A stretch of DNA of 64,000 nucleotides from Candidatus Thorarchaeota archaeon (GTDB lineage Archaea > Asgardarchaeota > Thorarchaeia > Thorarchaeales > Thorarchaeaceae), in assembly GCA_021498125.1 (NCBI GenBank), contig JAIZWL010000003.1, positions 60,457-124,456 of the forward strand. Direction: 5' to 3'. Shown one piece after another: positions 1 through 64,000 of the stretch; the first letter of the stretch is position 1, and every line of letters begins with the position of its first letter. The notes under the pieces were generated by a model that saw only the letters and a program-made list of their open reading frames with translations, was not told where the DNA came from and made no database searches. The translations under genes and the position numbers were made by a program.

Positions 1-564
1 ACCTGCCAAATCAATATGACCGCTATTCTTGCTAACGGATCGGTCATCACCTCCTTGCTTGAGAATGTATTTTTGGGGAACTTTTTCACGCCCACAGTCC
101 AAGTGATTACCCCAAATGGTGGTGAGGTCTGGCACGGACTGAACAATATTACTTGGGTCGCCTCTGACAAAAACTCTGACGAGACCCTGACCTATGATGT
201 TTTTGTATCGTCCGATGGAGGTCTCACACTAATGCTTCTGACCTCTGACTTGAATCGGACGTGGTATCTCTGGAACTGCTCGCCGTTCACAAGAAGTAGC
301 ACCTATATCATTGCAGTACGTGTGTCTGATGGGATCTATTCCTCTATGGATATGTCCGATGATGTCTTCACGGCTGGCGATATTGTGACGACCACAACAA
401 CCACATCCACAACCACTACAAGTTCGACTACAGCGACAACTACAACAACAGCTCTCCCGACTTTGCGATTGGAGGGGCCGATTGTGACTTTTCTGTTAGC
501 GTCTCTTATCTCAAGTGTGGCAATGGCTCTGTTTGTGTACTATAGCGCGAAGCGTTGGGTGTGA
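1..564 (+). CDS. Thr-rich cell-surface protein, C-terminal portion (reading frame open to window edge, so likely partial): globular domain, poly-Thr/Ser linker, C-terminal TM helix with short basic tail
   Basis: Frame open from nt 1. Contains a TTTTTTSTTTTSSTTATTTTT linker followed by a hydrophobic helix (IVTFLLASLISSVAMALFVYY) and KRWV tail. This architecture is typical of archaeal surface-anchored proteins. Confidence 0.4.
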   Translation, partial: TCQINMTAILANGSVITSLLENVFLGNFFTPTVQVITPNGGEVWHGLNNITWVASDKNSDETLTYDVFVSSDGGLTLMLLTSDLNRTWYLWNCSPFTRSSTYIIAVRVSDGIYSSMDMSDDVFTAGDIVTTTTTTSTTTTSSTTATTTTTALPTLRLEGPIVTFLLASLISSVAMALFVYYSAKRWV

Positions 565-585
565 TCACAGCACTGCTGATCGTTG

Positions 586-1482
586 TCATCCCAAGATTCT
601 GTCTAGAATTCCCTGAGTGCTCACAACATGCTTATTCAGCCCGAGCTGTTCCGGGTCTAACCCAAGTGCAAGCCCCAATAGCTGGGTGTAGTAGAAGACT
701 GGAATCTGATATCTGTTCTCGCCGAATTCCTTGTTCAGCTGTGGCTGGGAGATCTCAAACTGGAGATGGCAAAATGAACAGACATCTACAATGATGTCCA
801 CACCTGCATCCATCATGTTGTCGAATTTTTCCTTTGCGATGTCCACACTCACAGGAGCATTACTCCCTCTGACCCCGCCACCAGCACCACAGCACATGTA
901 TTTGTCCTTGTATTTGACGCTCGTTGCACCAGTGGCCTCTACAAGATCATCAAGAAATGTATGCCGTTCTGTCTGGTGCCATGGTCGGTTCTTGCTTGGT
1001 TTCAGGAGATGACAGCCATAGTGCACGGCCACCTTTAGACCTGTGAGTGGACGCTTCACCATTTTCTTTATTGCCTCTGGCCCAAAAGAATAGATTACCT
1101 CGATGAGGTGTTTTGCATCGGCCTCCCCTGAGAACTTGAGACCCATGCCCTTGAATATCTGTTGGACCTCTTTGAGCTTTTCAGGGTCGTCATGAACGGC
1201 AGCAAGGGTCTCTTTGAACGTGCCATAGCAGCCATTGCATCCCGTGATGATGTCATTTCCTGCCTTTTCGGCCAGTGCAAGATTTCTAGAAGCAATGGCC
1301 AACCATGTTGACTCGTTGAACGACCTGATCACTCCTGGGGCCGGACAGCAACTTGCCCCCGGTAGATCCTCAAGTTCCACACCAAGCAGAGGCATCACTT
1401 CGCGGATGCTCTTCTCCACATTCGGGAACCTGTTTGGCATCACGCAGCCCAAGAAGAACGAATACTTTTGTGCCTCTGTCAT
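586..1482 (-). CDS. hdrB: Heterodisulfide reductase subunit B (HdrB, CCG-domain protein), copy 1
   Basis: Two CCG motifs (CCPAPG..., CCGAGGG...); N-terminus MTEAQKYSFFLGC typical of HdrB. ATG at 1482 lies 1 nt after the TAA stop of upstream hdrC (1484-1486). The ORF-track upstream extension 1483-1635 is considered non-coding. Confidence 0.85.
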   Translation of the reverse strand: MTEAQKYSFFLGCVMPNRFPNVEKSIREVMPLLGVELEDLPGASCCPAPGVIRSFNESTWLAIASRNLALAEKAGNDIITGCNGCYGTFKETLAAVHDDPEKLKEVQQIFKGMGLKFSGEADAKHLIEVIYSFGPEAIKKMVKRPLTGLKVAVHYGCHLLKPSKNRPWHQTERHTFLDDLVEATGATSVKYKDKYMCCGAGGGVRGSNAPVSVDIAKEKFDNMMDAGVDIIVDVCSFCHLQFEISQPQLNKEFGENRYQIPVFYYTQLLGLALGLDPEQLGLNKHVVSTQGILDRILG

Positions 1483-1483
1483 T

Positions 1484-2026
1484 TTACTCGTGCTCCTCTG
1501 TCTTTCTGACAAGCTCGATGAAGTGTGTTCTCCGAAATATCTCCTGAACCTGTTTGAGTGCCTCTTCGCTTGCATGTGTGGTTGGTGGGATCTCACTGAG
1601 CCCGAGTTCCCTTCGCATCTCTCGATTTGCATCATCTAGCGGGACCGCATGCCCTGTCCTGATGAGTTTCTCCGACGCCTTCCTATGTTGTGGAAGCATA
1701 TACCCCTCGGCAACAGCCATGTTACGCATGATGATGATCGCCTCCGTGACCCTAATCTGTCGGGGGCAACGTTCAAGGCAGGTCAGACATGTTGCGCAGA
1801 GCCAGAGATCGGGAGAACTCAAGACTTCTTCTTTCAGGCCCAAGAGCGCCTTCCGAATGAGTTCTCTTGTTCTAAAGGCCGTGCGTCTACCACTTGGACA
1901 GACACTTGAACATGTTCCGCATTGAATACAAGTTCTGATTCTATCAGCCCCTGCTTTGACAATGGCATCCACGAAGGTGGGATCGATATCTTCGTCATCG
2001 ATGATTTCACGGGAGATTGCCATCAA
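1484..2026 (-). CDS. hdrC: Heterodisulfide reductase subunit C (HdrC, 2x[4Fe-4S] ferredoxin-like), copy 1
   Basis: CIQCGTCSSVCP and CATCLTCLERCP cluster motifs; ~180 aa; immediately upstream of and co-oriented with hdrB. Confidence 0.85.
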   Translation of the reverse strand: MMAISREIIDDEDIDPTFVDAIVKAGADRIRTCIQCGTCSSVCPSGRRTAFRTRELIRKALLGLKEEVLSSPDLWLCATCLTCLERCPRQIRVTEAIIIMRNMAVAEGYMLPQHRKASEKLIRTGHAVPLDDANREMRRELGLSEIPPTTHASEEALKQVQEIFRRTHFIELVRKTEEHE

Positions 2027-2319
2027 GAGACCTCGGTATTGCTTCTATTGCACAATCGAATCGCACCGCATGATATAAGCCTTAAGCCCGAATGTGCCTC
2101 TCGATTGCTCTTCCGACCAATTATTGGCAATATTGCAAAAGTGACATGTTTCCAAGGTTGGCGTTCGAATCCTGTATAATAATGCCTCTCTTTAGTCACT
2201 ATATGGTCATGATAAGCCTGATACATGAGCTAAGGCGAATCCGCCGTTTTCTTTGCCCCCTTTGGCAATTAATTTAAGGCTGGTTGTCGCGCTTAAGCAT
2301 GCATTGGTGGATCATCTTG
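2027..2319. promoter_or_regulatory. Divergent intergenic/promoter region between two oppositely oriented hdrC-hdrB operons
   Basis: About 290 nt with no ORF, AT-rich patches, and GGAGG-like ribosome-binding sites close to both divergent start codons. Confidence 0.3.
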
Positions 2320-2889
2320 ATGAGCACGGACATGGAACCAATCGTCATTGACGAACCTGACACTGCATTTGTAGAGATGATAAAAGAAACAGGTGGCCCG
2401 AACATTCAGAACTGCTACCAGTGTGGCACCTGTAGTGGAAGTTGTCCCGCAGGAGCACGGACTAATTATCTCGTCCGATCGATCATTCGAAAAGCGCTCC
2501 TTGGACTAAAGGAGGCAGTGATCTCTGCACCTGAGTTATGGTATTGTACTACCTGCTATACCTGCCAAGACAGGTGTCCTCAGGATGTCCGACCGACCGA
2601 TGTCATCAAGGCGATCCGAAATATTGCAGTTGCCCATGGTCATATGTTAATGAATCACAGAAAGACAGCGGCCAAGGTGGTCGAGACCGGTCATGCTGTT
2701 CCTCTTGACAAAGAGTCGTGGCAGAAGCTTCGAGAATCTGTTGGTCTGAAACCTGTTCCACCTAATGCAAGCGGTAATCCATGGGCAATAGAGGAGATTC
2801 AAAAGATCACTAAGAGGAGTGGTTTCGACACCCTCATCGGTTATGAGGAGATCATGAAGGCCCAGGCTGAAAAGGCAAAGAAGGAGTAG
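2320..2889 (+). CDS. hdrC: Heterodisulfide reductase subunit C (HdrC), copy 2
   Basis: CYQCGTCSGSCP and CTTCYTCQDRCP motifs. The ORF track begins at TTG 2284; in-frame ATGs at 2299, 2320 and 2332 are alternative starts, and the N-terminal spacing before CxxCxxC favours 2320 or 2332. Confidence 0.8.
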   Translation: MSTDMEPIVIDEPDTAFVEMIKETGGPNIQNCYQCGTCSGSCPAGARTNYLVRSIIRKALLGLKEAVISAPELWYCTTCYTCQDRCPQDVRPTDVIKAIRNIAVAHGHMLMNHRKTAAKVVETGHAVPLDKESWQKLRESVGLKPVPPNASGNPWAIEEIQKITKRSGFDTLIGYEEIMKAQAEKAKKE

Positions 2890-2898
2890 TGGTAATCC

Positions 2899-3813
2899 AT
2901 GGCGCGACCAAAGTTTTTCCATTTTCTTGGATGCATCATCCCCCATCGTTATCCTAGTATTGAGAAGGCTGTAAACATTGTGTTTGAGGATCTTGGCATG
3001 GAGCTGTTAGATATGGTGGGTGCAACTTGTTGTCCTGCTCCTGGTGTCTTTGGGTCCTTTGATCGTGTCACATGGGCAACTATTGCGGCGCGTAATCTGA
3101 CCATTGCTGAGCAGGGTGGTGCTCCTATCACTACTGGGTGTAATGGTTGTTTTGCCAGTCTATGGGATTCGGCTCACGAACTACGAGAAGATGAAGAGCT
3201 CCGTCAGAAGGTCAATGAGAATCTTGCAGAGATCGGACGTGAGTTCAAAGGCACGGTGGAAGTCACTCATTATGTTGATGCACTTGTCTCTGTAGCAGGG
3301 ATGGACAAGATTCGTAAGAAGGTGGTTCGCCCCCTCACTGGTGTGCGAATGGCACTGCATCCTGGGTGCCACTGGATGCGTCCACAGGCCTTCAAGCAAA
3401 AAGATAACTCCGAACGACCTCGTATCTTTAGGGAATTGTGTGAGGCATCAGGGGCCGAATACGTCCCCTATAAGGATGAACTCATGTGCTGCGGTGCTGG
3501 TGGTGCAGTACGAACTGCTGACATCAAGGTTTCTCTTGATTTCACACGACAGAAGTTCGATAGTATTCTGGCGGCAGGTGGGGCCGATATCATTGTCACA
3601 CCCTGTCCGTTCTGTGAACTACAGCTTGATCTTGGGCAGGTAGAGATCAAGAAGCATTTTGATATCGAGTATCAGTTTGATGTTCTTCACGTTGTGGAAC
3701 TTCTTGCTCTGGCCTTTGGCCACGACCCTGAAGAGTTCGGCCTCAAGACGCATCTTCAATATCTCCAACGGAAGAGCGTGCCTGCTCTTGAACAACTGGG
3801 CCTAAATGTCTAA
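2899..3813 (+). CDS. hdrB: Heterodisulfide reductase subunit B (HdrB), copy 2
   Basis: MARPKFFHFLGC N-terminus; CCPAPG and CCGAGG CCG-domain motifs; follows hdrC by 9 nt. Confidence 0.85.
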   Translation: MARPKFFHFLGCIIPHRYPSIEKAVNIVFEDLGMELLDMVGATCCPAPGVFGSFDRVTWATIAARNLTIAEQGGAPITTGCNGCFASLWDSAHELREDEELRQKVNENLAEIGREFKGTVEVTHYVDALVSVAGMDKIRKKVVRPLTGVRMALHPGCHWMRPQAFKQKDNSERPRIFRELCEASGAEYVPYKDELMCCGAGGAVRTADIKVSLDFTRQKFDSILAAGGADIIVTPCPFCELQLDLGQVEIKKHFDIEYQFDVLHVVELLALAFGHDPEEFGLKTHLQYLQRKSVPALEQLGLNV

Positions 3814-4110
3814 GTTCTCAGCCGCACAAATCATCTCTTAACAATGGGGAAGTCGATGTATCGTATCGTAAAGCATTATCATTCTTCCACAACTTGCACC
3901 TCTGACCACCGAATCTGTTTAATACTATGGACATGGTAACATGAGGTGCTGGGACGCAGATGAAGGCAACGAGAAGTTATACCCGTGTATATCTCTCTCG
4001 GATCAGATCGCCTCCTAAGGAGTCCTCGGATTCTCAAGACCTCTCAGAGGTAGAGGTTCCGGTTGACAAGAAGGATTGATCTGTCCTTGGGAAGTGTTGC
4101 CCTGACAACA

Positions 4111-4166
4111 GGAACATAGGAGTTTCAGTCACTGAGACTGGACTCCTGTTCCTTATCTTTTTTTGA
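4111..4166 (+). terminator. Hairpin plus oligo-T terminator-like element between hdrB2 and hdrA
   Basis: Long imperfect palindrome GGAACATAGGAGTTTCAGTCACTGAGACTGGACTCCTGTTCC (4111-4152) followed by TTATCTTTTTTTG. The T7 run is on the + strand only. Confidence 0.45.
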
Positions 4167-4276
4167 GCATTCACTCATTTCATAATGGCGGGTGTGCTTA
4201 AAACGCGCACTACAACCAACTTTTTATCCGGCATGTTTGGACAACAGCGCCTACCACTGTCGGAGAGAACGCGGTT

Positions 4277-7200
4277 ATGGCTGAAACTGCTACAAAACCA
4301 GTTGTCATCGTGGGCGCAGGAATCACCGGTATCAAGGCCGCGCTTGACCTTGCCGAGATGGGCGTGAAGGTCTACTTGGTTGAAAAAGACTCCTCTATTG
4401 GAGGGCATATGTCGCAACTTGACAAGACCTTTCCCACCCTTGATTGTTCAATGTGTATCATGGGTCCTTGGATGGTAGATTGTTCTCGCCATCCGAATAT
4501 TGAGATTCTGACCTATGCTGAGGTCACAGATGTGACAGGGCAGCAAGGTGACTTCAGGGTCGAAGTTCTCAAGCACACTCGTCGGGTGGATCCGGAAAAA
4601 TGCACTGGCTGTGGTGACTGCCAGCGTATCTGCCCGATCGAAGTGCCAAATGAATACGATCTTGGTCTGAAGATGCGGAAGGCTGTGTACATACCCTTCC
4701 CACAGGCTGTGCCTAATGTTGCGACCATTGACAAAGAGAATTGCATCGAGTGCATGATGTGTGTGAAGACCTGCAAGGCAAAGGCTATTGATTTTGACAT
4801 CAAAGATGAGACCGTTGAGATCAATGCAGGCTCTGTCATTCTTGCCACCGGATATAGACTTCTAGACCCTGCCTCCGTTCCCGAATATGGCTATGGCCGC
4901 TTTCCAAATGTGGTGACCGCGCTTGAGTACGAGCGAATGGTCTCGGCCAGTGGTCCAACTGGCGGTATTGTCATGCGCCCCTCTGATGGCCGTGAGCCAC
5001 ACAGGATCGTCTTCATTCAATGTGTTGGTTCAAGGGATGTAAATCACTGTGCATATTGCTCCCGGATCTGCTGCACCTATGCTACGAAAGAGGCCATCAT
5101 CACAAAGGAGCATACACCAGAGGTCCATATTGATATTCTCTACAACGATCTCCGCGCCTTTGGTAAGGGGTTCGAGGAGTTCCTTGTGCGTGGTGAGCAA
5201 GAGTATGGTATCCAATATATCAAGGGCCTCCCCAGTGAGATTCAGGAAGACCCCGCCACGCATGATCTGATCGTCCGACATAGCGATGCCAAAGGTCACA
5301 AGGTATTGCAAGATCGCTACGACCTAGTAGTTCTGTGTCCTGCGATGGTCCCTAACGAGAATTCGGACCTCTTTGAGAAGATTGGCATCAGGACTGATCA
5401 GTATGGTTTTGTGGGTGGTGCTGGTGGCACTATCGAGTCTGTCCGCACAGAGGTCCCCGGGATCTATATGGCAGGTGCTATGAATGCGCCCAAGGACATC
5501 CCTGACTCGGTCGCTCATGCCAGCGCGGCAGCTGCACTTGCAGTCCTCGACATCACGCTTCCGGAAAAAACCGTGACCGAACAGATCACAGAGGACGACC
5601 TCACCTCTATGGCCGCAGAACCTCGGATCGGTGTCATCATCTGTTCATGTGGTATCAACATTGCGGGCGTAGTGGATGTTGCTGAGGTCACCAAATATGC
5701 TTCAACTCTGCCAAATGTTGTCTATGCAGAGAATCTGTTGTATTCATGTTCCTCCGACGCCCAAGAGGTCATTAAAGAGGCCATCAAGGAGCATCAACTG
5801 ACCCGACTCATTGTCGCTTCCTGTACTCCACGGACCCATGAGCCGCTCTTCCGTGCCACCATTGAGGAGGCGGGTCTTAACAAATATCTCTTCGAGATGG
5901 CCAACATCCGCGAGCATTGTTCTTGGGTCCATCAGACAGCCAAAGATGAAGCCACCGAGAAGGCAAAGGATCTCGTCAGGATGGCGGTTGCTCGGGCCCA
6001 GCTTCTTGAGCCACAAGAGGAGGCCGTCACCCCGGTCGAGCCGGCCGCTCTGGTCATTGGTGCAGGTGTGACGGGTATGTCGGCAGCAGAACTCATTGCT
6101 CAGAAGGGGTTCAAGGTCTACCTTGTGGAGAAGGAGAATCGGGTCGGAGGTCTGTTGAATCGTCTTGCCACTGTGAACTTTGACTTCACACCGACGAGTG
6201 AGATCATCGCAGACTTCGAATCACGCATTACAGGAGACCCGAACATAGAACTGCTTCTTGGTACCACGGTGATTGACGCAAAGGGTTCGATTGGCGACTT
6301 TGAGGTCACTCTTGCAACGGGTGGCAAGACTCGCGACGTGAAGGTCGGTGTTGTGATCGTTGCCACTGGTGCCGTTCCCTTGGAACAGACAGGGCTCTAT
6401 GGTCTGCAGGAATTCCCCGAAGTGATGACCGAGCTGGAATTCAGCCAACGTGTGGCCTCTGATAGCGGGTTCAAGGACGGCGAGACCTTTGCTGTGATAC
6501 ACTGTGCGGGATCCCGCGAGGACGAGAGTCTTGAGGGCGCCAGGACATGGTGTTCCAGTATTTGTTGTATGGTGGCCATTGAGCATACCCTTGAGCTACT
6601 TGAGAAGTACCCTAACTCTCGGGTCTTTCACTTCTATCGAGACTTGAGGGTCTCGTATGATGCAGAGGACAAATACCGTGAGGCACGCAAGAAGGGAGTG
6701 GTCTTTGTCCGGTTTGACAAGGACTCGCCACCGGAGGTAAAGAAGGGCAAGTCTAAGTCGTTGCGTATTGAAGTGATGGACCAAGTCCTTGGGTCTCAGC
6801 TAGGACTTGATGTTGATCATGTTGTACTTGCCACTGCATTGATTCCTCCAACACAGAACAAGGTGATCTCAGAGGCTTTCAAAGTCCCACTAAACACGTC
6901 TGGTTTCTTCATGGAGGCCCATCCCAAGCTTCGCCCAGTCGATTGTCAGACCGATGGGATTTATGTTGCAGGAACGGCTACAGCTCCAAAGAAGATCGCT
7001 GAGAGTATCGTTCAAGGGCGCGGTGCGGCTGCACGGGCTCTGGTGCCTCTCATTAATGGGATTCGGAAGGCAGAGGCAATAGTTTCTGTTGTGGATCCGG
7101 AGCTATGTGTCGGTTGCGGGACCTGTGAGGTCAACTGTGCATATAATGCCATTGAGGTAGTACCCGGTGATGGCGGTCACGACTATGCTGTGTCGAATCC

Positions 7201-7729
7201 TGTCCTCTGTCAGGGATGTGGCAAATGTGCTGCGGGCTGTCCCTCAGGTGCTATCACCATGAAGCATTTTACAGATGACCAGATTCTGGCGCAGATCCAT
7301 GCGGCACTGGAAGATCTACCTCCTACAGAGCCACGGATTGTTACCCTTGTCTGTAACTGGTGTAGCTATGCTGGGGCCGACAATGCTGGTGTGGCTCGTT
7401 TGCAGCAGCCCACGACTGTCCGTGATATCCGTGTCATGTGTACAGGCCGGCTTGGCGTGACTCATATGTTAGAGGCCTTTCGGTTAGGTGCTGATATGGT
7501 CTGGATATCCGGTTGTCATGTAGGTGACTGTCACTACGTAGATGGGAATATCAGTTTTGAGCGAAGGTTCAACATCGCCCGAAAGATCATTGAAAAGGCA
7601 GGACTCGAACCGGAGCGTCTTCAGTTCACCCATATCAGTGCGAGTGAGGGCGCAATCTGGGCGGAGACCGTCAAACAGATGAGTGAACTTGTGGAACGCC
7701 TTGGGCCAAGCCCATTGCGAGTGAGGTGA
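4277..7729 (+). CDS. hdrA: Giant HdrA-like flavoprotein: tandem HdrA modules (two FAD-binding GxGxxG Rossmann motifs, multiple [4Fe-4S] Cys clusters) fused to a C-terminal MvhD-like domain
   Basis: VIVGAGITGIKAALDLA and LVIGAGVTGMSAAEL dinucleotide-binding motifs; CxxCxxCxxxCP ferredoxin motifs. The C-terminal approximately 140 aa (TLVCNWCSYAGADNAG...GCHVGDCHY) match the MvhD family. 1150 aa. Confidence 0.8.
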   Translation: MAETATKPVVIVGAGITGIKAALDLAEMGVKVYLVEKDSSIGGHMSQLDKTFPTLDCSMCIMGPWMVDCSRHPNIEILTYAEVTDVTGQQGDFRVEVLKHTRRVDPEKCTGCGDCQRICPIEVPNEYDLGLKMRKAVYIPFPQAVPNVATIDKENCIECMMCVKTCKAKAIDFDIKDETVEINAGSVILATGYRLLDPASVPEYGYGRFPNVVTALEYERMVSASGPTGGIVMRPSDGREPHRIVFIQCVGSRDVNHCAYCSRICCTYATKEAIITKEHTPEVHIDILYNDLRAFGKGFEEFLVRGEQEYGIQYIKGLPSEIQEDPATHDLIVRHSDAKGHKVLQDRYDLVVLCPAMVPNENSDLFEKIGIRTDQYGFVGGAGGTIESVRTEVPGIYMAGAMNAPKDIPDSVAHASAAAALAVLDITLPEKTVTEQITEDDLTSMAAEPRIGVIICSCGINIAGVVDVAEVTKYASTLPNVVYAENLLYSCSSDAQEVIKEAIKEHQLTRLIVASCTPRTHEPLFRATIEEAGLNKYLFEMANIREHCSWVHQTAKDEATEKAKDLVRMAVARAQLLEPQEEAVTPVEPAALVIGAGVTGMSAAELIAQKGFKVYLVEKENRVGGLLNRLATVNFDFTPTSEIIADFESRITGDPNIELLLGTTVIDAKGSIGDFEVTLATGGKTRDVKVGVVIVATGAVPLEQTGLYGLQEFPEVMTELEFSQRVASDSGFKDGETFAVIHCAGSREDESLEGARTWCSSICCMVAIEHTLELLEKYPNSRVFHFYRDLRVSYDAEDKYREARKKGVVFVRFDKDSPPEVKKGKSKSLRIEVMDQVLGSQLGLDVDHVVLATALIPPTQNKVISEAFKVPLNTSGFFMEAHPKLRPVDCQTDGIYVAGTATAPKKIAESIVQGRGAAARALVPLINGIRKAEAIVSVVDPELCVGCGTCEVNCAYNAIEVVPGDGGHDYAVSNPVLCQGCGKCAAGCPSGAITMKHFTDDQILAQIHAALEDLPPTEPRIVTLVCNWCSYAGADNAGVARLQQPTTVRDIRVMCTGRLGVTHMLEAFRLGADMVWISGCHVGDCHYVDGNISFERRFNIARKIIEKAGLEPERLQFTHISASEGAIWAETVKQMSELVERLGPSPLRVR

Positions 7730-8259
7730 TCATTGTGGAAGAGACATGGGGTCAATTCAAGACTTTCGAAGGTACTAGATTCGAGGCTCTGGATGCGGAA
7801 TTCACACAAGAGGTCTCAACGCTGATTGGTGGACAGGACCTCACTGCATGTTTCCAGTGCGCCAAATGCAGCGCGGGGTGTCCCGTCAGTGACAAGGTCA
7901 ATATTCAGGTCCATGAACTCATGCGTATGCTCCTATTTGGCCTCAAGGAGGTTCTTCAGACCGATATGGTCTGGCTCTGTACGACATGCTACACCTGTCA
8001 GGAACGCTGTCCTCAGGGAATTCATATCACCGATATTATCTTTGGACTGAAGAATATGGCCTTTAAACGGGGGATTGCTCCAAAGGGCTACATTGTTGCA
8101 AGGCAGGGATTGTTTGATACAGGGCGCCTCTACGAGCCTACAGACTGGGAACGTGAGGATCTTGAGTTGGAAGACATTCCCGAATTCAATATCGCTGACA
8201 TTCAGAAGATGTTTGAGAAGACCGGACTCATGCGTTTGGAAGAGAAGGAGGATGCCTAA
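7726..8259 (+). CDS. hdrC: Heterodisulfide reductase subunit C (HdrC), copy 3
   Basis: CFQCAKCSAGCP and CTTCYTCQERCP motifs; GTG start overlapping the hdrA stop (GTGA). Confidence 0.75.
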   Translation: MIIVEETWGQFKTFEGTRFEALDAEFTQEVSTLIGGQDLTACFQCAKCSAGCPVSDKVNIQVHELMRMLLFGLKEVLQTDMVWLCTTCYTCQERCPQGIHITDIIFGLKNMAFKRGIAPKGYIVARQGLFDTGRLYEPTDWEREDLELEDIPEFNIADIQKMFEKTGLMRLEEKEDA

Positions 8260-8260
8260 T

Positions 8261-9136
8261 ATGACGGAAGAGTACGAGATCTTTCTGGGTTGTTCTATTC
8301 CCAATCGATTCAACAATTATGAGAGTTCGATGCGTACTGTTGCAGAGGCTCTTGACATTAAACTGTTAGACTTTGATGGTGCATCTTGTTGTGGGACTGT
8401 CGTCCTAAAGTCGATCGATGAGACCAGCTGGCTCTCGCTCTCTGGCCGCAATATTGCTCTTGCAGAGAGCCGTGGTCATGACATTGTGACACCCTGCAAT
8501 GGTTGTTATGGTTCGCTCAGGGATACAGACCACGTTCTTCATGAGCACGAGGAGCAACGTAAGGCTGTAAATGAGATCTTGCAAGAACTGAACCTCGAAT
8601 ATAAAGGCGAGGCGCGGATCCGTCACTTTGTAGAGGTTCTATATGACCTTCGTGACAAGATATGTGAAAAGATTGTTCGCCCGTTGACAGGTCTACGAAT
8701 TGCCTTTCATCCCGGGTGTCATCTGCTACGGCCCTCCACGGTCACCGGATTTGATGATCCCGAGCTTCCTCGTAAGGTGGACGAGCTTCTTGAGCTGACG
8801 GGCGCAGTGAGTGTACCTTGGTCTCTGAAGCTACGATGCTGCGGCTCCCCGCTTCTCATTGCGAGTGAGGAGGTTGCAACACGGATCTTGCAGGAAAAGA
8901 TGGAGTCAGCACGCGAGGCGAATGCTAATTGTGTAGTGACGAATTGTCCAGCCTGTCATACTCAATTTGATGTACAGGTCTTAGGTATGAAAGACTCGGA
9001 GGGTGAGTCTCTTGAGCTTCCCGCGCTCTTTGTCACTCAAGTTCTTGGTCTTGCAATGGGTCTTGACCCGGAGAGGCTCGGTCTTGAGATGAACCGTGTG
9101 TCACTTGAGCCCATAAGTGCTATTCTTGGAATTTGA
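8261..9136 (+). CDS. hdrB: Heterodisulfide reductase subunit B (HdrB), copy 3
   Basis: MTEEYEIFLGC N-terminus, CCGTVV and CCGSPL motifs. ATG at 8261 is preceded by AGGAGGATG and sits 1 nt after the hdrC TAA. The ORF-track upstream extension from 8075 is treated as non-coding overlap. Confidence 0.8.
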   Translation: MTEEYEIFLGCSIPNRFNNYESSMRTVAEALDIKLLDFDGASCCGTVVLKSIDETSWLSLSGRNIALAESRGHDIVTPCNGCYGSLRDTDHVLHEHEEQRKAVNEILQELNLEYKGEARIRHFVEVLYDLRDKICEKIVRPLTGLRIAFHPGCHLLRPSTVTGFDDPELPRKVDELLELTGAVSVPWSLKLRCCGSPLLIASEEVATRILQEKMESAREANANCVVTNCPACHTQFDVQVLGMKDSEGESLELPALFVTQVLGLAMGLDPERLGLEMNRVSLEPISAILGI

Positions 9137-9154
9137 TGAGGCCAGCGAGCTCGT

Positions 9155-9733
9155 TCACTCGATCTTGCTCTTCCCGTAGAAGATCTCTCCTATGACCTCT
9201 CTTGCCTCGTCAACATATTTCCTCTTCCCTGACACAAGCAAATGGTTGTCACCATCAAGTGAGATGATCACCCTACACTCCTCTGCGATCTCTGACACGA
9301 TTTCTATTGGGATGTCCTCCGGCAATCGTATTCGAAAGAAGCCGATGCCCTGTTCACGTGGCAGTTCTGTTATGGGGGTTTCTCTCTCAGATTCATGAAG
9401 CCGAATCTCACCACGGAGTGCGGCCTCAAACTTTTCTTCCCACTCTCTTCTGTATGCTACGCCCTGCCTCTCTTCAGCCCAGACCATGATGGTCTGACGG
9501 AGGCTAAAGATTTTCTCTTCCATCTCCCCACGTAATCGCGCGTCAGGGTCATCCGTGAGCTGAACCTCTTCTCTATACGCGCGAAGGTACTCGATGATCA
9601 TCTTGCTATTTCTAAAGTCTCGATACGTCAGGTCAGGGATAAAGACACCCATCTTGGTCAGTTCACCAAGTAGGTCATTGAGTACCGTCCAACATGCAGC
9701 AAGTGACTCTAGAGCGACCAATGCACGACTCAC
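9155..9733 (-). CDS. Hypothetical protein co-transcribed with hdrA2 (ATGA start/stop overlap)
   Basis: 192-aa ORF with no recognisable motifs. Its start codon overlaps the stop of the upstream HdrA-like gene by 4 nt. Confidence 0.4.
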   Translation of the reverse strand: MSRALVALESLAACWTVLNDLLGELTKMGVFIPDLTYRDFRNSKMIIEYLRAYREEVQLTDDPDARLRGEMEEKIFSLRQTIMVWAEERQGVAYRREWEEKFEAALRGEIRLHESERETPITELPREQGIGFFRIRLPEDIPIEIVSEIAEECRVIISLDGDNHLLVSGKRKYVDEAREVIGEIFYGKSKIE

Positions 9734-12700
9734 TCCCTGAGCATCTCAGCGATCTGTTCCAAGAAGCTCTTCTCACGCCACCAACGCAAATCACGGGCTC
9801 CTGTTGGGCAAATGGCTGCACAAGCGCCACAACCTTGGCACCGCATCTCATCCGTGTAGCTCTTCTTCACGCCCGGTGCTACCTCTTTCATACCCACCGC
9901 ATCATACGGACAAATGTCCGAGTAGTGGCACAGGTCACAGCCGACACAGAGATCCTCATTGACCTCGGCAGTGAGAAGCTCGATATCCACAGTTCCAAGG
10001 TTTAATGGGACGACCGCCTGACTTGCAGCACCACGTGCCTGATTTATTGAGTCTGAGATGTTCTTGGCATATGTCACTCCCAGAAAGACTCCCGGCACAG
10101 TGGTCTCTACAGGTCGGAACTTCATGTGCATCTCCAGAAGGAATCCGTCCTGTCCTCTGGTGATCCCCAGCGCCTTGATGAGGTCGGACACATCATGTGG
10201 TGCCTCAAGACCCAGTGCAAGAACGACCATGTCTGAACGGATTTGGAAGGTCTCTTGTGAGAGCGTATCATAGACAGTCACTATTGCCTCGTCCCCGTCC
10301 GATGCCTTCTCCACAGTGACCGGCCGATCACGAACCCAGCGTAGATATGTGACGCCGTTCTGACGGTTCTCGCGCCACATCTCCTCCATCTCATTACCAA
10401 AGGGTCGAATATGCTCCTTGTATGCTGAGAAGACACGAATATCTGGAAACATCTCTTTGAGTTCTTTCTGGAGTGTGATGACTGCTGAACAACACACCCG
10501 TGAGCAGTACCGATTCCCCTCTCCCGGATTCTGCCTTGATCCCACACAGTGGATGAAGACGGGATTCTTTGGTGGTACCTTCAGCTCACCATTACGAAGC
10601 ATTCGCTCTAGCTGAAGCGTCGAGATGACCGCAGGCACCTCTCCATAACCATATTCTCCTCTCTTCGGTTCATACGTGTCAGTGCCAACGGTAATGACTA
10701 CTGTTCCGACCCGAAACGTCTCCCGTTCTCCAGTGTTCACGTTCTCGACAGTGATGTCATAATTTCCATAAGACCCGTCCCGTAGAACAGGTTTGGAATC
10801 GAGAACGACTTTGATCTTCTTTGCCTTATTGATGCGGGTCACAAGTGACTCTACAAGTTCACTGGCTGGTGTAAGTTTTGGAAATACTCGATGAAGCTCG
10901 TTGAGTCTTCCACCGAGTCTGTCGGCCTTTTCAACTAAGACCACTTCAAAGCCCTTTGCTGCAATATCAAGAGCAGCAGTCATTCCCGATACGCCGCCAC
11001 CAATGACCATGACGCGACGAGTGACCTCCACTTTTTTGATCGGGACCTCTTCGTTATTGATTGCTTTTGCCACACCGCTTCGAATCATGTCCTGAGCCTT
11101 TTCCTGTCTCACCTCTGGTGGGGCATTCGCATTTACAAGTGCAAGTTGTTCTCTGAGACCTACCGGACCGACCAAGTAGTATCCTGAAAGTCCCGCAGCC
11201 TCAAGTGCTCCCCGAAATGTTGCTTGATGCTGAAGTGGTGAGCATGATCCGACAACGATTCGATTGAGCTTGTGTTCTTTAATTGCCTCTGTGATCATGG
11301 CTTGTCCGGGATCACTGCACATAAACAGATAATCTGTACTATAGACGACATGGGGGAGATTTTGCGCCCACTTTGCAAGACCGGGCGAGTCAATGACATT
11401 GCCAATGATCCCTCCGCAGTGGCAGATGAAGACTCCCACCCGAGGTTCGCCAGTCCCATCGATTGGTTCGATGTCTGGTGGCGGGGCGGGTCTTGGCAGC
11501 GGCAAGTGCGAACTTGCGGCCATTGCTGCGCCCTTCCCCTCGTTCACAGTGTCGGTTCCATCTCGTGGACCGTGGATACACCCTGCCATGTACACTCCCG
11601 CGCGAGTGGTTTCCAAGGCTGCCGAGTTGGGGTCACGTTCTTTGACCCAGCCGTTCTCATCGATCTCGACCTTGAGAATCTTGGCAAGTTCTTTCTGGCC
11701 CTCATTCGGTCTGAAACTCGAATTGAGTACAACCATGGAGATATCTTTAATCTCCATGATCTCTCCGGATTCTGTGTTCTCCATCTTTACAGAGAGATCG
11801 TGAGTGTCAGGGTTCTCTGATATCTCTGCGACGCGCCCACGAATGAACTTGATTCCCTGATTATGTTCGGAGTCCCAGAGGAACTCTTCCAAGGCTTTTC
11901 CTGCTGTGCGTAGATCCATGTAGGTGTAGAGTATCTCGCAATGTTCCTCGGGATAATGCATCCTTGTGACCTGAGCAAGCTTGAGTCCAAAAGCACAACA
12001 GACCCTATTGCAATGGGTACTATATCCCTCAATATGCTCTCTCACGTCCCGACTACCGACGCAATTGATGAACAGGATTCGGCTTGGTTCTCTTCCGTCT
12101 GAGGGTCGGATCATGTGAGCATCGGTCGGGCCTGTTGGGTGGGTCATGCGGTCATATTCAAGACTTGTGACCACGTTTGGAAAGATCCCATACCCATATT
12201 CTCCATAATCAACGGGTTTGTACTCTTGAAAGCCACTCGCAAGAATGATTGAACCAACATTCAAGTCGATCAGTTTGTCCGTGTCGTCATACATGATGCA
12301 ATCCTGTGGGCAGACCCCTGCACATGTTCCACAGCCAATGCATGCATCTCTGTCAATAGTGGCGATCAATGGGATCTGTTGGGGGAAGTTCATGTAGATC
12401 GCTTTTCGGAGCGAGAGACCGAAATTGTATTCATCCGGCACCTCTACAGGGCATGAGCGAATACACATCTGGCAGCCAGTACATTTGTCCTCATTGACAT
12501 AGCGCGCCTTCTTTCGGATCGTCACGGTAAAGTTTCCCTTTGACCCCCTGACCTTCTCGACAGTTGATAGTGCGTGAATCGTGATGTTTGGATGCTTGCC
12601 GACGAATGAGGTGAGTGGAGTCATGACACAGGCGGAACATTCCAGAGCCGGGAATATTTTGTAGATGGCAACGTAGTTCCCTCCGATATTGACAGTCTTC

Positions 12701-12834
12701 TCGATCATATGGACATGGTATCCGCCATTGGCCAGATCGAGGGCGGCACTTATACCTGCCATACCACCACCGATGACAAGAACGTCAGTCGGTTTGGCCT
12801 TCGTCACGGTTTGCTCGGCTGACTGGGTGACCAT
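9730..12834 (-). CDS. hdrA: Second giant HdrA-like flavoprotein: tandem HdrA modules with C-terminal 2x[4Fe-4S] ferredoxin domain, no MvhD
   Basis: VLVIGGGMAGISAALDLA and VMVIGGGVSGMTAALDIA motifs; several CxxCxxCxxxCP motifs; C-terminal CVGCDLC...CQGCGACAAICP. Start moved to ATG at 12834, which has a GGAG about 10 nt upstream. The ORF-track extension to 12966 is hydrophobic junk. Confidence 0.8.
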   Translation of the reverse strand: MVTQSAEQTVTKAKPTDVLVIGGGMAGISAALDLANGGYHVHMIEKTVNIGGNYVAIYKIFPALECSACVMTPLTSFVGKHPNITIHALSTVEKVRGSKGNFTVTIRKKARYVNEDKCTGCQMCIRSCPVEVPDEYNFGLSLRKAIYMNFPQQIPLIATIDRDACIGCGTCAGVCPQDCIMYDDTDKLIDLNVGSIILASGFQEYKPVDYGEYGYGIFPNVVTSLEYDRMTHPTGPTDAHMIRPSDGREPSRILFINCVGSRDVREHIEGYSTHCNRVCCAFGLKLAQVTRMHYPEEHCEILYTYMDLRTAGKALEEFLWDSEHNQGIKFIRGRVAEISENPDTHDLSVKMENTESGEIMEIKDISMVVLNSSFRPNEGQKELAKILKVEIDENGWVKERDPNSAALETTRAGVYMAGCIHGPRDGTDTVNEGKGAAMAASSHLPLPRPAPPPDIEPIDGTGEPRVGVFICHCGGIIGNVIDSPGLAKWAQNLPHVVYSTDYLFMCSDPGQAMITEAIKEHKLNRIVVGSCSPLQHQATFRGALEAAGLSGYYLVGPVGLREQLALVNANAPPEVRQEKAQDMIRSGVAKAINNEEVPIKKVEVTRRVMVIGGGVSGMTAALDIAAKGFEVVLVEKADRLGGRLNELHRVFPKLTPASELVESLVTRINKAKKIKVVLDSKPVLRDGSYGNYDITVENVNTGERETFRVGTVVITVGTDTYEPKRGEYGYGEVPAVISTLQLERMLRNGELKVPPKNPVFIHCVGSRQNPGEGNRYCSRVCCSAVITLQKELKEMFPDIRVFSAYKEHIRPFGNEMEEMWRENRQNGVTYLRWVRDRPVTVEKASDGDEAIVTVYDTLSQETFQIRSDMVVLALGLEAPHDVSDLIKALGITRGQDGFLLEMHMKFRPVETTVPGVFLGVTYAKNISDSINQARGAASQAVVPLNLGTVDIELLTAEVNEDLCVGCDLCHYSDICPYDAVGMKEVAPGVKKSYTDEMRCQGCGACAAICPTGARDLRWWREKSFLEQIAEMLRE

Positions 12835-12967
12835 TGGATTCAAGCTCCGAATGAGTACGACAAGGAAGAGAAAAGAATAGACGATATAACAGTTGTGAAT
12901 GGGCGCACAACCGGCCTCATCCAGTATATTCTTTATTGGTTCTGGTCCTGCGCGCCTGTGAATCACC

Positions 12968-13894
12968 GTGCAGACTTTTGTAGACCTTACCGTTCGACTT
13001 GGCCTATTCTATGTCTTCATTGTGTTTGGTGTATTGATTGCTCGTTTCTATCATCGGTCTGATGATCTGAATCGATTTATCACCAACGTTCTCATCTATC
13101 TGCTGCTCCCCCCGCTCTTCATCAAGACCTTTCTCGGAGCCACTCTGGACGTTCTCACCGAGATGCCGACCATTATTGTGATGACCTTGGTCATGCATGT
13201 TCTTGGACTCTCGTTGCTTCTGCTCTTTTACAGAGGTCGTGTGCAAGATACACGCAAGAAAGGTGCTCACCTCCTCTGTGTCACCTTCAATAATGGTATT
13301 TTTCTACCAATTCCTCTTGCTCTGATCTTCATCGGCGAGACGAGCATCCCGATTATTGCTATCTTCTCCATCACCCAGATGCTCCTCTTTGCTACACTGG
13401 CCACACTAATCGGTGTTCGTTATAGCGATACTGCACCAGACTGGCCTGCGACAATTAAGCGAACATTGACCTTCCCCCCACTATTGGCAGCCATCATGGG
13501 AATGATCCTCATGCTGCTGGGCGTTCAGATGCCAAGCTCACTGGAACCAATTCTGGCGGTCAATAGCATGGTCACAACATATAGTGCGTTGTTCGTAGTA
13601 GGACTCGGGCTCGGTTCGAATCTCACCTTGACCGATATTAAGAGTGCAATTCCTCCAATAACAATCAGGCAGGCCATAGTCCCTCTTATTATAGCGCTTC
13701 TTCTCCTACTGATCGCACCACCACTAGTGACCGGACAAGTGCTTCTTCTTGAAGCGATGATGCCTCCGGCGGTCATTACGGTCGTCTTTGCAACAGCATT
13801 AAAACTGGACTCAGAAGCGGCAGCCACCGTTGTCACAATCGGGACTATTCTTCTTCTCCCTGTCATACCTCTCTTCTGGTTCTTTCTCGCATGA
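12968..13894 (+). CDS. Auxin-efflux-carrier (AEC) family membrane transporter
   Basis: 308 aa, about 10 predicted TM helices in two repeated halves; composition and size typical of AEC/malate permease family; GTG start. Confidence 0.55.
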   Translation: MQTFVDLTVRLGLFYVFIVFGVLIARFYHRSDDLNRFITNVLIYLLLPPLFIKTFLGATLDVLTEMPTIIVMTLVMHVLGLSLLLLFYRGRVQDTRKKGAHLLCVTFNNGIFLPIPLALIFIGETSIPIIAIFSITQMLLFATLATLIGVRYSDTAPDWPATIKRTLTFPPLLAAIMGMILMLLGVQMPSSLEPILAVNSMVTTYSALFVVGLGLGSNLTLTDIKSAIPPITIRQAIVPLIIALLLLLIAPPLVTGQVLLLEAMMPPAVITVVFATALKLDSEAAATVVTIGTILLLPVIPLFWFFLA

Positions 13895-13935
13895 GCAAGT
13901 GTGCTGTGTCTTGATGTGAAATCATATAACTACGG

Positions 13936-14292
13936 TTGACCGTTAATTTGGTGTTGGTGCCTATCTTGACCGATGAGGATAATCCCGAAACCACTCATAA
14001 TCCCGAGGAGATCAGACGTTCTCTCGATGCTATTGTTGCCAAGCTCGAACCCACACCCGAGTCGAGTGGTGGCTGGGGGGCGGTCATGGCAGAGCACCGT
14101 GAAGAGTGGGAGCGTCTCAAGGCGCAGATCCATGAGCGACAGACGGACCTGAAAGCGTTAGTCAAGGAAAAAAAGGCGGGTACTATCTCGTCGGAAGAGT
14201 TTGAGAAACGGTACCGTTCGATTCAGGACGAGCTTACTGCCCTAGAGTTCCAGGTGTACAATCTACGACTGGGCACCGATGTCTCATTATGA
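13936..14292 (+). CDS. Small hypothetical coiled-coil protein
   Basis: 118-aa ORF beginning at TTG. Charged, helical composition; no motif recognised. The start codon is uncertain. Confidence 0.25.
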   Translation: MTVNLVLVPILTDEDNPETTHNPEEIRRSLDAIVAKLEPTPESSGGWGAVMAEHREEWERLKAQIHERQTDLKALVKEKKAGTISSEEFEKRYRSIQDELTALEFQVYNLRLGTDVSL

Positions 14293-14299
14293 GAGTGGT

Positions 14300-15325
14300 T
14301 TACTCTTCTCTTGCACGTTGTACGAGAATGACGCCTTCCACAATCGAAACGACTGCGAGCATTCCTGCAATGACCAGCAACACAATGACGGTTGTGCCGC
14401 TATTTGATCCATCCTTGCTAGATGTCAGTCCTTCTACTAAGATACCAAGATCGTACGACATGAGAGTCGAATAATCTGCAGTCCCTGTGAACACCGCCCT
14501 CCACCAGACGATAGTGGCGCCTGTGTCTTGAGCAAGCTGTTCTGCAAACTGTCCTCCGGCCTGCAAGTCTCCGACATCGGATCCAAGAATGATGTTGATT
14601 GATCCATTCTGAAGTGCTTGTTGCACCTCGACCAGTCGAGAGCCTGAGAGAAAGATATTCCCTCCCTCTTGTAGGACTGCCTCTACTGTGATGCCAAACG
14701 CCTCTGCAATATATGCCTCTGCGGGGAAGACGACAACCGCATGAAGGCTTGCAAGATTATGTTCAGTGTCCGCCTCGGCAATAAAGTCCTGAAGATTTTT
14801 CACACTCTTGACGAACGAATTGAAGTTTGACAGCCATTGGTCAGAATGAGTGGGTTTCATGTCGGTCAGAGTTGCTCTTGTGGCGTTTGCTATTGCAATC
14901 GCATTCTTTGGAAGAAGCCAGTATCCATGCGGATTCTTAAAGTCAGTATCGCTCTTTCCCGGAAATTGAGAGAGGGCGGCTCCATAGTCTTCATAGTCCT
15001 CCAGGGTGATATACGGGGTGTCTACTTGGGCGGCGATGTCCTGTTCCCATGAGAAGTGTCCCGTGAACACAAGCAGATCTGCATCTTTGGCCGCCTGAAT
15101 GATTTGTGGTGTGGGTGAAAACGCATGAGGTTCTACTCCCTCTGGAAGGAGCACGGTGGTTTCAACAAGATCGCCTCCCACTTCATCTACTAGGCTTCCA
15201 AAGGGAGTGATCGATGTTGCGATCTTGATGACCGGTCCGGTCTGTGCTGAAACGAGCGGAACAAGTGCTAGGATATTCAATGATAGAAGTATGAATATTG
15301 GAATGACTGACTTCCGACTATGCAC
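14300..15325 (-). CDS. znuA: Metal ABC transporter substrate-binding protein (TroA/ZnuA cluster-9 family) with signal peptide and C-terminal TM anchor
   Basis: N-terminal signal peptide (IPIFILLSLNILALVPLVSAQ); NPHGYWL motif resembling DPHxW of ZnuA/TroA; C-terminal hydrophobic anchor. GTG start with GAAGGAGG ribosome-binding site. Confidence 0.7.
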   Translation of the reverse strand: MHSRKSVIPIFILLSLNILALVPLVSAQTGPVIKIATSITPFGSLVDEVGGDLVETTVLLPEGVEPHAFSPTPQIIQAAKDADLLVFTGHFSWEQDIAAQVDTPYITLEDYEDYGAALSQFPGKSDTDFKNPHGYWLLPKNAIAIANATRATLTDMKPTHSDQWLSNFNSFVKSVKNLQDFIAEADTEHNLASLHAVVVFPAEAYIAEAFGITVEAVLQEGGNIFLSGSRLVEVQQALQNGSINIILGSDVGDLQAGGQFAEQLAQDTGATIVWWRAVFTGTADYSTLMSYDLGILVEGLTSSKDGSNSGTTVIVLLVIAGMLAVVSIVEGVILVQRAREE

Positions 15326-15350
15326 GGTTGTGCCTCCTTCAACGTAATCA

Positions 15351-15409
15351 TTATTAACAAATTAGCAGTAGTTAATAACGTTATTAACATCGCCACGGAA
15401 ATTATTAAG
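15351..15409. promoter_or_regulatory. Putative NikR operator: perfect 18-bp palindrome GTTAATAACGTTATTAAC (15371-15388) with flanking TTATTAAC / ATTATTAAG half-site copies
   Basis: Seen directly in the divergent intergenic region between znuA (-) and nikR-znuCB (+). Confidence 0.55.
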
Positions 15410-15455
15410 AATTTCGAAGTGGCACTTTAGAATGTGCGCCTGATGAGGTGATGGT

Positions 15456-15845
15456 GTGACAATAGTTGCAGTATCAATGCATGACTCGGATCTCGAACAG
15501 TTAGAACGGTTGCAGAAAATTGGTGGTTTTCCGAGCAGGTCCGAAGTTGTCCGTGCGGCAATTCAATCACTGCTCTCTGAGTATCATGTCATTGAGACCC
15601 TTGAGGGTGATGTCACACTAATAGCCACTATTCTGTATTCCGAACGTAAGTCTGAGGGTTGCAGCAGAGCACAGCACAAGCATGGTCATCTCTTATCGGC
15701 TCTCATGCATGCCCATTCAACGACGGGTGACTGCATGGACATCATGGTTGTGAAGGGAAGTTCTGATGAGATTCGCACGTTCTTACGTGAATTGCGTAAT
15801 GAGCGATGTGTGACAAGGGTGCTCGTTAATGTTGTGGAGGCATAG
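15456..15845 (+). CDS. nikR: Nickel-responsive transcriptional regulator NikR (RHH DNA-binding domain plus metal-binding C-terminal domain)
   Basis: N-terminal beta-strand/helix (TIVAVSM..SDLEQLERL) of the ribbon-helix-helix fold. C-terminal HKHGH...HAHS...DCMDIMVVKG matches the NikR His/Cys nickel site (compare E. coli ...CLEVLVLKG). GTG start. Confidence 0.75.
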   Translation: MTIVAVSMHDSDLEQLERLQKIGGFPSRSEVVRAAIQSLLSEYHVIETLEGDVTLIATILYSERKSEGCSRAQHKHGHLLSALMHAHSTTGDCMDIMVVKGSSDEIRTFLRELRNERCVTRVLVNVVEA

Positions 15846-15848
15846 ACC

Positions 15849-16649
15849 TTGGAACAGACATTACTTGAGGCACGAAACCTATCTGTGCGCTATCCTCAAG
15901 GAGAGGTTGCGCTCTACAATGTGACGTTCTCTATCAAAGCGCCTACATTTATGGCCATCATTGGCCCCAATGGGTCTGGTAAGAGCACGCTCCTAAAGAC
16001 GGCTCTCGGGCTCTTGCGGCCAACACTTGGTAGTATCAGTCTTCTGGGATATGACTCAGTACGTGATGTGGCGGCGATCCGTAAGCTGGTACGGTATGTA
16101 CCTCAACGTGACCGGATCGAGCTCACAGTTCCAATCAAGGTCAAAGACATTGCTCTGATGGGCCGACTCCTCAAGAAGCGTCCTCCACGGATGGCATCAC
16201 GTAAAGACAAGAAGCTTGCACGTGAGGCACTTGAGCGTGTTGCAATGGATGAGTTCTGGGACCATCCATTTAACGAGTTGTCCGGAGGGCAACGCCAACG
16301 AGTCCTTGTGGCGAGAGCCTTAGCCAGTGAGGGTCCGGTTCTCATGTTGGATGAGCCATTCTCAGGTACGGATATCGAGAGCCAGCAGCTGATAGTGGAT
16401 GCTCTACATGACTACCACGCTCACAATGAGGTGAGCATCATTATGGTCACACATGACCTGAATCCTATCCACACGCTTGTTCATGATGTTCTCCTATTGA
16501 AGAAGACCGTTGTAGGTCTTGGAGAACCTTGCCAGATGATGGAGCCTGACCTGTTAGAGAAGCTCTACGGTCCTGGTGCAAAGATCGTCGAATATGGCGG
16601 CCACAAATACTGCATGACCAAAGATACAGGAGTCGATCGGCATGATTGA
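15849..16649 (+). CDS. znuC: Metal ABC transporter ATP-binding protein (ZnuC/MntB-like)
   Basis: Walker A GPNGSGKST, signature LSGGQRQR, Walker B LMLDEPFSG; TTG start immediately after the nikR stop. Confidence 0.8.
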   Translation: MEQTLLEARNLSVRYPQGEVALYNVTFSIKAPTFMAIIGPNGSGKSTLLKTALGLLRPTLGSISLLGYDSVRDVAAIRKLVRYVPQRDRIELTVPIKVKDIALMGRLLKKRPPRMASRKDKKLAREALERVAMDEFWDHPFNELSGGQRQRVLVARALASEGPVLMLDEPFSGTDIESQQLIVDALHDYHAHNEVSIIMVTHDLNPIHTLVHDVLLLKKTVVGLGEPCQMMEPDLLEKLYGPGAKIVEYGGHKYCMTKDTGVDRHD

Positions 16650-17571
16650 GGAGATTCTTCAGTTTCTAACATCCGGGATAGTGCTACGTGCCCTGATTGG
16701 TGTTGTTCTGATTGCACTTGTTGCCTCTACAAGTGGAACCTTTCTCGTCTTCAGAGGGCTGTCCTTTATGACTTCCGGTGTTGCCCATGCGGCCCTTGGA
16801 GGTGCTGCACTCGGCCTGTTTCTTCAATACTCGGGAATTGCGCCCTGGTTTGACCCCATTCTTGGAGCGCTATTGTTTAGCGTCTTTGTGGCAGTAGTGA
16901 CAGGGTATGCTGGTGAGACCGGGCTATCTCAGAAGATGGAAGTGGCAATTGGTGTATCCTTTGCTCTCTCCATGAGTATCGCGGTCTTCTTGATGTACTA
17001 TATTCCTCCCACTCAAGTCCCCCAGATCTGGGGGTATCTCATTGGTGATATCCTCCTTCTTGATAATCTTGATATAATCCTCTTGGCCGGGACCGCAGTG
17101 TTCCTTATTCTCATCACGCTTCTATTTCACAAGGAGTTTGTCTATGTCAGTGTGGACATGGAGGGATCACTTGCTCACGGTCTCAACGCGCGTGCATATC
17201 ACTACCTCATGCTCATTTCTTCAGCTCTCGCTATCGCATTTGCGACGAAGGCTGTTGGCGCGATTCTTGTCTATGCTATTCTCGTAGCCCCCGCAGCAGC
17301 ATCAAATGAAGTGGCGCACTCTGTAAAAGGGGTCATGCTCTCGGTCTTTGGTATTGCGCTCCTGTCAGAATTGGCTGGGCTTGGCGCCTCCTTCTCGTTC
17401 CATGCATCTCCCAGTGCAATTGCAGGGATTATAGCTGCGCTGTCCTATGTTGTTGCAATCCAGATCAAAAAGATGCGTGAGCGTGTAGACGATGGGGATC
17501 TTGAGGAACTTCTCAAGGCCGAGCTTGCAGGGACCATGGACGACTCGTTGAGCATTGACGGTCACGAATGA
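16642..17571 (+). CDS. znuB: Metal ABC transporter permease (ABC-3 / ZnuB family)
   Basis: 309 aa, multi-TM, overlaps znuC by 8 nt; composition typical of ABC-3 permeases. Confidence 0.7.
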   Translation: MIEEILQFLTSGIVLRALIGVVLIALVASTSGTFLVFRGLSFMTSGVAHAALGGAALGLFLQYSGIAPWFDPILGALLFSVFVAVVTGYAGETGLSQKMEVAIGVSFALSMSIAVFLMYYIPPTQVPQIWGYLIGDILLLDNLDIILLAGTAVFLILITLLFHKEFVYVSVDMEGSLAHGLNARAYHYLMLISSALAIAFATKAVGAILVYAILVAPAAASNEVAHSVKGVMLSVFGIALLSELAGLGASFSFHASPSAIAGIIAALSYVVAIQIKKMRERVDDGDLEELLKAELAGTMDDSLSIDGHE

Positions 17572-17653
17572 TGATGATGAGTCGAATGTTGAACCGTCGG
17601 TATCTTTAAGTAAGGCACATAAGGAGAATCGCGCATAGGTCGGTGAGAACCGG

Positions 17654-18052
17654 ATGAGTCACAATATGCCTGACAAGAGCGACCTGACACGGTCAAATAT
17701 CATTACACTATTCCTGACTGTAATCCTATTAGTTGTGGCAATTCTTCTTTGGATGTGGTCAGCACCGGATGTCATTGATACCAGCCCAATTGGGGCGCTT
17801 AATAACTTCAACCCATTTGTTACGTTTGTCGTTGAGATTCTAATCATGACTGGCGTGTTCATCTTTGCCACGGTCACGGTCATCAATCTCAGGCTTCAAC
17901 TCACCAGTGTCCGTGCTGGGTGGTTGGAAGTGATCATAATGTTCATTGTGATCGTTGCGATTTCATGGGCGACATTTGGTGTGAATGCAGCAGGCGCAAC
18001 AGCCATTCTATCCCTTGGATTCATTGCCTATTTATATCTCCTTCAGGAATAG
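17654..18052 (+). CDS. Hypothetical small membrane protein (4 TM helices)
   Basis: 132 aa, four hydrophobic helices. Confidence 0.35.
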   Translation: MSHNMPDKSDLTRSNIITLFLTVILLVVAILLWMWSAPDVIDTSPIGALNNFNPFVTFVVEILIMTGVFIFATVTVINLRLQLTSVRAGWLEVIIMFIVIVAISWATFGVNAAGATAILSLGFIAYLYLLQE

Positions 18053-18264
18053 ATTGGGCAGCCATGCCAACTACTGTGGTAGTTGGCGCATCGATAACCT
18101 TATTTGGTTCGTCCAGAGTTGCACCTATTGAGTACCAGGGCAAAGAACTCTGGAATATGATTACTACATTCGTCCTCATCAGCCGACCTGAACTGTCAGA
18201 TTGTTCCCCAATTTGAGGTTCTGACTTCCGGTGGGTGTTATGAAGACTATTTGGAGGATTCACT

Positions 18265-19002
18265 GTGTTTGGGATAAGTGGTGCGGGTTATGATATGAGC
18301 ACTAGCATCTTCAGCCCCGATGGTCGAATATTCGCCGCTGAGTATGCAAAGAAGGCTGTAGAACAGGGTGCCACCTCAATTGGTGTGCTCGCTAAAAATG
18401 GTGTTGTACTTCTTGCGGAAAAGAAGCTGCTTCCTCTACAGGAACCCGACAGTATCGAGAAGATCTCACAGATAGACACTCACATTGGAGTTGCAACCTC
18501 TGGTCTGATGGCTGATGCAAGGAAACTAATTCAGGATGCTCGTGTGAAGGCTCAGTCCTTTTGGCTGACCTATGAGGAACCTATTCCTGGTGAGGCCCTC
18601 GCAGAATATATCTGTGATATCAAAGCACAGTTCACGCAGAGGGGCGGCGCACGACCTTATGGTGTGGCCATGATCTTTGGCTCAATCGATTACGAGGGGA
18701 TCCCACGACTCTATGTCACGGATCCGGTTGGGACCTCCTTTGGTTTTCTTGCTGCTGTAATTGGGCGAGGAACTCCTCGGGCAGGTGAATACCTTGAGAA
18801 GCACTACAAGAAGAACCTCTTACTGGATAAGGCTATTGCATTGGCAGTAGAGGCGTTGCGTAGTGCAAGTGGCGACGAGATTGCACCCGAATCAGTAGAG
18901 ATAGCACGTATCCCGGTAAAGACCGCCACATTTGAGCGACTCTCACGTGAAGAAATAGAGAGTTTCTTGGCAACCGGAAAACCACCTGCTAATAATACAT
19001 AG
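18265..19002 (+). CDS. psmA: Proteasome alpha subunit
   Basis: YDMSTSIFSPDGRIFAAEYA N-terminal signature of 20S alpha subunits; GTG start 7 nt after GGAGG. Confidence 0.9.
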   Translation: MFGISGAGYDMSTSIFSPDGRIFAAEYAKKAVEQGATSIGVLAKNGVVLLAEKKLLPLQEPDSIEKISQIDTHIGVATSGLMADARKLIQDARVKAQSFWLTYEEPIPGEALAEYICDIKAQFTQRGGARPYGVAMIFGSIDYEGIPRLYVTDPVGTSFGFLAAVIGRGTPRAGEYLEKHYKKNLLLDKAIALAVEALRSASGDEIAPESVEIARIPVKTATFERLSREEIESFLATGKPPANNT

Positions 19003-19020
19003 ATAGGAGATGCGCCAAAC

Positions 19021-19746
19021 ATGATGGGATCAGGTAGAAAATCGGGCGATAAATGGCTGGATCTTGATGCAGTCGTTGTAGGAATGAAAAAGGGTCATCT
19101 TCGCTTTGAAGTGTTTGTGGACCCTGACTTGGCATTTCGTTATCGACGCGGAGAGGATGTTCCTCTCGAATCAATATTGAAGAGCTACGATCTCTATGAA
19201 GATGCACGGCGTGGTGAACGCGCCTCAGAAGAGATTGCCGAAGACCTGTTTGGTACCGATGATGTCTTTGAGATTGCAAAAGAGATAATCAAACATGGTG
19301 AGTTCAAATTAACTCTTGAACAACGTAATCAAATGGTCAAAGAGAAGACCGAGGCGATCATCCATAACATCTCAAAGCGTGCAATGAATCCACAGACCGG
19401 TCACCCACATCCTCCTGACCGAATCCGTCAGGCGATGGAAGAGGCAAAGGTGCATGTTGATCCATTTCTCAGTGTGGACGAACAGGTTCCCACTGTGGTC
19501 AAGTCGTTACGAGTGATTCTTCCGATCTCCTTTGAGAGTGTAAAACTACGAGTCATGATTCCTGCCAGCTTCTCGGGTAAGGGATATAATATGGTGGCAC
19601 AGACTGGAGTCATTAAGACCGAGACTTGGAACCCTGATGGTTCATGGACTGGAGTAGTTGAAGTTCCTGCATCGAAACGACAAGAACTCTATGACGAGCT
19701 CAATCGACTGACAAAGGGACAGGTTCGGATCGAGGTTGAGAGATAA
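19021..19746 (+). CDS. sdo1: Ribosome maturation protein SDO1/SBDS
   Basis: FYSH/SBDS N-terminal domain (VFVDPDLAFRYRRGE), conserved position after psmA in the archaeal exosome superoperon. Confidence 0.8.
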   Translation: MMGSGRKSGDKWLDLDAVVVGMKKGHLRFEVFVDPDLAFRYRRGEDVPLESILKSYDLYEDARRGERASEEIAEDLFGTDDVFEIAKEIIKHGEFKLTLEQRNQMVKEKTEAIIHNISKRAMNPQTGHPHPPDRIRQAMEEAKVHVDPFLSVDEQVPTVVKSLRVILPISFESVKLRVMIPASFSGKGYNMVAQTGVIKTETWNPDGSWTGVVEVPASKRQELYDELNRLTKGQVRIEVER

Positions 19747-19797
19747 CGAGTGTAGTATCACGATCATAATTCAATTAAATAAATACGAGGGAATAAA

Positions 19798-20583
19798 TTG
19801 GCTGGAATCTATTTTCAGAAACGGGAACTAGTGGTTCCAGGGCAGCTGCTTGCAGAGGGTCGCTACAGGCCCTCGATCGGCACCTATAGCCGAGGCGAGC
19901 GGATCTATTCGTCCCTAGTGGGACTTGCAGAGCTGCGCGGAAACACAGTCAAAGTGGTGCCTCTTGAGGGTGTATACATACCCCGCGAGGGCGACCTTGT
20001 CATCGGGACCATTCAAATGGTGTCCGGTAACAATTGGAAGGTCGATATTGGTGGACCATATCAGGCATCACTTCATGCGAACAATGCTTTGAGACGGCCG
20101 TACGATGACGACATCTCGCGCTATATGACTATTGGAGACGTTATAGCCGCAGAGGTCATTGCGTTTGATAGAAATACTGGGCCCTTCCTGACAATGAAGG
20201 GAAGAGGTCTCAAGAAGCTCATTGATGGAATGATTCTTGAGGTGAGCCCTGCAAAGGTCCCACGCATCATTGGCCGAAGAGGTTCTATGATTTCTATGAT
20301 CAAGAACCGTCTACGCATTCAGACAGTAGTTGGACAGAACGGGCGTATCTGGATACGCGCACCTGACACTCCGACATTGCGCCTTGCAATTAAGGCGTTC
20401 AAAATGATCGAAGACCAAGCCCATACTTCAAAATTGACTGATCGAGTCAGTGCAATGTTGGATGAAGAACTTGCAAAGATCGGGGGCGAGGAAGCGCCTG
20501 TGGAACAACCGGAAACAGAACAAATTGAGAGTGTTGAAGATAACACTGAAGAAAAGGAGGACGTGAGAAAAGATGAGTCCTGA
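19798..20583 (+). CDS. rrp4: Exosome complex RNA-binding subunit Rrp4 (S1 + KH domains)
   Basis: S1 domain (GDLVIGTI...NNWKVDIGG) and KH domain (PRIIGRRGSMISMIKN) with an acidic C-tail. Start is TTG 19798 or GTG 19828. Confidence 0.8.
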   Translation: MAGIYFQKRELVVPGQLLAEGRYRPSIGTYSRGERIYSSLVGLAELRGNTVKVVPLEGVYIPREGDLVIGTIQMVSGNNWKVDIGGPYQASLHANNALRRPYDDDISRYMTIGDVIAAEVIAFDRNTGPFLTMKGRGLKKLIDGMILEVSPAKVPRIIGRRGSMISMIKNRLRIQTVVGQNGRIWIRAPDTPTLRLAIKAFKMIEDQAHTSKLTDRVSAMLDEELAKIGGEEAPVEQPETEQIESVEDNTEEKEDVRKDES

Positions 20584-21391
20584 AACAAAGCCTGATTTTC
20601 TGATCAACCCTGAGGGGCTTCGGATAGACGGGCGAAGACTAGATGAATTACGCCCCATTGAGCTTGAAGTGGGTGTACTAAAGACCGCTGATGGGTCGGC
20701 GTCCATTAAACAGGGAAAGACCCACATCATTGCAGCAGTATATGGACCACGGGAATTACATCCGCGGCATCTATCACTGAATGACAAGGCCTATCTGCGA
20801 TGTGTCTACAGAATGGCAACCTTCTCTGTACCTGATAGAAAACGCCCTGCACCATCACGCCGAGAACGTGAGATCTCTATGGTGATCGCTAATGCATTAG
20901 AACCTGCACTGTTCCTTGAGGACTTTCCACGAGCAGTCGTTGATGTGTTCATTCAAGTGATACAGGCTGATGGAGGTACTCGCTGTGCAGCCATCAATGC
21001 AGCATCTCTAGCTCTTGCTGATGCTGGAATCCCCATGAGGACGTTGGTGCCTGCTGTGGCTGTCGGTAAGGCTGATGGCCATCTGATTGTGGATCTTGGT
21101 GACATGGAAGACAAGTACGGTCAGGGTGACGTGCCCATGGCAGTCCTTCCATCAACTGACGAGATCACCCTGCTTCAACAGGATGGTTCCTTTACCAAGG
21201 AGGAACTCGTGGAAGCCATGCAGATGGGGATCAATGCCTGCAAATATCTACACGAGCTTCAGAAGGAGGCACTCAAACGCGCCTATCAGAAGAGGACCCC
21301 TGAAGTTGCTCTTGATGACGAAGAAGACGATTACGAGGACGACCTCGAGACCGACCTTGGCGAGTCTGACTTACCGGAGGATGAGGCATAA
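20573..21391 (+). CDS. rrp41: Exosome catalytic RNase PH-like subunit Rrp41
   Basis: RNase PH domain (RIDGRRLDELRP..., ADGGTRCAAINAASLALADAGIP). Overlaps rrp4 and has an acidic C-terminal tail. Confidence 0.85.
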   Translation: MSPETKPDFLINPEGLRIDGRRLDELRPIELEVGVLKTADGSASIKQGKTHIIAAVYGPRELHPRHLSLNDKAYLRCVYRMATFSVPDRKRPAPSRREREISMVIANALEPALFLEDFPRAVVDVFIQVIQADGGTRCAAINAASLALADAGIPMRTLVPAVAVGKADGHLIVDLGDMEDKYGQGDVPMAVLPSTDEITLLQQDGSFTKEELVEAMQMGINACKYLHELQKEALKRAYQKRTPEVALDDEEDDYEDDLETDLGESDLPEDEA

Positions 21392-22218
21392 TGGGAGACT
21401 TTAGTGCAGAAACAATCAGTCATATTGATCGTAAGTACATTCAAGATCTTCTTGACAAAGGGGATCGTGCAGATGGGCGTGCCTTTGATGAGTATCGTGA
21501 CATCGAGATTGATGTTGGAGTGGTAGCGGCTAAGGCTGAAGGTTCTGCGATTGCTCGTATCGGTGATACACGAGTGATTGCGGGAGTGAAAGTGCTCACT
21601 GGTGAACCATACCCTGACACTCCTGATGAGGGTGTGACCATGGTCACCGCCGAGATGGCACCAATTGCTTCTCCGCTCTTTGAGCTTGGCCCTCCAAAGG
21701 AGGACGCTATCGAGCTCGCACGTGTTGTGGATCGTGGTGTTCGTGAGTCTGAGACCGTTGATGTCAAGGGTCTTTGTATCGAGCCCGGTAAGAAGGTCTA
21801 CATGGTCTTTTGCGATCTATACACACTGGAATACGATGGTAATCTCATCGATGCCTGTTCACTTGCTGCAAATGCGGCCCTGTTGAACACGCGCTTCCCT
21901 GAGATGAAGCTGGAAGACGATACCCTAGTAGCAACTGGTAACGAACTGACCCTTCCCATCAAGAACATTGCATTAGAGAGTACAGTTGCCAAGATCGGTG
22001 AGCATCTGGTCATTGACCCACTCCTCAAGGAGGAAATGGTTCAAGACTGCCGCTTGACCATGGCGATTGACATCAATGACCACTTTACTGCTATGCAGAA
22101 GGGTGGTGGCTCTGGTCCTATCTCATTGGCCCAGATCGAGCATGCAATGGACATGGCCCTTGATAGATCTAAGGACCTCCGAAAGATTCTGTTCGAGGCC
22201 ACGGGTCGTACGATCTAA
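21391..22218 (+). CDS. rrp42: Exosome RNase PH-like subunit Rrp42
   Basis: RNase PH fold, conserved order rrp4-rrp41-rrp42; ATGA overlap with rrp41. Confidence 0.85.
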   Translation: MGDFSAETISHIDRKYIQDLLDKGDRADGRAFDEYRDIEIDVGVVAAKAEGSAIARIGDTRVIAGVKVLTGEPYPDTPDEGVTMVTAEMAPIASPLFELGPPKEDAIELARVVDRGVRESETVDVKGLCIEPGKKVYMVFCDLYTLEYDGNLIDACSLAANAALLNTRFPEMKLEDDTLVATGNELTLPIKNIALESTVAKIGEHLVIDPLLKEEMVQDCRLTMAIDINDHFTAMQKGGGSGPISLAQIEHAMDMALDRSKDLRKILFEATGRTI

Positions 22219-22235
22219 GCAATTCTATACTACTG

Positions 22236-22275
22236 GTGCCTTGGTATTGCCAAGGCATCCCCGAACTTTTTTTGT
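22236..22275 (+). terminator. Hairpin (TGCCTTGG-TATTG-CCAAGGCA) followed by CTTTTTTTG downstream of rrp42
   Basis: Seen in sequence immediately 3' of the rrp42 stop. Confidence 0.5.
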
Positions 22276-22379
22276 GACCAACAGATACGCTAATAAGTGA
22301 AACAGAGGGGCGACTGTTAGACTCCGGCAGACCCTTGATAACTCGCACGGGGTCAAATATAGTAAAGGAGACCGTTAAT

Positions 22380-22778
22380 TTGGCAGGAACCAAAAAAGTT
22401 GGCAGCACTGGACGATTCGGACCTAGATATGGTGCTAAACTGCGCCGTCGAGTTTTAGATATCGAGAAAAAGCGGGCCGAACCACATAGATGTCCATCCT
22501 GTGCAACAAAGGGCTCGTTGAAGCGAAAGGCTGCTGGTCTCTGGGTCTGCAAGAAGTGTGGTACAGTCTTTGCCGGAGGTGCATATGTGCCTTATACTGA
22601 TGCTGGAAAGGCGGCCAAACGCGCTATTGCACAGCGTGTATCAGATAGTCTTCTCTCCCTTCGTGATGAAACGGAGGAGGCTGTGACGGTCACTCCCTCC
22701 AGTGAGGCGGCAGTGGATTCCGTGGCCTCTTCAGAACCCCTCCCAGAGAGTGAGACCTTCACCTCTGAGGAAGAATAG
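22380..22778 (+). CDS. rpl37ae: Ribosomal protein L37Ae (eL43) with approximately 45-aa acidic Ser/Glu-rich C-terminal extension
   Basis: TKKVGSTGRFGPRYGAKLRRR...CPSC...CKKCG zinc-ribbon core. TTG start 9 nt after AAGGAG; the ORF-track start at 22335 is probably non-coding. Confidence 0.8.
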   Translation: MAGTKKVGSTGRFGPRYGAKLRRRVLDIEKKRAEPHRCPSCATKGSLKRKAAGLWVCKKCGTVFAGGAYVPYTDAGKAAKRAIAQRVSDSLLSLRDETEEAVTVTPSSEAAVDSVASSEPLPESETFTSEEE

Positions 22779-23359
22779 TGACGAGCAGAATTGACTTGCT
22801 ACTCATCACCACTTCACGGCGCACCAATAACCGGGTACGCACATTCATTCGTGATCTCAGCACAGTCTTACCCGGGAGTGAGCGTTTTAATCGCGGTGGC
22901 ATGAGTCTAGAGGAATTGCGAGCCCGTATTGCATCCTCTGGGTGCAAGGCTGCATTTGTCATCACGCACTATAAGGGTAATCCTGGTGATATTCTCGTTT
23001 ACGACCCTCAAGGTGCTGAGAGATTACGAATTCGACTCGAGAGTGCAGTCTTACGTCGAGAGGTTTTACCAGGCGTCAAAATCAGAGTGCATGATGTTCG
23101 AAGTGTGACCATTGCTCCGGGCTCTTCGGAGCGTACAAGTTTGCTTGGACGGGAGATTGCCTCTTTATTGGACAAGGAATTAATAGAGGTCGAGTCAGTT
23201 GTACCACTTGGCGCAGATGGTGCACATAGAGTTGATATCCGCTTTTCCGATTTCAGCCCGGATAAGACACTATGGACGCATTTTCATGCAGCTGATGGGA
23301 TCGAGATTGGTCCACGAATGAGAATTAAATCGGTCAGGTGGTGGTCTAAGAATGAATAG
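22778..23359 (+). CDS. Brix-domain ribosome biogenesis protein (Imp4/Brix family)
   Basis: RIDLLLITTSRRTNNRVRTFIRDL N-terminal Brix motif, conserved superoperon position; GTG start overlapping the L37Ae stop. Confidence 0.7.
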   Translation: MTSRIDLLLITTSRRTNNRVRTFIRDLSTVLPGSERFNRGGMSLEELRARIASSGCKAAFVITHYKGNPGDILVYDPQGAERLRIRLESAVLRREVLPGVKIRVHDVRSVTIAPGSSERTSLLGREIASLLDKELIEVESVVPLGADGAHRVDIRFSDFSPDKTLWTHFHAADGIEIGPRMRIKSVRWWSKNE

Positions 23360-23624
23360 CGGAATACTCAATGGTGGGGCCTCCTTTGAGATCGATGTTG
23401 AATCCGCCGAGATGGCGCAGATGCTCTATACAGCACTGCTTCCCGAGACCAAGTCTGCTCCCTCCGACCGAGCAAAGACCCAGTTAGTCGTACGTGGATC
23501 CGTTCTTGCCTTGGAGATAACCGCCGGTGATCTTACAGCTCTCCGTGCAGCATCTAATTCTTTTCTCTCATGGGTTTCAAGCTGTCTTCGCGCAATGGAA
23601 TCGGTCAGAGGCCAAAAGTCTTAA
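23352..23624 (+). CDS. pcc1: KEOPS complex subunit Pcc1-like
   Basis: About 90 aa; C-terminal ...ITAGDLTALRAASNSFLSWVSSCLRAME resembles the archaeal Pcc1 C-terminal helix (ATDSSALRGTVNSYLRWIKAA) recalled from Pyrococcus. Lies between Brix and prefoldin beta, as in other archaea. Confidence 0.55.
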   Translation: MNSGILNGGASFEIDVESAEMAQMLYTALLPETKSAPSDRAKTQLVVRGSVLALEITAGDLTALRAASNSFLSWVSSCLRAMESVRGQKS

Positions 23625-23680
23625 GTCAAGCCCCAAGAGGCGCAGTCAGGCTGTCCGCACTTCTTGGAGTATGATCAATC

Positions 23681-24037
23681 ATGGCTCAACAATTACCCCC
23701 CGAATTGCAACAGGAATTAATGAAATTTGATAATATTCGCCGTCAACATGACGCCCTTCAAGGCGTACTTCAACAGATGAAGTCCGAACTGACTGAGTTA
23801 AAAGGTACCCTCGAGGAACTGAGCAAGCTCCCCGATGATACGGTGACGTATCGGATTGTTGGCCAGGTCATGTTCAAGGTTGAAAAGCCAAAGCTGGTTG
23901 ATGATCTTGAAGATAAGAGGCGAACAACAGAGCTCTCTCTAGAGTCTTATACCAAGCGGGCTGAGAGTATGGCCGAATCAATACGTGAAATGTCCGCCAA
24001 GCTACAAACCGAGTTTGCGAAGTATGGTATTCAGTGA
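23681..24037 (+). CDS. pfdB: Prefoldin beta subunit
   Basis: 118-aa coiled-coil, two helical arms flanking a beta-hairpin; superoperon position. Confidence 0.75.
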   Translation: MAQQLPPELQQELMKFDNIRRQHDALQGVLQQMKSELTELKGTLEELSKLPDDTVTYRIVGQVMFKVEKPKLVDDLEDKRRTTELSLESYTKRAESMAESIREMSAKLQTEFAKYGIQ

Positions 24038-24342
24038 GCACAATGTCAGGGGTCATAGATATTGGACTTCCCTCTCTGAGCGCGGAGGATATAGAGGCTC
24101 TCGCAGAAGAGTGTGAACTCGAAGTCACACGATACATCTTTCAATTCGTTCCAGAAAAGAGCATCTCGGAACTCAGTGTCGTCTGTACACTTGATTTTGG
24201 CACTACATTGACCTTTGATCTCGAACTTGATGTCTCTCAAAAGTATGATACTGGCAGTTCCCTTGATGAGATACTAGAACAGGCAGCTGCCCATGCACAG
24301 GAATGGCTGGAGTCCCGGCTCAAGGAGATGAAGTCCCAGTGA
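24034..24342 (+). CDS. Small acidic hypothetical protein (conserved position after prefoldin beta)
   Basis: 102-aa ORF overlapping neighbours by GTGA on both sides; no motif recognised. Confidence 0.35.
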   Translation: MSTMSGVIDIGLPSLSAEDIEALAEECELEVTRYIFQFVPEKSISELSVVCTLDFGTTLTFDLELDVSQKYDTGSSLDEILEQAAAHAQEWLESRLKEMKSQ

Positions 24343-25343
24343 CCCTCAGGCAACTTATCCAAGACGCACAGCATGTCCTGATCATGGGGCATCACAATGC
24401 AGATCCTGATGCGCTCTGTTCCATGATCGCCTTCGAGCGTCTCTATCACGCACTTAATCCCGAAGGTAACGCAGTCCTCGCATGTGAGGATGTCAGCAAG
24501 CTCTCAACACAAGTGGTTCGTACATTCATCCCTCTCCCTGATATCGTTGAAGTCCCATCCCAAGACTTTGACCTCTATGTCATACTTGACACTAACAATA
24601 CCTATCAGCTTGGCGAAGCCCTTGAGAACCTGATTCCAGAACCTGATAAGGTGCTGATCATTGACCATCACACGCCAAACCCCGACATATCCACGATGGC
24701 CTCGCATCTGGTAGTTCAGAGTGAGCGATCTTCGACCTGTGAGATCTTGGTTTCAGTATTTCAGGATCTTGAGGTGCCTATCACTGCGGAGATTGCAAAC
24801 CTGCTGCTCTCGGGCATTCTATTTGATACCCGGCGTTTCTTCTATGCTGATGATCACACATTTCATGCGTCTATTGCTCTTATTGATGCTGGTGCAGATT
24901 ACAACCTCTGTCTTCAGTCCCTTATTGTCCGTCCAGACCGTTCCGAGCGGATCGCTCGTCTTCGTGCGGCAAGCCGACTGAAGATACATCTCATCAATGA
25001 CTGGATCATTGTCACATCACGGATTGGTGCCTATGAGGCAAGTGCAAGTCGTGCCATTATTGATTTGGGGGCCGACGTTGCCATTGTTGGAGGTCGCCCC
25101 TCTAAGAATGCAGTGCGACTAAGTGCGCGTTCGACAAAAGAGTTCTATTCTGCAACTGGTGTCAGTCTTGGACGTGATGTCATGGCACCTCTGGGTCCGT
25201 TGATTGACGGTGAAGGTGGTGGTCATCCAAATGCTGGAGGCGCTAATGGTACAAAGAATCTTGAGGCTGCTCTAAAGGAGGCTGTTGAATTGGTCCGCTC
25301 TGCTATTAAACGTGGCCCACTTGAGGAGTCTGCTTCTTCATAG
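24339..25343 (+). CDS. DHH/DHHA1 family phosphoesterase (NrnA-like nanoRNase / pAp phosphatase)
   Basis: HHNADPDAL, DHH, and GGGH (DHHA1) motifs. GTG 24339 gives the typical N-terminus MTLRQLIQDAQHVLIMGHHNADPD; ATG 24303 is the alternative. Confidence 0.7.
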   Translation: MTLRQLIQDAQHVLIMGHHNADPDALCSMIAFERLYHALNPEGNAVLACEDVSKLSTQVVRTFIPLPDIVEVPSQDFDLYVILDTNNTYQLGEALENLIPEPDKVLIIDHHTPNPDISTMASHLVVQSERSSTCEILVSVFQDLEVPITAEIANLLLSGILFDTRRFFYADDHTFHASIALIDAGADYNLCLQSLIVRPDRSERIARLRAASRLKIHLINDWIIVTSRIGAYEASASRAIIDLGADVAIVGGRPSKNAVRLSARSTKEFYSATGVSLGRDVMAPLGPLIDGEGGGHPNAGGANGTKNLEAALKEAVELVRSAIKRGPLEESASS

Positions 25344-25355
25344 GAGGGAACTACC

Positions 25356-26195
25356 TTGGCCCTGATCGAATGGAAAAACTTCAGTTTCAAGTACATGGGT
25401 AGCGACGTACTTGCATTACGGAAGATCAATCTCTCCATCGATGAGGGTGAGTACGTTGTCATAACCGGGCCATCGGGATGTGGTAAGACGACCCTCTGCC
25501 GGACCATTAATGCTCTAGTACCACAGTTTCATTCAGGTTACATTGGTGGTAATGTTGTTGTTGACTTGATGAATACACGTGAACACAAAGTGGCAGACAT
25601 GGCCTCCACAGTGGGTCTCGTCTTTCAAAATCCCGCCAATCAACTTGTTACATTAAGCGTTGAGAAAGAAATCGCATTCGGTCCCGAGAACCTTGGTGTC
25701 CCCCCAGAAGTAATCAGGCGTCGTGTCAACGACCTGATACGTCTTCTTGATCTGGAGCATCTGCGTGATAAGCATCCACACGAGATGTCGGGTGGGGAGC
25801 AGCAGCGCGTTGCCCTTGCTGCAACATTAGCATTGCACCCAAAGATATTGGTTGCTGATGAGCCAACCTCAAATCTTGATCCTCGGAGTGCCGAAAAGAT
25901 TCTAGACCTCATTGCTAAACAAAATCAGCAAGGCATGACGGTCATTGTCGTTGAACATAGGCTCGATATTGTTGCTAAAGATGCCTCACGAATAGTCTTG
26001 ATGGACAAGGGTCAGATCGTGGCCGATGGTCCACCACGAGAAATACTTGCCATGGACCTGTGTGAGGAGATTGGCATTGGAGTGCCAAAGGCTGTTGAGT
26101 TGTATAAGCGATTGAGGGCCCGTGGTATCGAGTTGCCCCAAGTGCCGCTCACTGGAGAGGAGCTTGCATCAATCATCAGGGAGGTGTACACATGA
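25356..26195 (+). CDS. ecfA1: ECF transporter ATPase component EcfA1
   Basis: Walker A GPSGCGKTT, signature MSGGEQQR, Walker B LVADEPTSNLD; TTG start 7 nt after GGAGGG. Confidence 0.8.
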   Translation: MALIEWKNFSFKYMGSDVLALRKINLSIDEGEYVVITGPSGCGKTTLCRTINALVPQFHSGYIGGNVVVDLMNTREHKVADMASTVGLVFQNPANQLVTLSVEKEIAFGPENLGVPPEVIRRRVNDLIRLLDLEHLRDKHPHEMSGGEQQRVALAATLALHPKILVADEPTSNLDPRSAEKILDLIAKQNQQGMTVIVVEHRLDIVAKDASRIVLMDKGQIVADGPPREILAMDLCEEIGIGVPKAVELYKRLRARGIELPQVPLTGEELASIIREVYT

Positions 26196-27019
26196 CAATC
26201 ATCTTTGATGATGTGCACTTTGCCTATGACGGCATCTATACTGCTCTTCGTGGGGTTTCTCTCCAAATCGATTATGGTGAGTCTATTGCGATCATGGGGA
26301 CAAATGGTGCTGGCAAGACGACTCTCATCAAGCATCTAAATGGTCTTCTCCGGCCCTCTCATGGTCGAGTCCTTCTTGACGGTGCTGATATTCGTGACAA
26401 GTCTGTTGCCGAGCTCTCACGAATTGTTGGGCTTGTCTGGCAAAACCCCGATCATCAGCTCTTTCTCGAATCGGTAGAAAAGGAGATTCTCTTCGGTCTG
26501 AAAAATCTAGGATTCTCCACGGAGGAGGCTGAAGAGCGATGTGCCTCCACGCTCTCAAAACTTGGGCTGTCACATCTTGCGAAGCGTCGTCCCTTTTCTC
26601 TCTCTGGTGGGGAACGCAAACGGGTTGCTCTTGCATCCATTCTTGCAACAGAGCCACAGGTCTTGGCTCTTGACGAGCCTACAATTGGTCAAGATGCGCG
26701 TCAGAAGAAGCGTCTGGCTCAGATGCTTCATGAGATGAACCGCGAGGGGCGTACGGTCATTGTTGTGACCCATGATATTGAATTTGCAGTCGAAAACTTC
26801 TCTCGTGCCATTGCGATGGCAGGCGGGCGGATAGTTGCAGATGGTTCCACTCCTACAGTTCTGAGTAACGAGGAAGTAGTGGCACGCTGTTCGTTGGCCC
26901 CCCCACAGATGACAATTGCGGCACGTGAACTTCATCAAGACTTTCCAAGAATCCCTGAACGGTTGACCCAAGTGGAAGAATTGGAACGAGAAATCGTCCG
27001 AGTTGTGGGAGGTGAATGA
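26192..27019 (+). CDS. ecfA2: ECF transporter ATPase component EcfA2
   Basis: GTNGAGKTT, LSGGERKR, LALDEPTIGQD; overlaps ecfA1. Confidence 0.8.
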   Translation: MTIIFDDVHFAYDGIYTALRGVSLQIDYGESIAIMGTNGAGKTTLIKHLNGLLRPSHGRVLLDGADIRDKSVAELSRIVGLVWQNPDHQLFLESVEKEILFGLKNLGFSTEEAEERCASTLSKLGLSHLAKRRPFSLSGGERKRVALASILATEPQVLALDEPTIGQDARQKKRLAQMLHEMNREGRTVIVVTHDIEFAVENFSRAIAMAGGRIVADGSTPTVLSNEEVVARCSLAPPQMTIAARELHQDFPRIPERLTQVEELEREIVRVVGGE

Positions 27020-27022
27020 TCT

Positions 27023-27793
27023 TTGTCCTTCTTAGAGATATTCAAGTACACACGCCAAGACTCGATCATTCATCGTCTAGACCCCCGTACAAAACTGGCT
27101 CTCTCGTCAGTATTAGGCATCATCTCGCTCTTATTTCTCGACATCATCCCCCTTATCATTATTATACTCTTTCTTCTCCCTCTATTGGCGGCTGCGAAAT
27201 CGTTAGGTCGTTGGGCTAAGAACATCAAAGGGTTGGCATCTCTTGTCCTCTTTATTATGGTCTTCAATACGCTCTTTTCTACTGATCCACATCCTTTCTC
27301 ACGGTCATTAGCTCTAGCTCTTCGTCTATTGGCAATGATGACCTCATTCTCCTTCTTCTTCCTTACAGTCCATCCGGATGAACTCTCTCAGGCACTCATC
27401 AAACTTCATGTGAAATACGAGTTTGCTCTGGCTGTCAGTATGGCCATGCGCTATGTTCCCACTCTTGGACAGGACGCTTACTCGATAATGGACGCACAGA
27501 AGTCACGCGGAGTAGAACTCGACAAGGGGAATCTTTTGAAGAGGATTCGAAACATCATTCCTATCATTGTCCCTCTGATCGTGGTTGCAATACGGCGTGC
27601 TCTCTCAATCTCTGAGAGTATGGAGTCTCGCGGATTCGGTGCCAGTGGAGGTCGTACCTACATGGATATGATCCGGTTCAAGCGTCGTGATTGGGCCGTT
27701 CTGACCCTCTCAATTCTTGCCCTCTTCTTAATACTCTTCCTCAAGTTCTGGTGGGGTCTCCCAAGTTGGATGCTCTGGCAACTCCCCTTTTGA
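27023..27793 (+). CDS. ecfT: ECF transporter transmembrane component EcfT (CbiQ family)
   Basis: N-terminal ...SIIHRLDPRTK motif, multi-TM, follows two EcfA genes; TTG start. Confidence 0.75.
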   Translation: MSFLEIFKYTRQDSIIHRLDPRTKLALSSVLGIISLLFLDIIPLIIIILFLLPLLAAAKSLGRWAKNIKGLASLVLFIMVFNTLFSTDPHPFSRSLALALRLLAMMTSFSFFFLTVHPDELSQALIKLHVKYEFALAVSMAMRYVPTLGQDAYSIMDAQKSRGVELDKGNLLKRIRNIIPIIVPLIVVAIRRALSISESMESRGFGASGGRTYMDMIRFKRRDWAVLTLSILALFLILFLKFWWGLPSWMLWQLPF

Positions 27794-27895
27794 TCCCTGT
27801 CTATCGCGTTGCGGAGCTATTGCGCCCCTTTAATTTTCCAAGCCGAATACTTTTATTGACTAAAGTATCTATCTAATATTCGGGAGTTAACGGTT

Positions 27896-28609
27896 ATGCA
27901 CGCGCACGCCGATACCACGTATACCCAGCGAAATGATCCGTGGACGCTGGTCTATTTCCTCTTCTCTATACTTATAGTGGCCATCTCCGCGGTCGTCTTC
28001 GCTCTGTATGAGACCCTGACACTGGTCTTTGCTAATGGGGCAACATCCACCATCGACTCTGTGATGATCTCAACCATTGGTATCATCACGCCAATCGTGC
28101 CTCTCACGGGGCTTGTCGTAGGGATGCTATTATCATACAAGTACTATTCTCGCTATGGCCGGTGGAGCACCGAGTTTGATACGAAGGAAGAGGTGTATAT
28201 TCCACGAGAATGTTTCACCCAGTATGTCTTGTATCTCATTATTGGTGCCTTGCCATTTATAGTTCTTAGGACCGTTGATTTTCTACAATCCACCACTACA
28301 TCATTACTGCTCTGTGATCTCTTTCTCTCTCTATTTGGCGGATTTGCTCTTGTGGCCTCAGCTGGATTCTTGTGGGACTATTATGATCTCCATGCAATTG
28401 CTAGAGGCAAAGGCGGTATCTTATCGCTCTATCTGACAAGTGAAGGACCGACTCCATTGACGACGACGGTTCTCTCACCAATTGGAGGTCATAGGTTTCA
28501 ACTTCTTGATCCGCGAGTCAAGTATGTTCACATCCAAATTCTAGTACGCTCTGTCTATGTGCATGATGCATCTTTGCCGTACAGACCAGCTGATGGCCTC
28601 TCGCATTAG
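27896..28609 (+). CDS. Hypothetical membrane protein (about 5 TM); possible substrate-capture (S) component candidate for the adjacent ECF module
   Basis: 237 aa, hydrophobic helices. Adjacency to ecfAA'T is the only functional hint. Confidence 0.3.
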   Translation: MHAHADTTYTQRNDPWTLVYFLFSILIVAISAVVFALYETLTLVFANGATSTIDSVMISTIGIITPIVPLTGLVVGMLLSYKYYSRYGRWSTEFDTKEEVYIPRECFTQYVLYLIIGALPFIVLRTVDFLQSTTTSLLLCDLFLSLFGGFALVASAGFLWDYYDLHAIARGKGGILSLYLTSEGPTPLTTTVLSPIGGHRFQLLDPRVKYVHIQILVRSVYVHDASLPYRPADGLSH

Positions 28610-28628
28610 GTCATAGTCTTGTCATCTG

Positions 28629-28660
28629 TGAGGCCTTGTTCGGCCTCATCTGCTTTTTTT
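28629..28660 (+). terminator. Hairpin TGAGGCC-TTGTTC-GGCCTCA followed by TCTGCTTTTTTT
   Basis: Seen in sequence 20 nt after the stop of the 27896-28609 gene. Confidence 0.5.
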
Positions 28661-28741
28661 CTCCGTCTTTTATTTTATTGGCGTGGTCTCCAATTCAGCT
28701 AGCGATAATTTATCTGAAAGTGTTGCGTATTTATTCATATC

Positions 28742-29326
28742 ATGTCAATTGCAAAGCGTGTCAAGCTGCCTGACAGGACTGAATATACCATTGCCACGCT
28801 CATGCGTGATGTGATGGCCATTGAGGCAACTCCTAGTGTGGCCTCCCGAATTGCCACTGAGATCCTGTACTATGAGTGGACCTGTTGTCTGAACACACTG
28901 GAATCGGACCATTCTATAACGCAAGGGCTGGATCGCTTGATCAAATTCATGCAGGAAGAATATGAGCAGGAACTCGTCGAGGGCCGTCTCTGGCGTACCG
29001 CTGACACTCCTCGTGCGGCAATCAAGGCGATTCTCAAGACGCTTCCCCCAGAGGTTCTCGAGTACACGTTGTGTCGTGATCATCATTATGTTCATGATGT
29101 TCTTGAGTCCACAAGAGCCGAACGTGTCAAAGAGATCGAGCGTTACTCCAAAATCGAGGAACGCTTGCAAGAAGAGATAGAACAGTCACCGGATGACCCT
29201 GACCTCTATAACCAGTTGCGCCTCACTCTCTGGATGCTTGGTCGTTATCGTGAGGCCAGTGATGCCTTCAAGAAGGCAAAGTCTCTTGGGTGGACCCCTG
29301 AGAACTCGCTACTGGTAGCGATATGA
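28742..29326 (+). CDS. Hypothetical protein (helical, possible TPR-like C-terminus)
   Basis: 194-aa ORF, no recognisable catalytic motif. Confidence 0.35.
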   Translation: MSIAKRVKLPDRTEYTIATLMRDVMAIEATPSVASRIATEILYYEWTCCLNTLESDHSITQGLDRLIKFMQEEYEQELVEGRLWRTADTPRAAIKAILKTLPPEVLEYTLCRDHHYVHDVLESTRAERVKEIERYSKIEERLQEEIEQSPDDPDLYNQLRLTLWMLGRYREASDAFKKAKSLGWTPENSLLVAI

Positions 29327-29391
29327 CCGATCAAAACATCCTGTACTAGGATATGTTGTCCTAACTTAACAGTATAGAATCCTATCATGAG

Positions 29392-29607
29392 TCACGGATC
29401 AGTCCTCGCCTTTCTCCCCTCAAGTCCCGACTTGACGAACGAATCGCCGGAATCGACCTCTTGTTCCATGAGATATGCATGAATTATCTGTCTTAGTAAT
29501 TCTTTCAGACTTTTGTTTTCTTGTTTGGCCCGCATCATTAGGAGCGTATGTTTTTCAGGAGTGATCTCAGTCTGTACGATTAGTATGTAACGTCCTTCAT
29601 GTGACAT
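29392..29607 (-). CDS. Small ribbon-helix-helix-like protein (possible antitoxin/transcription factor)
   Basis: 71 aa. N-terminal beta-strand (YILIVQTEI) followed by helices (EKHTLLMMRAKQ..LKELLRQIIHAYL), consistent with RHH/CopG fold. Solitary, with no toxin partner seen. Confidence 0.3.
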   Translation of the reverse strand: MSHEGRYILIVQTEITPEKHTLLMMRAKQENKSLKELLRQIIHAYLMEQEVDSGDSFVKSGLEGRKARTDP

Positions 29608-29727
29608 GTCCCGTGTTCATATATGATGACTCTGGCTCTTAATTTAATGTGATATTCAAAGCATTTAAGCGCATTTTGCCAGACATTCCCATAGCGGCCA
29701 ATATGATTCTCAAATGGTAGTGATCAA

Positions 29728-31758
29728 ATGAAGTTTGATGTTTCCAAGGCCATGACAATAAAATTGTCAGACAAACTCCCCCCCGATCCCGTCTTTGATC
29801 CTCAGTATAGGCGCGCTCCAAGCAGAGGGTTTGACCTCTCGGAGAGCGATACCGTTCTCGCGGTCAAGAATGCCCTCCGATATGTGCCTGAGAAGCTGCA
29901 CGAGCGTCTTGCTCCCGAGTTCTTGGAGGAACTGATGACTCGTGGTCGGATCTATGCATATCGATACCGTCCTCCCGGTGCCATCCGTGCAAAGCCCGTT
30001 GATGAATACAAGGGAATACTCGAGGCCCGCGCAATTCAAGTCATGATTGACAATAACCTTGACTTTGATATCGCTCTTTATCCTTACGAGCTGGTCACCT
30101 ATGGTGAGTCAGGACAGGTCTGCCAGAACTGGCTACAATATCAGCTCATCAAAAAATACTTGGAGATCATGACAGAGGAACAGACTCTTGCAGTCATGTC
30201 CGGCCATCCCCTTGGCCTCTTTCCCAGTCGTCGTGATGCCCCTCGTGCCATATTGACCAATGGTCTCATGGTGGGTATGTTCGACACCCCCGAAGACTTT
30301 CATCGTGCACAAGCCCTCGGCTGTGCGTCGTATGCACAGATGACGGCCGGAGGCTGGATGTATATAGGTCCGCAGGGGATTGTCCATGGCACCTATATCA
30401 CACTACTGAACGCTGGACGGCTCTACCTTGGAATTCCCGCCGACAAAGATCTGGCCGGCCGTGTGTATTTGACCTCCGGTCTTGGAGGGATGAGTGGTGC
30501 ACAGGCAAAGGCCGTAGAGATCGCTGGCGGTATTGGTGTGATTGCGGAGGTTGACAAGAGCCGTATTGACACTCGTGAGGAACAGGGCTGGCTCTCCAAA
30601 TGGTCCGGCGATATAGACCAGATCTTTGAGTGGGTTGACGAGCATCGCAAGAGTGGCGAGCCCGTATCTATTGGGTACTATGGTAACGTTGTGGACCTAT
30701 GGCAATACGTTGTCGATCACAATATCTCTATTGAGCTTGCCTCTGATCAGACCTCTTGTCATGCGGTCTATGAGGGTGGATATACTCCTCAGGGTGTGAC
30801 CTTTGATGAGGGGCGCAAGCTACTCAAGACCGATATTGATGAGTTCAAGCGTCTGGTGGACAAGTCACTTCGCAAACAATTTGAACTGATTCGCACCATG
30901 ACCCAGCGTGGCACGTTCTTCTGGGACTACGGCAACTCGTTCATGAAGGCGGTCTTTGATGCGGGAGTAAAGGAGATCGCAAAGAACGGTCATGATACTA
31001 TGGACGGATTCATCTTCCCCTCGTATGTTGAAGACATCATGGGGCCCATCTGTTTTGATTATGGTTATGGACCCTTCCGGTGGGTCTGTCTGAGCGGAAA
31101 CCATGACGATCTGGTGGCAACAGACCATGCCGCTATGTCTTGTATCGACCCTGACCGTCGTGCCCAAGATCGTGATAACTACATCTGGATTCGGGATGCT
31201 GAGAAGAACCGACTTGTTGTCGGGTCACAGGCCCGGATTCTCTACGCCGATGCAGCAGGTCGCGTGAAGATCGCTCTCAAGTTCAACGAGCTGGTCCGTG
31301 AAGGCAAGGTGGGTCCGATAATGCTGGGCCGAGACCATCACGATACAGGTGGTACAGATAGCCCATTCAGGGAGACCGCAAACATTCGAGACGGCAGCAA
31401 CATCACTAGTGACATGGCTCATCAGGTCTGGGCTGGAAACGCGGCCCGCGGAATGACCATGGCAGTCCTCTCAAATGGTGGCGGTGTCGGAACTGGAAAG
31501 GCCATCAATGGTGGATTCGGACTTGTTCTTGATGGTAGCGAGCGCGTTGATCGCATCATCCGCTCCTCTATCGACTGGGATGTGATGGGCGGCGTTGCTC
31601 GTCGGGCATGGGCAAGGAATGAGCATGCCATTGAGACCTCGATTGGATGGAATGAGGCAATGGCTGGACTTGGCCATATCACATTACCCTTCATTCCTGA
31701 AGAGGGTCTTGTGGAGAATCTCGTTGAAGAGGTCTTCCGCGAGAGGAAGATCAAGTAG
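29728..31758 (+). CDS. hutU: Urocanate hydratase (urocanase)
   Basis: 676 aa; GGWMYIGPQGIVHGTYITLLNAGR and surrounding NAD-binding region are characteristic of HutU. Confidence 0.85.
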   Translation: MKFDVSKAMTIKLSDKLPPDPVFDPQYRRAPSRGFDLSESDTVLAVKNALRYVPEKLHERLAPEFLEELMTRGRIYAYRYRPPGAIRAKPVDEYKGILEARAIQVMIDNNLDFDIALYPYELVTYGESGQVCQNWLQYQLIKKYLEIMTEEQTLAVMSGHPLGLFPSRRDAPRAILTNGLMVGMFDTPEDFHRAQALGCASYAQMTAGGWMYIGPQGIVHGTYITLLNAGRLYLGIPADKDLAGRVYLTSGLGGMSGAQAKAVEIAGGIGVIAEVDKSRIDTREEQGWLSKWSGDIDQIFEWVDEHRKSGEPVSIGYYGNVVDLWQYVVDHNISIELASDQTSCHAVYEGGYTPQGVTFDEGRKLLKTDIDEFKRLVDKSLRKQFELIRTMTQRGTFFWDYGNSFMKAVFDAGVKEIAKNGHDTMDGFIFPSYVEDIMGPICFDYGYGPFRWVCLSGNHDDLVATDHAAMSCIDPDRRAQDRDNYIWIRDAEKNRLVVGSQARILYADAAGRVKIALKFNELVREGKVGPIMLGRDHHDTGGTDSPFRETANIRDGSNITSDMAHQVWAGNAARGMTMAVLSNGGGVGTGKAINGGFGLVLDGSERVDRIIRSSIDWDVMGGVARRAWARNEHAIETSIGWNEAMAGLGHITLPFIPEEGLVENLVEEVFRERKIK

Positions 31759-31810
31759 ATTTTTTTCGCATGGCGAGTACTCTACTCGCTATGTCTCACC
31801 TTTTTTTTCA
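31759..31810 (+). terminator. Oligo-T (TTTTTTT) directly after hutU stop, hairpin GCGAGTA-CTC-TACTCGC, second T8 run
   Basis: Seen in sequence; overlaps the 3' end of the convergent nfi gene. Confidence 0.45.
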
Positions 31811-32495
31811 GTTCTCTGTTTGCACAGATGTGTGCCTGTTGAAGTGGAATGACCTGTCCCTGTCTACTGCACTTTTCCACTATGCGAACTGCGGTCTCAA
31901 GAGATATTCTATGTCCTATTGAGACGTACACAGGTCTTTTCCGGCCTACCAACCAGATCGCCATTCCTGCTGGTCGGCCGTCTACCTCTATGACCGCTCT
32001 GTCGTCTAGTCGTTCTCTGATCTTACCTAAGAGGAGCTTCTTGGCCACGCCGATCGTCTGTATGTCGAGCTCAACTCCCACATATGAGGCAAGGCCGAAC
32101 CATCTGGGATGGAGAATCCCGTTTGCGTCGATCAGGACTGGACCAGTCCCCTCCATATGCCTGAGCATATCCCCAAGAATAGGTCCCTCTCTCAGCTGGA
32201 AGAGTCCCGGGATGTACGGGGTCTCAACGACGTACTCTCCCGTCCTCACAGAGATGATCTCCGAGCTTGATAGGTCGTACGTGACCGCACATGCTGAAGC
32301 GCGGTCTTCGCTATAGGCCACGTCAATTCCTGTGACGATATCCCCTGTGAATTCTGGCATATCCGTATAGATCACTTGGCCAGCGCGTTGTACTTGTTCG
32401 CTCTTGAGCGCTTCAATAAAGTCCTCGTCAATGTTAGCTCTCATCGATTCTACATGGTATTCTAGTGACTTAGATGTATTGCAGAGAGAAGACAA
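31782..32495 (-). CDS. nfi: Endonuclease V (deoxyinosine 3' endonuclease)
   Basis: GIDVAYSED...PYIPGLFQLREGP...LIDANGILHPRWFGLASYVG...TIGVAKK motifs of the EndoV family. An in-frame ATG at 32444 (MRANIDEDF) is a possible alternative start. Confidence 0.8.
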   Translation of the reverse strand: MSSLCNTSKSLEYHVESMRANIDEDFIEALKSEQVQRAGQVIYTDMPEFTGDIVTGIDVAYSEDRASACAVTYDLSSSEIISVRTGEYVVETPYIPGLFQLREGPILGDMLRHMEGTGPVLIDANGILHPRWFGLASYVGVELDIQTIGVAKKLLLGKIRERLDDRAVIEVDGRPAGMAIWLVGRKRPVYVSIGHRISLETAVRIVEKCSRQGQVIPLQQAHICANRELKKKVRHSE

Positions 32496-32575
32496 GTCTT
32501 AAGTCACAGCTTGCAGCGCGGTGAATTGGCTATGATAATTGTCTGGCTCCCAAGGGGCCAGTGAAGGTGCGTACT

Positions 32576-34105
32576 ATGACCGTGGAGATCGATGGTGAGA
32601 CCCTAAGTATTGATGAAGTCGTGCGTGTGGCCCGACATGGTGAAGATGTGACCTTGACAGAGGACGCTCGGGCGAAGATTCGTACGAGTCGCAAGGTGAT
32701 CGAGGATGTGCTTCGTGAAGGTCGTACTGTATACGGTGTGAACACCGGGTTTGGTGACTTGGCAAATGTATCTATTGCCGAGAACGATGTTGCCGCCTTA
32801 CAGGTGAACCTCATTCGCAGTCATAGTGTTGGTGTTGGTGAACCCTTCCCGCAAGAGGTGGTGCGCGGCATGATGTTGCTACGTGCTAATGCTCTATCGA
32901 AGGGCTATTCCGGTGCGCGACTTGAGACCGTGGAGACATTGGTTCAGATGTTGAATCGTGGGGTTGTTCCTATTGTACCACAGCAGGGTTCTGTTGGTTC
33001 TAGTGGTGACCTTGCCCCTCTTGCCCACATGGTTCTTGTGATGATTGGAGAGGGCGAGGCTACCTTTGAGGGCGAGCGGCTTGCAGGTGCTGAGGCAATG
33101 AAGCGTGCGGGGATACCCACCATTGATCTTCAGGCTAAAGAGGGTGTTGCACTGATCAATGGGACCCAACCAATGAGTGCAGTGGGAGTTCTTGCTGTTC
33201 ATGATGCTCTTCAGCTCTTCAAGGATGCTACTATCGCCGGTGCCATGAGCCTCGAGGCTCTTCGAGGTACTCGCGCCGCATATGACCCTCGAATTCACAA
33301 GATTCGCCCCCACGAGGGGCAGGTAGATGCAGCACAGGCACTGCTCAAGGTCCTTCAAGATAGTGAGATCAACAAGTCACACGCCAATTGTGGTAAGGTT
33401 CAGGATGCCTATTCCCTTCGTTGTTTCCCACAGGTCATAGGCGCATCTATAGACGCGATTCGATACGTCCAGAGTGTGATGGAGACCGAGATCAACTCCG
33501 CAACGGACAATCCTCTCGTCTTTCCTGAGGGTGATGTTGTATCTGGTGGCAACTTTCATGGGCAACCTGTTGCACTTGCCATGGACTTCTTGGGGATCGC
33601 CCTGTCCGAGATCGGAAATATCGCAGAGCGTCGAATCAACCGACTTGTTGATCCCAAGCTAAGTGAGCTTCCTGCGTTTCTGACCACCAATAGTGGACTT
33701 CAGTCCGGAATGATGATTGCTCAATATACGGCTGCCGCTTTAGTGTCTGAGAATAAGGTGCTTGCGCACCCTGCCAGTGTAGACTCGATTCCGACCAGTG
33801 CCGAGCAAGAAGATCATGTGAGCATGGGTACGATCGCTGCGCGAAAGGCGCGCCAGATCCTTGAGAACGTCTCCAATGTTATAGCTCTCGAATATCTATG
33901 CGCGGCCCAAGGACTTGATCTATTGGCACCATTGAGTCCCTCCGCTCCTCTTGCTGAGGCGCACAAGGTCATTCGAAGTAAGGTGGCGCCCCTGACCGAT
34001 GATCGGCCACTCTATCTCGATGTTGCTAAGATACGAGGTCTCATGACCGAAGGCGCTATGGTCTCAGCAGTAGAGTCGCTGACCGGGCCACTCTATGAGC
34101 CCTGA
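32576..34105 (+). CDS. hutH: Histidine ammonia-lyase (HAL/PAL aromatic amino-acid lyase family)
   Basis: GSVGSSGDLAPLAHM (MIO-forming loop, here Ser-Ser-Gly rather than the usual Ala-Ser-Gly); overall HAL-length protein. ATG at 32576 preferred over GTG 32561. Confidence 0.85.
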   Translation: MTVEIDGETLSIDEVVRVARHGEDVTLTEDARAKIRTSRKVIEDVLREGRTVYGVNTGFGDLANVSIAENDVAALQVNLIRSHSVGVGEPFPQEVVRGMMLLRANALSKGYSGARLETVETLVQMLNRGVVPIVPQQGSVGSSGDLAPLAHMVLVMIGEGEATFEGERLAGAEAMKRAGIPTIDLQAKEGVALINGTQPMSAVGVLAVHDALQLFKDATIAGAMSLEALRGTRAAYDPRIHKIRPHEGQVDAAQALLKVLQDSEINKSHANCGKVQDAYSLRCFPQVIGASIDAIRYVQSVMETEINSATDNPLVFPEGDVVSGGNFHGQPVALAMDFLGIALSEIGNIAERRINRLVDPKLSELPAFLTTNSGLQSGMMIAQYTAAALVSENKVLAHPASVDSIPTSAEQEDHVSMGTIAARKARQILENVSNVIALEYLCAAQGLDLLAPLSPSAPLAEAHKVIRSKVAPLTDDRPLYLDVAKIRGLMTEGAMVSAVESLTGPLYEP

Positions 34106-34110
34106 TTTCA

Positions 34111-35385
34111 CTACGGTCCGAATTTGGTGTGTACCAGCTCACCGTTGACAATGACCGTGTGTACCAGATTCGTGGCAAACCTGTAGGCAAGGTATTCAGG
34201 ATTTGGCGCATCAAGAATGAGGATGTCCGCTCTCTTCCCCACCTCAATACTGCCAAGGTCTTTTGCCCGACCGAGCGCATGAGCCGCATTTATGGTGGCT
34301 GCTGAGATCGCCTCTCGTGGGAACATCTTCATCTTGTAACAGGCAAGTGCGATGGTGAAGAACATCGACTCATTTGCGCAGTTCGGATTGAAGTCAGTTG
34401 CCAATGCTACTGGCAGCCCCATGTTGATCATGTCCCGCGCTCTTGCATACTTGGTATCTAGACTGAACGCTGTTGCCGGAAGAAGAGTGGCAATGGTTCT
34501 AGCCTTGGCCATCGCTTCCAAGTCGTCATCTGAGGCCATGAGGAGATGGTCCGCTGAGACCGCTCCGAGCTCTGCTGCCAGTCCCGCTCCTCCAAGCTGA
34601 ACGATCTCATCTGCATGAATCTTTAATTTCATTCCTGCCTTCTTTGCCGCAGTAAGGATGCGTCGTGACTGTTCAATGTCAAAGACTCCCTTCTCACAGA
34701 AGACATCACAAAATTCCGCGAGGTTCTCCTTGGCCACTGCGGGTATCATCTCGTTCACTACAAGGTCCACATAGTCGTCCGTTCGCCCCTTGTATTCTGG
34801 AGGGACTGCATGAGCTCCCAGAAATGTTGTCGGGATCTCCATCGGTAGCATCTCACGGAGGCGTGAAGCGGCACGGAGCATCTTGAGTTCGTTCTCAGTA
34901 TTGAGGCCGTATCCGCTCTTGACTTCTACCGTTGTGGTCCCCTGATTCAGCATGCTTGACGCAAAGGAGAATGCCTGTCTTGCCAAGTTCTCCTCAGTGG
35001 CAGCCCGTGTGGCCCGGAGCGTATTGAGAATTCCGCCTCCTGCCTCGAGGATCTCTAGGTAGGACTTGCCTGCAAGTTTCATTGCAAAGTCGTTCTCCCG
35101 TGAGCCCCCAAAGACGAGGTGCGTATGGCTATCGACAAAACCCGGCATTGCAAACATGTCTCTGAACTCGAGTGAGGGAAGATGCGGTTCTTCGGGAACC
35201 TGTGCAAGGACTTCCTCTGTGGTCCCAACAGCGATTATTCTCCCAGCGCTTATCGCAATGGCTGCGTCCTTCACTATAGAGAGTTCTTTCAGGCTCTCCC
35301 CAGTCTTAGGCCGATCAGTATTTCCTGCAAGTGTAGCTAGTTGTCCGATATGTGTGAGCAAAAGATCCGGCTTCATGATTCCCAC
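34111..35385 (-). CDS. hutI: Imidazolonepropionase
   Basis: Amidohydrolase fold with GFVDSHTHLVFGGSR metal-binding motif; 424 aa. Confidence 0.8.
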   Translation of the reverse strand: MGIMKPDLLLTHIGQLATLAGNTDRPKTGESLKELSIVKDAAIAISAGRIIAVGTTEEVLAQVPEEPHLPSLEFRDMFAMPGFVDSHTHLVFGGSRENDFAMKLAGKSYLEILEAGGGILNTLRATRAATEENLARQAFSFASSMLNQGTTTVEVKSGYGLNTENELKMLRAASRLREMLPMEIPTTFLGAHAVPPEYKGRTDDYVDLVVNEMIPAVAKENLAEFCDVFCEKGVFDIEQSRRILTAAKKAGMKLKIHADEIVQLGGAGLAAELGAVSADHLLMASDDDLEAMAKARTIATLLPATAFSLDTKYARARDMINMGLPVALATDFNPNCANESMFFTIALACYKMKMFPREAISAATINAAHALGRAKDLGSIEVGKRADILILDAPNPEYLAYRFATNLVHTVIVNGELVHTKFGP

Positions 35386-35494
35386 GAGATATTGTCAGTG
35401 CTCTCCTGTTGATTTAGGTTGCGCTGTTTGCGGACCTGACACTATACTTAATATAGAGCATCTTAGCCGCTCCAGTCAGAGCGAGTTGGCCCAC

Positions 35495-36076
35495 ATGGAA
35501 TATCTCATCCTTGGTTGGCAAGACATCTATAATCTGACACTTCAATTGTCGGAACGCATTGTCGAGAGTGAATACGAACCGAATGTGATCGTTGGGATCG
35601 CGCGTGGCGGTTGGATTCCTGCGCGTATCCTCTCTGATGTCCTATACACACAGACAATGTGGAATGTCCGGATTGAATATTATACCGATGTTGGTGTGCG
35701 TGGCAGGCAGCCACGGGTGACACAGCCTCTCTCAGTATCTCTTGAGGGGAAGAACATACTGCTTGTTGATGAGGTGGCTGATACTGGAGAGAGTCTCTTT
35801 CATGCCATCAAGCACGTCGAAGAACTTGGTGTATCTAATGTACGCACTGCCGTTCTCCACCTAAAGCCCTCTTCAATGATCAAGCCTGACTATTACATGC
35901 AGGAAGTCACCTCTTGGATTGTCTATCCCTGGGAGATCCGCGAGTCCATAATTGCGATCGTCCGGGAATTTCGGCGAGAAGACCCCGATCTCTCTCTAAA
36001 ACAGATACGTAACAGGCTCGTCTTCAAGGTTGGTTTTGATCCCACTGTTGCCGACTACTTCATTAAGCGCCTATAG
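35495..36076 (+). CDS. Purine phosphoribosyltransferase (Hpt/Gpt-like type I PRTase)
   Basis: PRPP-binding motif NILLVDEVADTGESL; about 190 aa. ORF-track extension 35066-35494 overlaps hutI antisense and is considered spurious. Confidence 0.65.
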   Translation: MEYLILGWQDIYNLTLQLSERIVESEYEPNVIVGIARGGWIPARILSDVLYTQTMWNVRIEYYTDVGVRGRQPRVTQPLSVSLEGKNILLVDEVADTGESLFHAIKHVEELGVSNVRTAVLHLKPSSMIKPDYYMQEVTSWIVYPWEIRESIIAIVREFRREDPDLSLKQIRNRLVFKVGFDPTVADYFIKRL

Positions 36077-36085
36077 CCTGTATAT

Positions 36086-36679
36086 GTGGTGAACACAGTG
36101 TTACTCGAAGAGTTTACCCGTGCTGGTGACCTGTTCCATGTCGGTATCACTGAGATTCAGAATCAATCATCCCTTGAGGCCCCAAAACTTGTGACCGTCG
36201 CGCATGATGCGTCTACTGATCTTCTTGCTGTACAGTTTCTCTCGGCGGAGAACATTGCGGGGCCCATTCATCTTCTCTCTGCTGTTCAAAATGCACTAAA
36301 CGCATGGACCGGAGGCTATGCTATTAGCAAATCACTTGATGTAGAGATCATCCTCTATTCTTCGGCTCAAAATCAGATTGGGCGCGCCTTTGAGAGAATG
36401 GGGCTTCATGGCACTCCTGAGACCGTGGCAACAGTCCTTGTTGGTGATACTGTTGAAGCAGTTGAACAGGTTCTTGCAAAACTCGTGCAACGTATCGGCC
36501 CTGAGGTACACACCCCATTCAAGGCTGAGGATGCGCGCATTCAGCGTGTGATGGCTCTGTTCGATATTACCGACGAAGAGATCTCCATGCTTCTGACTGG
36601 GGTCTCGCTACAGGAACGGCTTGATGCGCTTGGTAGATGTGTGGCCAGTAGGGTTTCGACTGTTGCAGTTAATCTCTAA
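36086..36679 (+). CDS. cgi121: KEOPS complex subunit Cgi121-like
   Basis: About 195 aa. Central ...HLLSAVQNALNAWTGGYAISKSLDVEIILYSSAQNQIGRAF resembles the archaeal Cgi121 core (LLSA..A..........SL..E.LLY.SG.RQI). GTG start. Confidence 0.55.
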   Translation: MVNTVLLEEFTRAGDLFHVGITEIQNQSSLEAPKLVTVAHDASTDLLAVQFLSAENIAGPIHLLSAVQNALNAWTGGYAISKSLDVEIILYSSAQNQIGRAFERMGLHGTPETVATVLVGDTVEAVEQVLAKLVQRIGPEVHTPFKAEDARIQRVMALFDITDEEISMLLTGVSLQERLDALGRCVASRVSTVAVNL

Positions 36680-36680
36680 C

Positions 36681-37214
36681 TCAATACATGTCATCACGCA
36701 TTGTCATTATTGATAGGATGTCTTCTCCTGGGACAAGCACAGATACCCCTGTCCACTCGCCCACGATCTCGATCCAGAGGGTCTTGTCCGGATTATCCAG
36801 ATCGACTCTTCGGTCAATGAGTCTGGCCACTTCTGTTATCACGTCCATGCTCTTCAGGTCCGAATGGCGATGTCTGACAGTGACCCTGAACGTGTCCTCC
36901 TCTCGTATCTTGTCGCGTACCTTTTCTACAGCCTCTTTGATCTGTTCGATGTCAGTAGGTACGCTCAGTTCGAGGGGAATGAACTTGATGGCAAATCTGA
37001 ACTGAAACGGATTCTCTAATGCAAACTCTCGTAACTTGTGAACGACCTCAAAGGGATCTTGAGAAGTCCTGCAGGCCAGAAGTCCTGAGATATGGGTCTG
37101 ATGAATCTTGAGGCCCTCGTCATCTAATAGGTCTCCGATAAAATATCGTACTTCGGACCGTGCTGCTCGCTCTCGTTCTCTTGGGCACCCAACAAGAAGA
37201 TTGTATCTATTCAT
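36681..37214 (-). CDS. Stand-alone THUMP-domain RNA-binding protein
   Basis: N-terminal YNLLVGCPRERE ferredoxin-like start typical of archaeal THUMP proteins; about 175 aa. Confidence 0.55.
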   Translation of the reverse strand: MNRYNLLVGCPRERERAARSEVRYFIGDLLDDEGLKIHQTHISGLLACRTSQDPFEVVHKLREFALENPFQFRFAIKFIPLELSVPTDIEQIKEAVEKVRDKIREEDTFRVTVRHRHSDLKSMDVITEVARLIDRRVDLDNPDKTLWIEIVGEWTGVSVLVPGEDILSIMTMRDDMY

Positions 37215-37224
37215 TCGAGAGTCC

Positions 37225-37923
37225 TCACATCTCTGGGAGAATTAATCGCATGGTCCAGTACTGCTGGGCCTCTATATCGACTCGCAATGCCTCGGTCAGC
37301 TGTTTCACGCTCAAGGCACCCTCACGGTACACTCTAATATTTGCAGGAGTTCCCGCCTCAACACCTATGATTGTGGAATTCTTTTCATTTTTGGAGCGTC
37401 CTCCATCTATGTACAAGTCCACCTCGTCACCGAGCTGCTCTCTTGCACTGGACACTTCAAACGGACTTGGCCCCCCGCTTCGATTGGCACTTGTACCGAC
37501 AATTGGGCCATCTATTGCCTTTGAGATCCCCCGCGGAATCACATGATCGGGTATGCGTATGGCAATGCTGTTCCTCTTTCCGGATATTCTTGGTGGCAGG
37601 TCTGACTGGGCCGAGACCACAATTGTCAGTGCCCCTGGCCAGAAGAGTCGTGTAAGAGCAAGTTCGAGAGCAGTAAACTCATGGTATTGCTTGCACTGGT
37701 TCAGGTCTCCAAAGAGGAGTGGAACTCCAAGATCTGGGTTTCTGCGCTTGATCTCTATCAATCTGTCAAGGGCATCAGGGATGCGTGGGTCACATCCTAT
37801 TCCATAGCTTGTATCAGTTGGATAGACGATCACACCGCCATCTCTGACTATCTCGGCAGCATGTTTTACGATATCATCCACGTTACTCTCTGTGAGAACC
37901 ACGGTTTCACTAGGCATTGGCAT
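37225..37923 (-). CDS. tsaC: L-threonylcarbamoyladenylate synthase (TsaC/YrdC/Sua5 family, short form)
   Basis: VIVYPTDTSYGIGCD and TSANRSG motifs of YrdC; 232 aa without Sua5 C-terminal domain. Confidence 0.8.
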   Translation of the reverse strand: MPMPSETVVLTESNVDDIVKHAAEIVRDGGVIVYPTDTSYGIGCDPRIPDALDRLIEIKRRNPDLGVPLLFGDLNQCKQYHEFTALELALTRLFWPGALTIVVSAQSDLPPRISGKRNSIAIRIPDHVIPRGISKAIDGPIVGTSANRSGGPSPFEVSSAREQLGDEVDLYIDGGRSKNEKNSTIIGVEAGTPANIRVYREGALSVKQLTEALRVDIEAQQYWTMRLILPEM

Positions 37924-37956
37924 TCATGTATTCCCCTACAAACACACATATGGCCG

Positions 37957-39018
37957 TTGCGATTGAAGTTTCCCGAGTCAACTAGCGGAGGTATTACTAT
38001 ACAGGCGGTCATTCTTGCGGCTGGCAAAGGCATACGTCTGAGGCCGATCACTCAACAGATACCAAAGGCTCTTCTCCCACTTGGTGGTAAGACACTGCTA
38101 CAGCGTCTTCTCGAGACATTTGAAGAGAGTGGGATTGCCCGTGTAGCCATCGGTATAGGTTGGACGGGCGATCAGATCAGGAGTCTGGTTGACAGTCTCG
38201 ACCTCTCGCTAGAGATACACATCGTTGAGGTCCCTGATTATGAGGTGGGGCCGCTTCAGACACTGGTGACCACCGGTATGGCCCTTCCACCTGAACCCAC
38301 TCTTCTCTGCCCAGTCGACTATGTTGTTCCTCCTAATGTTCTAGACCTCGTTCTTGCAGGCTGGTCCGAGGCTCAATCTGCTTGCATACTCCAGCTTGCG
38401 GTGTACAAGGGTGATCATGGTGCAGTAGTCCATGGTACCGCTGATGGCTCCCTCACAGGAGTAGGTCATCCCGTGTCTGATGGCCCTATTGTAGGGCGGA
38501 GTGCCATGGCTCTCATTCTCACCTCTCGATTCTTGGAGATGTGTCAGCGGTCCCTGACAGCAGGTCAGACCTCGGTCTGGAAGGTGATCAACAAGGCTGT
38601 GGAGACGAGAGAATGTACACGTTACATACAGGTCCCCCCGACATGGGTTGACATCGATCAACATAGTGACCTCCTCCGTGCAGCCGAATCACTGGTAACG
38701 CATATGCCTGGTTCTATAGACGGGCTTGTCGTCCCCGCAGATGATACGTATGAGATTGGCACGACTCTAGAGATCGGCCCTAGAACGGTCTTTGAGCAAG
38801 GTGTGCAAATAGTCGGACCTGCCTATGTTGGTTCTGCAAGTACTATTGGCAGGAACTGTGTCATTGGTCCTAATGCGTTTCTCGAGTCGCGAGTCACACT
38901 CGGGGCTGATGTGACGGTCAGTAACACGTACCTGTATCAAGGTACTACCATTGCATCAAATAGAAAGGTACAACATTCCATCGTCATCGGAAGAGATGTC
39001 ATTCATGTAGGCGATTGA
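37957..39018 (+). CDS. Sugar/alcohol-phosphate nucleotidyltransferase with C-terminal left-handed beta-helix (hexapeptide-repeat) domain
   Basis: AVILAAGKGIRLRPIT nucleotidyltransferase motif; C-terminal IGP..V...V.IG repeats. Start uncertain (TTG 37957/37963; GGAGGT at 37986). The 5' part of the ORF-track call (37681-37956) overlaps tsaC antisense. Confidence 0.6.
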   Translation: MRLKFPESTSGGITIQAVILAAGKGIRLRPITQQIPKALLPLGGKTLLQRLLETFEESGIARVAIGIGWTGDQIRSLVDSLDLSLEIHIVEVPDYEVGPLQTLVTTGMALPPEPTLLCPVDYVVPPNVLDLVLAGWSEAQSACILQLAVYKGDHGAVVHGTADGSLTGVGHPVSDGPIVGRSAMALILTSRFLEMCQRSLTAGQTSVWKVINKAVETRECTRYIQVPPTWVDIDQHSDLLRAAESLVTHMPGSIDGLVVPADDTYEIGTTLEIGPRTVFEQGVQIVGPAYVGSASTIGRNCVIGPNAFLESRVTLGADVTVSNTYLYQGTTIASNRKVQHSIVIGRDVIHVGD

Positions 39019-39019
39019 T

Positions 39020-47504: not shown

Positions 47505-48941
47505 TTGGCTGATGATCTGTTCCGTCTAATCATGGAAGAACGAGATAGGCTCGGTGATGTGGTCTCGTCCAGCGACATCTTTGACCGGCAGTTCGGTTCA
47601 GAATTGGCAGCATGGGAACTTCAGTTGCAACGCGAGTTCAGAGAGCATGTTCACGGGCGGATCTATAGATTTCGAGGTTTTGCCCATTATACTCGCGACA
47701 CCTCGTTAATCATGCTCACGCCAAGTCCATGGTTGGCAGATGGTGTCTTCATCTACATTCGCAGGGAACAAGAGCTCCCCCCTGAGGGCGGGTATGTAGA
47801 GATCACTGGTCAGCGCATTGTTGCCCCGGGGCCACTTCAGAAGACAAACACAACACTCGAGGCTTTTACAGCCGATTCTATTAAGATACAGCAGCTCGAT
47901 TTTGTGAGAGAGGTGCGTCCTCCTTTCACACTCAAAGAGTTGTCCTCTCTCTTATTCGAACGGGTGGGAATGGCTGAGGCAAGTAAGAGAGTCTTTGCTC
48001 TCTTGTTTGTTTCAAGCCCTCCCTTTGAGGGTACTGTTGGTGGTCTCACTGCCGGAATTCAGGCGCTGGCATCAAAGGCTCAGGTGAAACGCCTGATGAC
48101 CTTCATGCGACGAGTATTACCCCCCACTCTTCGTGGACGCTGGAGTGCCTATCGTACCGTCCGTGGTGTTCGCGTATCTACTCCTAAGATCTGGCGTCTG
48201 GATACTGGTTCCATCTCGGCGGCGCGATTAAGACAGCTCGCGTTGAAGCGTAAAGATCCATTAGGCTTTCAAGAGGTCTCAGTAGGTGCGCTTACTGGTA
48301 CTGGTACCTCTGCTCTTCCAGATGTCCCGATGGCCCTGACCTCCGAAGACTTTTGGATCGAGACCCGCAATGCCGAGGAACTGCGTCTTCCCATTCTCAA
48401 GTCCGCAATCACATTTCAGTTGTTGGCGCCATCGGTCACTCGACGCTCTGTTGACTCCTCTACCAAACATATTCTGGATCGTCTGGAACGACTCCAAGAC
48501 TCCTTTGGACTGGACGCTACTGCCCTCTCTCGTGGTGGTGTCCTAGATGCAGATGCTCTGGGACGGCCATTGAGCGCACTACGCCTGGCCCGGTCTTCAG
48601 CACGTGCGGACTGGAAAGAGAAGATCACTCTGAGGGAGCTAAAGCATGCATGGAATAGGGTACTGGAGCCTGCTCTCAAGGAGTATCTTGAGATCACAGC
48701 CCTGCACAAGGAGGCCGAGACCGAGTGGGGTGGTGCTCAGAAATTTGAGAGACTGAATACTAAGGTGCTACGTGCGTTAAAGCGTCTTGATCCCGGGAAA
48801 CGTGGTGGTCTTGGTCCTACTCTTGATGAGATTGCTGCGGAGGCCTCTGTGGAGCGTCATACCGCTGCTGAGGCATTAGAAAAAATGAAAGACTCGGGTG
48901 TAGTGTATGAACCACGCCCGGGTCATTATAGGCTTGTATAG
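47505..48941 (+). CDS. Hypothetical 478-aa protein with C-terminal winged-helix-like segment, translationally coupled to the methyltransferase
   Basis: TTG start directly after the MTase stop; no NTPase or nuclease motif recognised; C-terminal GLGPTLDEIAAEASVERHTAAEALEKMKDSGVVYE is wHTH-like. Confidence 0.4.
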   Translation: MADDLFRLIMEERDRLGDVVSSSDIFDRQFGSELAAWELQLQREFREHVHGRIYRFRGFAHYTRDTSLIMLTPSPWLADGVFIYIRREQELPPEGGYVEITGQRIVAPGPLQKTNTTLEAFTADSIKIQQLDFVREVRPPFTLKELSSLLFERVGMAEASKRVFALLFVSSPPFEGTVGGLTAGIQALASKAQVKRLMTFMRRVLPPTLRGRWSAYRTVRGVRVSTPKIWRLDTGSISAARLRQLALKRKDPLGFQEVSVGALTGTGTSALPDVPMALTSEDFWIETRNAEELRLPILKSAITFQLLAPSVTRRSVDSSTKHILDRLERLQDSFGLDATALSRGGVLDADALGRPLSALRLARSSARADWKEKITLRELKHAWNRVLEPALKEYLEITALHKEAETEWGGAQKFERLNTKVLRALKRLDPGKRGGLGPTLDEIAAEASVERHTAAEALEKMKDSGVVYEPRPGHYRLV

Positions 48942-48946
48942 ATGGA

Positions 48947-49543
48947 TCACTCTAGCGCCTTGAGGAAGTCCTCTGGTTCATTTCCTTCCTCAATAAGCTC
49001 GATCTCCTGAACACCGACTCGCTCAGCATCGTACTGGCGTGCCAGAATTGTGCCGTCGAACTTTTCACGAGCAGATGCATCTTTTCCGCGCCAGACGAAG
49101 ATATCATCCCATGTGTCCAAGATGAAGACATCATCGCTCTTTAGGGAGTCACGTGACAACGGTACCTCTGCAAAGAAGGTTTCATCCTCTTGTCGATGTA
49201 CTCTCCAGAGCTTGTACTCTCTCTTCTCAAGCTGAACTTTTCTCAAGATTCCTTCAGTATCTTCATCCGTGAGTTTAAAGTCATCAAAGAGTGCCTTGAA
49301 CGATTCTGGTTCATTGCCTCCCTCGATGCGGTCAATATCTGCTTCTCCCTTGCGGGCGGTGTCACGCATCACGGCAGACGCCGCAGTGAGAAACTTTTCA
49401 TCGACAGTTGAATTCGGACCTATCCAGAGATAGATCTTCAATCCTGCATCTACAAGGTAGCAGTCTCCTCTTCCAAAGGTCCCGGGATTTGGCATCTTGA
49501 CAAGTCGGCCTTTCTGGATATGGTACACTGTTGGTTCGGGCAT
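48947..49543 (-). CDS. Two-domain gelsolin (2DGel-type actin-regulating protein)
   Basis: Two tandem gelsolin/villin-type repeats: GDCYLVDAGLKIYLWIGPNSTVDEKFLTAASAV...GGNEPESFKALF and DDVFILDTWDDIFVWRGKDASAREKFDGTILARQ...EGNEPEDFLKAL. Typical gelsolin-domain spacing. Confidence 0.8.
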   Translation of the reverse strand: MPEPTVYHIQKGRLVKMPNPGTFGRGDCYLVDAGLKIYLWIGPNSTVDEKFLTAASAVMRDTARKGEADIDRIEGGNEPESFKALFDDFKLTDEDTEGILRKVQLEKREYKLWRVHRQEDETFFAEVPLSRDSLKSDDVFILDTWDDIFVWRGKDASAREKFDGTILARQYDAERVGVQEIELIEEGNEPEDFLKALE

Positions 49544-49624
49544 GTTTCTCCACAGTACTTTTCTCCCATTAAATCATGTGTGAATGAATGGAATACTATT
49601 AAGTTTCCACAGGAGTGTTCAACT

Positions 49625-50434
49625 ATGCCTGAGCTTCCTGAACTTGAGGTCATCGCCCAAAAAATAACGGCACAACTGGCAGGAGCGAGAATCAGTCGCG
49701 TCCTTGTCCGGGAGCCACTTCTCATCTACGGGATAGTACCGGATGATTTCATTGCAAGAATTGAAGGAGCTGTTCTGCACAAGGTTCATGCTGACGGGAA
49801 GTTTCTTGTGTTCTTGCTAAATGGATTACGTGCGGTTGTCACCAATCCAATGTTGACCGGGCGATTCACAATTTCAGAGAACCAGCATGCAGGAATAAAG
49901 AAGTATGGCTATGCTCTGATCTTTGAGAATCATATTGCTCTAATCTTCTCCGACTCAAAACGCATGAGCCGCACATACCTCGTTAAAGGTGATAATTATA
50001 GTAGTGTTTCAGGATTTGAAGACCGTGGCCCGTCGCCTCTTGATCCGGAGCTGACTTTCGACAGATTCCACGAGCGACTTCGCAAGTACCGTGGGCAGAT
50101 CAAGAATGTCCTACGAAATCAACGGTTTGTGAAGGGAATTGGGAACGCCTATGCTGATGAGATCCTGCTCTATGCTGGAATTCTCCCGTTCAGGGAATGC
50201 GCCACATTCTCTGATGAGGAGGTTCAAGCTCTGTATTCGGCGATGCGAATGGTGCTTCTCCGGTATCGTGAATTATTGAGCAGGAAGACTCTTGATGAGC
50301 TTGCAAGTCACAAGCGTGACTACCTGATGATTCACGGGCGTGGCGGTGGAATCTGTCCCCTCTGTGGTGGGCGCATCTCGGAGATCTCAGCGAATCGCAT
50401 CAAGACTAATTATTGTCAGACATGTCAGACCTGA
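49625..50434 (+). CDS. fpg: Fpg/Nei family DNA glycosylase (formamidopyrimidine-DNA glycosylase / endonuclease VIII)
   Basis: N-terminal MPELPELEV, H2TH region, C-terminal zinc finger CPLCGGRI...CQTCQ. ATG 49625 has GGAG upstream. Confidence 0.8.
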   Translation: MPELPELEVIAQKITAQLAGARISRVLVREPLLIYGIVPDDFIARIEGAVLHKVHADGKFLVFLLNGLRAVVTNPMLTGRFTISENQHAGIKKYGYALIFENHIALIFSDSKRMSRTYLVKGDNYSSVSGFEDRGPSPLDPELTFDRFHERLRKYRGQIKNVLRNQRFVKGIGNAYADEILLYAGILPFRECATFSDEEVQALYSAMRMVLLRYRELLSRKTLDELASHKRDYLMIHGRGGGICPLCGGRISEISANRIKTNYCQTCQT

Positions 50435-50488
50435 ATCGCAACAATAATCAGAGAGAAGCAAACATACTGATGGAATGGAGGTCTGCGA

Positions 50489-51670
50489 TTGGACTCATGG
50501 GAACTGGATTTTCTGAAAAGTATCGTTCAGTTAGATACCAACAGTACTGAGCAGAAGAACTATGCAGAATGTGCAGAAGTGGTCAAGTCCTTTTGTGAAG
50601 ATGCTGGACTACGTGTAGAGATTTTTGACCCTGAACATGATGGCAAGCATCAGCCTAATGTGGTTGCAACAATGGATGTTGGTGCAGACAAGACAGTTCT
50701 TCTCTGTACACACTATGATGTAGTTCCAGCAGGGGATGTGGAGGACTGGACCTTCCCGCCTTTCGATATTACTGTAAAGGAAGATCGTGTATACGGTCGT
50801 GGAGTGACCGATGACAAAGGTAATGTTGTTGCAGCAGTCAGCGCTGCTAAGGAACTCATTGCAAAGGGATCATCTAAGGTCAACCTGAAGATTCTGATAT
50901 CCCCAAATGAAGAGATTGGTGGGATATGGGGAATTGACTATCTGATTAATGGGCCTCCCAAGATCAGGGGCGATTTTGCAATAGTCGTCGACTCGGGTCC
51001 AAATTACATCAGTATTGGAGCCAGTGGTATTCTCGCTGGGACGATCACAGTCCATGGTACGCAAGGTCATGCAGGTTATCCCTTTGCCTTCAACAATGCA
51101 ATACATCTCTCTATTCCCCTGCTAAATTCACTGCTGGACTTTGTAGACATTCGTCGAAAGGTGACCTCCTCACTACCAGCGCCTCCTGGAAGTCCTTACC
51201 AGACACTGTGGGGTCGTTTCTCGATCACTATGTTCCATGCTGGCAGTAAGACCAATATTATTCCCGGAACCGCCGATATCTCCTTTGACTGTCGACTTAT
51301 TCCTGAAGAGGATCCCGAAGAAGTGGCCCACAAATTAGAGAAGTTCGTAGCGGAAGTCACAAGTGACATTGGTATTGAGACCGAAGTGAACTTTATTACC
51401 AAGTCAAAGGGCTGGTCGTCCGACCGTGAGAATCCTCTGGCAAAGAGCTTTGTATCAGCAGTTCATGAAGTTGCGAGTCCAGACCTACCAATTGCCGCAG
51501 ATCTTGGTGGTAATGACGGTCACTATTTTACGAAAGTAGGGATTCCCACAGTCTGTTATGGCACGATAGCTGAAGACACACATTTCCACGGTGTTGATGA
51601 GTTTATGCGATTCTCGGACTACGAAAAGGTCAAGAATGCGCTCATTCGATTTGCGGAGCTGTGTGAGTGA
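50489..51670 (+). CDS. M20 family metallopeptidase (ArgE/DapE/acetylornithine deacetylase-like)
   Basis: LLCTHYDVVPAG, GRGVTDDKGNV metal-binding motifs; TTG start. Confidence 0.7.
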   Translation: MDSWELDFLKSIVQLDTNSTEQKNYAECAEVVKSFCEDAGLRVEIFDPEHDGKHQPNVVATMDVGADKTVLLCTHYDVVPAGDVEDWTFPPFDITVKEDRVYGRGVTDDKGNVVAAVSAAKELIAKGSSKVNLKILISPNEEIGGIWGIDYLINGPPKIRGDFAIVVDSGPNYISIGASGILAGTITVHGTQGHAGYPFAFNNAIHLSIPLLNSLLDFVDIRRKVTSSLPAPPGSPYQTLWGRFSITMFHAGSKTNIIPGTADISFDCRLIPEEDPEEVAHKLEKFVAEVTSDIGIETEVNFITKSKGWSSDRENPLAKSFVSAVHEVASPDLPIAADLGGNDGHYFTKVGIPTVCYGTIAEDTHFHGVDEFMRFSDYEKVKNALIRFAELCE

Positions 51671-51736
51671 TTGTCTGATCTGTCTGACCTTGAGATCGGT
51701 GTGCCCGGGCCTTTCCTTCCTCCTTGGGAAAATGTG

Positions 51737-52795
51737 ATGAAGAACGCCCAGGTCATCGACTCCCTTGGTTATGACAGCATGGCTTTCCCCGACCACTTTG
51801 CAGGTTTTATTCCTGAGAGCCTCTGGACTACTGATATCACTCCACTTGCTCTCCTTCAGTCATCGCCACATACCTATTATGAGCTGTCCTCAATCATGGC
51901 GGCATGTGCCGTCCTGACCAAGAATGTCAAGATTATTTCCGCAGTAACCGAGCCTCTTCGGCGTCATCCTGTCCTCTTAGCCCAGACATTTCTGACACTT
52001 GACCATATTAGTCAAGGTCGAGCAATCATGGGCATTGGGGCGGGAGAGGCTGTGAATGTCACGCCCTATGGGATAGACTATTCCGCGCAGGTGGGAAAGT
52101 TACGCGAGGCACTAGAGATTATTCAGCTCCTCTGGTCCACTGATACTCCTCTTGATTACAACGGTCGCTTTTGGCATCTGAAGGATGCAGTCCTCTCCCT
52201 TCGGCCACTTGTCCCTAACCAGCCTCCCCCGATCTGGATTGCGGCTCATGGACCAAAGATGTTGGAGATTGCAGCGCAATTTGGTGATGGCTGGATTCCC
52301 ACGCTTCTTCGTCCGACTGATTATAGACAAAGACTTGCCACCATTGAGTCACACCGGAAGCGTCTTGGGCGAGAGAATCCATTTACTCCTGCGCTCTGGA
52401 ACTGGTTTGTCTTGGATAATGATTCTGCGGAACTTGAGCGTCTCATCCATACCCCGCTTGCCCGAGCAATGGCCCTTCTCTATCCTGCTTCCGAATGGCG
52501 CCGATTGGGTCATGCGCATCCTTTCGGTGAGGACTTCTATTCACTCCGTGATTATATTCCAATGGGGATGTCCCGTGAGACCGCACTTGCAGCAATAGAT
52601 GAGGTTCCTGATGACGTATTGCACGAGTTCTATTATGTTGGTGACGCGGAATCTATTATCCAACAGCTTGAAGACTTCGTGCATGTCGGTCTCAGGCACA
52701 TCATCATTTGGAATGTCACTGGAATGTTCGATCTCAACAAGGCTCGTAGTTCTAACAAGATTCTGAAGGAAGTACTCCGCTATGTCAAAGGCTAA
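51737..52795 (+). CDS. Luciferase-like monooxygenase (LLM) class flavin-dependent oxidoreductase
   Basis: TIM-barrel LLM family composition (GYDSMAFPDHF, MGIGAGE); ATG 51737 preferred over TTG 51671. Confidence 0.6.
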   Translation: MKNAQVIDSLGYDSMAFPDHFAGFIPESLWTTDITPLALLQSSPHTYYELSSIMAACAVLTKNVKIISAVTEPLRRHPVLLAQTFLTLDHISQGRAIMGIGAGEAVNVTPYGIDYSAQVGKLREALEIIQLLWSTDTPLDYNGRFWHLKDAVLSLRPLVPNQPPPIWIAAHGPKMLEIAAQFGDGWIPTLLRPTDYRQRLATIESHRKRLGRENPFTPALWNWFVLDNDSAELERLIHTPLARAMALLYPASEWRRLGHAHPFGEDFYSLRDYIPMGMSRETALAAIDEVPDDVLHEFYYVGDAESIIQQLEDFVHVGLRHIIIWNVTGMFDLNKARSSNKILKEVLRYVKG

Positions 52796-53351
52796 GATTG
52801 TTCTCCTGACTCATAATCCTCACAAGATCGAAGAACTCACTCCTCTCTTTAGGAGGTTTGATGTAGATTTTGAGACCACATCACTGGAGAAATTCGAGAT
52901 CCGCTCCGACTCGGTGGAAGAGATTGCACGAGTTGCTGCACTCTCAGCCTTCAAAGAGCTGGGGCGACCTGTTGTCCTCGATGATACCGGATTCTTTATT
53001 GATGCACTTAATGGATTTCCCCGTTCATACCCCGCCTTTGTGCTTGAGACCATTGGACGCGCCGGAATTCTCAAGTTAATGAAGGGTGTAGAGGATCGTT
53101 CTGCGCGATTTATTACAGCAGTGGGATATACCCAAGATGGGGTGACGGCAACGACCTTTGTGGGCGAGATGCCTGGAGTGATTGCTCTTGAAGAAGCAGG
53201 TAGTGGCGGTTTCGGGTATGATCCGATTTTCATCCCAGAACGGTACGACCTCACTTATGCCCAACTCTCCTTTGAAGAGAAAGTGGCGATCTCTCATAGA
53301 ACTCGTGCATTTACTAAGTTTCTCCAATGGCTCAGTTCAACCAATTCTTAA
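52782..53351 (+). CDS. Non-canonical purine NTP pyrophosphatase (Ham1/RdgB/ITPase family)
   Basis: MSKAKIVLLTHNPHKIEE N-terminus and SGGFGYDPIF C-terminal motif of the Ham1 family. Confidence 0.8.
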   Translation: MSKAKIVLLTHNPHKIEELTPLFRRFDVDFETTSLEKFEIRSDSVEEIARVAALSAFKELGRPVVLDDTGFFIDALNGFPRSYPAFVLETIGRAGILKLMKGVEDRSARFITAVGYTQDGVTATTFVGEMPGVIALEEAGSGGFGYDPIFIPERYDLTYAQLSFEEKVAISHRTRAFTKFLQWLSSTNS

Positions 53352-53372
53352 GGAATCATTTGTATCTGTGAT

Positions 53373-54143
53373 TTGGTGGTCATCTTGATTGTCAGTGAGG
53401 ATACTATCAAGGCACTTCGAGAACTAGGTCTGACCGAATATGAGACCGCAGCTTATCTAGTTCTTGTTCGAGGTGGACAGATGTCCGCCTCAGATGTCAG
53501 TCAAAAGTCAAAGGTTCCATACTCGCGAATCTATGATGTTCTTGGTCGTCTGGAGGAGAAGGGGTTCATTCAGGTCCAGCGCGGTCGTCCTACAATGTAT
53601 GTGGCCAAAGCCCCTGTTGAGGTAGTAAAAGTAGTTAGGCTCTCTTGGGAGGAGCGACTTGATCGATCATCAAAGGCGGTCATTGATGAGCTACAACCAC
53701 TATATGAACGTGAGACCAAGGTGACAACCCGTGATGTCTTTGTCATTCATGGTCGGGCCGCCATACTCTCACGTGCGTTAGCAATGATCGAATCGGCCCG
53801 GGAGGAAATCAAGCTCTCTCTACCAAGTCTAGATATGTCCATTGAGGAACTTGATGCGGTTGTTGAAAAAATGCTTGATGTAAAGGCGCCACATGTGTAT
53901 ATTCTCACATCGCATGTAGACGAGTCGATCAGATCCTCTATCCCCCCACGTTATGAAGTACGTACTCGTGATCGAGTCTTTGGGGCTGGACTTGTCTGTG
54001 ACACACGAGAGACCTTGATCATGCTTACAGGAGGCAATGAGAATCAGTTCTTGGGTGTCTATTCGAACCACGTCGTGTTCGCCTCAATGGCAGGTGCATA
54101 TTTTGACTCCCTCTGGACCGATGCCGTTCCCCTACGCGCTTAA
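53373..54143 (+). CDS. trmB: TrmB family transcriptional regulator
   Basis: N-terminal LGLTEYETAAYLVLVRGGQMSASDVSQKSKVPYSRIYDVLGRLEEKGFI wHTH typical of TrmB; start codon uncertain (TTG/GTG). Confidence 0.7.
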   Translation: MVVILIVSEDTIKALRELGLTEYETAAYLVLVRGGQMSASDVSQKSKVPYSRIYDVLGRLEEKGFIQVQRGRPTMYVAKAPVEVVKVVRLSWEERLDRSSKAVIDELQPLYERETKVTTRDVFVIHGRAAILSRALAMIESAREEIKLSLPSLDMSIEELDAVVEKMLDVKAPHVYILTSHVDESIRSSIPPRYEVRTRDRVFGAGLVCDTRETLIMLTGGNENQFLGVYSNHVVFASMAGAYFDSLWTDAVPLRA

Positions 54144-54148
54144 ATCAG

Positions 54149-55594
54149 GTGATTCTTAGTATAACCTATGATGGCACTAGTGACAGAACGGCGGATAGCA
54201 TTTTGGAGGATGACCTGATGACCATTATACCTGAAGACCCGCCTCTTCAGCAGCGATTATCTCCTTCAGCATATGCCCTTCTCCAGACAGTCCAACGCCT
54301 TGAGGATGGGCAAGAGGTAGTTCCCTTTCAAGGGGTAATGGAACTACAGCAGATACAAAAAATGGTCTCGACCTATCGCGGCAGTCTGCATACCGGCTTA
54401 CTTGCGCGATTACGTATATTGTTTGAACGCAGTAACGATGTAATTGTCACTCAACGTGAACTCTTTACGTTGATCGCAGAAGTGTGGCTGAAGAACATAT
54501 CCCGACTCTCATCCTCTGAAGTCGAGGTCATGAAGGCAATAGTTGAAACACCCTCTGTACAGATCAGCGATCTCTCTAAGGCCATAGGGCTGTCCTATGC
54601 TCAGGTGCGCCGAGCCATCAGTCATCTCTCCGAGGCGGGGATTATACGAATCGGAGGCATTCTTAACCATCAGGCCATCGGACTGGCTCGTTTTCTCATT
54701 ATCCTTGAGAACCCCACCCTCATCTTATCTTCTCCGTATGTTGAGAAAGTGCTTTTTGCTGATGGTCCTACATCTCTTGTCTTTCTTATTGTTTCATGTC
54801 CTCGTGACCATATTGACGAACTCTCTGCGCTGGTACGTTCCCTTCGGAGCACCTCTGATAATGCAACAATCTGGCGGCTATCATCAGGCAGGCTTCACTT
54901 CTCTAACATCTATTATAATCGACAGGCCGGAGCTTGGGACATAGATCAAGTGCATTTTCGACTTCAACTACGTCACGAGCGAGACTCCGTGGCTACCAGT
55001 CGTTTCTATGAAGATGCAGTCAAACCCGTGCACATCACAAAGTCAGATGCGCTCTTAGTCGATGCCCTGAGAAAGAATTACAATGCTTCTGCCATAGATA
55101 TGGTTGAAAAAACAGGGCTCTCCGAGTCCACGGTCTTCAAGCGTCGTGTTGCATTGACGCGCGATTCAGCTCTTGTCCTTCCACGGGCACGGATTACTAT
55201 CCCTAGTCTGAGCGAGCGACTTCTGCTTCTCCTCTCTACTGATGCAGTTCCTGCTATCAGCCATGCATGGTCTCATCTGCCGTTAAGTTATAGATCAAGG
55301 ATATTCAATGTCGAGAATGGCCCGCAGACACGGGCCATCATGCTTGCGGCCTTACCGCCAGGAACAGGCTGGCAACTGTCAAAGATAATACTTGAGGAGA
55401 CCTCTGCTATCGATCAGTTGTCCGTTCACGTTCTCTCCGCCGCAAGCGACCAGCAGCTCTCTGTTGCCTCAATGTTTAACACTCGTACAGCCTCTTGGCG
55501 TTGGAATCAGGGTGATTTTTTGGATGTGCGCGGCTATGCTATTGTGCGACGAGAGGCCAATCCCACTACTATTCCAATAGACCTTGCAACCTGA
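54149..55594 (+). CDS. Large hypothetical regulator with at least two predicted winged-HTH segments
   Basis: HTH-like segments SVQISDLSKAIGLSYAQVRRAISHLSEAGIIRI and ASAIDMVEKTGLSESTVFKRRVALTRD; 481 aa; start uncertain. Confidence 0.4.
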   Translation: MILSITYDGTSDRTADSILEDDLMTIIPEDPPLQQRLSPSAYALLQTVQRLEDGQEVVPFQGVMELQQIQKMVSTYRGSLHTGLLARLRILFERSNDVIVTQRELFTLIAEVWLKNISRLSSSEVEVMKAIVETPSVQISDLSKAIGLSYAQVRRAISHLSEAGIIRIGGILNHQAIGLARFLIILENPTLILSSPYVEKVLFADGPTSLVFLIVSCPRDHIDELSALVRSLRSTSDNATIWRLSSGRLHFSNIYYNRQAGAWDIDQVHFRLQLRHERDSVATSRFYEDAVKPVHITKSDALLVDALRKNYNASAIDMVEKTGLSESTVFKRRVALTRDSALVLPRARITIPSLSERLLLLLSTDAVPAISHAWSHLPLSYRSRIFNVENGPQTRAIMLAALPPGTGWQLSKIILEETSAIDQLSVHVLSAASDQQLSVASMFNTRTASWRWNQGDFLDVRGYAIVRREANPTTIPIDLAT

Positions 55595-55645
55595 TTGGCC
55601 ATAGTCAAAATGGTTATGAGGTCGGACACGGCATCAGAGTACAGA

Positions 55646-56590
55646 ATGTTTGAGATCATCTTTCTTGGCACGGGCGGTTCGATTCCAACCGAGGGGCGAA
55701 ATCATCCTGCAATCGCCATTAGATTCCAAGGGTCAATTTTCTTGTTTGATGCAGGAGAAGATGTTCAGAGGCAATTTGTTCGTGCAGGCCTCGGTCTGAA
55801 TCATCCCATGTTCATCTTCATCTCTCATACACATGCAGATCATGTGATAGGCCTCCCCGGGCTACTTCTTAGAATGGCGCTTCTTGGTCGTCAACGGCCA
55901 TTACGGATCTTTGGGCCTTCCGAACTTATTGATTATGTGAAGGCAGTTCAGGCCTCTATAGGTCTAGGTACTACTTATGATGCGCGTGTGTATGCAATTC
56001 AACCCGGAACCGTTTTGGAAGATGATGGTATCGAGGTCACGGCATTTCCGGTCTCGCATAGAGGTACGACCTTTGGCTATGGGTTGTCCTACACTAAAAA
56101 GATGGGGCGGTTTCACCCGGAACGTGCGCAGGCTCTAGGTGTCCCAAAGGGGCCACTATGGCACCAGCTTGCCACAGGTCATAGTGTTGAAGTCAACGGC
56201 CGGACGATCTCTCCTGAGGAGGTTGCCGAACCGCCGCCCCCGCCTCTCAAGATAGTTTACAGTGGCGACACTCGACCATGTGATAGTCTAAGAGATGCGA
56301 TCAAAGATACGCACGTCTTCATCTGCGAGGCAATGTATGCTTCTGACAAGGCCGAGATGGCCGATGAGCGAGGTCATATGACCGCACGCCAAGCGGCAGA
56401 GCTGGCTCGGGATGCACAAGTCCAACATCTGGCCCTTACGCACTATAGTCCCAGATACGAACTTGAGAATGGTTCTCAAATCCTCCAAGAAGCGCAGGCC
56501 ATCTTTCCCGCAACGACGCTGGCTCATGATCTGATGCGTATTCGGCTCTCGTGGAACGGCATTGAGATACAGTCCGCATCTGACAAATAA
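55646..56590 (+). CDS. rnz: Ribonuclease Z (tRNA 3' endonuclease, metallo-beta-lactamase fold)
   Basis: MFEIIFLGTGGSIP..., HTHADH motif; ATG 55646 gives the canonical N-terminus, and the ORF-track start at 55595 is TTG. Confidence 0.8.
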   Translation: MFEIIFLGTGGSIPTEGRNHPAIAIRFQGSIFLFDAGEDVQRQFVRAGLGLNHPMFIFISHTHADHVIGLPGLLLRMALLGRQRPLRIFGPSELIDYVKAVQASIGLGTTYDARVYAIQPGTVLEDDGIEVTAFPVSHRGTTFGYGLSYTKKMGRFHPERAQALGVPKGPLWHQLATGHSVEVNGRTISPEEVAEPPPPPLKIVYSGDTRPCDSLRDAIKDTHVFICEAMYASDKAEMADERGHMTARQAAELARDAQVQHLALTHYSPRYELENGSQILQEAQAIFPATTLAHDLMRIRLSWNGIEIQSASDK

Positions 56591-56638
56591 CAACATCAAT
56601 AAACGCAGTGTTAGTCATCACTAGGTTGGTGGAACCAC

Positions 56639-57688
56639 GTGCGAAAAGGCCGAGATGCTCAAGTTGCGCTGCTCAGTACTGGTGGGACTATTGGTAGCAT
56701 CTATGATCCCACTACAGACTCATTGCGTCCTGGTCTATCCGTTAGACAACTACTCAAGTCTCTCCCCAAAGGGCTTGGTCATGTTGATGTCATCACCCGT
56801 GAGATCATGGAACTCGACTCCGCAAATGCTCAACCACACCACTGGCAGCAGATTGCCAGTGCCATTAAGACGATACATGATGAGTTTCCGGATCTTGATG
56901 GTATAGTCATCACTCATGGTACTGACACAATGGTCTATACTGCGTCCGCTGTGAGTTTTATGGTTCAAGATTTTGGAAAACCCATTGTCTTTACAGGTGC
57001 GCAGATCCCTCTGATCACCCCTTGGAGTGACGGCCCACGAAACCTTCTCGATGCAATTCGAGTGGCAGCCTTTGCCGATTTGGGTGAGACCTGTATCGTA
57101 TTCAATGGGGAGGTCCATCGACCTACACGAACCAAGAAGACACGATCCCAATCCTATGATGCGTTTGACTCGGTCGATCCTGCGCCTTTGGGCACACTAG
57201 GTCTGGACATTGTACTCTTCGAGCGTCGTTCTCCCCGCCATAATCTCGTACCACGCTTCGACACACGACTGGATGATCGGGTCTTTCTGCTCAAGGTCTT
57301 CCCCGGTCTTCCCCCCGGTATTATCTCACGTATTGTAGACATGGGCTACCATGGAATTGTCATCGAGGGCTTTGGTACGGGCAACATTCCCTCTGAGGAG
57401 AACTCGCTTGCCAGTGGAATCCAACAGGCCATCAATCAAGGGTGCTTTGTCATAGTGAGCTCTCAATGCGCTTTTGGCCAGACCGATCTGTCCCTCTACG
57501 CCGTAGGCCGTTCAGCACTTGATGTTGGTGCAATGAGCGCTTTTGACATGACTTCCGAGGCCACCCTTGTAAAACTCGCTTGGGTCCTTGGGCATACTCA
57601 TGACCCCACCCAGGTCCGAAAGATGATGTCCACTGATTATATTGGTGAGATGCCCCTCGTAGGCCAAGAGTATGCTCTTGACGAGTGA
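56639..57688 (+). CDS. L-asparaginase (type I / archaeal asparaginase family)
   Basis: VALLSTGGTIGS, HGTDTM motifs; 349 aa without the GatD N-terminal domain; GTG start. Confidence 0.75.
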   Translation: MRKGRDAQVALLSTGGTIGSIYDPTTDSLRPGLSVRQLLKSLPKGLGHVDVITREIMELDSANAQPHHWQQIASAIKTIHDEFPDLDGIVITHGTDTMVYTASAVSFMVQDFGKPIVFTGAQIPLITPWSDGPRNLLDAIRVAAFADLGETCIVFNGEVHRPTRTKKTRSQSYDAFDSVDPAPLGTLGLDIVLFERRSPRHNLVPRFDTRLDDRVFLLKVFPGLPPGIISRIVDMGYHGIVIEGFGTGNIPSEENSLASGIQQAINQGCFVIVSSQCAFGQTDLSLYAVGRSALDVGAMSAFDMTSEATLVKLAWVLGHTHDPTQVRKMMSTDYIGEMPLVGQEYALDE

Positions 57689-57711
57689 GTGAACTGACTG
57701 AAAAATAGAAT

Positions 57712-57830
57712 TGGCGCCCGGAATGAGATTCGAACTCATGCCTCCCAAAGGGAGAGCAGCTGCCTGTTCGACTGGCCGTCAAATGACCGCCGTCTCCAGG
57801 CTGCCGCCGTAACCACTTGGCTATCCGGGC
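57712..57830 (-). tRNA. tRNA-Ser (anticodon GGA) with a 32-nt intron at the canonical 37/38 position; CCA encoded
   Basis: Manual fold of the minus strand gives acceptor GCCCGGA/TCCGGGC, D-arm GCC-AAGTGGTTAC-GGC and anticodon stem GCAGC/GCTGC with loop CUGGAG[intron]A. The long variable arm is CTCCC-TTT-GGGAG, the T-arm is ATGAG-TTCGAAT-CTCAT, and discriminator G is followed by CCA. Confidence 0.8.
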
Positions 57831-57891
57831 TCGTATCTCGTGTGGGGCGGTTTTGCTTTTCAAGGTTTTTCTTTCACGTACTCGTGACCAG

Positions 57892-58110
57892 TTACATTGA
57901 ACGATATCTCTGCCGCCTGAGATCTTCGCGGTCCGTCATAATTCGGGCCTTCATCTCAATCTCTGTGAGATCCGCGTCTATCTCCGCTTCTGAAGGTCGG
58001 CCTCTCACATACCGACTCGAATAGCGGCGGTCCTCATCACTTCCTTTGAAGCACATATATGCAAGAACAAGCATGATGATGGCAAAGCCTGCAATGATGA
58101 ATTCAATCAT
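57892..58110 (-). CDS. Small single-TM hypothetical protein
   Basis: 72 aa, N-terminal TM helix, basic/acidic tail. Confidence 0.3.
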   Translation of the reverse strand: MIEFIIAGFAIIMLVLAYMCFKGSDEDRRYSSRYVRGRPSEAEIDADLTEIEMKARIMTDREDLRRQRYRSM

Positions 58111-58137
58111 GATATCTCTCTCCGGTATTTTACTATT

Positions 58138-58473
58138 TCAGTGACCTTGTTCGGAGTCGGTCTCTTCCCTGTGGATCTCTTCAGCAAGTTCCCACGTATC
58201 TGTCTTTTCTCTTTCAGTTCTAAGTGATACGGGAAGACCTCCCTTGTCACCACTGATGCCTGGTGCATACGAATAGTCGAATGAACGACTAACGCTAATT
58301 CCATCGACATCTCCGCTCACGGGTCTGGGTCTCTCAACCGCTCCTGAAGATGGAGTCGAGAATCCTCGACAGGCAAAAAGCAAAAGTATTACGAGAAATC
58401 CAAGCAGCATTGCCACTCCGATTCCAAAGATCACCATTTCTTGGATCATTTTTTGTTGCCCCTCTGTGATCAC
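58138..58473 (-). CDS. Small single-TM hypothetical protein
   Basis: 111 aa, one TM helix (VIFGIGVAMLLGFLVILLLFA), acidic C-terminus. Confidence 0.3.
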   Translation of the reverse strand: MITEGQQKMIQEMVIFGIGVAMLLGFLVILLLFACRGFSTPSSGAVERPRPVSGDVDGISVSRSFDYSYAPGISGDKGGLPVSLRTEREKTDTWELAEEIHREETDSEQGH

Positions 58474-58688
58474 ATTACACAGATGATCATACTATGGCGC
58501 GAAGTGTTATGGTTTTTTCCAAAAATCAATTAAATTATTGTTTTGCCGATTGGACTTTGTGCGCTTTTACATCGAGCCATAATAATTATAATGAAGCGAA
58601 GTAACTTTTCTTGCTTGATGGCAATGGTTATAAGGCCTCCCCAAAAGACGAGCCAAGCCTCACTTCAGTTGGATTGAGGTAGTATACC

Positions 58689-59141
58689 ATGTCCATGCAA
58701 GAATATAGACACATAGTACGTGTGGCCGGCAAAGATATAGACGGCCAAGAAAATTTGCTGCAGGGGTTGACCCGTATCACCGGAGTGGGTCTAAGGCTCT
58801 CTAAGGCAATCATACGAAAGCTTGAGTTAGATTCCTCGATGCGGCTTGGTCTTCTCCCTGACGAGACCATCCAGAAGATTGAGAGTATGCTCAGCGATCC
58901 CCTGGCAGCTGGACTACCTGCATGGTATGTCAACAGGCCTCGTGACAGATACACTGGTAAGGATCTTCATCTGATTGGTTCAGATCTCGACTTTGCTCAG
59001 AAGAGCGATATCGAGCGTCTCAGGCGTATTCGTGCATGGCGTGGCATTCGACATTCTCTGGGTCTGAAAGTCAGAGGACAACATACACGGACCACTGGTC
59101 GTCATGGTGGAACTGTTGGTGTATCAAGAAAGAAACTATAA
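58689..59141 (+). CDS. rps13: Ribosomal protein S13 (uS13)
   Basis: Conserved VRVAGKDIDG..., TGVGLRLSKAIIRKL, RGIRHSLGLKVRGQHTRTTGRHGG motifs. Confidence 0.9.
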   Translation: MSMQEYRHIVRVAGKDIDGQENLLQGLTRITGVGLRLSKAIIRKLELDSSMRLGLLPDETIQKIESMLSDPLAAGLPAWYVNRPRDRYTGKDLHLIGSDLDFAQKSDIERLRRIRAWRGIRHSLGLKVRGQHTRTTGRHGGTVGVSRKKL

Positions 59142-59160
59142 TGTAATGGGGTAGTGTCTG

Positions 59161-59820
59161 ATGGGTGATCCGAGGCGACAGAAAAAGAAGTACGTGACAC
59201 CGAAACGTCCCTTTGATAGTGATAGGTTCGAACAGGAACTTCAGTTGGTTGGAAGTTACGGTCTCAGAAATAAGAGAGAACTGTGGAAACACAGGACAAA
59301 ACTATCCAGCTATCGTCGGCAGGCCCGCCAGCTCCTAGCACTACCTAAGGACGAGCGATTACAGCGAGAGAAGGAACTCGTCAACAAACTTCTTCGAGAG
59401 GGCGTTCTCAGAGGCGAACCCACTCTTGACAGTGTTCTCGACCTCACCTTAGAGGATCTTCTTGAACGCAGGCTTCAGAGTGTCGTCTTTCGAAAAGGCC
59501 TCGCCTGTTCCATGTATCATGCGCGTCAACTTGTCACTCATGGTCACATTGCAATTGACCAGGCCCGTGTCACAACACCCAGCAGGATCATCACCGTTGA
59601 GGAAGAAGGCCTCATCACATATACACCAAGTTCTCCACTCAACGATCCTCAACACCCCGCACGAATCGCAGCAGCAGACATAGCACGACGCACAGTCTCT
59701 TCCTCTTCGGAGGTCATTGAGGCAACCGATGCTATTCCAGAGATCGTAGCAGAAGATGAGGTTGTTCCTCCTGACATTGAGGAGAAGGAGGCCGAAGTCA
59801 CAGGAGATGAGAGAGTATGA
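59161..59820 (+). CDS. rps4: Ribosomal protein S4 (uS4) with approximately 45-aa acidic C-terminal extension
   Basis: N-terminal [16 protein letters not shown]4 domain [15 protein letters not shown]-like region. Tail ...[36 protein letters not shown] is beyond the usual archaeal length. Confidence 0.85.
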
Positions 59821-60212
59821 GCGGTGAAGAGAGAAAGTGGGGTGTAGCTCACATCTACGCATCTTACAACGATACGATTGTACACATCACGGATATTACC
59901 GGTGCCGAGACCATTGCCCGATACTCGGGCGGAATGATGGTGAAGGCTGATCGTAATGAGTCCTCACCACATGCAGCCATGCAGGCGGCATTTCAAGCAG
60001 CCCGTGAGGCAAAGGACAAGGGCATCTACGGTATTCACATTCGTGTCCGTGCACCCGGTGGTCATGGTCCCAAGACACCCGGTCCCGGTGCTCAGGCTGC
60101 AATCCGAGCACTAAGCCGTGCAGGTCTCAGGATTGGTATCATTGATGAGGTGACTCCCATTCCTCATGATGGTACTCGCAAGCCCGGTGGCAGACGTGGC
60201 AGACGAGTGTAG
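59817..60212 (+). CDS. rps11: Ribosomal protein S11 (uS11)
   Basis: [23 protein letters not shown]... and C-terminal GGRRGRRV typical of uS11. Confidence 0.9.
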
Positions 60213-60245
60213 GTCACTCCCTCACACGTTCATGCCTTGTCTTTT

Positions 60246-61580
60246 CTATGGCTGATACCATGTAATGTTCGGAGGCCATATTGGCCTCTCATTTATTCTG
60301 TCTAGTCTGGAATAGGGCCGCGTGAGATGTCGTTGGGCTCGCGGTGGTGGAAGATAGACTCCTTGCCTGAGATCACGTTCCTCAACAATTGCGATCTTTT
60401 TTCTCTCTCGTAGTCTAAATCCACATCTTGGGCACTTGAACCCCTTTTCATGACCTGCGCTCTTCATTCGCTTTCCACATTCCGGGCAGAGTGGATTTAC
60501 GAGTCTTTGTTTAGTCGCCAGATTGATGACCCTCATGCCCTCCACATTGAGCGTCATTCCGTGCGTTCTTGACGCGGGGCGAACTCCGGCCATGATGTCA
60601 ACGAGATCCCCCTCTATCAGCTGACTCATTATCTCTCGGAATTGTCTTGTTGGTTCATAGACCGCGCATTCAATCTTCGTATTCGTCTCGTCTTGGATAG
60701 AGAAGAAGAGATGTCCTCCCTCTCTCATCCTCCCCGGAGCCGTGACAGTCCCCCTTACTATTGCTGACATGTATGGGCGAAGATCCAAAATCCTGACCCT
60801 GTGTTCCAGATGTTGTCCCGTCCCCTGATTGGTCCTGAAGATTGTCCACCTATCAATCCTCTGACGGGTCTTGACCATTGAGGCCGCCTCTATGAGGTCC
60901 TCGGGGCGATCCCCACGAATTCCATATAATACTGGATCCGGGCCGTGAGGTTCAATGAGAATCGTGTGTTCGTTCAGATCGACATTGGAGAAGGTCCGAT
61001 CGCCCATTGCTCTATTCATCTCAAAGACCGACTCGTGATCGACCCCTCGCTCCTCTGTTGTTTCTCTGATGTTGCGATATGTGATGTACTCGTAGGTATG
61101 ATCGCCCATCAGTCTGTTTCCGATTGCTGCAAGAGCGCCAATGAGACCTCGACCATTACCAGAAGTGTAATGCCAGGCACCAAGTTTCTGAAGGGTCTGT
61201 TTAGTGACCTCCAACGAGAGTACCCTCCAGAGTGCAATCTCCGAGAGCCGTACTACCGCGTCTGGTGGCTCGCCAGCAATAAGAACAGCCCCCGGATTCG
61301 TATTAGGATAATCTCTCTCAATGTACTCGGGAATCATCTTTGTCACGAGTTCAACTACATCTTCGGCCACTGAGCGATCAGTTCTGAACCGAAGTGCTAG
61401 TGCACCGTTCCCCCGTGTGCGATATGGGATGTTTGGGTTCAGTCTGATGAGGTTAGGATAGTCCAGCCATTCAAGTGGCCATTCAGAGAGTCGCTCGATC
61501 AGGATACTGGCAAAGTGAGTCGTACAGCCACCCCGTGGACTATCAACATCATCAAGTCCGAGATGGAACTCCTGACTCAT
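60246..61580 (-). CDS. tiaS: tRNA(Ile2) 2-agmatinylcytidine synthetase TiaS
   Basis: N-terminal HLGLDDVDSPRGGCTTHF (archaeal TiaS LGIDDTDS..GMCTTY signature), C-terminal zinc ribbon CPECG...CPRCG; 444 aa. Confidence 0.75.
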   Translation of the reverse strand: MSQEFHLGLDDVDSPRGGCTTHFASILIERLSEWPLEWLDYPNLIRLNPNIPYRTRGNGALALRFRTDRSVAEDVVELVTKMIPEYIERDYPNTNPGAVLIAGEPPDAVVRLSEIALWRVLSLEVTKQTLQKLGAWHYTSGNGRGLIGALAAIGNRLMGDHTYEYITYRNIRETTEERGVDHESVFEMNRAMGDRTFSNVDLNEHTILIEPHGPDPVLYGIRGDRPEDLIEAASMVKTRQRIDRWTIFRTNQGTGQHLEHRVRILDLRPYMSAIVRGTVTAPGRMREGGHLFFSIQDETNTKIECAVYEPTRQFREIMSQLIEGDLVDIMAGVRPASRTHGMTLNVEGMRVINLATKQRLVNPLCPECGKRMKSAGHEKGFKCPRCGFRLRERKKIAIVEERDLRQGVYLPPPRAQRHLTRPYSRLDRINERPIWPPNITWYQP

Positions 61581-61583
61581 TCT

Positions 61584-61874
61584 CTATGCCTCCTCCTCTC
61601 TGACATTCCTTGCAGCGCGACATCTGTCACAAAGGGTCGCCTCCCCTATCTTCATACTGTGATCTTCACAGACAGGACGACCGCATATGTCACACGCTCT
61701 ACTCGCCAGATACCTCTTACAGATGTAGCATCGTGCCTCTGCGCAGACTAAACAGATGTGGTCCTCAGTATAGCATGAGTCACAGATGTACGCCCCACAG
61801 ATCTCGCAACGTACAAGGTTCTCACTGGAACGTCCGCATACCTCACAATGGTCTCCTGGGATATAGAGTGTCAT
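61584..61874 (-). CDS. Cys-rich small protein with eight CxxC pairs (four predicted Zn sites), operonic with tiaS
   Basis: CEVC, CEIC, CDSC, CLVC, CYIC, CDIC, CEDH, CDRC spaced regularly over 96 aa. Stop lies 3 nt before the tiaS start. Confidence 0.45.
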   Translation of the reverse strand: MTLYIPGDHCEVCGRSSENLVRCEICGAYICDSCYTEDHICLVCAEARCYICKRYLASRACDICGRPVCEDHSMKIGEATLCDRCRAARNVREEEA

Positions 61875-61939
61875 ACAGGCTCTCTCTCTCGTTGACGGTA
61901 ATCTTGAAATCTCTTGTGCAATCTATATTCAGGAACACT

Positions 61940-62476
61940 ATGCACGATACTCGGCCAAGGATCATCATATATCATGCGAACCAGTGTGACCCAAAGAAAT
62001 GTACTGGGCTCCGGCTTGGACGACTCAACCGTGCTACCATCGTCAGAGATCTTCATCGTATTCCCCGAGGGGGGATCGTCCTAAATCCGGTTTCTAAAGT
62101 TGCTCTCTCCCCTGCTGAGAGGGGATCCATTGAGCGATATGGCCTTGTTGCGCTCGATTGTTCGTGGAAAACGGCAGAGGTCATCTTTCGGAACTCGAGG
62201 TATGGTCATCAACGGGCTCTGCCCTATCTGATCGCTGCAAACCCTACCAACACTTACAAGCCCGTGAAGTTATCGACGGCCGAGGCGATCGCAGCCGCGC
62301 TCTATATTGTTGGTCTAAAGGAGATGGCTGAGGACATCATGTCGGTGTTCAAGTGGGGTCCCACCTTTCTCACGCTCAACAAGGAGTGGCTTGAAGCATA
62401 CTCGGAATGTACGACCAGCACTGAAGTAGTCGCACTTCAATCAGAGATCATCGAGTCCCACGAACGCAAGAGATGA
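61940..62476 (+). CDS. tsr3: Tsr3 (DUF367) 16S/18S rRNA aminocarboxypropyltransferase
   Basis: RIIIYHANQCDPKKCTG N-terminus and LVALDCSW motif typical of Tsr3. Start reassigned to ATG 61940, and the upstream part of the ORF-track call is antisense to the Cys-rich gene. Confidence 0.6.
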   Translation: MHDTRPRIIIYHANQCDPKKCTGLRLGRLNRATIVRDLHRIPRGGIVLNPVSKVALSPAERGSIERYGLVALDCSWKTAEVIFRNSRYGHQRALPYLIAANPTNTYKPVKLSTAEAIAAALYIVGLKEMAEDIMSVFKWGPTFLTLNKEWLEAYSECTTSTEVVALQSEIIESHERKR

Positions 62477-62499
62477 TCCTGTACCGGCTCGGTCACTAT

Positions 62500-62870
62500 T
62501 AATGAGGTGTGGCCTTGGTGCGAAGAGTAGCCCCAATTCTGTTCCGTCTGCTCTCGTCGCCGTGAGCGGACCTTGCGACATTGAACTACGCCTCCTACCC
62601 TACACCTCGGGCCGACTCCTCATCGGTGTACTCTTGGAGTTGCTACCCGGTGATGGGCCGTTTCAACGGTCCCGTACAGGTCCTCAACGGCTTGATTATA
62701 CCGCATCATTGTCATCTCCTGTACGGACGTGTCGTTTCTGCTCCCAGAGCGAGGCTCTCGCCTCCCTGCTCCCGCAGGACCGGCATCGGCATGTAGTTGG
62801 GATCTTCCTCAGCACCTTCCTATTGCTAGTCCGGTACCGTCAGTCGCGCTTTCGCTCCAAGGCCACTGGC
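62500..62870. ncRNA. Candidate structured non-coding RNA (class unresolved, SRP-RNA-like size) with 10-bp terminal helix GTGGCCTTGG (62509-62518) / CCAAGGCCAC (62858-62867)
   Basis: About 450-nt GC-rich gap with only low-complexity ORFs. Contains a long-range terminal helix, an internal long-range helix CCCGTACAGG/CCTGTACGG, and several local hairpins. RNase P CR-I (GGAAAGUCC) not found on either strand. Confidence 0.35.
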
Positions 62871-62928
62871 TGTAAAACAAGTAGTTTCTGTAATTAATAG
62901 CTCGGTGCGGTAATAGGCCCATTGGCTC

Positions 62929-63936
62929 CTATTCATTATGCCTCTTCCACATAGGTGGGTATCTCCCGCGTTCCATGATGACTCTCTCATTATTGATGAC
63001 AATGCCTGAGTTCTTGGATACTATCTGATCACTATTCATGACCGCTCGACCCAGTGCCACTGCCTCTCCCTTTAGGGTCTTGATCGCAACGAGGTCTTTT
63101 GTCTTGATCCCTGATGAGAGTGATACTACGCCACTGGCAGCAAGGTCGGCCCCGTGACAGATCGCATCCACAGCAGAGTCTCGAATGGCCACCTCTGGAA
63201 GATGACGTAATGCAAATTCTACAGGGAGGACATACTTCCGAATATCCGTCTCGTCACCATCTTCTTTCCAGAAATGATATGCATCCTTGAGATCGTACAG
63301 GGTACACAGGTGTTCGTCCTCGGTAAACTTTCCCACTCGGGTTCTTCGCAGCTCTCTCATATCAGCTCCTACTCCGAGTGCCTCTCCTATATCAAAACAC
63401 AGCTTCCGTATGTATGTGCCAGCTTGGCACCCGACTCGAAAGAGAACTCTCTGGCCCTTTATCTGAAGGATGCGGTTGTAGTAGATCTCTCTCACTCGGA
63501 GGACTCGCTTGACAGAAGATTTGAGCGGAGGTCTCTGATAGATCTTCCCGGTGAACTCAGACATGACTTCACGGATCCGGTATTCTTCGACAGGATGATG
63601 GAGTTGCATGACGCCAACATACTCTTTCCCAGCGGGAAGTAACGCCTGCATCACCTTGGTGGCATTACCAATTCCAATAGGGAGGACTCCTGTGACTCCA
63701 GGGTCCAGTGTTCCGGAGTGCCCCGCTTTGTCCACATCAAGTATTTTTCGTACCCATGTGGAGACCTCGTGACTGGTAGGTCCGGCCGGTTTGTCCAGAC
63801 AGATGACCCCGTTCTTTAGTAGATGCTCAACAGGAATCTCCTTCGGTGAGGAAAACCCATAGGCCGGGTCTGTTGTAACATTTGTCACTTTGATAAGGGT
63901 CTCACGCGGTCTATCAGCAGGGAGCATTTCCGGCAA
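62929..63936 (-). CDS. cbf5: H/ACA RNP pseudouridine synthase Cbf5 (TruB family with PUA domain)
   Basis: TruB catalytic motif GHSGTLDPGVTGVLPIGIGNATK, C-terminal PUA domain; 335 aa. Confidence 0.85.
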   Translation of the reverse strand: MPEMLPADRPRETLIKVTNVTTDPAYGFSSPKEIPVEHLLKNGVICLDKPAGPTSHEVSTWVRKILDVDKAGHSGTLDPGVTGVLPIGIGNATKVMQALLPAGKEYVGVMQLHHPVEEYRIREVMSEFTGKIYQRPPLKSSVKRVLRVREIYYNRILQIKGQRVLFRVGCQAGTYIRKLCFDIGEALGVGADMRELRRTRVGKFTEDEHLCTLYDLKDAYHFWKEDGDETDIRKYVLPVEFALRHLPEVAIRDSAVDAICHGADLAASGVVSLSSGIKTKDLVAIKTLKGEAVALGRAVMNSDQIVSKNSGIVINNERVIMERGRYPPMWKRHNE

Positions 63937-64000
63937 TCAGAGACCTCCCCTCATTATGGACTAATGATGCACTTGGACCTTGGTTCTGAAACGCTCAAGC

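What the first reader, a model, noticed from the sequence alone, without database searches (positions are those of the whole stretch)
586..12834. Dense heterodisulfide-reductase locus: three hdrCB pairs plus two giant tandem-HdrA fusions, one with fused MvhD, and no hydrogenase or formate dehydrogenase genes in view
Twelve kilobases are devoted to HdrABC-type flavin/FeS proteins. Two divergent hdrCB pairs occupy 586-3813. An operon at 4277-9136 encodes a 1150-aa HdrA-HdrA-MvhD fusion followed by hdrC and hdrB. A convergent 1035-aa HdrA-HdrA-ferredoxin fusion sits at 9730-12834. Duplicated HdrA modules fused to MvhD imply a flavin-based electron-bifurcating complex. No MvhAG or FdhAB electron donor is encoded nearby, so the donor is unknown. 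Tandem-HdrA architectures are rare outside a few lineages.
Basis: partly seen in the sequence, partly recalled or inferred. Interest (0 to 1): 0.5.

Follow-up and report, generated by a model that had tools for sequence, protein, structure and literature searches.

The report
Asymmetric fused double-HdrA locus, Thorarchaeota
This 12-kb stretch of an Asgard (Thorarchaeota) genome does encode three HdrBC pairs and two giant heterodisulfide-reductase A proteins, but each giant is a known, widespread kind of fusion of two complementary half-enzymes forming one electron-bifurcating unit, so it is a well-preserved example, not a new system.

Summary
Window 586-12834 holds three hdrC-hdrB pairs, a 1150-aa HdrA-HdrA-MvhD gene and a 1034-aa HdrA-HdrA gene. 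All are intact and conserved at full length in many Asgard genomes.

The interpretation needs correcting. The giants are not simple tandem duplications. Module 1 keeps the Cys194/Cys197 pair, the bifurcating-flavin residues E356/K409, the HA4 cluster and the inserted ferredoxin domain. [quoted passage not shown] Module 2 keeps exactly those missing parts (N-terminal HA3 domain, C-terminal ferredoxin, plus MvhD in the larger protein). It lacks the Cys pair, the inserted ferredoxin and K409. One polypeptide therefore rebuilds a single electron track of the normally two-track HdrA homodimer.

This design is already described for ANME archaea and for Sporomusa and Moorella. The fusion itself has been catalogued in Thor- and Lokiarchaeota. 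It is not rare: full-length relatives occur in at least ten phyla.

No donor gene lies in the 64-kb window. On a contig carrying identical genes, a group 4 [NiFe] hydrogenase module and a pyruvate:ferredoxin oxidoreductase operon sit just beyond the left edge. Lokiarchaeial orthologues are followed by MetV-MetF. The third redox partner and the disulfide substrate in Thorarchaeota remain unknown.

Verdict: new member of a known kind, moderate-to-low interest.

The parts
586..1482 (-). hdrB1 (298 aa), disulfide-reductase catalytic subunit
   Evidence: TIGR03288 380.9 bits (cutoff 345). Two complete CCG motifs CX31-39CCX35-36CXXC. Same gene call on the Logan contig.
1484..2023 (-). hdrC1 (179 aa), 2x[4Fe-4S] subunit, 1 nt upstream of hdrB1
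   Evidence: TIGR03290 200.8 bits (cutoff 160). Two CxxCxxCxxxC motifs.
2320..2889 (+). hdrC2 (189 aa), divergent from hdrC1 across a 296-nt intergenic region
   Evidence: TIGR03290 193.9 bits. Two CxxCxxCxxxC motifs. Gene call.
2899..3813 (+). hdrB2 (304 aa)
   Evidence: TIGR03288 375.5 bits. Two complete CCG motifs.
4277..5596 (+). A1 module 1 (aa 1-440): TrxR-like FAD domain with Cys57/Cys60 (= Cys194/197), E219/K271 (= E356/K409), HA4 cysteines C249/C261/C265/C266 and the inserted 2x[4Fe-4S] ferredoxin domain. It has no N-terminal domain and no C-terminal Fd.
   Evidence: Aligns to 5ODC HdrA residues 143-510, 453 bits. Module alignment. All listed residues are invariant in 16 homologues. 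K409 is kept in 95/95 and E356 in 93/95 double HdrAs. Foldseek against the core HdrA chain 8rwn_A gives TM 0.91.
5612..7324 (+). A1 module 2 (aa 446-1016): MvhD-like N-terminal domain with the HA3 cysteines, a second FAD domain with GxGxxG and HA4-type cysteines, and the C-terminal 2x[4Fe-4S] ferredoxin domain. It has no Cys194/197, no inserted Fd domain, and no E356 (Ser) or K409 (Glu).
7325..7729 (+). A1 C-terminal MvhD domain (aa 1017-1150) and stop codon
   Evidence: PF02662 E 4.9e-43. PDB MvhD chains score 1e-39 to 3e-43. Cys16, His68 and Asp71 equivalents are kept (CNWCS, GCHVGDCHY).
7735..8259 (+). hdrC3 (174 aa), 5 nt after A1
   Evidence: Two CxxCxxCxxxC motifs. TIGR03290 100.5 bits, below the cutoff of 160, so a divergent subfamily. 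The A1-hdrC-hdrB order is conserved in Thor, Hermod-labelled, Prometh and Baldr loci.
8261..9136 (+). hdrB3 (291 aa), 1 nt after hdrC3
   Evidence: Two complete CCG motifs. TIGR03288 289 bits, below the cutoff of 345.
9155..9733 (-). DUF2096 protein (192 aa). Its start overlaps the A2 stop by 4 nt, so it is probably co-transcribed with A2.
   Evidence: PF23100 and PF09869. Overlap shown. The same A2-DUF2096 arrangement occurs in L002, L005 and L086.
11467..12834 (-). A2 module 1 (aa 1-456): FAD domain with the Cys pair (ECSAC), D/K at positions 356/409, HA4 cysteines and the inserted Fd domain. It has no N-terminal domain.
9730..11454 (-). A2 module 2 (aa 461-1034) and stop codon: N-terminal domain (position 103 is Leu instead of Cys), second FAD domain without the Cys pair, inserted Fd or K409 (Thr), and the C-terminal Fd domain. 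There is no MvhD.
   Evidence: About 60 Thor protein clusters at 74-99% identity, nearly all exactly 1034 aa.

Best explanation
The locus is the Hdr gene cluster of a Thorarchaeota (Asgard) genome. Its two giant HdrA proteins, called A1 and A2 here, are each a covalently fused pseudo-heterodimer that rebuilds only one of the two electron tracks of the canonical HdrA homodimer.

Shown from sequence. Module 1 supplies what the cryo-EM work assigns to the 'primed' protomer: the Cys194/197 pair next to the bifurcating FAD, the E356/K409 flavin signature, cluster HA4 leading to HdrC/HdrB, and the inserted ferredoxin domain (HA5/HA6). Module 2 supplies the 'mobile arm' of the other protomer: the N-terminal domain with shuttle cluster HA3, the C-terminal ferredoxin domain and, in A1, a fused MvhD [2Fe-2S] domain.

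Inferred mechanism. A third redox partner exchanges electrons with the MvhD cluster. These pass via the Cys pair to the module 1 FAD, which bifurcates. One electron goes through HA4 and HdrC to the two noncubane clusters of HdrB and a disulfide. The other goes through HA3 and HA5/HA6 to ferredoxin. The reaction may also run in reverse (confurcation). All three HdrBC pairs look catalytically competent.

Still unknown. The third partner is not encoded locally. The family pairs with interchangeable modules elsewhere: MetVF, Flx- or NuoE-like NAD(H) modules, AOR and FrhB-like proteins. In Thorarchaeota both the partner and the disulfide are unknown. Nearby genes on a contig carrying identical genes (POR and a group 4 hydrogenase) suggest the locus belongs to a ferredoxin-centred energy island.
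For: - Domain hits.
- Reciprocal domain and residue losses in both giants.
- All cofactor ligands are invariant in 16 homologues of 47-86% identity.
- Across 95 double HdrAs, module 1 keeps K409 in 95/95 and E356 in 93/95, module 2 never has Cys at 194/197, and the N-terminal-domain cysteines C11, C13, C46 and C72 are 95/95.
- Thor and Hel proteins have lost K409 in module 2.
- Position 197 is selenocysteine (in-frame UGA) in Desulfobacterota relatives, which marks it as functional.
- The electron path and the role of the Cys pair, HA3, HA4 and HA5/6 are taken from PMC13580544.
- E356/K409 as the bifurcation signature, and the same module order in the S. ovata and M. thermoacetica HdrAs, are taken from PMC9430772.
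- The complementary-loss principle is from PMC9012536.
- HdrB CCG motifs and HdrC motifs are intact.
- The AF2 model has pTM 0.80 over all 1150 residues. Foldseek best hits are HdrA chains, TM 0.69-0.91.
- Conserved gene block in Thor and Hermod-labelled genomes.
- Partner modules in relatives.
Against: - No biochemistry exists for any Asgard Hdr.
- Module 2 keeps GxGxxG, the second FAD motif and all four HA4-type cysteines. It is therefore not a dead scaffold, and its flavin may have a role not captured by a strict 'one track' reading.
- Most family members outside Thor and Hel keep K409 in module 2 as well (68/95), so the degree of asymmetry varies.
- Inter-cofactor distances in the fused protein could not be measured, because the tool returns no model coordinates.
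- Thorarchaeota are not known to make CoM or CoB (own knowledge), so the HdrB substrate is undefined.
- There are three HdrBC pairs but four HA4-bearing modules, and the stoichiometry is unexplained.
Confidence: 0.72

Rival explanations
1. Third partner is MetVF. A1 would be the HdrA of an Hdr-type methylene-tetrahydrofolate/H4MPT reductase (MetFV-HdrABC-MvhD), as in Moorella and Sporomusa. [quoted passage not shown]
For: - In both Lokiarchaeial loci the MvhD-fused double HdrA is immediately followed by MetV-MetF (L009, L012).
- In Helarchaeota, MetF-MetV lie about 5 kb from the A1/A2 pair.
- MetV was found in 9 and MetF in 7 of the ~80 double-HdrA loci.
- The S. ovata HdrA has the same module order, lacks the inserted Fd in the second module and keeps E/K only in the first module, like A1.
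Against: - No metF or metV in the 64-kb window.
- None within 10 kb (or to the contig end) of A1 in four other Thor or Hermod-labelled loci.
- The search meant to find Thor MetF was saturated by Loki sequences and gave no answer.
- In S. ovata the Hdr and MetVF proteins interact only weakly, and the reaction is still unresolved.
Confidence: 0.25
2. Third partner is an unlinked MvhAG-type (group 3c) [NiFe] hydrogenase docking on the fused MvhD. The complex would then run the classical H2-driven bifurcation, or H2-evolving confurcation, with a non-CoM/CoB disulfide.
For: - The fused MvhD retains Cys16, His68 and Asp71 and all [2Fe-2S] cysteines.
- The literature reports MvhA/FrhA-type hydrogenase genes widely in Asgard, including Thorarchaeia, and proposes Mvh-Hdr bifurcation with an unknown heterodisulfide (PMC11227280; PMC11291895).
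Against: - No mvhA or mvhG in the window or in any of the examined Asgard A1 loci.
- According to PMC11227280, Asgard genomes carry separate canonical hdrA-mvhD pairs, which are the more obvious partners for MvhAG.
Confidence: 0.22
3. Donor-autonomous enzyme. Like M. acetivorans HdrA2B2C2 (an HdrA-MvhD fusion), the complex would oxidise a diffusible hydride carrier (F420H2 or NAD(P)H) directly at a flavin, so no donor subunit is needed.
For: - A1-HdrC-HdrB is the only block conserved across Thor, Hermod-labelled, Prometh and Baldr loci, with no constant extra module.
- HdrA2B2C2 bifurcates from F420H2 without other subunits (PMC5296606).
- Both giants score best against the NCBIfam HdrA2 model.
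- An F420-type LLM oxidoreductase gene lies in the window.
- The Baldr operon continues with an FrhB-like gene.
Against: - The NCBIfam score is summed over two modules and so is inflated.
- No F420- or NAD(P)H-binding site can be recognised.
- HdrA2 is a single-module protein.
- The Baldr FrhB-like gene may instead belong to the adjacent glutamate-synthase genes.
Confidence: 0.18
4. Simple tandem duplication. Each giant would carry two equivalent, independently bifurcating HdrA units.
For: Both modules keep GxGxxG, the second FAD motif and HA4-type cysteines.
Against: [quoted passage not shown]
- Module 2 lacks the Cys pair, the inserted Fd domain and K409.
- Neither module alone has a complete path as defined in the solved complexes.
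Confidence: 0.03
5. Assembly or annotation artefact: the giant ORFs arise from frameshifted or mis-joined shorter hdrA genes.
For: Split versions do exist in other genomes (HdrA of 431 aa plus HdrA of 555 aa plus MvhD in Loki, Sif and Bathyarchaeia loci).
Against: - Identical or near-identical full-length ORFs occur on independent contigs and MAGs from NCBI, JGI, ENA and Logan.
- A2 is exactly 1034 aa in almost all of about 60 Thor clusters.
Confidence: 0.01

Closest known systems
[quoted passage not shown] 2022, PMC9012536)
   Same: The principle is the same. One half has the N-terminal FeS domain but no Cys197, the other has Cys197 but no N-terminal domain. Together they are proposed to act as their own heterodimeric partner and to break the two-fold symmetry of HdrA2. 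They sit with HdrBC/MvhD, and MvhAG is absent. Relatives from ANME-2 and Methanoperedens were recovered here (L030, L040, L048).
   Different: As described for HdrA3/4, the module bearing the N-terminal domain comes first. Here the Cys197-bearing module comes first. That paper does not treat Asgard proteins, the MvhD-fused form or the E356/K409 pattern. I did not examine the ANME HdrA3/4 sequences themselves.
HdrA of the Hdr-type methylenetetrahydrofolate reductase (HdrCBA-MvhD-MetVF) of Sporomusa ovata and Moorella thermoacetica (Mock 2014; Kremp 2022, PMC9430772)
   Same: The module order is the same: an extra TrxR-like module first, then an MvhD-like N-terminal domain, a TrxR domain without the inserted Fd, and a C-terminal Fd. 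In S. ovata the E/K bifurcation signature is kept only in the first module, as in A1. Loki and Hel orthologues of A1 are linked to MetV-MetF.
   Different: - MvhD is a separate protein in the acetogens and fused here.
- S. ovata module 1 lacks the inserted Fd domain that A1 and A2 keep.
- Moorella carries an additional GltD/NAD(P)H insertion.
- No metVF lies near the Thor genes.
HdrA2B2C2 of Methanosarcina acetivorans (Yan, Wang & Ferry 2017, PMC5296606)
   Same: It is also an HdrA-MvhD fusion working with HdrB and HdrC without hydrogenase or FDH subunits. It gives the best NCBIfam model match for both giants.
   Different: HdrA2 is a single complete HdrA module (87 kDa), presumably homodimeric. 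Its substrates (F420H2, CoM-S-S-CoB) are established. Neither substrate is known for Thorarchaeota.
Canonical MvhAGD-HdrABC, Fdh-Hdr and Elp-Hdr complexes of methanogens (PDB 5ODC, 7BKB, 8RVU, 9SW2)
   Same: Every domain and cofactor ligand of one electron track is present and 36-51% identical. The same two noncubane-cluster CCG motifs occur in HdrB.
   Different: Those HdrAs are symmetric homodimers of ~650-aa chains with two tracks, a separate MvhD and a dedicated donor module. No fused double HdrA has a solved structure.
Catalogue of HdrA-HdrA(-MvhD) fusions in Archaea (Fusion/fission protein families, mSystems 2024, PMC11237513)
   Same: [quoted passage not shown]
   Different: It is a survey only. 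In the passages found there is no residue-level or mechanistic dissection and no A1/A2 distinction.

Membership tests
HdrA (heterodisulfide reductase subunit A, bifurcating type) | TrxR-like FAD domain with GxGxxG and the second FAD motif | tested here: met
   Both motifs are present in both modules of A1 and in module 1 of A2. In A2 module 2 the second motif reads GVFLG rather than G-[IV]-[YF]-x-[AG]-G. Foldseek TM 0.91 to the core HdrA chain.
HdrA (heterodisulfide reductase subunit A, bifurcating type) | E356 and K409 near the flavin (bifurcation signature, per PMC9430772 citing Appel 2021) | tested here: met
   Met in module 1 only. A1 has E219/K271. A2 has D/K. Module 2 has S/E in A1 and E/T in A2.
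HdrA (heterodisulfide reductase subunit A, bifurcating type) | Cys194/Cys197 pair, HA4 cysteines, N-terminal HA3 domain, inserted Fd and C-terminal Fd all in one ~650-aa chain | tested here: not met
   No single module has all of them. They are split between modules 1 and 2, and the full set is present once per polypeptide. These are therefore members of the fused double-HdrA subclass, not canonical HdrA.
Fused double HdrA with complementary loss (ANME HdrA3/4; S. ovata-type HdrA) | Two TrxR modules in one chain, one with Cys197 and no N-terminal domain, the other with an N-terminal domain and no Cys197 | tested here: met
   for both A1 and A2. Module 2 has Cys at 194/197 in 0 of 95 family members.
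MvhD / FlpD (PF02662) | MvhD fold with [2Fe-2S] cysteines, plus Cys16, His68 and Asp71 | tested here: met
   PF02662 146.5 bits (cutoff 22.3). PDB MvhD chains score 1e-39 to 3e-43. CNWCS and GCHVGDCHY are conserved. C1026, C1029, C1055, C1080 and C1085 are invariant.
HdrB (TIGR03288) | Two CCG motifs CX31-39CCX35-36CXXC for the noncubane [4Fe-4S] clusters, and the curated score cutoff | tested here: met
   The motifs are complete in all three proteins. The cutoff is passed by HdrB1 (380.9) and HdrB2 (375.5) but not HdrB3 (289 against 345).
HdrC (TIGR03290) | Two CxxCxxCxxxC motifs, and the curated score cutoff | tested here: met
   The motifs are present in all three. The cutoff is passed by HdrC1 and HdrC2 but not HdrC3 (100.5 against 160).
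CoB-CoM heterodisulfide reductase (function) | CoM-S-S-CoB as the physiological substrate, in an organism that makes CoM and CoB and has Mcr/Acr | not testable with these tools
   No mcr or CoM/CoB biosynthesis genes were seen in the window. Passing an equivalog cutoff does not establish the substrate in a non-methanogen.
MvhAGD-HdrABC hydrogenase complex | mvhA and mvhG (group 3c [NiFe] hydrogenase) associated with hdrA-mvhD | tested here: not met
   Absent from the window and from the flanks fetched (up to 10 kb) in all examined Asgard A1 loci. Genome-wide presence was not tested.
Hdr-type MTHFR (HdrCBA-MvhD-MetVF) | metV and metF clustered with hdrCBA-mvhD | tested here: not met
   Not met in this window or in the Thor or Hermod-labelled loci. 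Met in the Loki loci L009 and L012, and nearly met in the Hel locus L003.
HdrA2B2C2 (F420H2-dependent) | A single HdrA module fused to MvhD, and direct F420H2 oxidation | tested here: inconclusive
   The MvhD fusion is present. The NF040770 score of 1184.8 exceeds the cutoff of 1100 but is summed over two modules. A1 is a double, not a single, module. The activity cannot be tested here.

The most novel reading that the evidence does not exclude
A1 and A2 could form a donor-autonomous, Thor/Hel-specific Hdr super-assembly. The non-bifurcating flavin of module 2, which has lost K409 specifically in these lineages, would be a built-in entry or exit site for a diffusible hydride carrier (F420H2 or NAD(P)H). 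The single bifurcating flavin of module 1 would couple this to ferredoxin, made by the neighbouring POR and consumed by the neighbouring group 4 hydrogenase, and to a still unidentified non-CoM/CoB thiol/disulfide pool handled by three different HdrBC pairs. This would be a new reaction type for HdrA. It would also address the long-standing question of what 'heterodisulfide reductase' does in Asgard archaea.
Probability: 0.12. Interest if true: 0.6.

Novelty: new member of a known kind. Interest (0 to 1): 0.3.

Why it matters
Hdr complexes are repeatedly invoked in models of Asgard energy metabolism, and so in hydrogen- and syntrophy-based scenarios of eukaryogenesis. Their donor and their disulfide substrate are still unknown.

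This locus shows that the dominant Thorarchaeal Hdr is not the methanogen-type symmetric enzyme. It is a fused, single-track version, in two conserved paralogues, with no dedicated donor gene in the fetched flanks (up to 10 kb). That narrows what experiments should test.

No fused double HdrA has a solved structure. Because all parts of one bifurcation track sit on one polypeptide, such proteins could be convenient targets for structural work on flavin-based bifurcation.

The finding itself, however, largely re-describes published observations.

Tried and rejected
1. Frameshift or mis-assembly origin of the giant ORFs. Rejected, because full-length homologues exist on many independent contigs.
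2. A2 as the fused equivalent of the split HdrA[431]+HdrA[555] pair found beside MetVF in Loki. Rejected, because the split proteins are closer to A1 (42-48% identity) than to A2 (35-38%). A2 orthologues occur only in the Thor (75%) and Hel (45-49%) loci.
3. Search for a Thorarchaeal MetF using the Loki MetF as query. The top 120 hits were all close Loki relatives, so the search said nothing about Thor and cost one capped search.
4. The NCBIfam 'HdrA2' call for A1. Not taken at face value, because the score is summed over three stretches of a duplicated protein.
5. AlphaFold and Foldseek. The model is confident overall (pTM 0.80) and matches HdrA. The tool returns no coordinates, so the decisive inter-module distances could not be measured.
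6. Extending the view upstream. Only about 15 kb could be reached through a Logan contig carrying identical genes. The complete Thor genome CP070761.1 could not be scanned for mvhAG, metFV or frhB.
7. [quoted passage not shown]

Full report
**What is there.** hdrB1 (586-1482, minus) and hdrC1 (1484-2023, minus) are divergent from hdrC2 (2320-2889) and hdrB2 (2899-3813). A 1150-aa gene (4277-7729, called A1 here) is followed after 5 and 1 nt by hdrC3 (7735-8259) and hdrB3 (8261-9136). Convergent to these is a 1034-aa gene (9730-12834, minus, called A2), whose stop overlaps by 4 nt the start of a DUF2096 gene (9155-9733). A1 matches HdrA of PDB 5ODC at E 1.6e-223, and its last 134 residues match MvhD (PF02662, 4.9e-43; PDB MvhD chains about 1e-40). 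A2 matches HdrA chains at up to E 4.7e-185. All three HdrB proteins have two complete CCG motifs and all three HdrC proteins have two CxxCxxCxxxC motifs. The pairs are only 40-43% (B) and 34-45% (C) identical to each other. Pair 3 falls below the NCBIfam equivalog cutoffs that pairs 1 and 2 pass.

**Organism and reality of the ORFs.** The window is archaeal (proteasome, exosome, SBDS). It carries a eukaryote-type actin (PF00022, 6e-122) and a gelsolin-repeat protein, which are typical Asgard signature proteins. The closest homologues of A1 (96%) and A2 (99%) are from Candidatus Thorarchaeota MAGs. A1-type proteins of 1146-1170 aa occur at 72-96% identity in Thor- and Hermod-labelled MAGs. They occur at about 50% in Hel-, Sif-, Prometh- and Baldrarchaeota and in Bathyarchaeia. 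A2-type proteins are almost all exactly 1034 aa in about 60 Thor clusters (74-99%). They drop to 45-47% in Hel-, Loki- and Hod-labelled MAGs and to 40% or less for other double HdrAs. The giant ORFs are therefore genuine genes, not frameshift artefacts.

**Anatomy.** I aligned the four modules with the crystallised HdrA, whose sequence I reconstructed. The giants are not tandem copies.
- Module 1 (A1 residues 1-440; A2 1-456) starts at the thioredoxin-reductase-like FAD domain. It has no N-terminal domain.
- It keeps the Cys194/Cys197 pair (DCSMC / ECSAC), the inserted 2x[4Fe-4S] ferredoxin domain and the four cysteines of the TrxR-domain cluster. It ends without a C-terminal ferredoxin domain.
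- Module 2 starts with the MvhD-like N-terminal domain and its cysteines. It has a second FAD domain with the cluster cysteines and ends with the C-terminal 2x[4Fe-4S] ferredoxin domain, followed in A1 by MvhD.
- It lacks the Cys pair, and the whole inserted ferredoxin domain is deleted.

All these ligands are invariant across 16 homologues of 47-86% identity. In 95 double HdrAs from 80 genomes, module 1 keeps K409 in 95/95 and E356 in 93/95. Module 2 never has a cysteine at positions 194/197. Four N-terminal-domain cysteines are 95/95. In many Desulfobacterota relatives position 197 is an in-frame UGA ('DCSM*I'), that is, selenocysteine, which underlines its functional weight. In Thor and Hel proteins module 2 has also lost K409 (E/T/N/M), whereas Loki, Sif and most other lineages keep it (68/95).

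**Mapping on the solved complexes.** E356 and K409 are the residues used to tell bifurcating from non-bifurcating HdrA flavins (PMC9430772). The 2026 cryo-EM study of Mvh-Hdr-Fmd gives the following path (PMC13580544):
- MvhD [2Fe-2S] approaches Cys202'/Cys205' (= Cys194/197) and the bifurcating FAD' of the partner protomer.
- FAD' sends one electron via HA4' to HdrBC.
- FAD' sends the other to the 'shuttle' cluster HA3, which the paper shows moving with the mobile arm. HA3 hands it to HA5'/HA6' of the primed protomer.

Module 1 is therefore the primed protomer: Cys pair, bifurcating flavin, HA4, HA5/6. I place HA3 in the N-terminal domain and assign that domain, the C-terminal Fd and MvhD to the mobile arm, from PMC9012536 and my own knowledge. 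On that reading module 2 is the mobile arm of the other protomer. The fused MvhD keeps Cys16, His68 and Asp71, the residues placed at the MvhD/Cys-pair contact. One polypeptide thus rebuilds exactly one of the two tracks of the HdrA homodimer. An AlphaFold2 model has pTM 0.80 over all 1150 residues, consistent with a compact assembly. The loop carrying Cys57/Cys60 is low-confidence. Foldseek finds only ~650-aa or core HdrA chains (TM 0.69-0.91), so no fused double HdrA has been solved. The electron path in the fused protein is inferred, not shown, because I could not measure distances.

**Comparison with what is known.** The complementary-loss principle was described for ANME HdrA3/4 and for tandem HdrA5/6 and 12/13, and noted for Moorella HdrA (PMC9012536). 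[quoted passage not shown] S. ovata keeps E/K only in the first module, like A1. A 2024 survey lists HdrA-HdrA and HdrA-HdrA-MvhD fusions in 16/18 Thor and 9/10 Loki assemblies (PMC11237513). The architecture is therefore known, and it is not rare. The GTDB species scan hit its limit at 600 pattern matches, 599 of them confirmed to encode a relative. The best 80 loci include ~1000-aa double HdrAs in Desulfobacterota, Chloroflexi, Planctomycetota, Bacillota, Thermoplasmatota, Methanomassiliicoccales, Methanoperedens/ANME-2, Methanosarcina, Archaeoglobi, Bathyarchaeia and Asgard groups. In most of these MvhD is a separate gene right after hdrA (48 of ~80 loci). The MvhD-fused ~1150-aa form is mainly found in Asgard.

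**Partners.** Clustering the neighbours of the double HdrAs gave the following recurrent families:

| Neighbour family | Loci |
|---|---|
| MvhD | 48 |
| HdrD-like CB fusion | 36 |
| HdrC | 27 |
| HdrB | 23 |
| 340-aa FeS protein | 20 |
| AOR | 13 |
| NuoE-like protein | 11 |
| MetV | 9 |
| MetF | 7 |
| Flx-like pair | 9 |

The family is thus a core that plugs into interchangeable modules. In Asgard the conserved core is A1-HdrC-HdrB (Thor, Hermod-labelled, Prometh, Baldr). Thor and Hermod-labelled genomes add the convergent A2-DUF2096 pair (L001, L002, L005, L086). In Hel, A1- and A2-type genes are adjacent. Loki loci place MetV-MetF directly after the A1-type gene, and Hel has MetF-MetV about 5 kb away. 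The Baldr operon continues with an FrhB-like gene plus glutamate-synthase genes. Thor loci show no such module in the flanks fetched (up to 10 kb).

The 64-kb window itself contains no hydrogenase, FDH, MetF or Etf. A Logan contig that carries 100% identical copies of A1 and HdrB1 shows what lies left of the window start. There is a four-gene 2-oxoacid:ferredoxin oxidoreductase operon and a NuoB/NuoC/large-subunit/NuoH/NuoI module. The 409-aa large subunit keeps both [NiFe] ligand motifs (RICGICSATH, DPCYSC), so it is a group 4 hydrogenase. Hdr, group 3/4 hydrogenases and ATP synthase are reported as one syntenic block in other Asgard lineages (PMC11291895). The locus therefore sits in a ferredoxin-centred neighbourhood.

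**Function.** I commit to a single-track, flavin-based bifurcating or confurcating HdrA(A)-HdrBC complex. It would link ferredoxin, a disulfide/dithiol couple at HdrB and a third partner reached through MvhD (confidence about 0.7 for this mechanism). The identity of the third partner is open:
- MetVF, about 0.25, by orthologue synteny and the acetogen precedent.
- An unlinked MvhAG hydrogenase, about 0.22. Such genes are reported widely in Asgard, including Thorarchaeia.
- Direct oxidation of F420H2 or NAD(P)H, as in M. acetivorans HdrA2B2C2, about 0.18.

The disulfide is unknown. Thorarchaeota are not known to use CoM or CoB (own knowledge), and the literature speaks of 'an unidentified heterodisulfide'. 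Three things remain unexplained. Module 2 retains a full FAD site and an HA4-type cluster. There are three HdrBC pairs for four HA4-bearing modules. A2 lacks MvhD and one N-terminal-domain cysteine (position 103 is Leu).

**Verdict.** It misses the complementary half-enzyme design and wrongly calls the architecture rare. This is a new, clean member of a known kind. The useful residue-level result is that the reciprocal losses map exactly onto the single electron track defined by recent cryo-EM work, and that Thor and Hel have additionally lost the flavin signature in module 2. Interest 0.3.

Noticed in passing
Outside the window: L085 15634-19427 (= L001 1-1573), about 6-10 kb left of window position 1 on Logan contig SRR15988961_1755: A compact five-gene group 4 [NiFe] hydrogenase-like module: NuoB-like small subunit, NuoC, a 409-aa large subunit with intact RICGICSATH and DPCYSC Ni-Fe motifs, NuoH and NuoI. 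No antiporter-like subunit is adjacent.
   Followed up: partly
Outside the window: L085 12612-15509, about 1-4 kb left of window position 1: A four-subunit 2-oxoacid:ferredoxin oxidoreductase operon (delta, alpha, beta, gamma) lies between the hydrogenase module and the hdr cluster. Together they form a ferredoxin-centred neighbourhood.
   Followed up: partly
window 9155-9733 (-): A DUF2096 protein (four-helix bundle plus KH-like domain, function unknown) overlaps the A2 stop by 4 nt. It keeps this position after A2 in three other Thor or Hermod-labelled genomes, so it may be an uncharacterised accessory or assembly factor of A2.
   Followed up: partly
window 45211-46317 (+) and 48947-49543 (-): A eukaryote-type actin (PF00022, 6e-122) and a gelsolin-repeat protein (PF00626, 5e-32), both Asgard 'eukaryotic signature proteins', lie 2.6 kb apart.
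   Followed up: no
window 29728-35385: A histidine-utilisation set: urocanate hydratase hutU (676 aa, about 100 residues ahead of the matched region), histidine ammonia-lyase hutH and imidazolonepropionase hutI. This is consistent with amino-acid fermentation feeding ferredoxin and redox pools.
   Followed up: no
window 51671-52795 (+): An F420-dependent luciferase-like (LLM) oxidoreductase with a sub-threshold match to Mer (115 bits against a cutoff of 276). It shows that F420-type enzymes occur in this genome.
   Followed up: no
Loci L014, L018, L041, L043, L055, L062, L081, L082 (Desulfobacterota double HdrA genes): The codon at the Cys197 position of module 1 is an in-frame TGA ('DC[SA]M*I'), that is, selenocysteine. 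My simple ORF caller therefore truncated these genes to about 900-950 aa.
   Followed up: partly
window 3814-4276, compared with L002 4016-5864, L005 and L086 690-2567: Other Thor or Hermod-labelled genomes carry a methyltransferase, a CdhD-like corrinoid-protein subunit and a small ferredoxin directly upstream of A1. A radical-SAM gene lies beside or between the divergent hdrCB pairs in L002 and L005. Both are missing here, leaving a 463-nt intergenic gap.
   Followed up: no
window 16-564 (+), continuing upstream (L085 10919-12399): A 337-aa Thr-rich, probably membrane-anchored or surface protein and a 156-aa wHTH-like membrane protein precede hdrB1. They are conserved in that position in another Thor MAG (L005). 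No family match was found.
   Followed up: no
L007, L009, L012, L054 (Sif, Loki, Bathyarchaeia): Unfused versions of the same design occur as adjacent genes: HdrA of ~431-438 aa (module 1-like), HdrA of ~555-596 aa (module 2-like) and MvhD, in the same order as in the fusion. In L009 and L012 they sit next to a fused copy; in L054 two ~1000-aa double HdrAs with separate MvhD genes lie nearby.
   Followed up: partly
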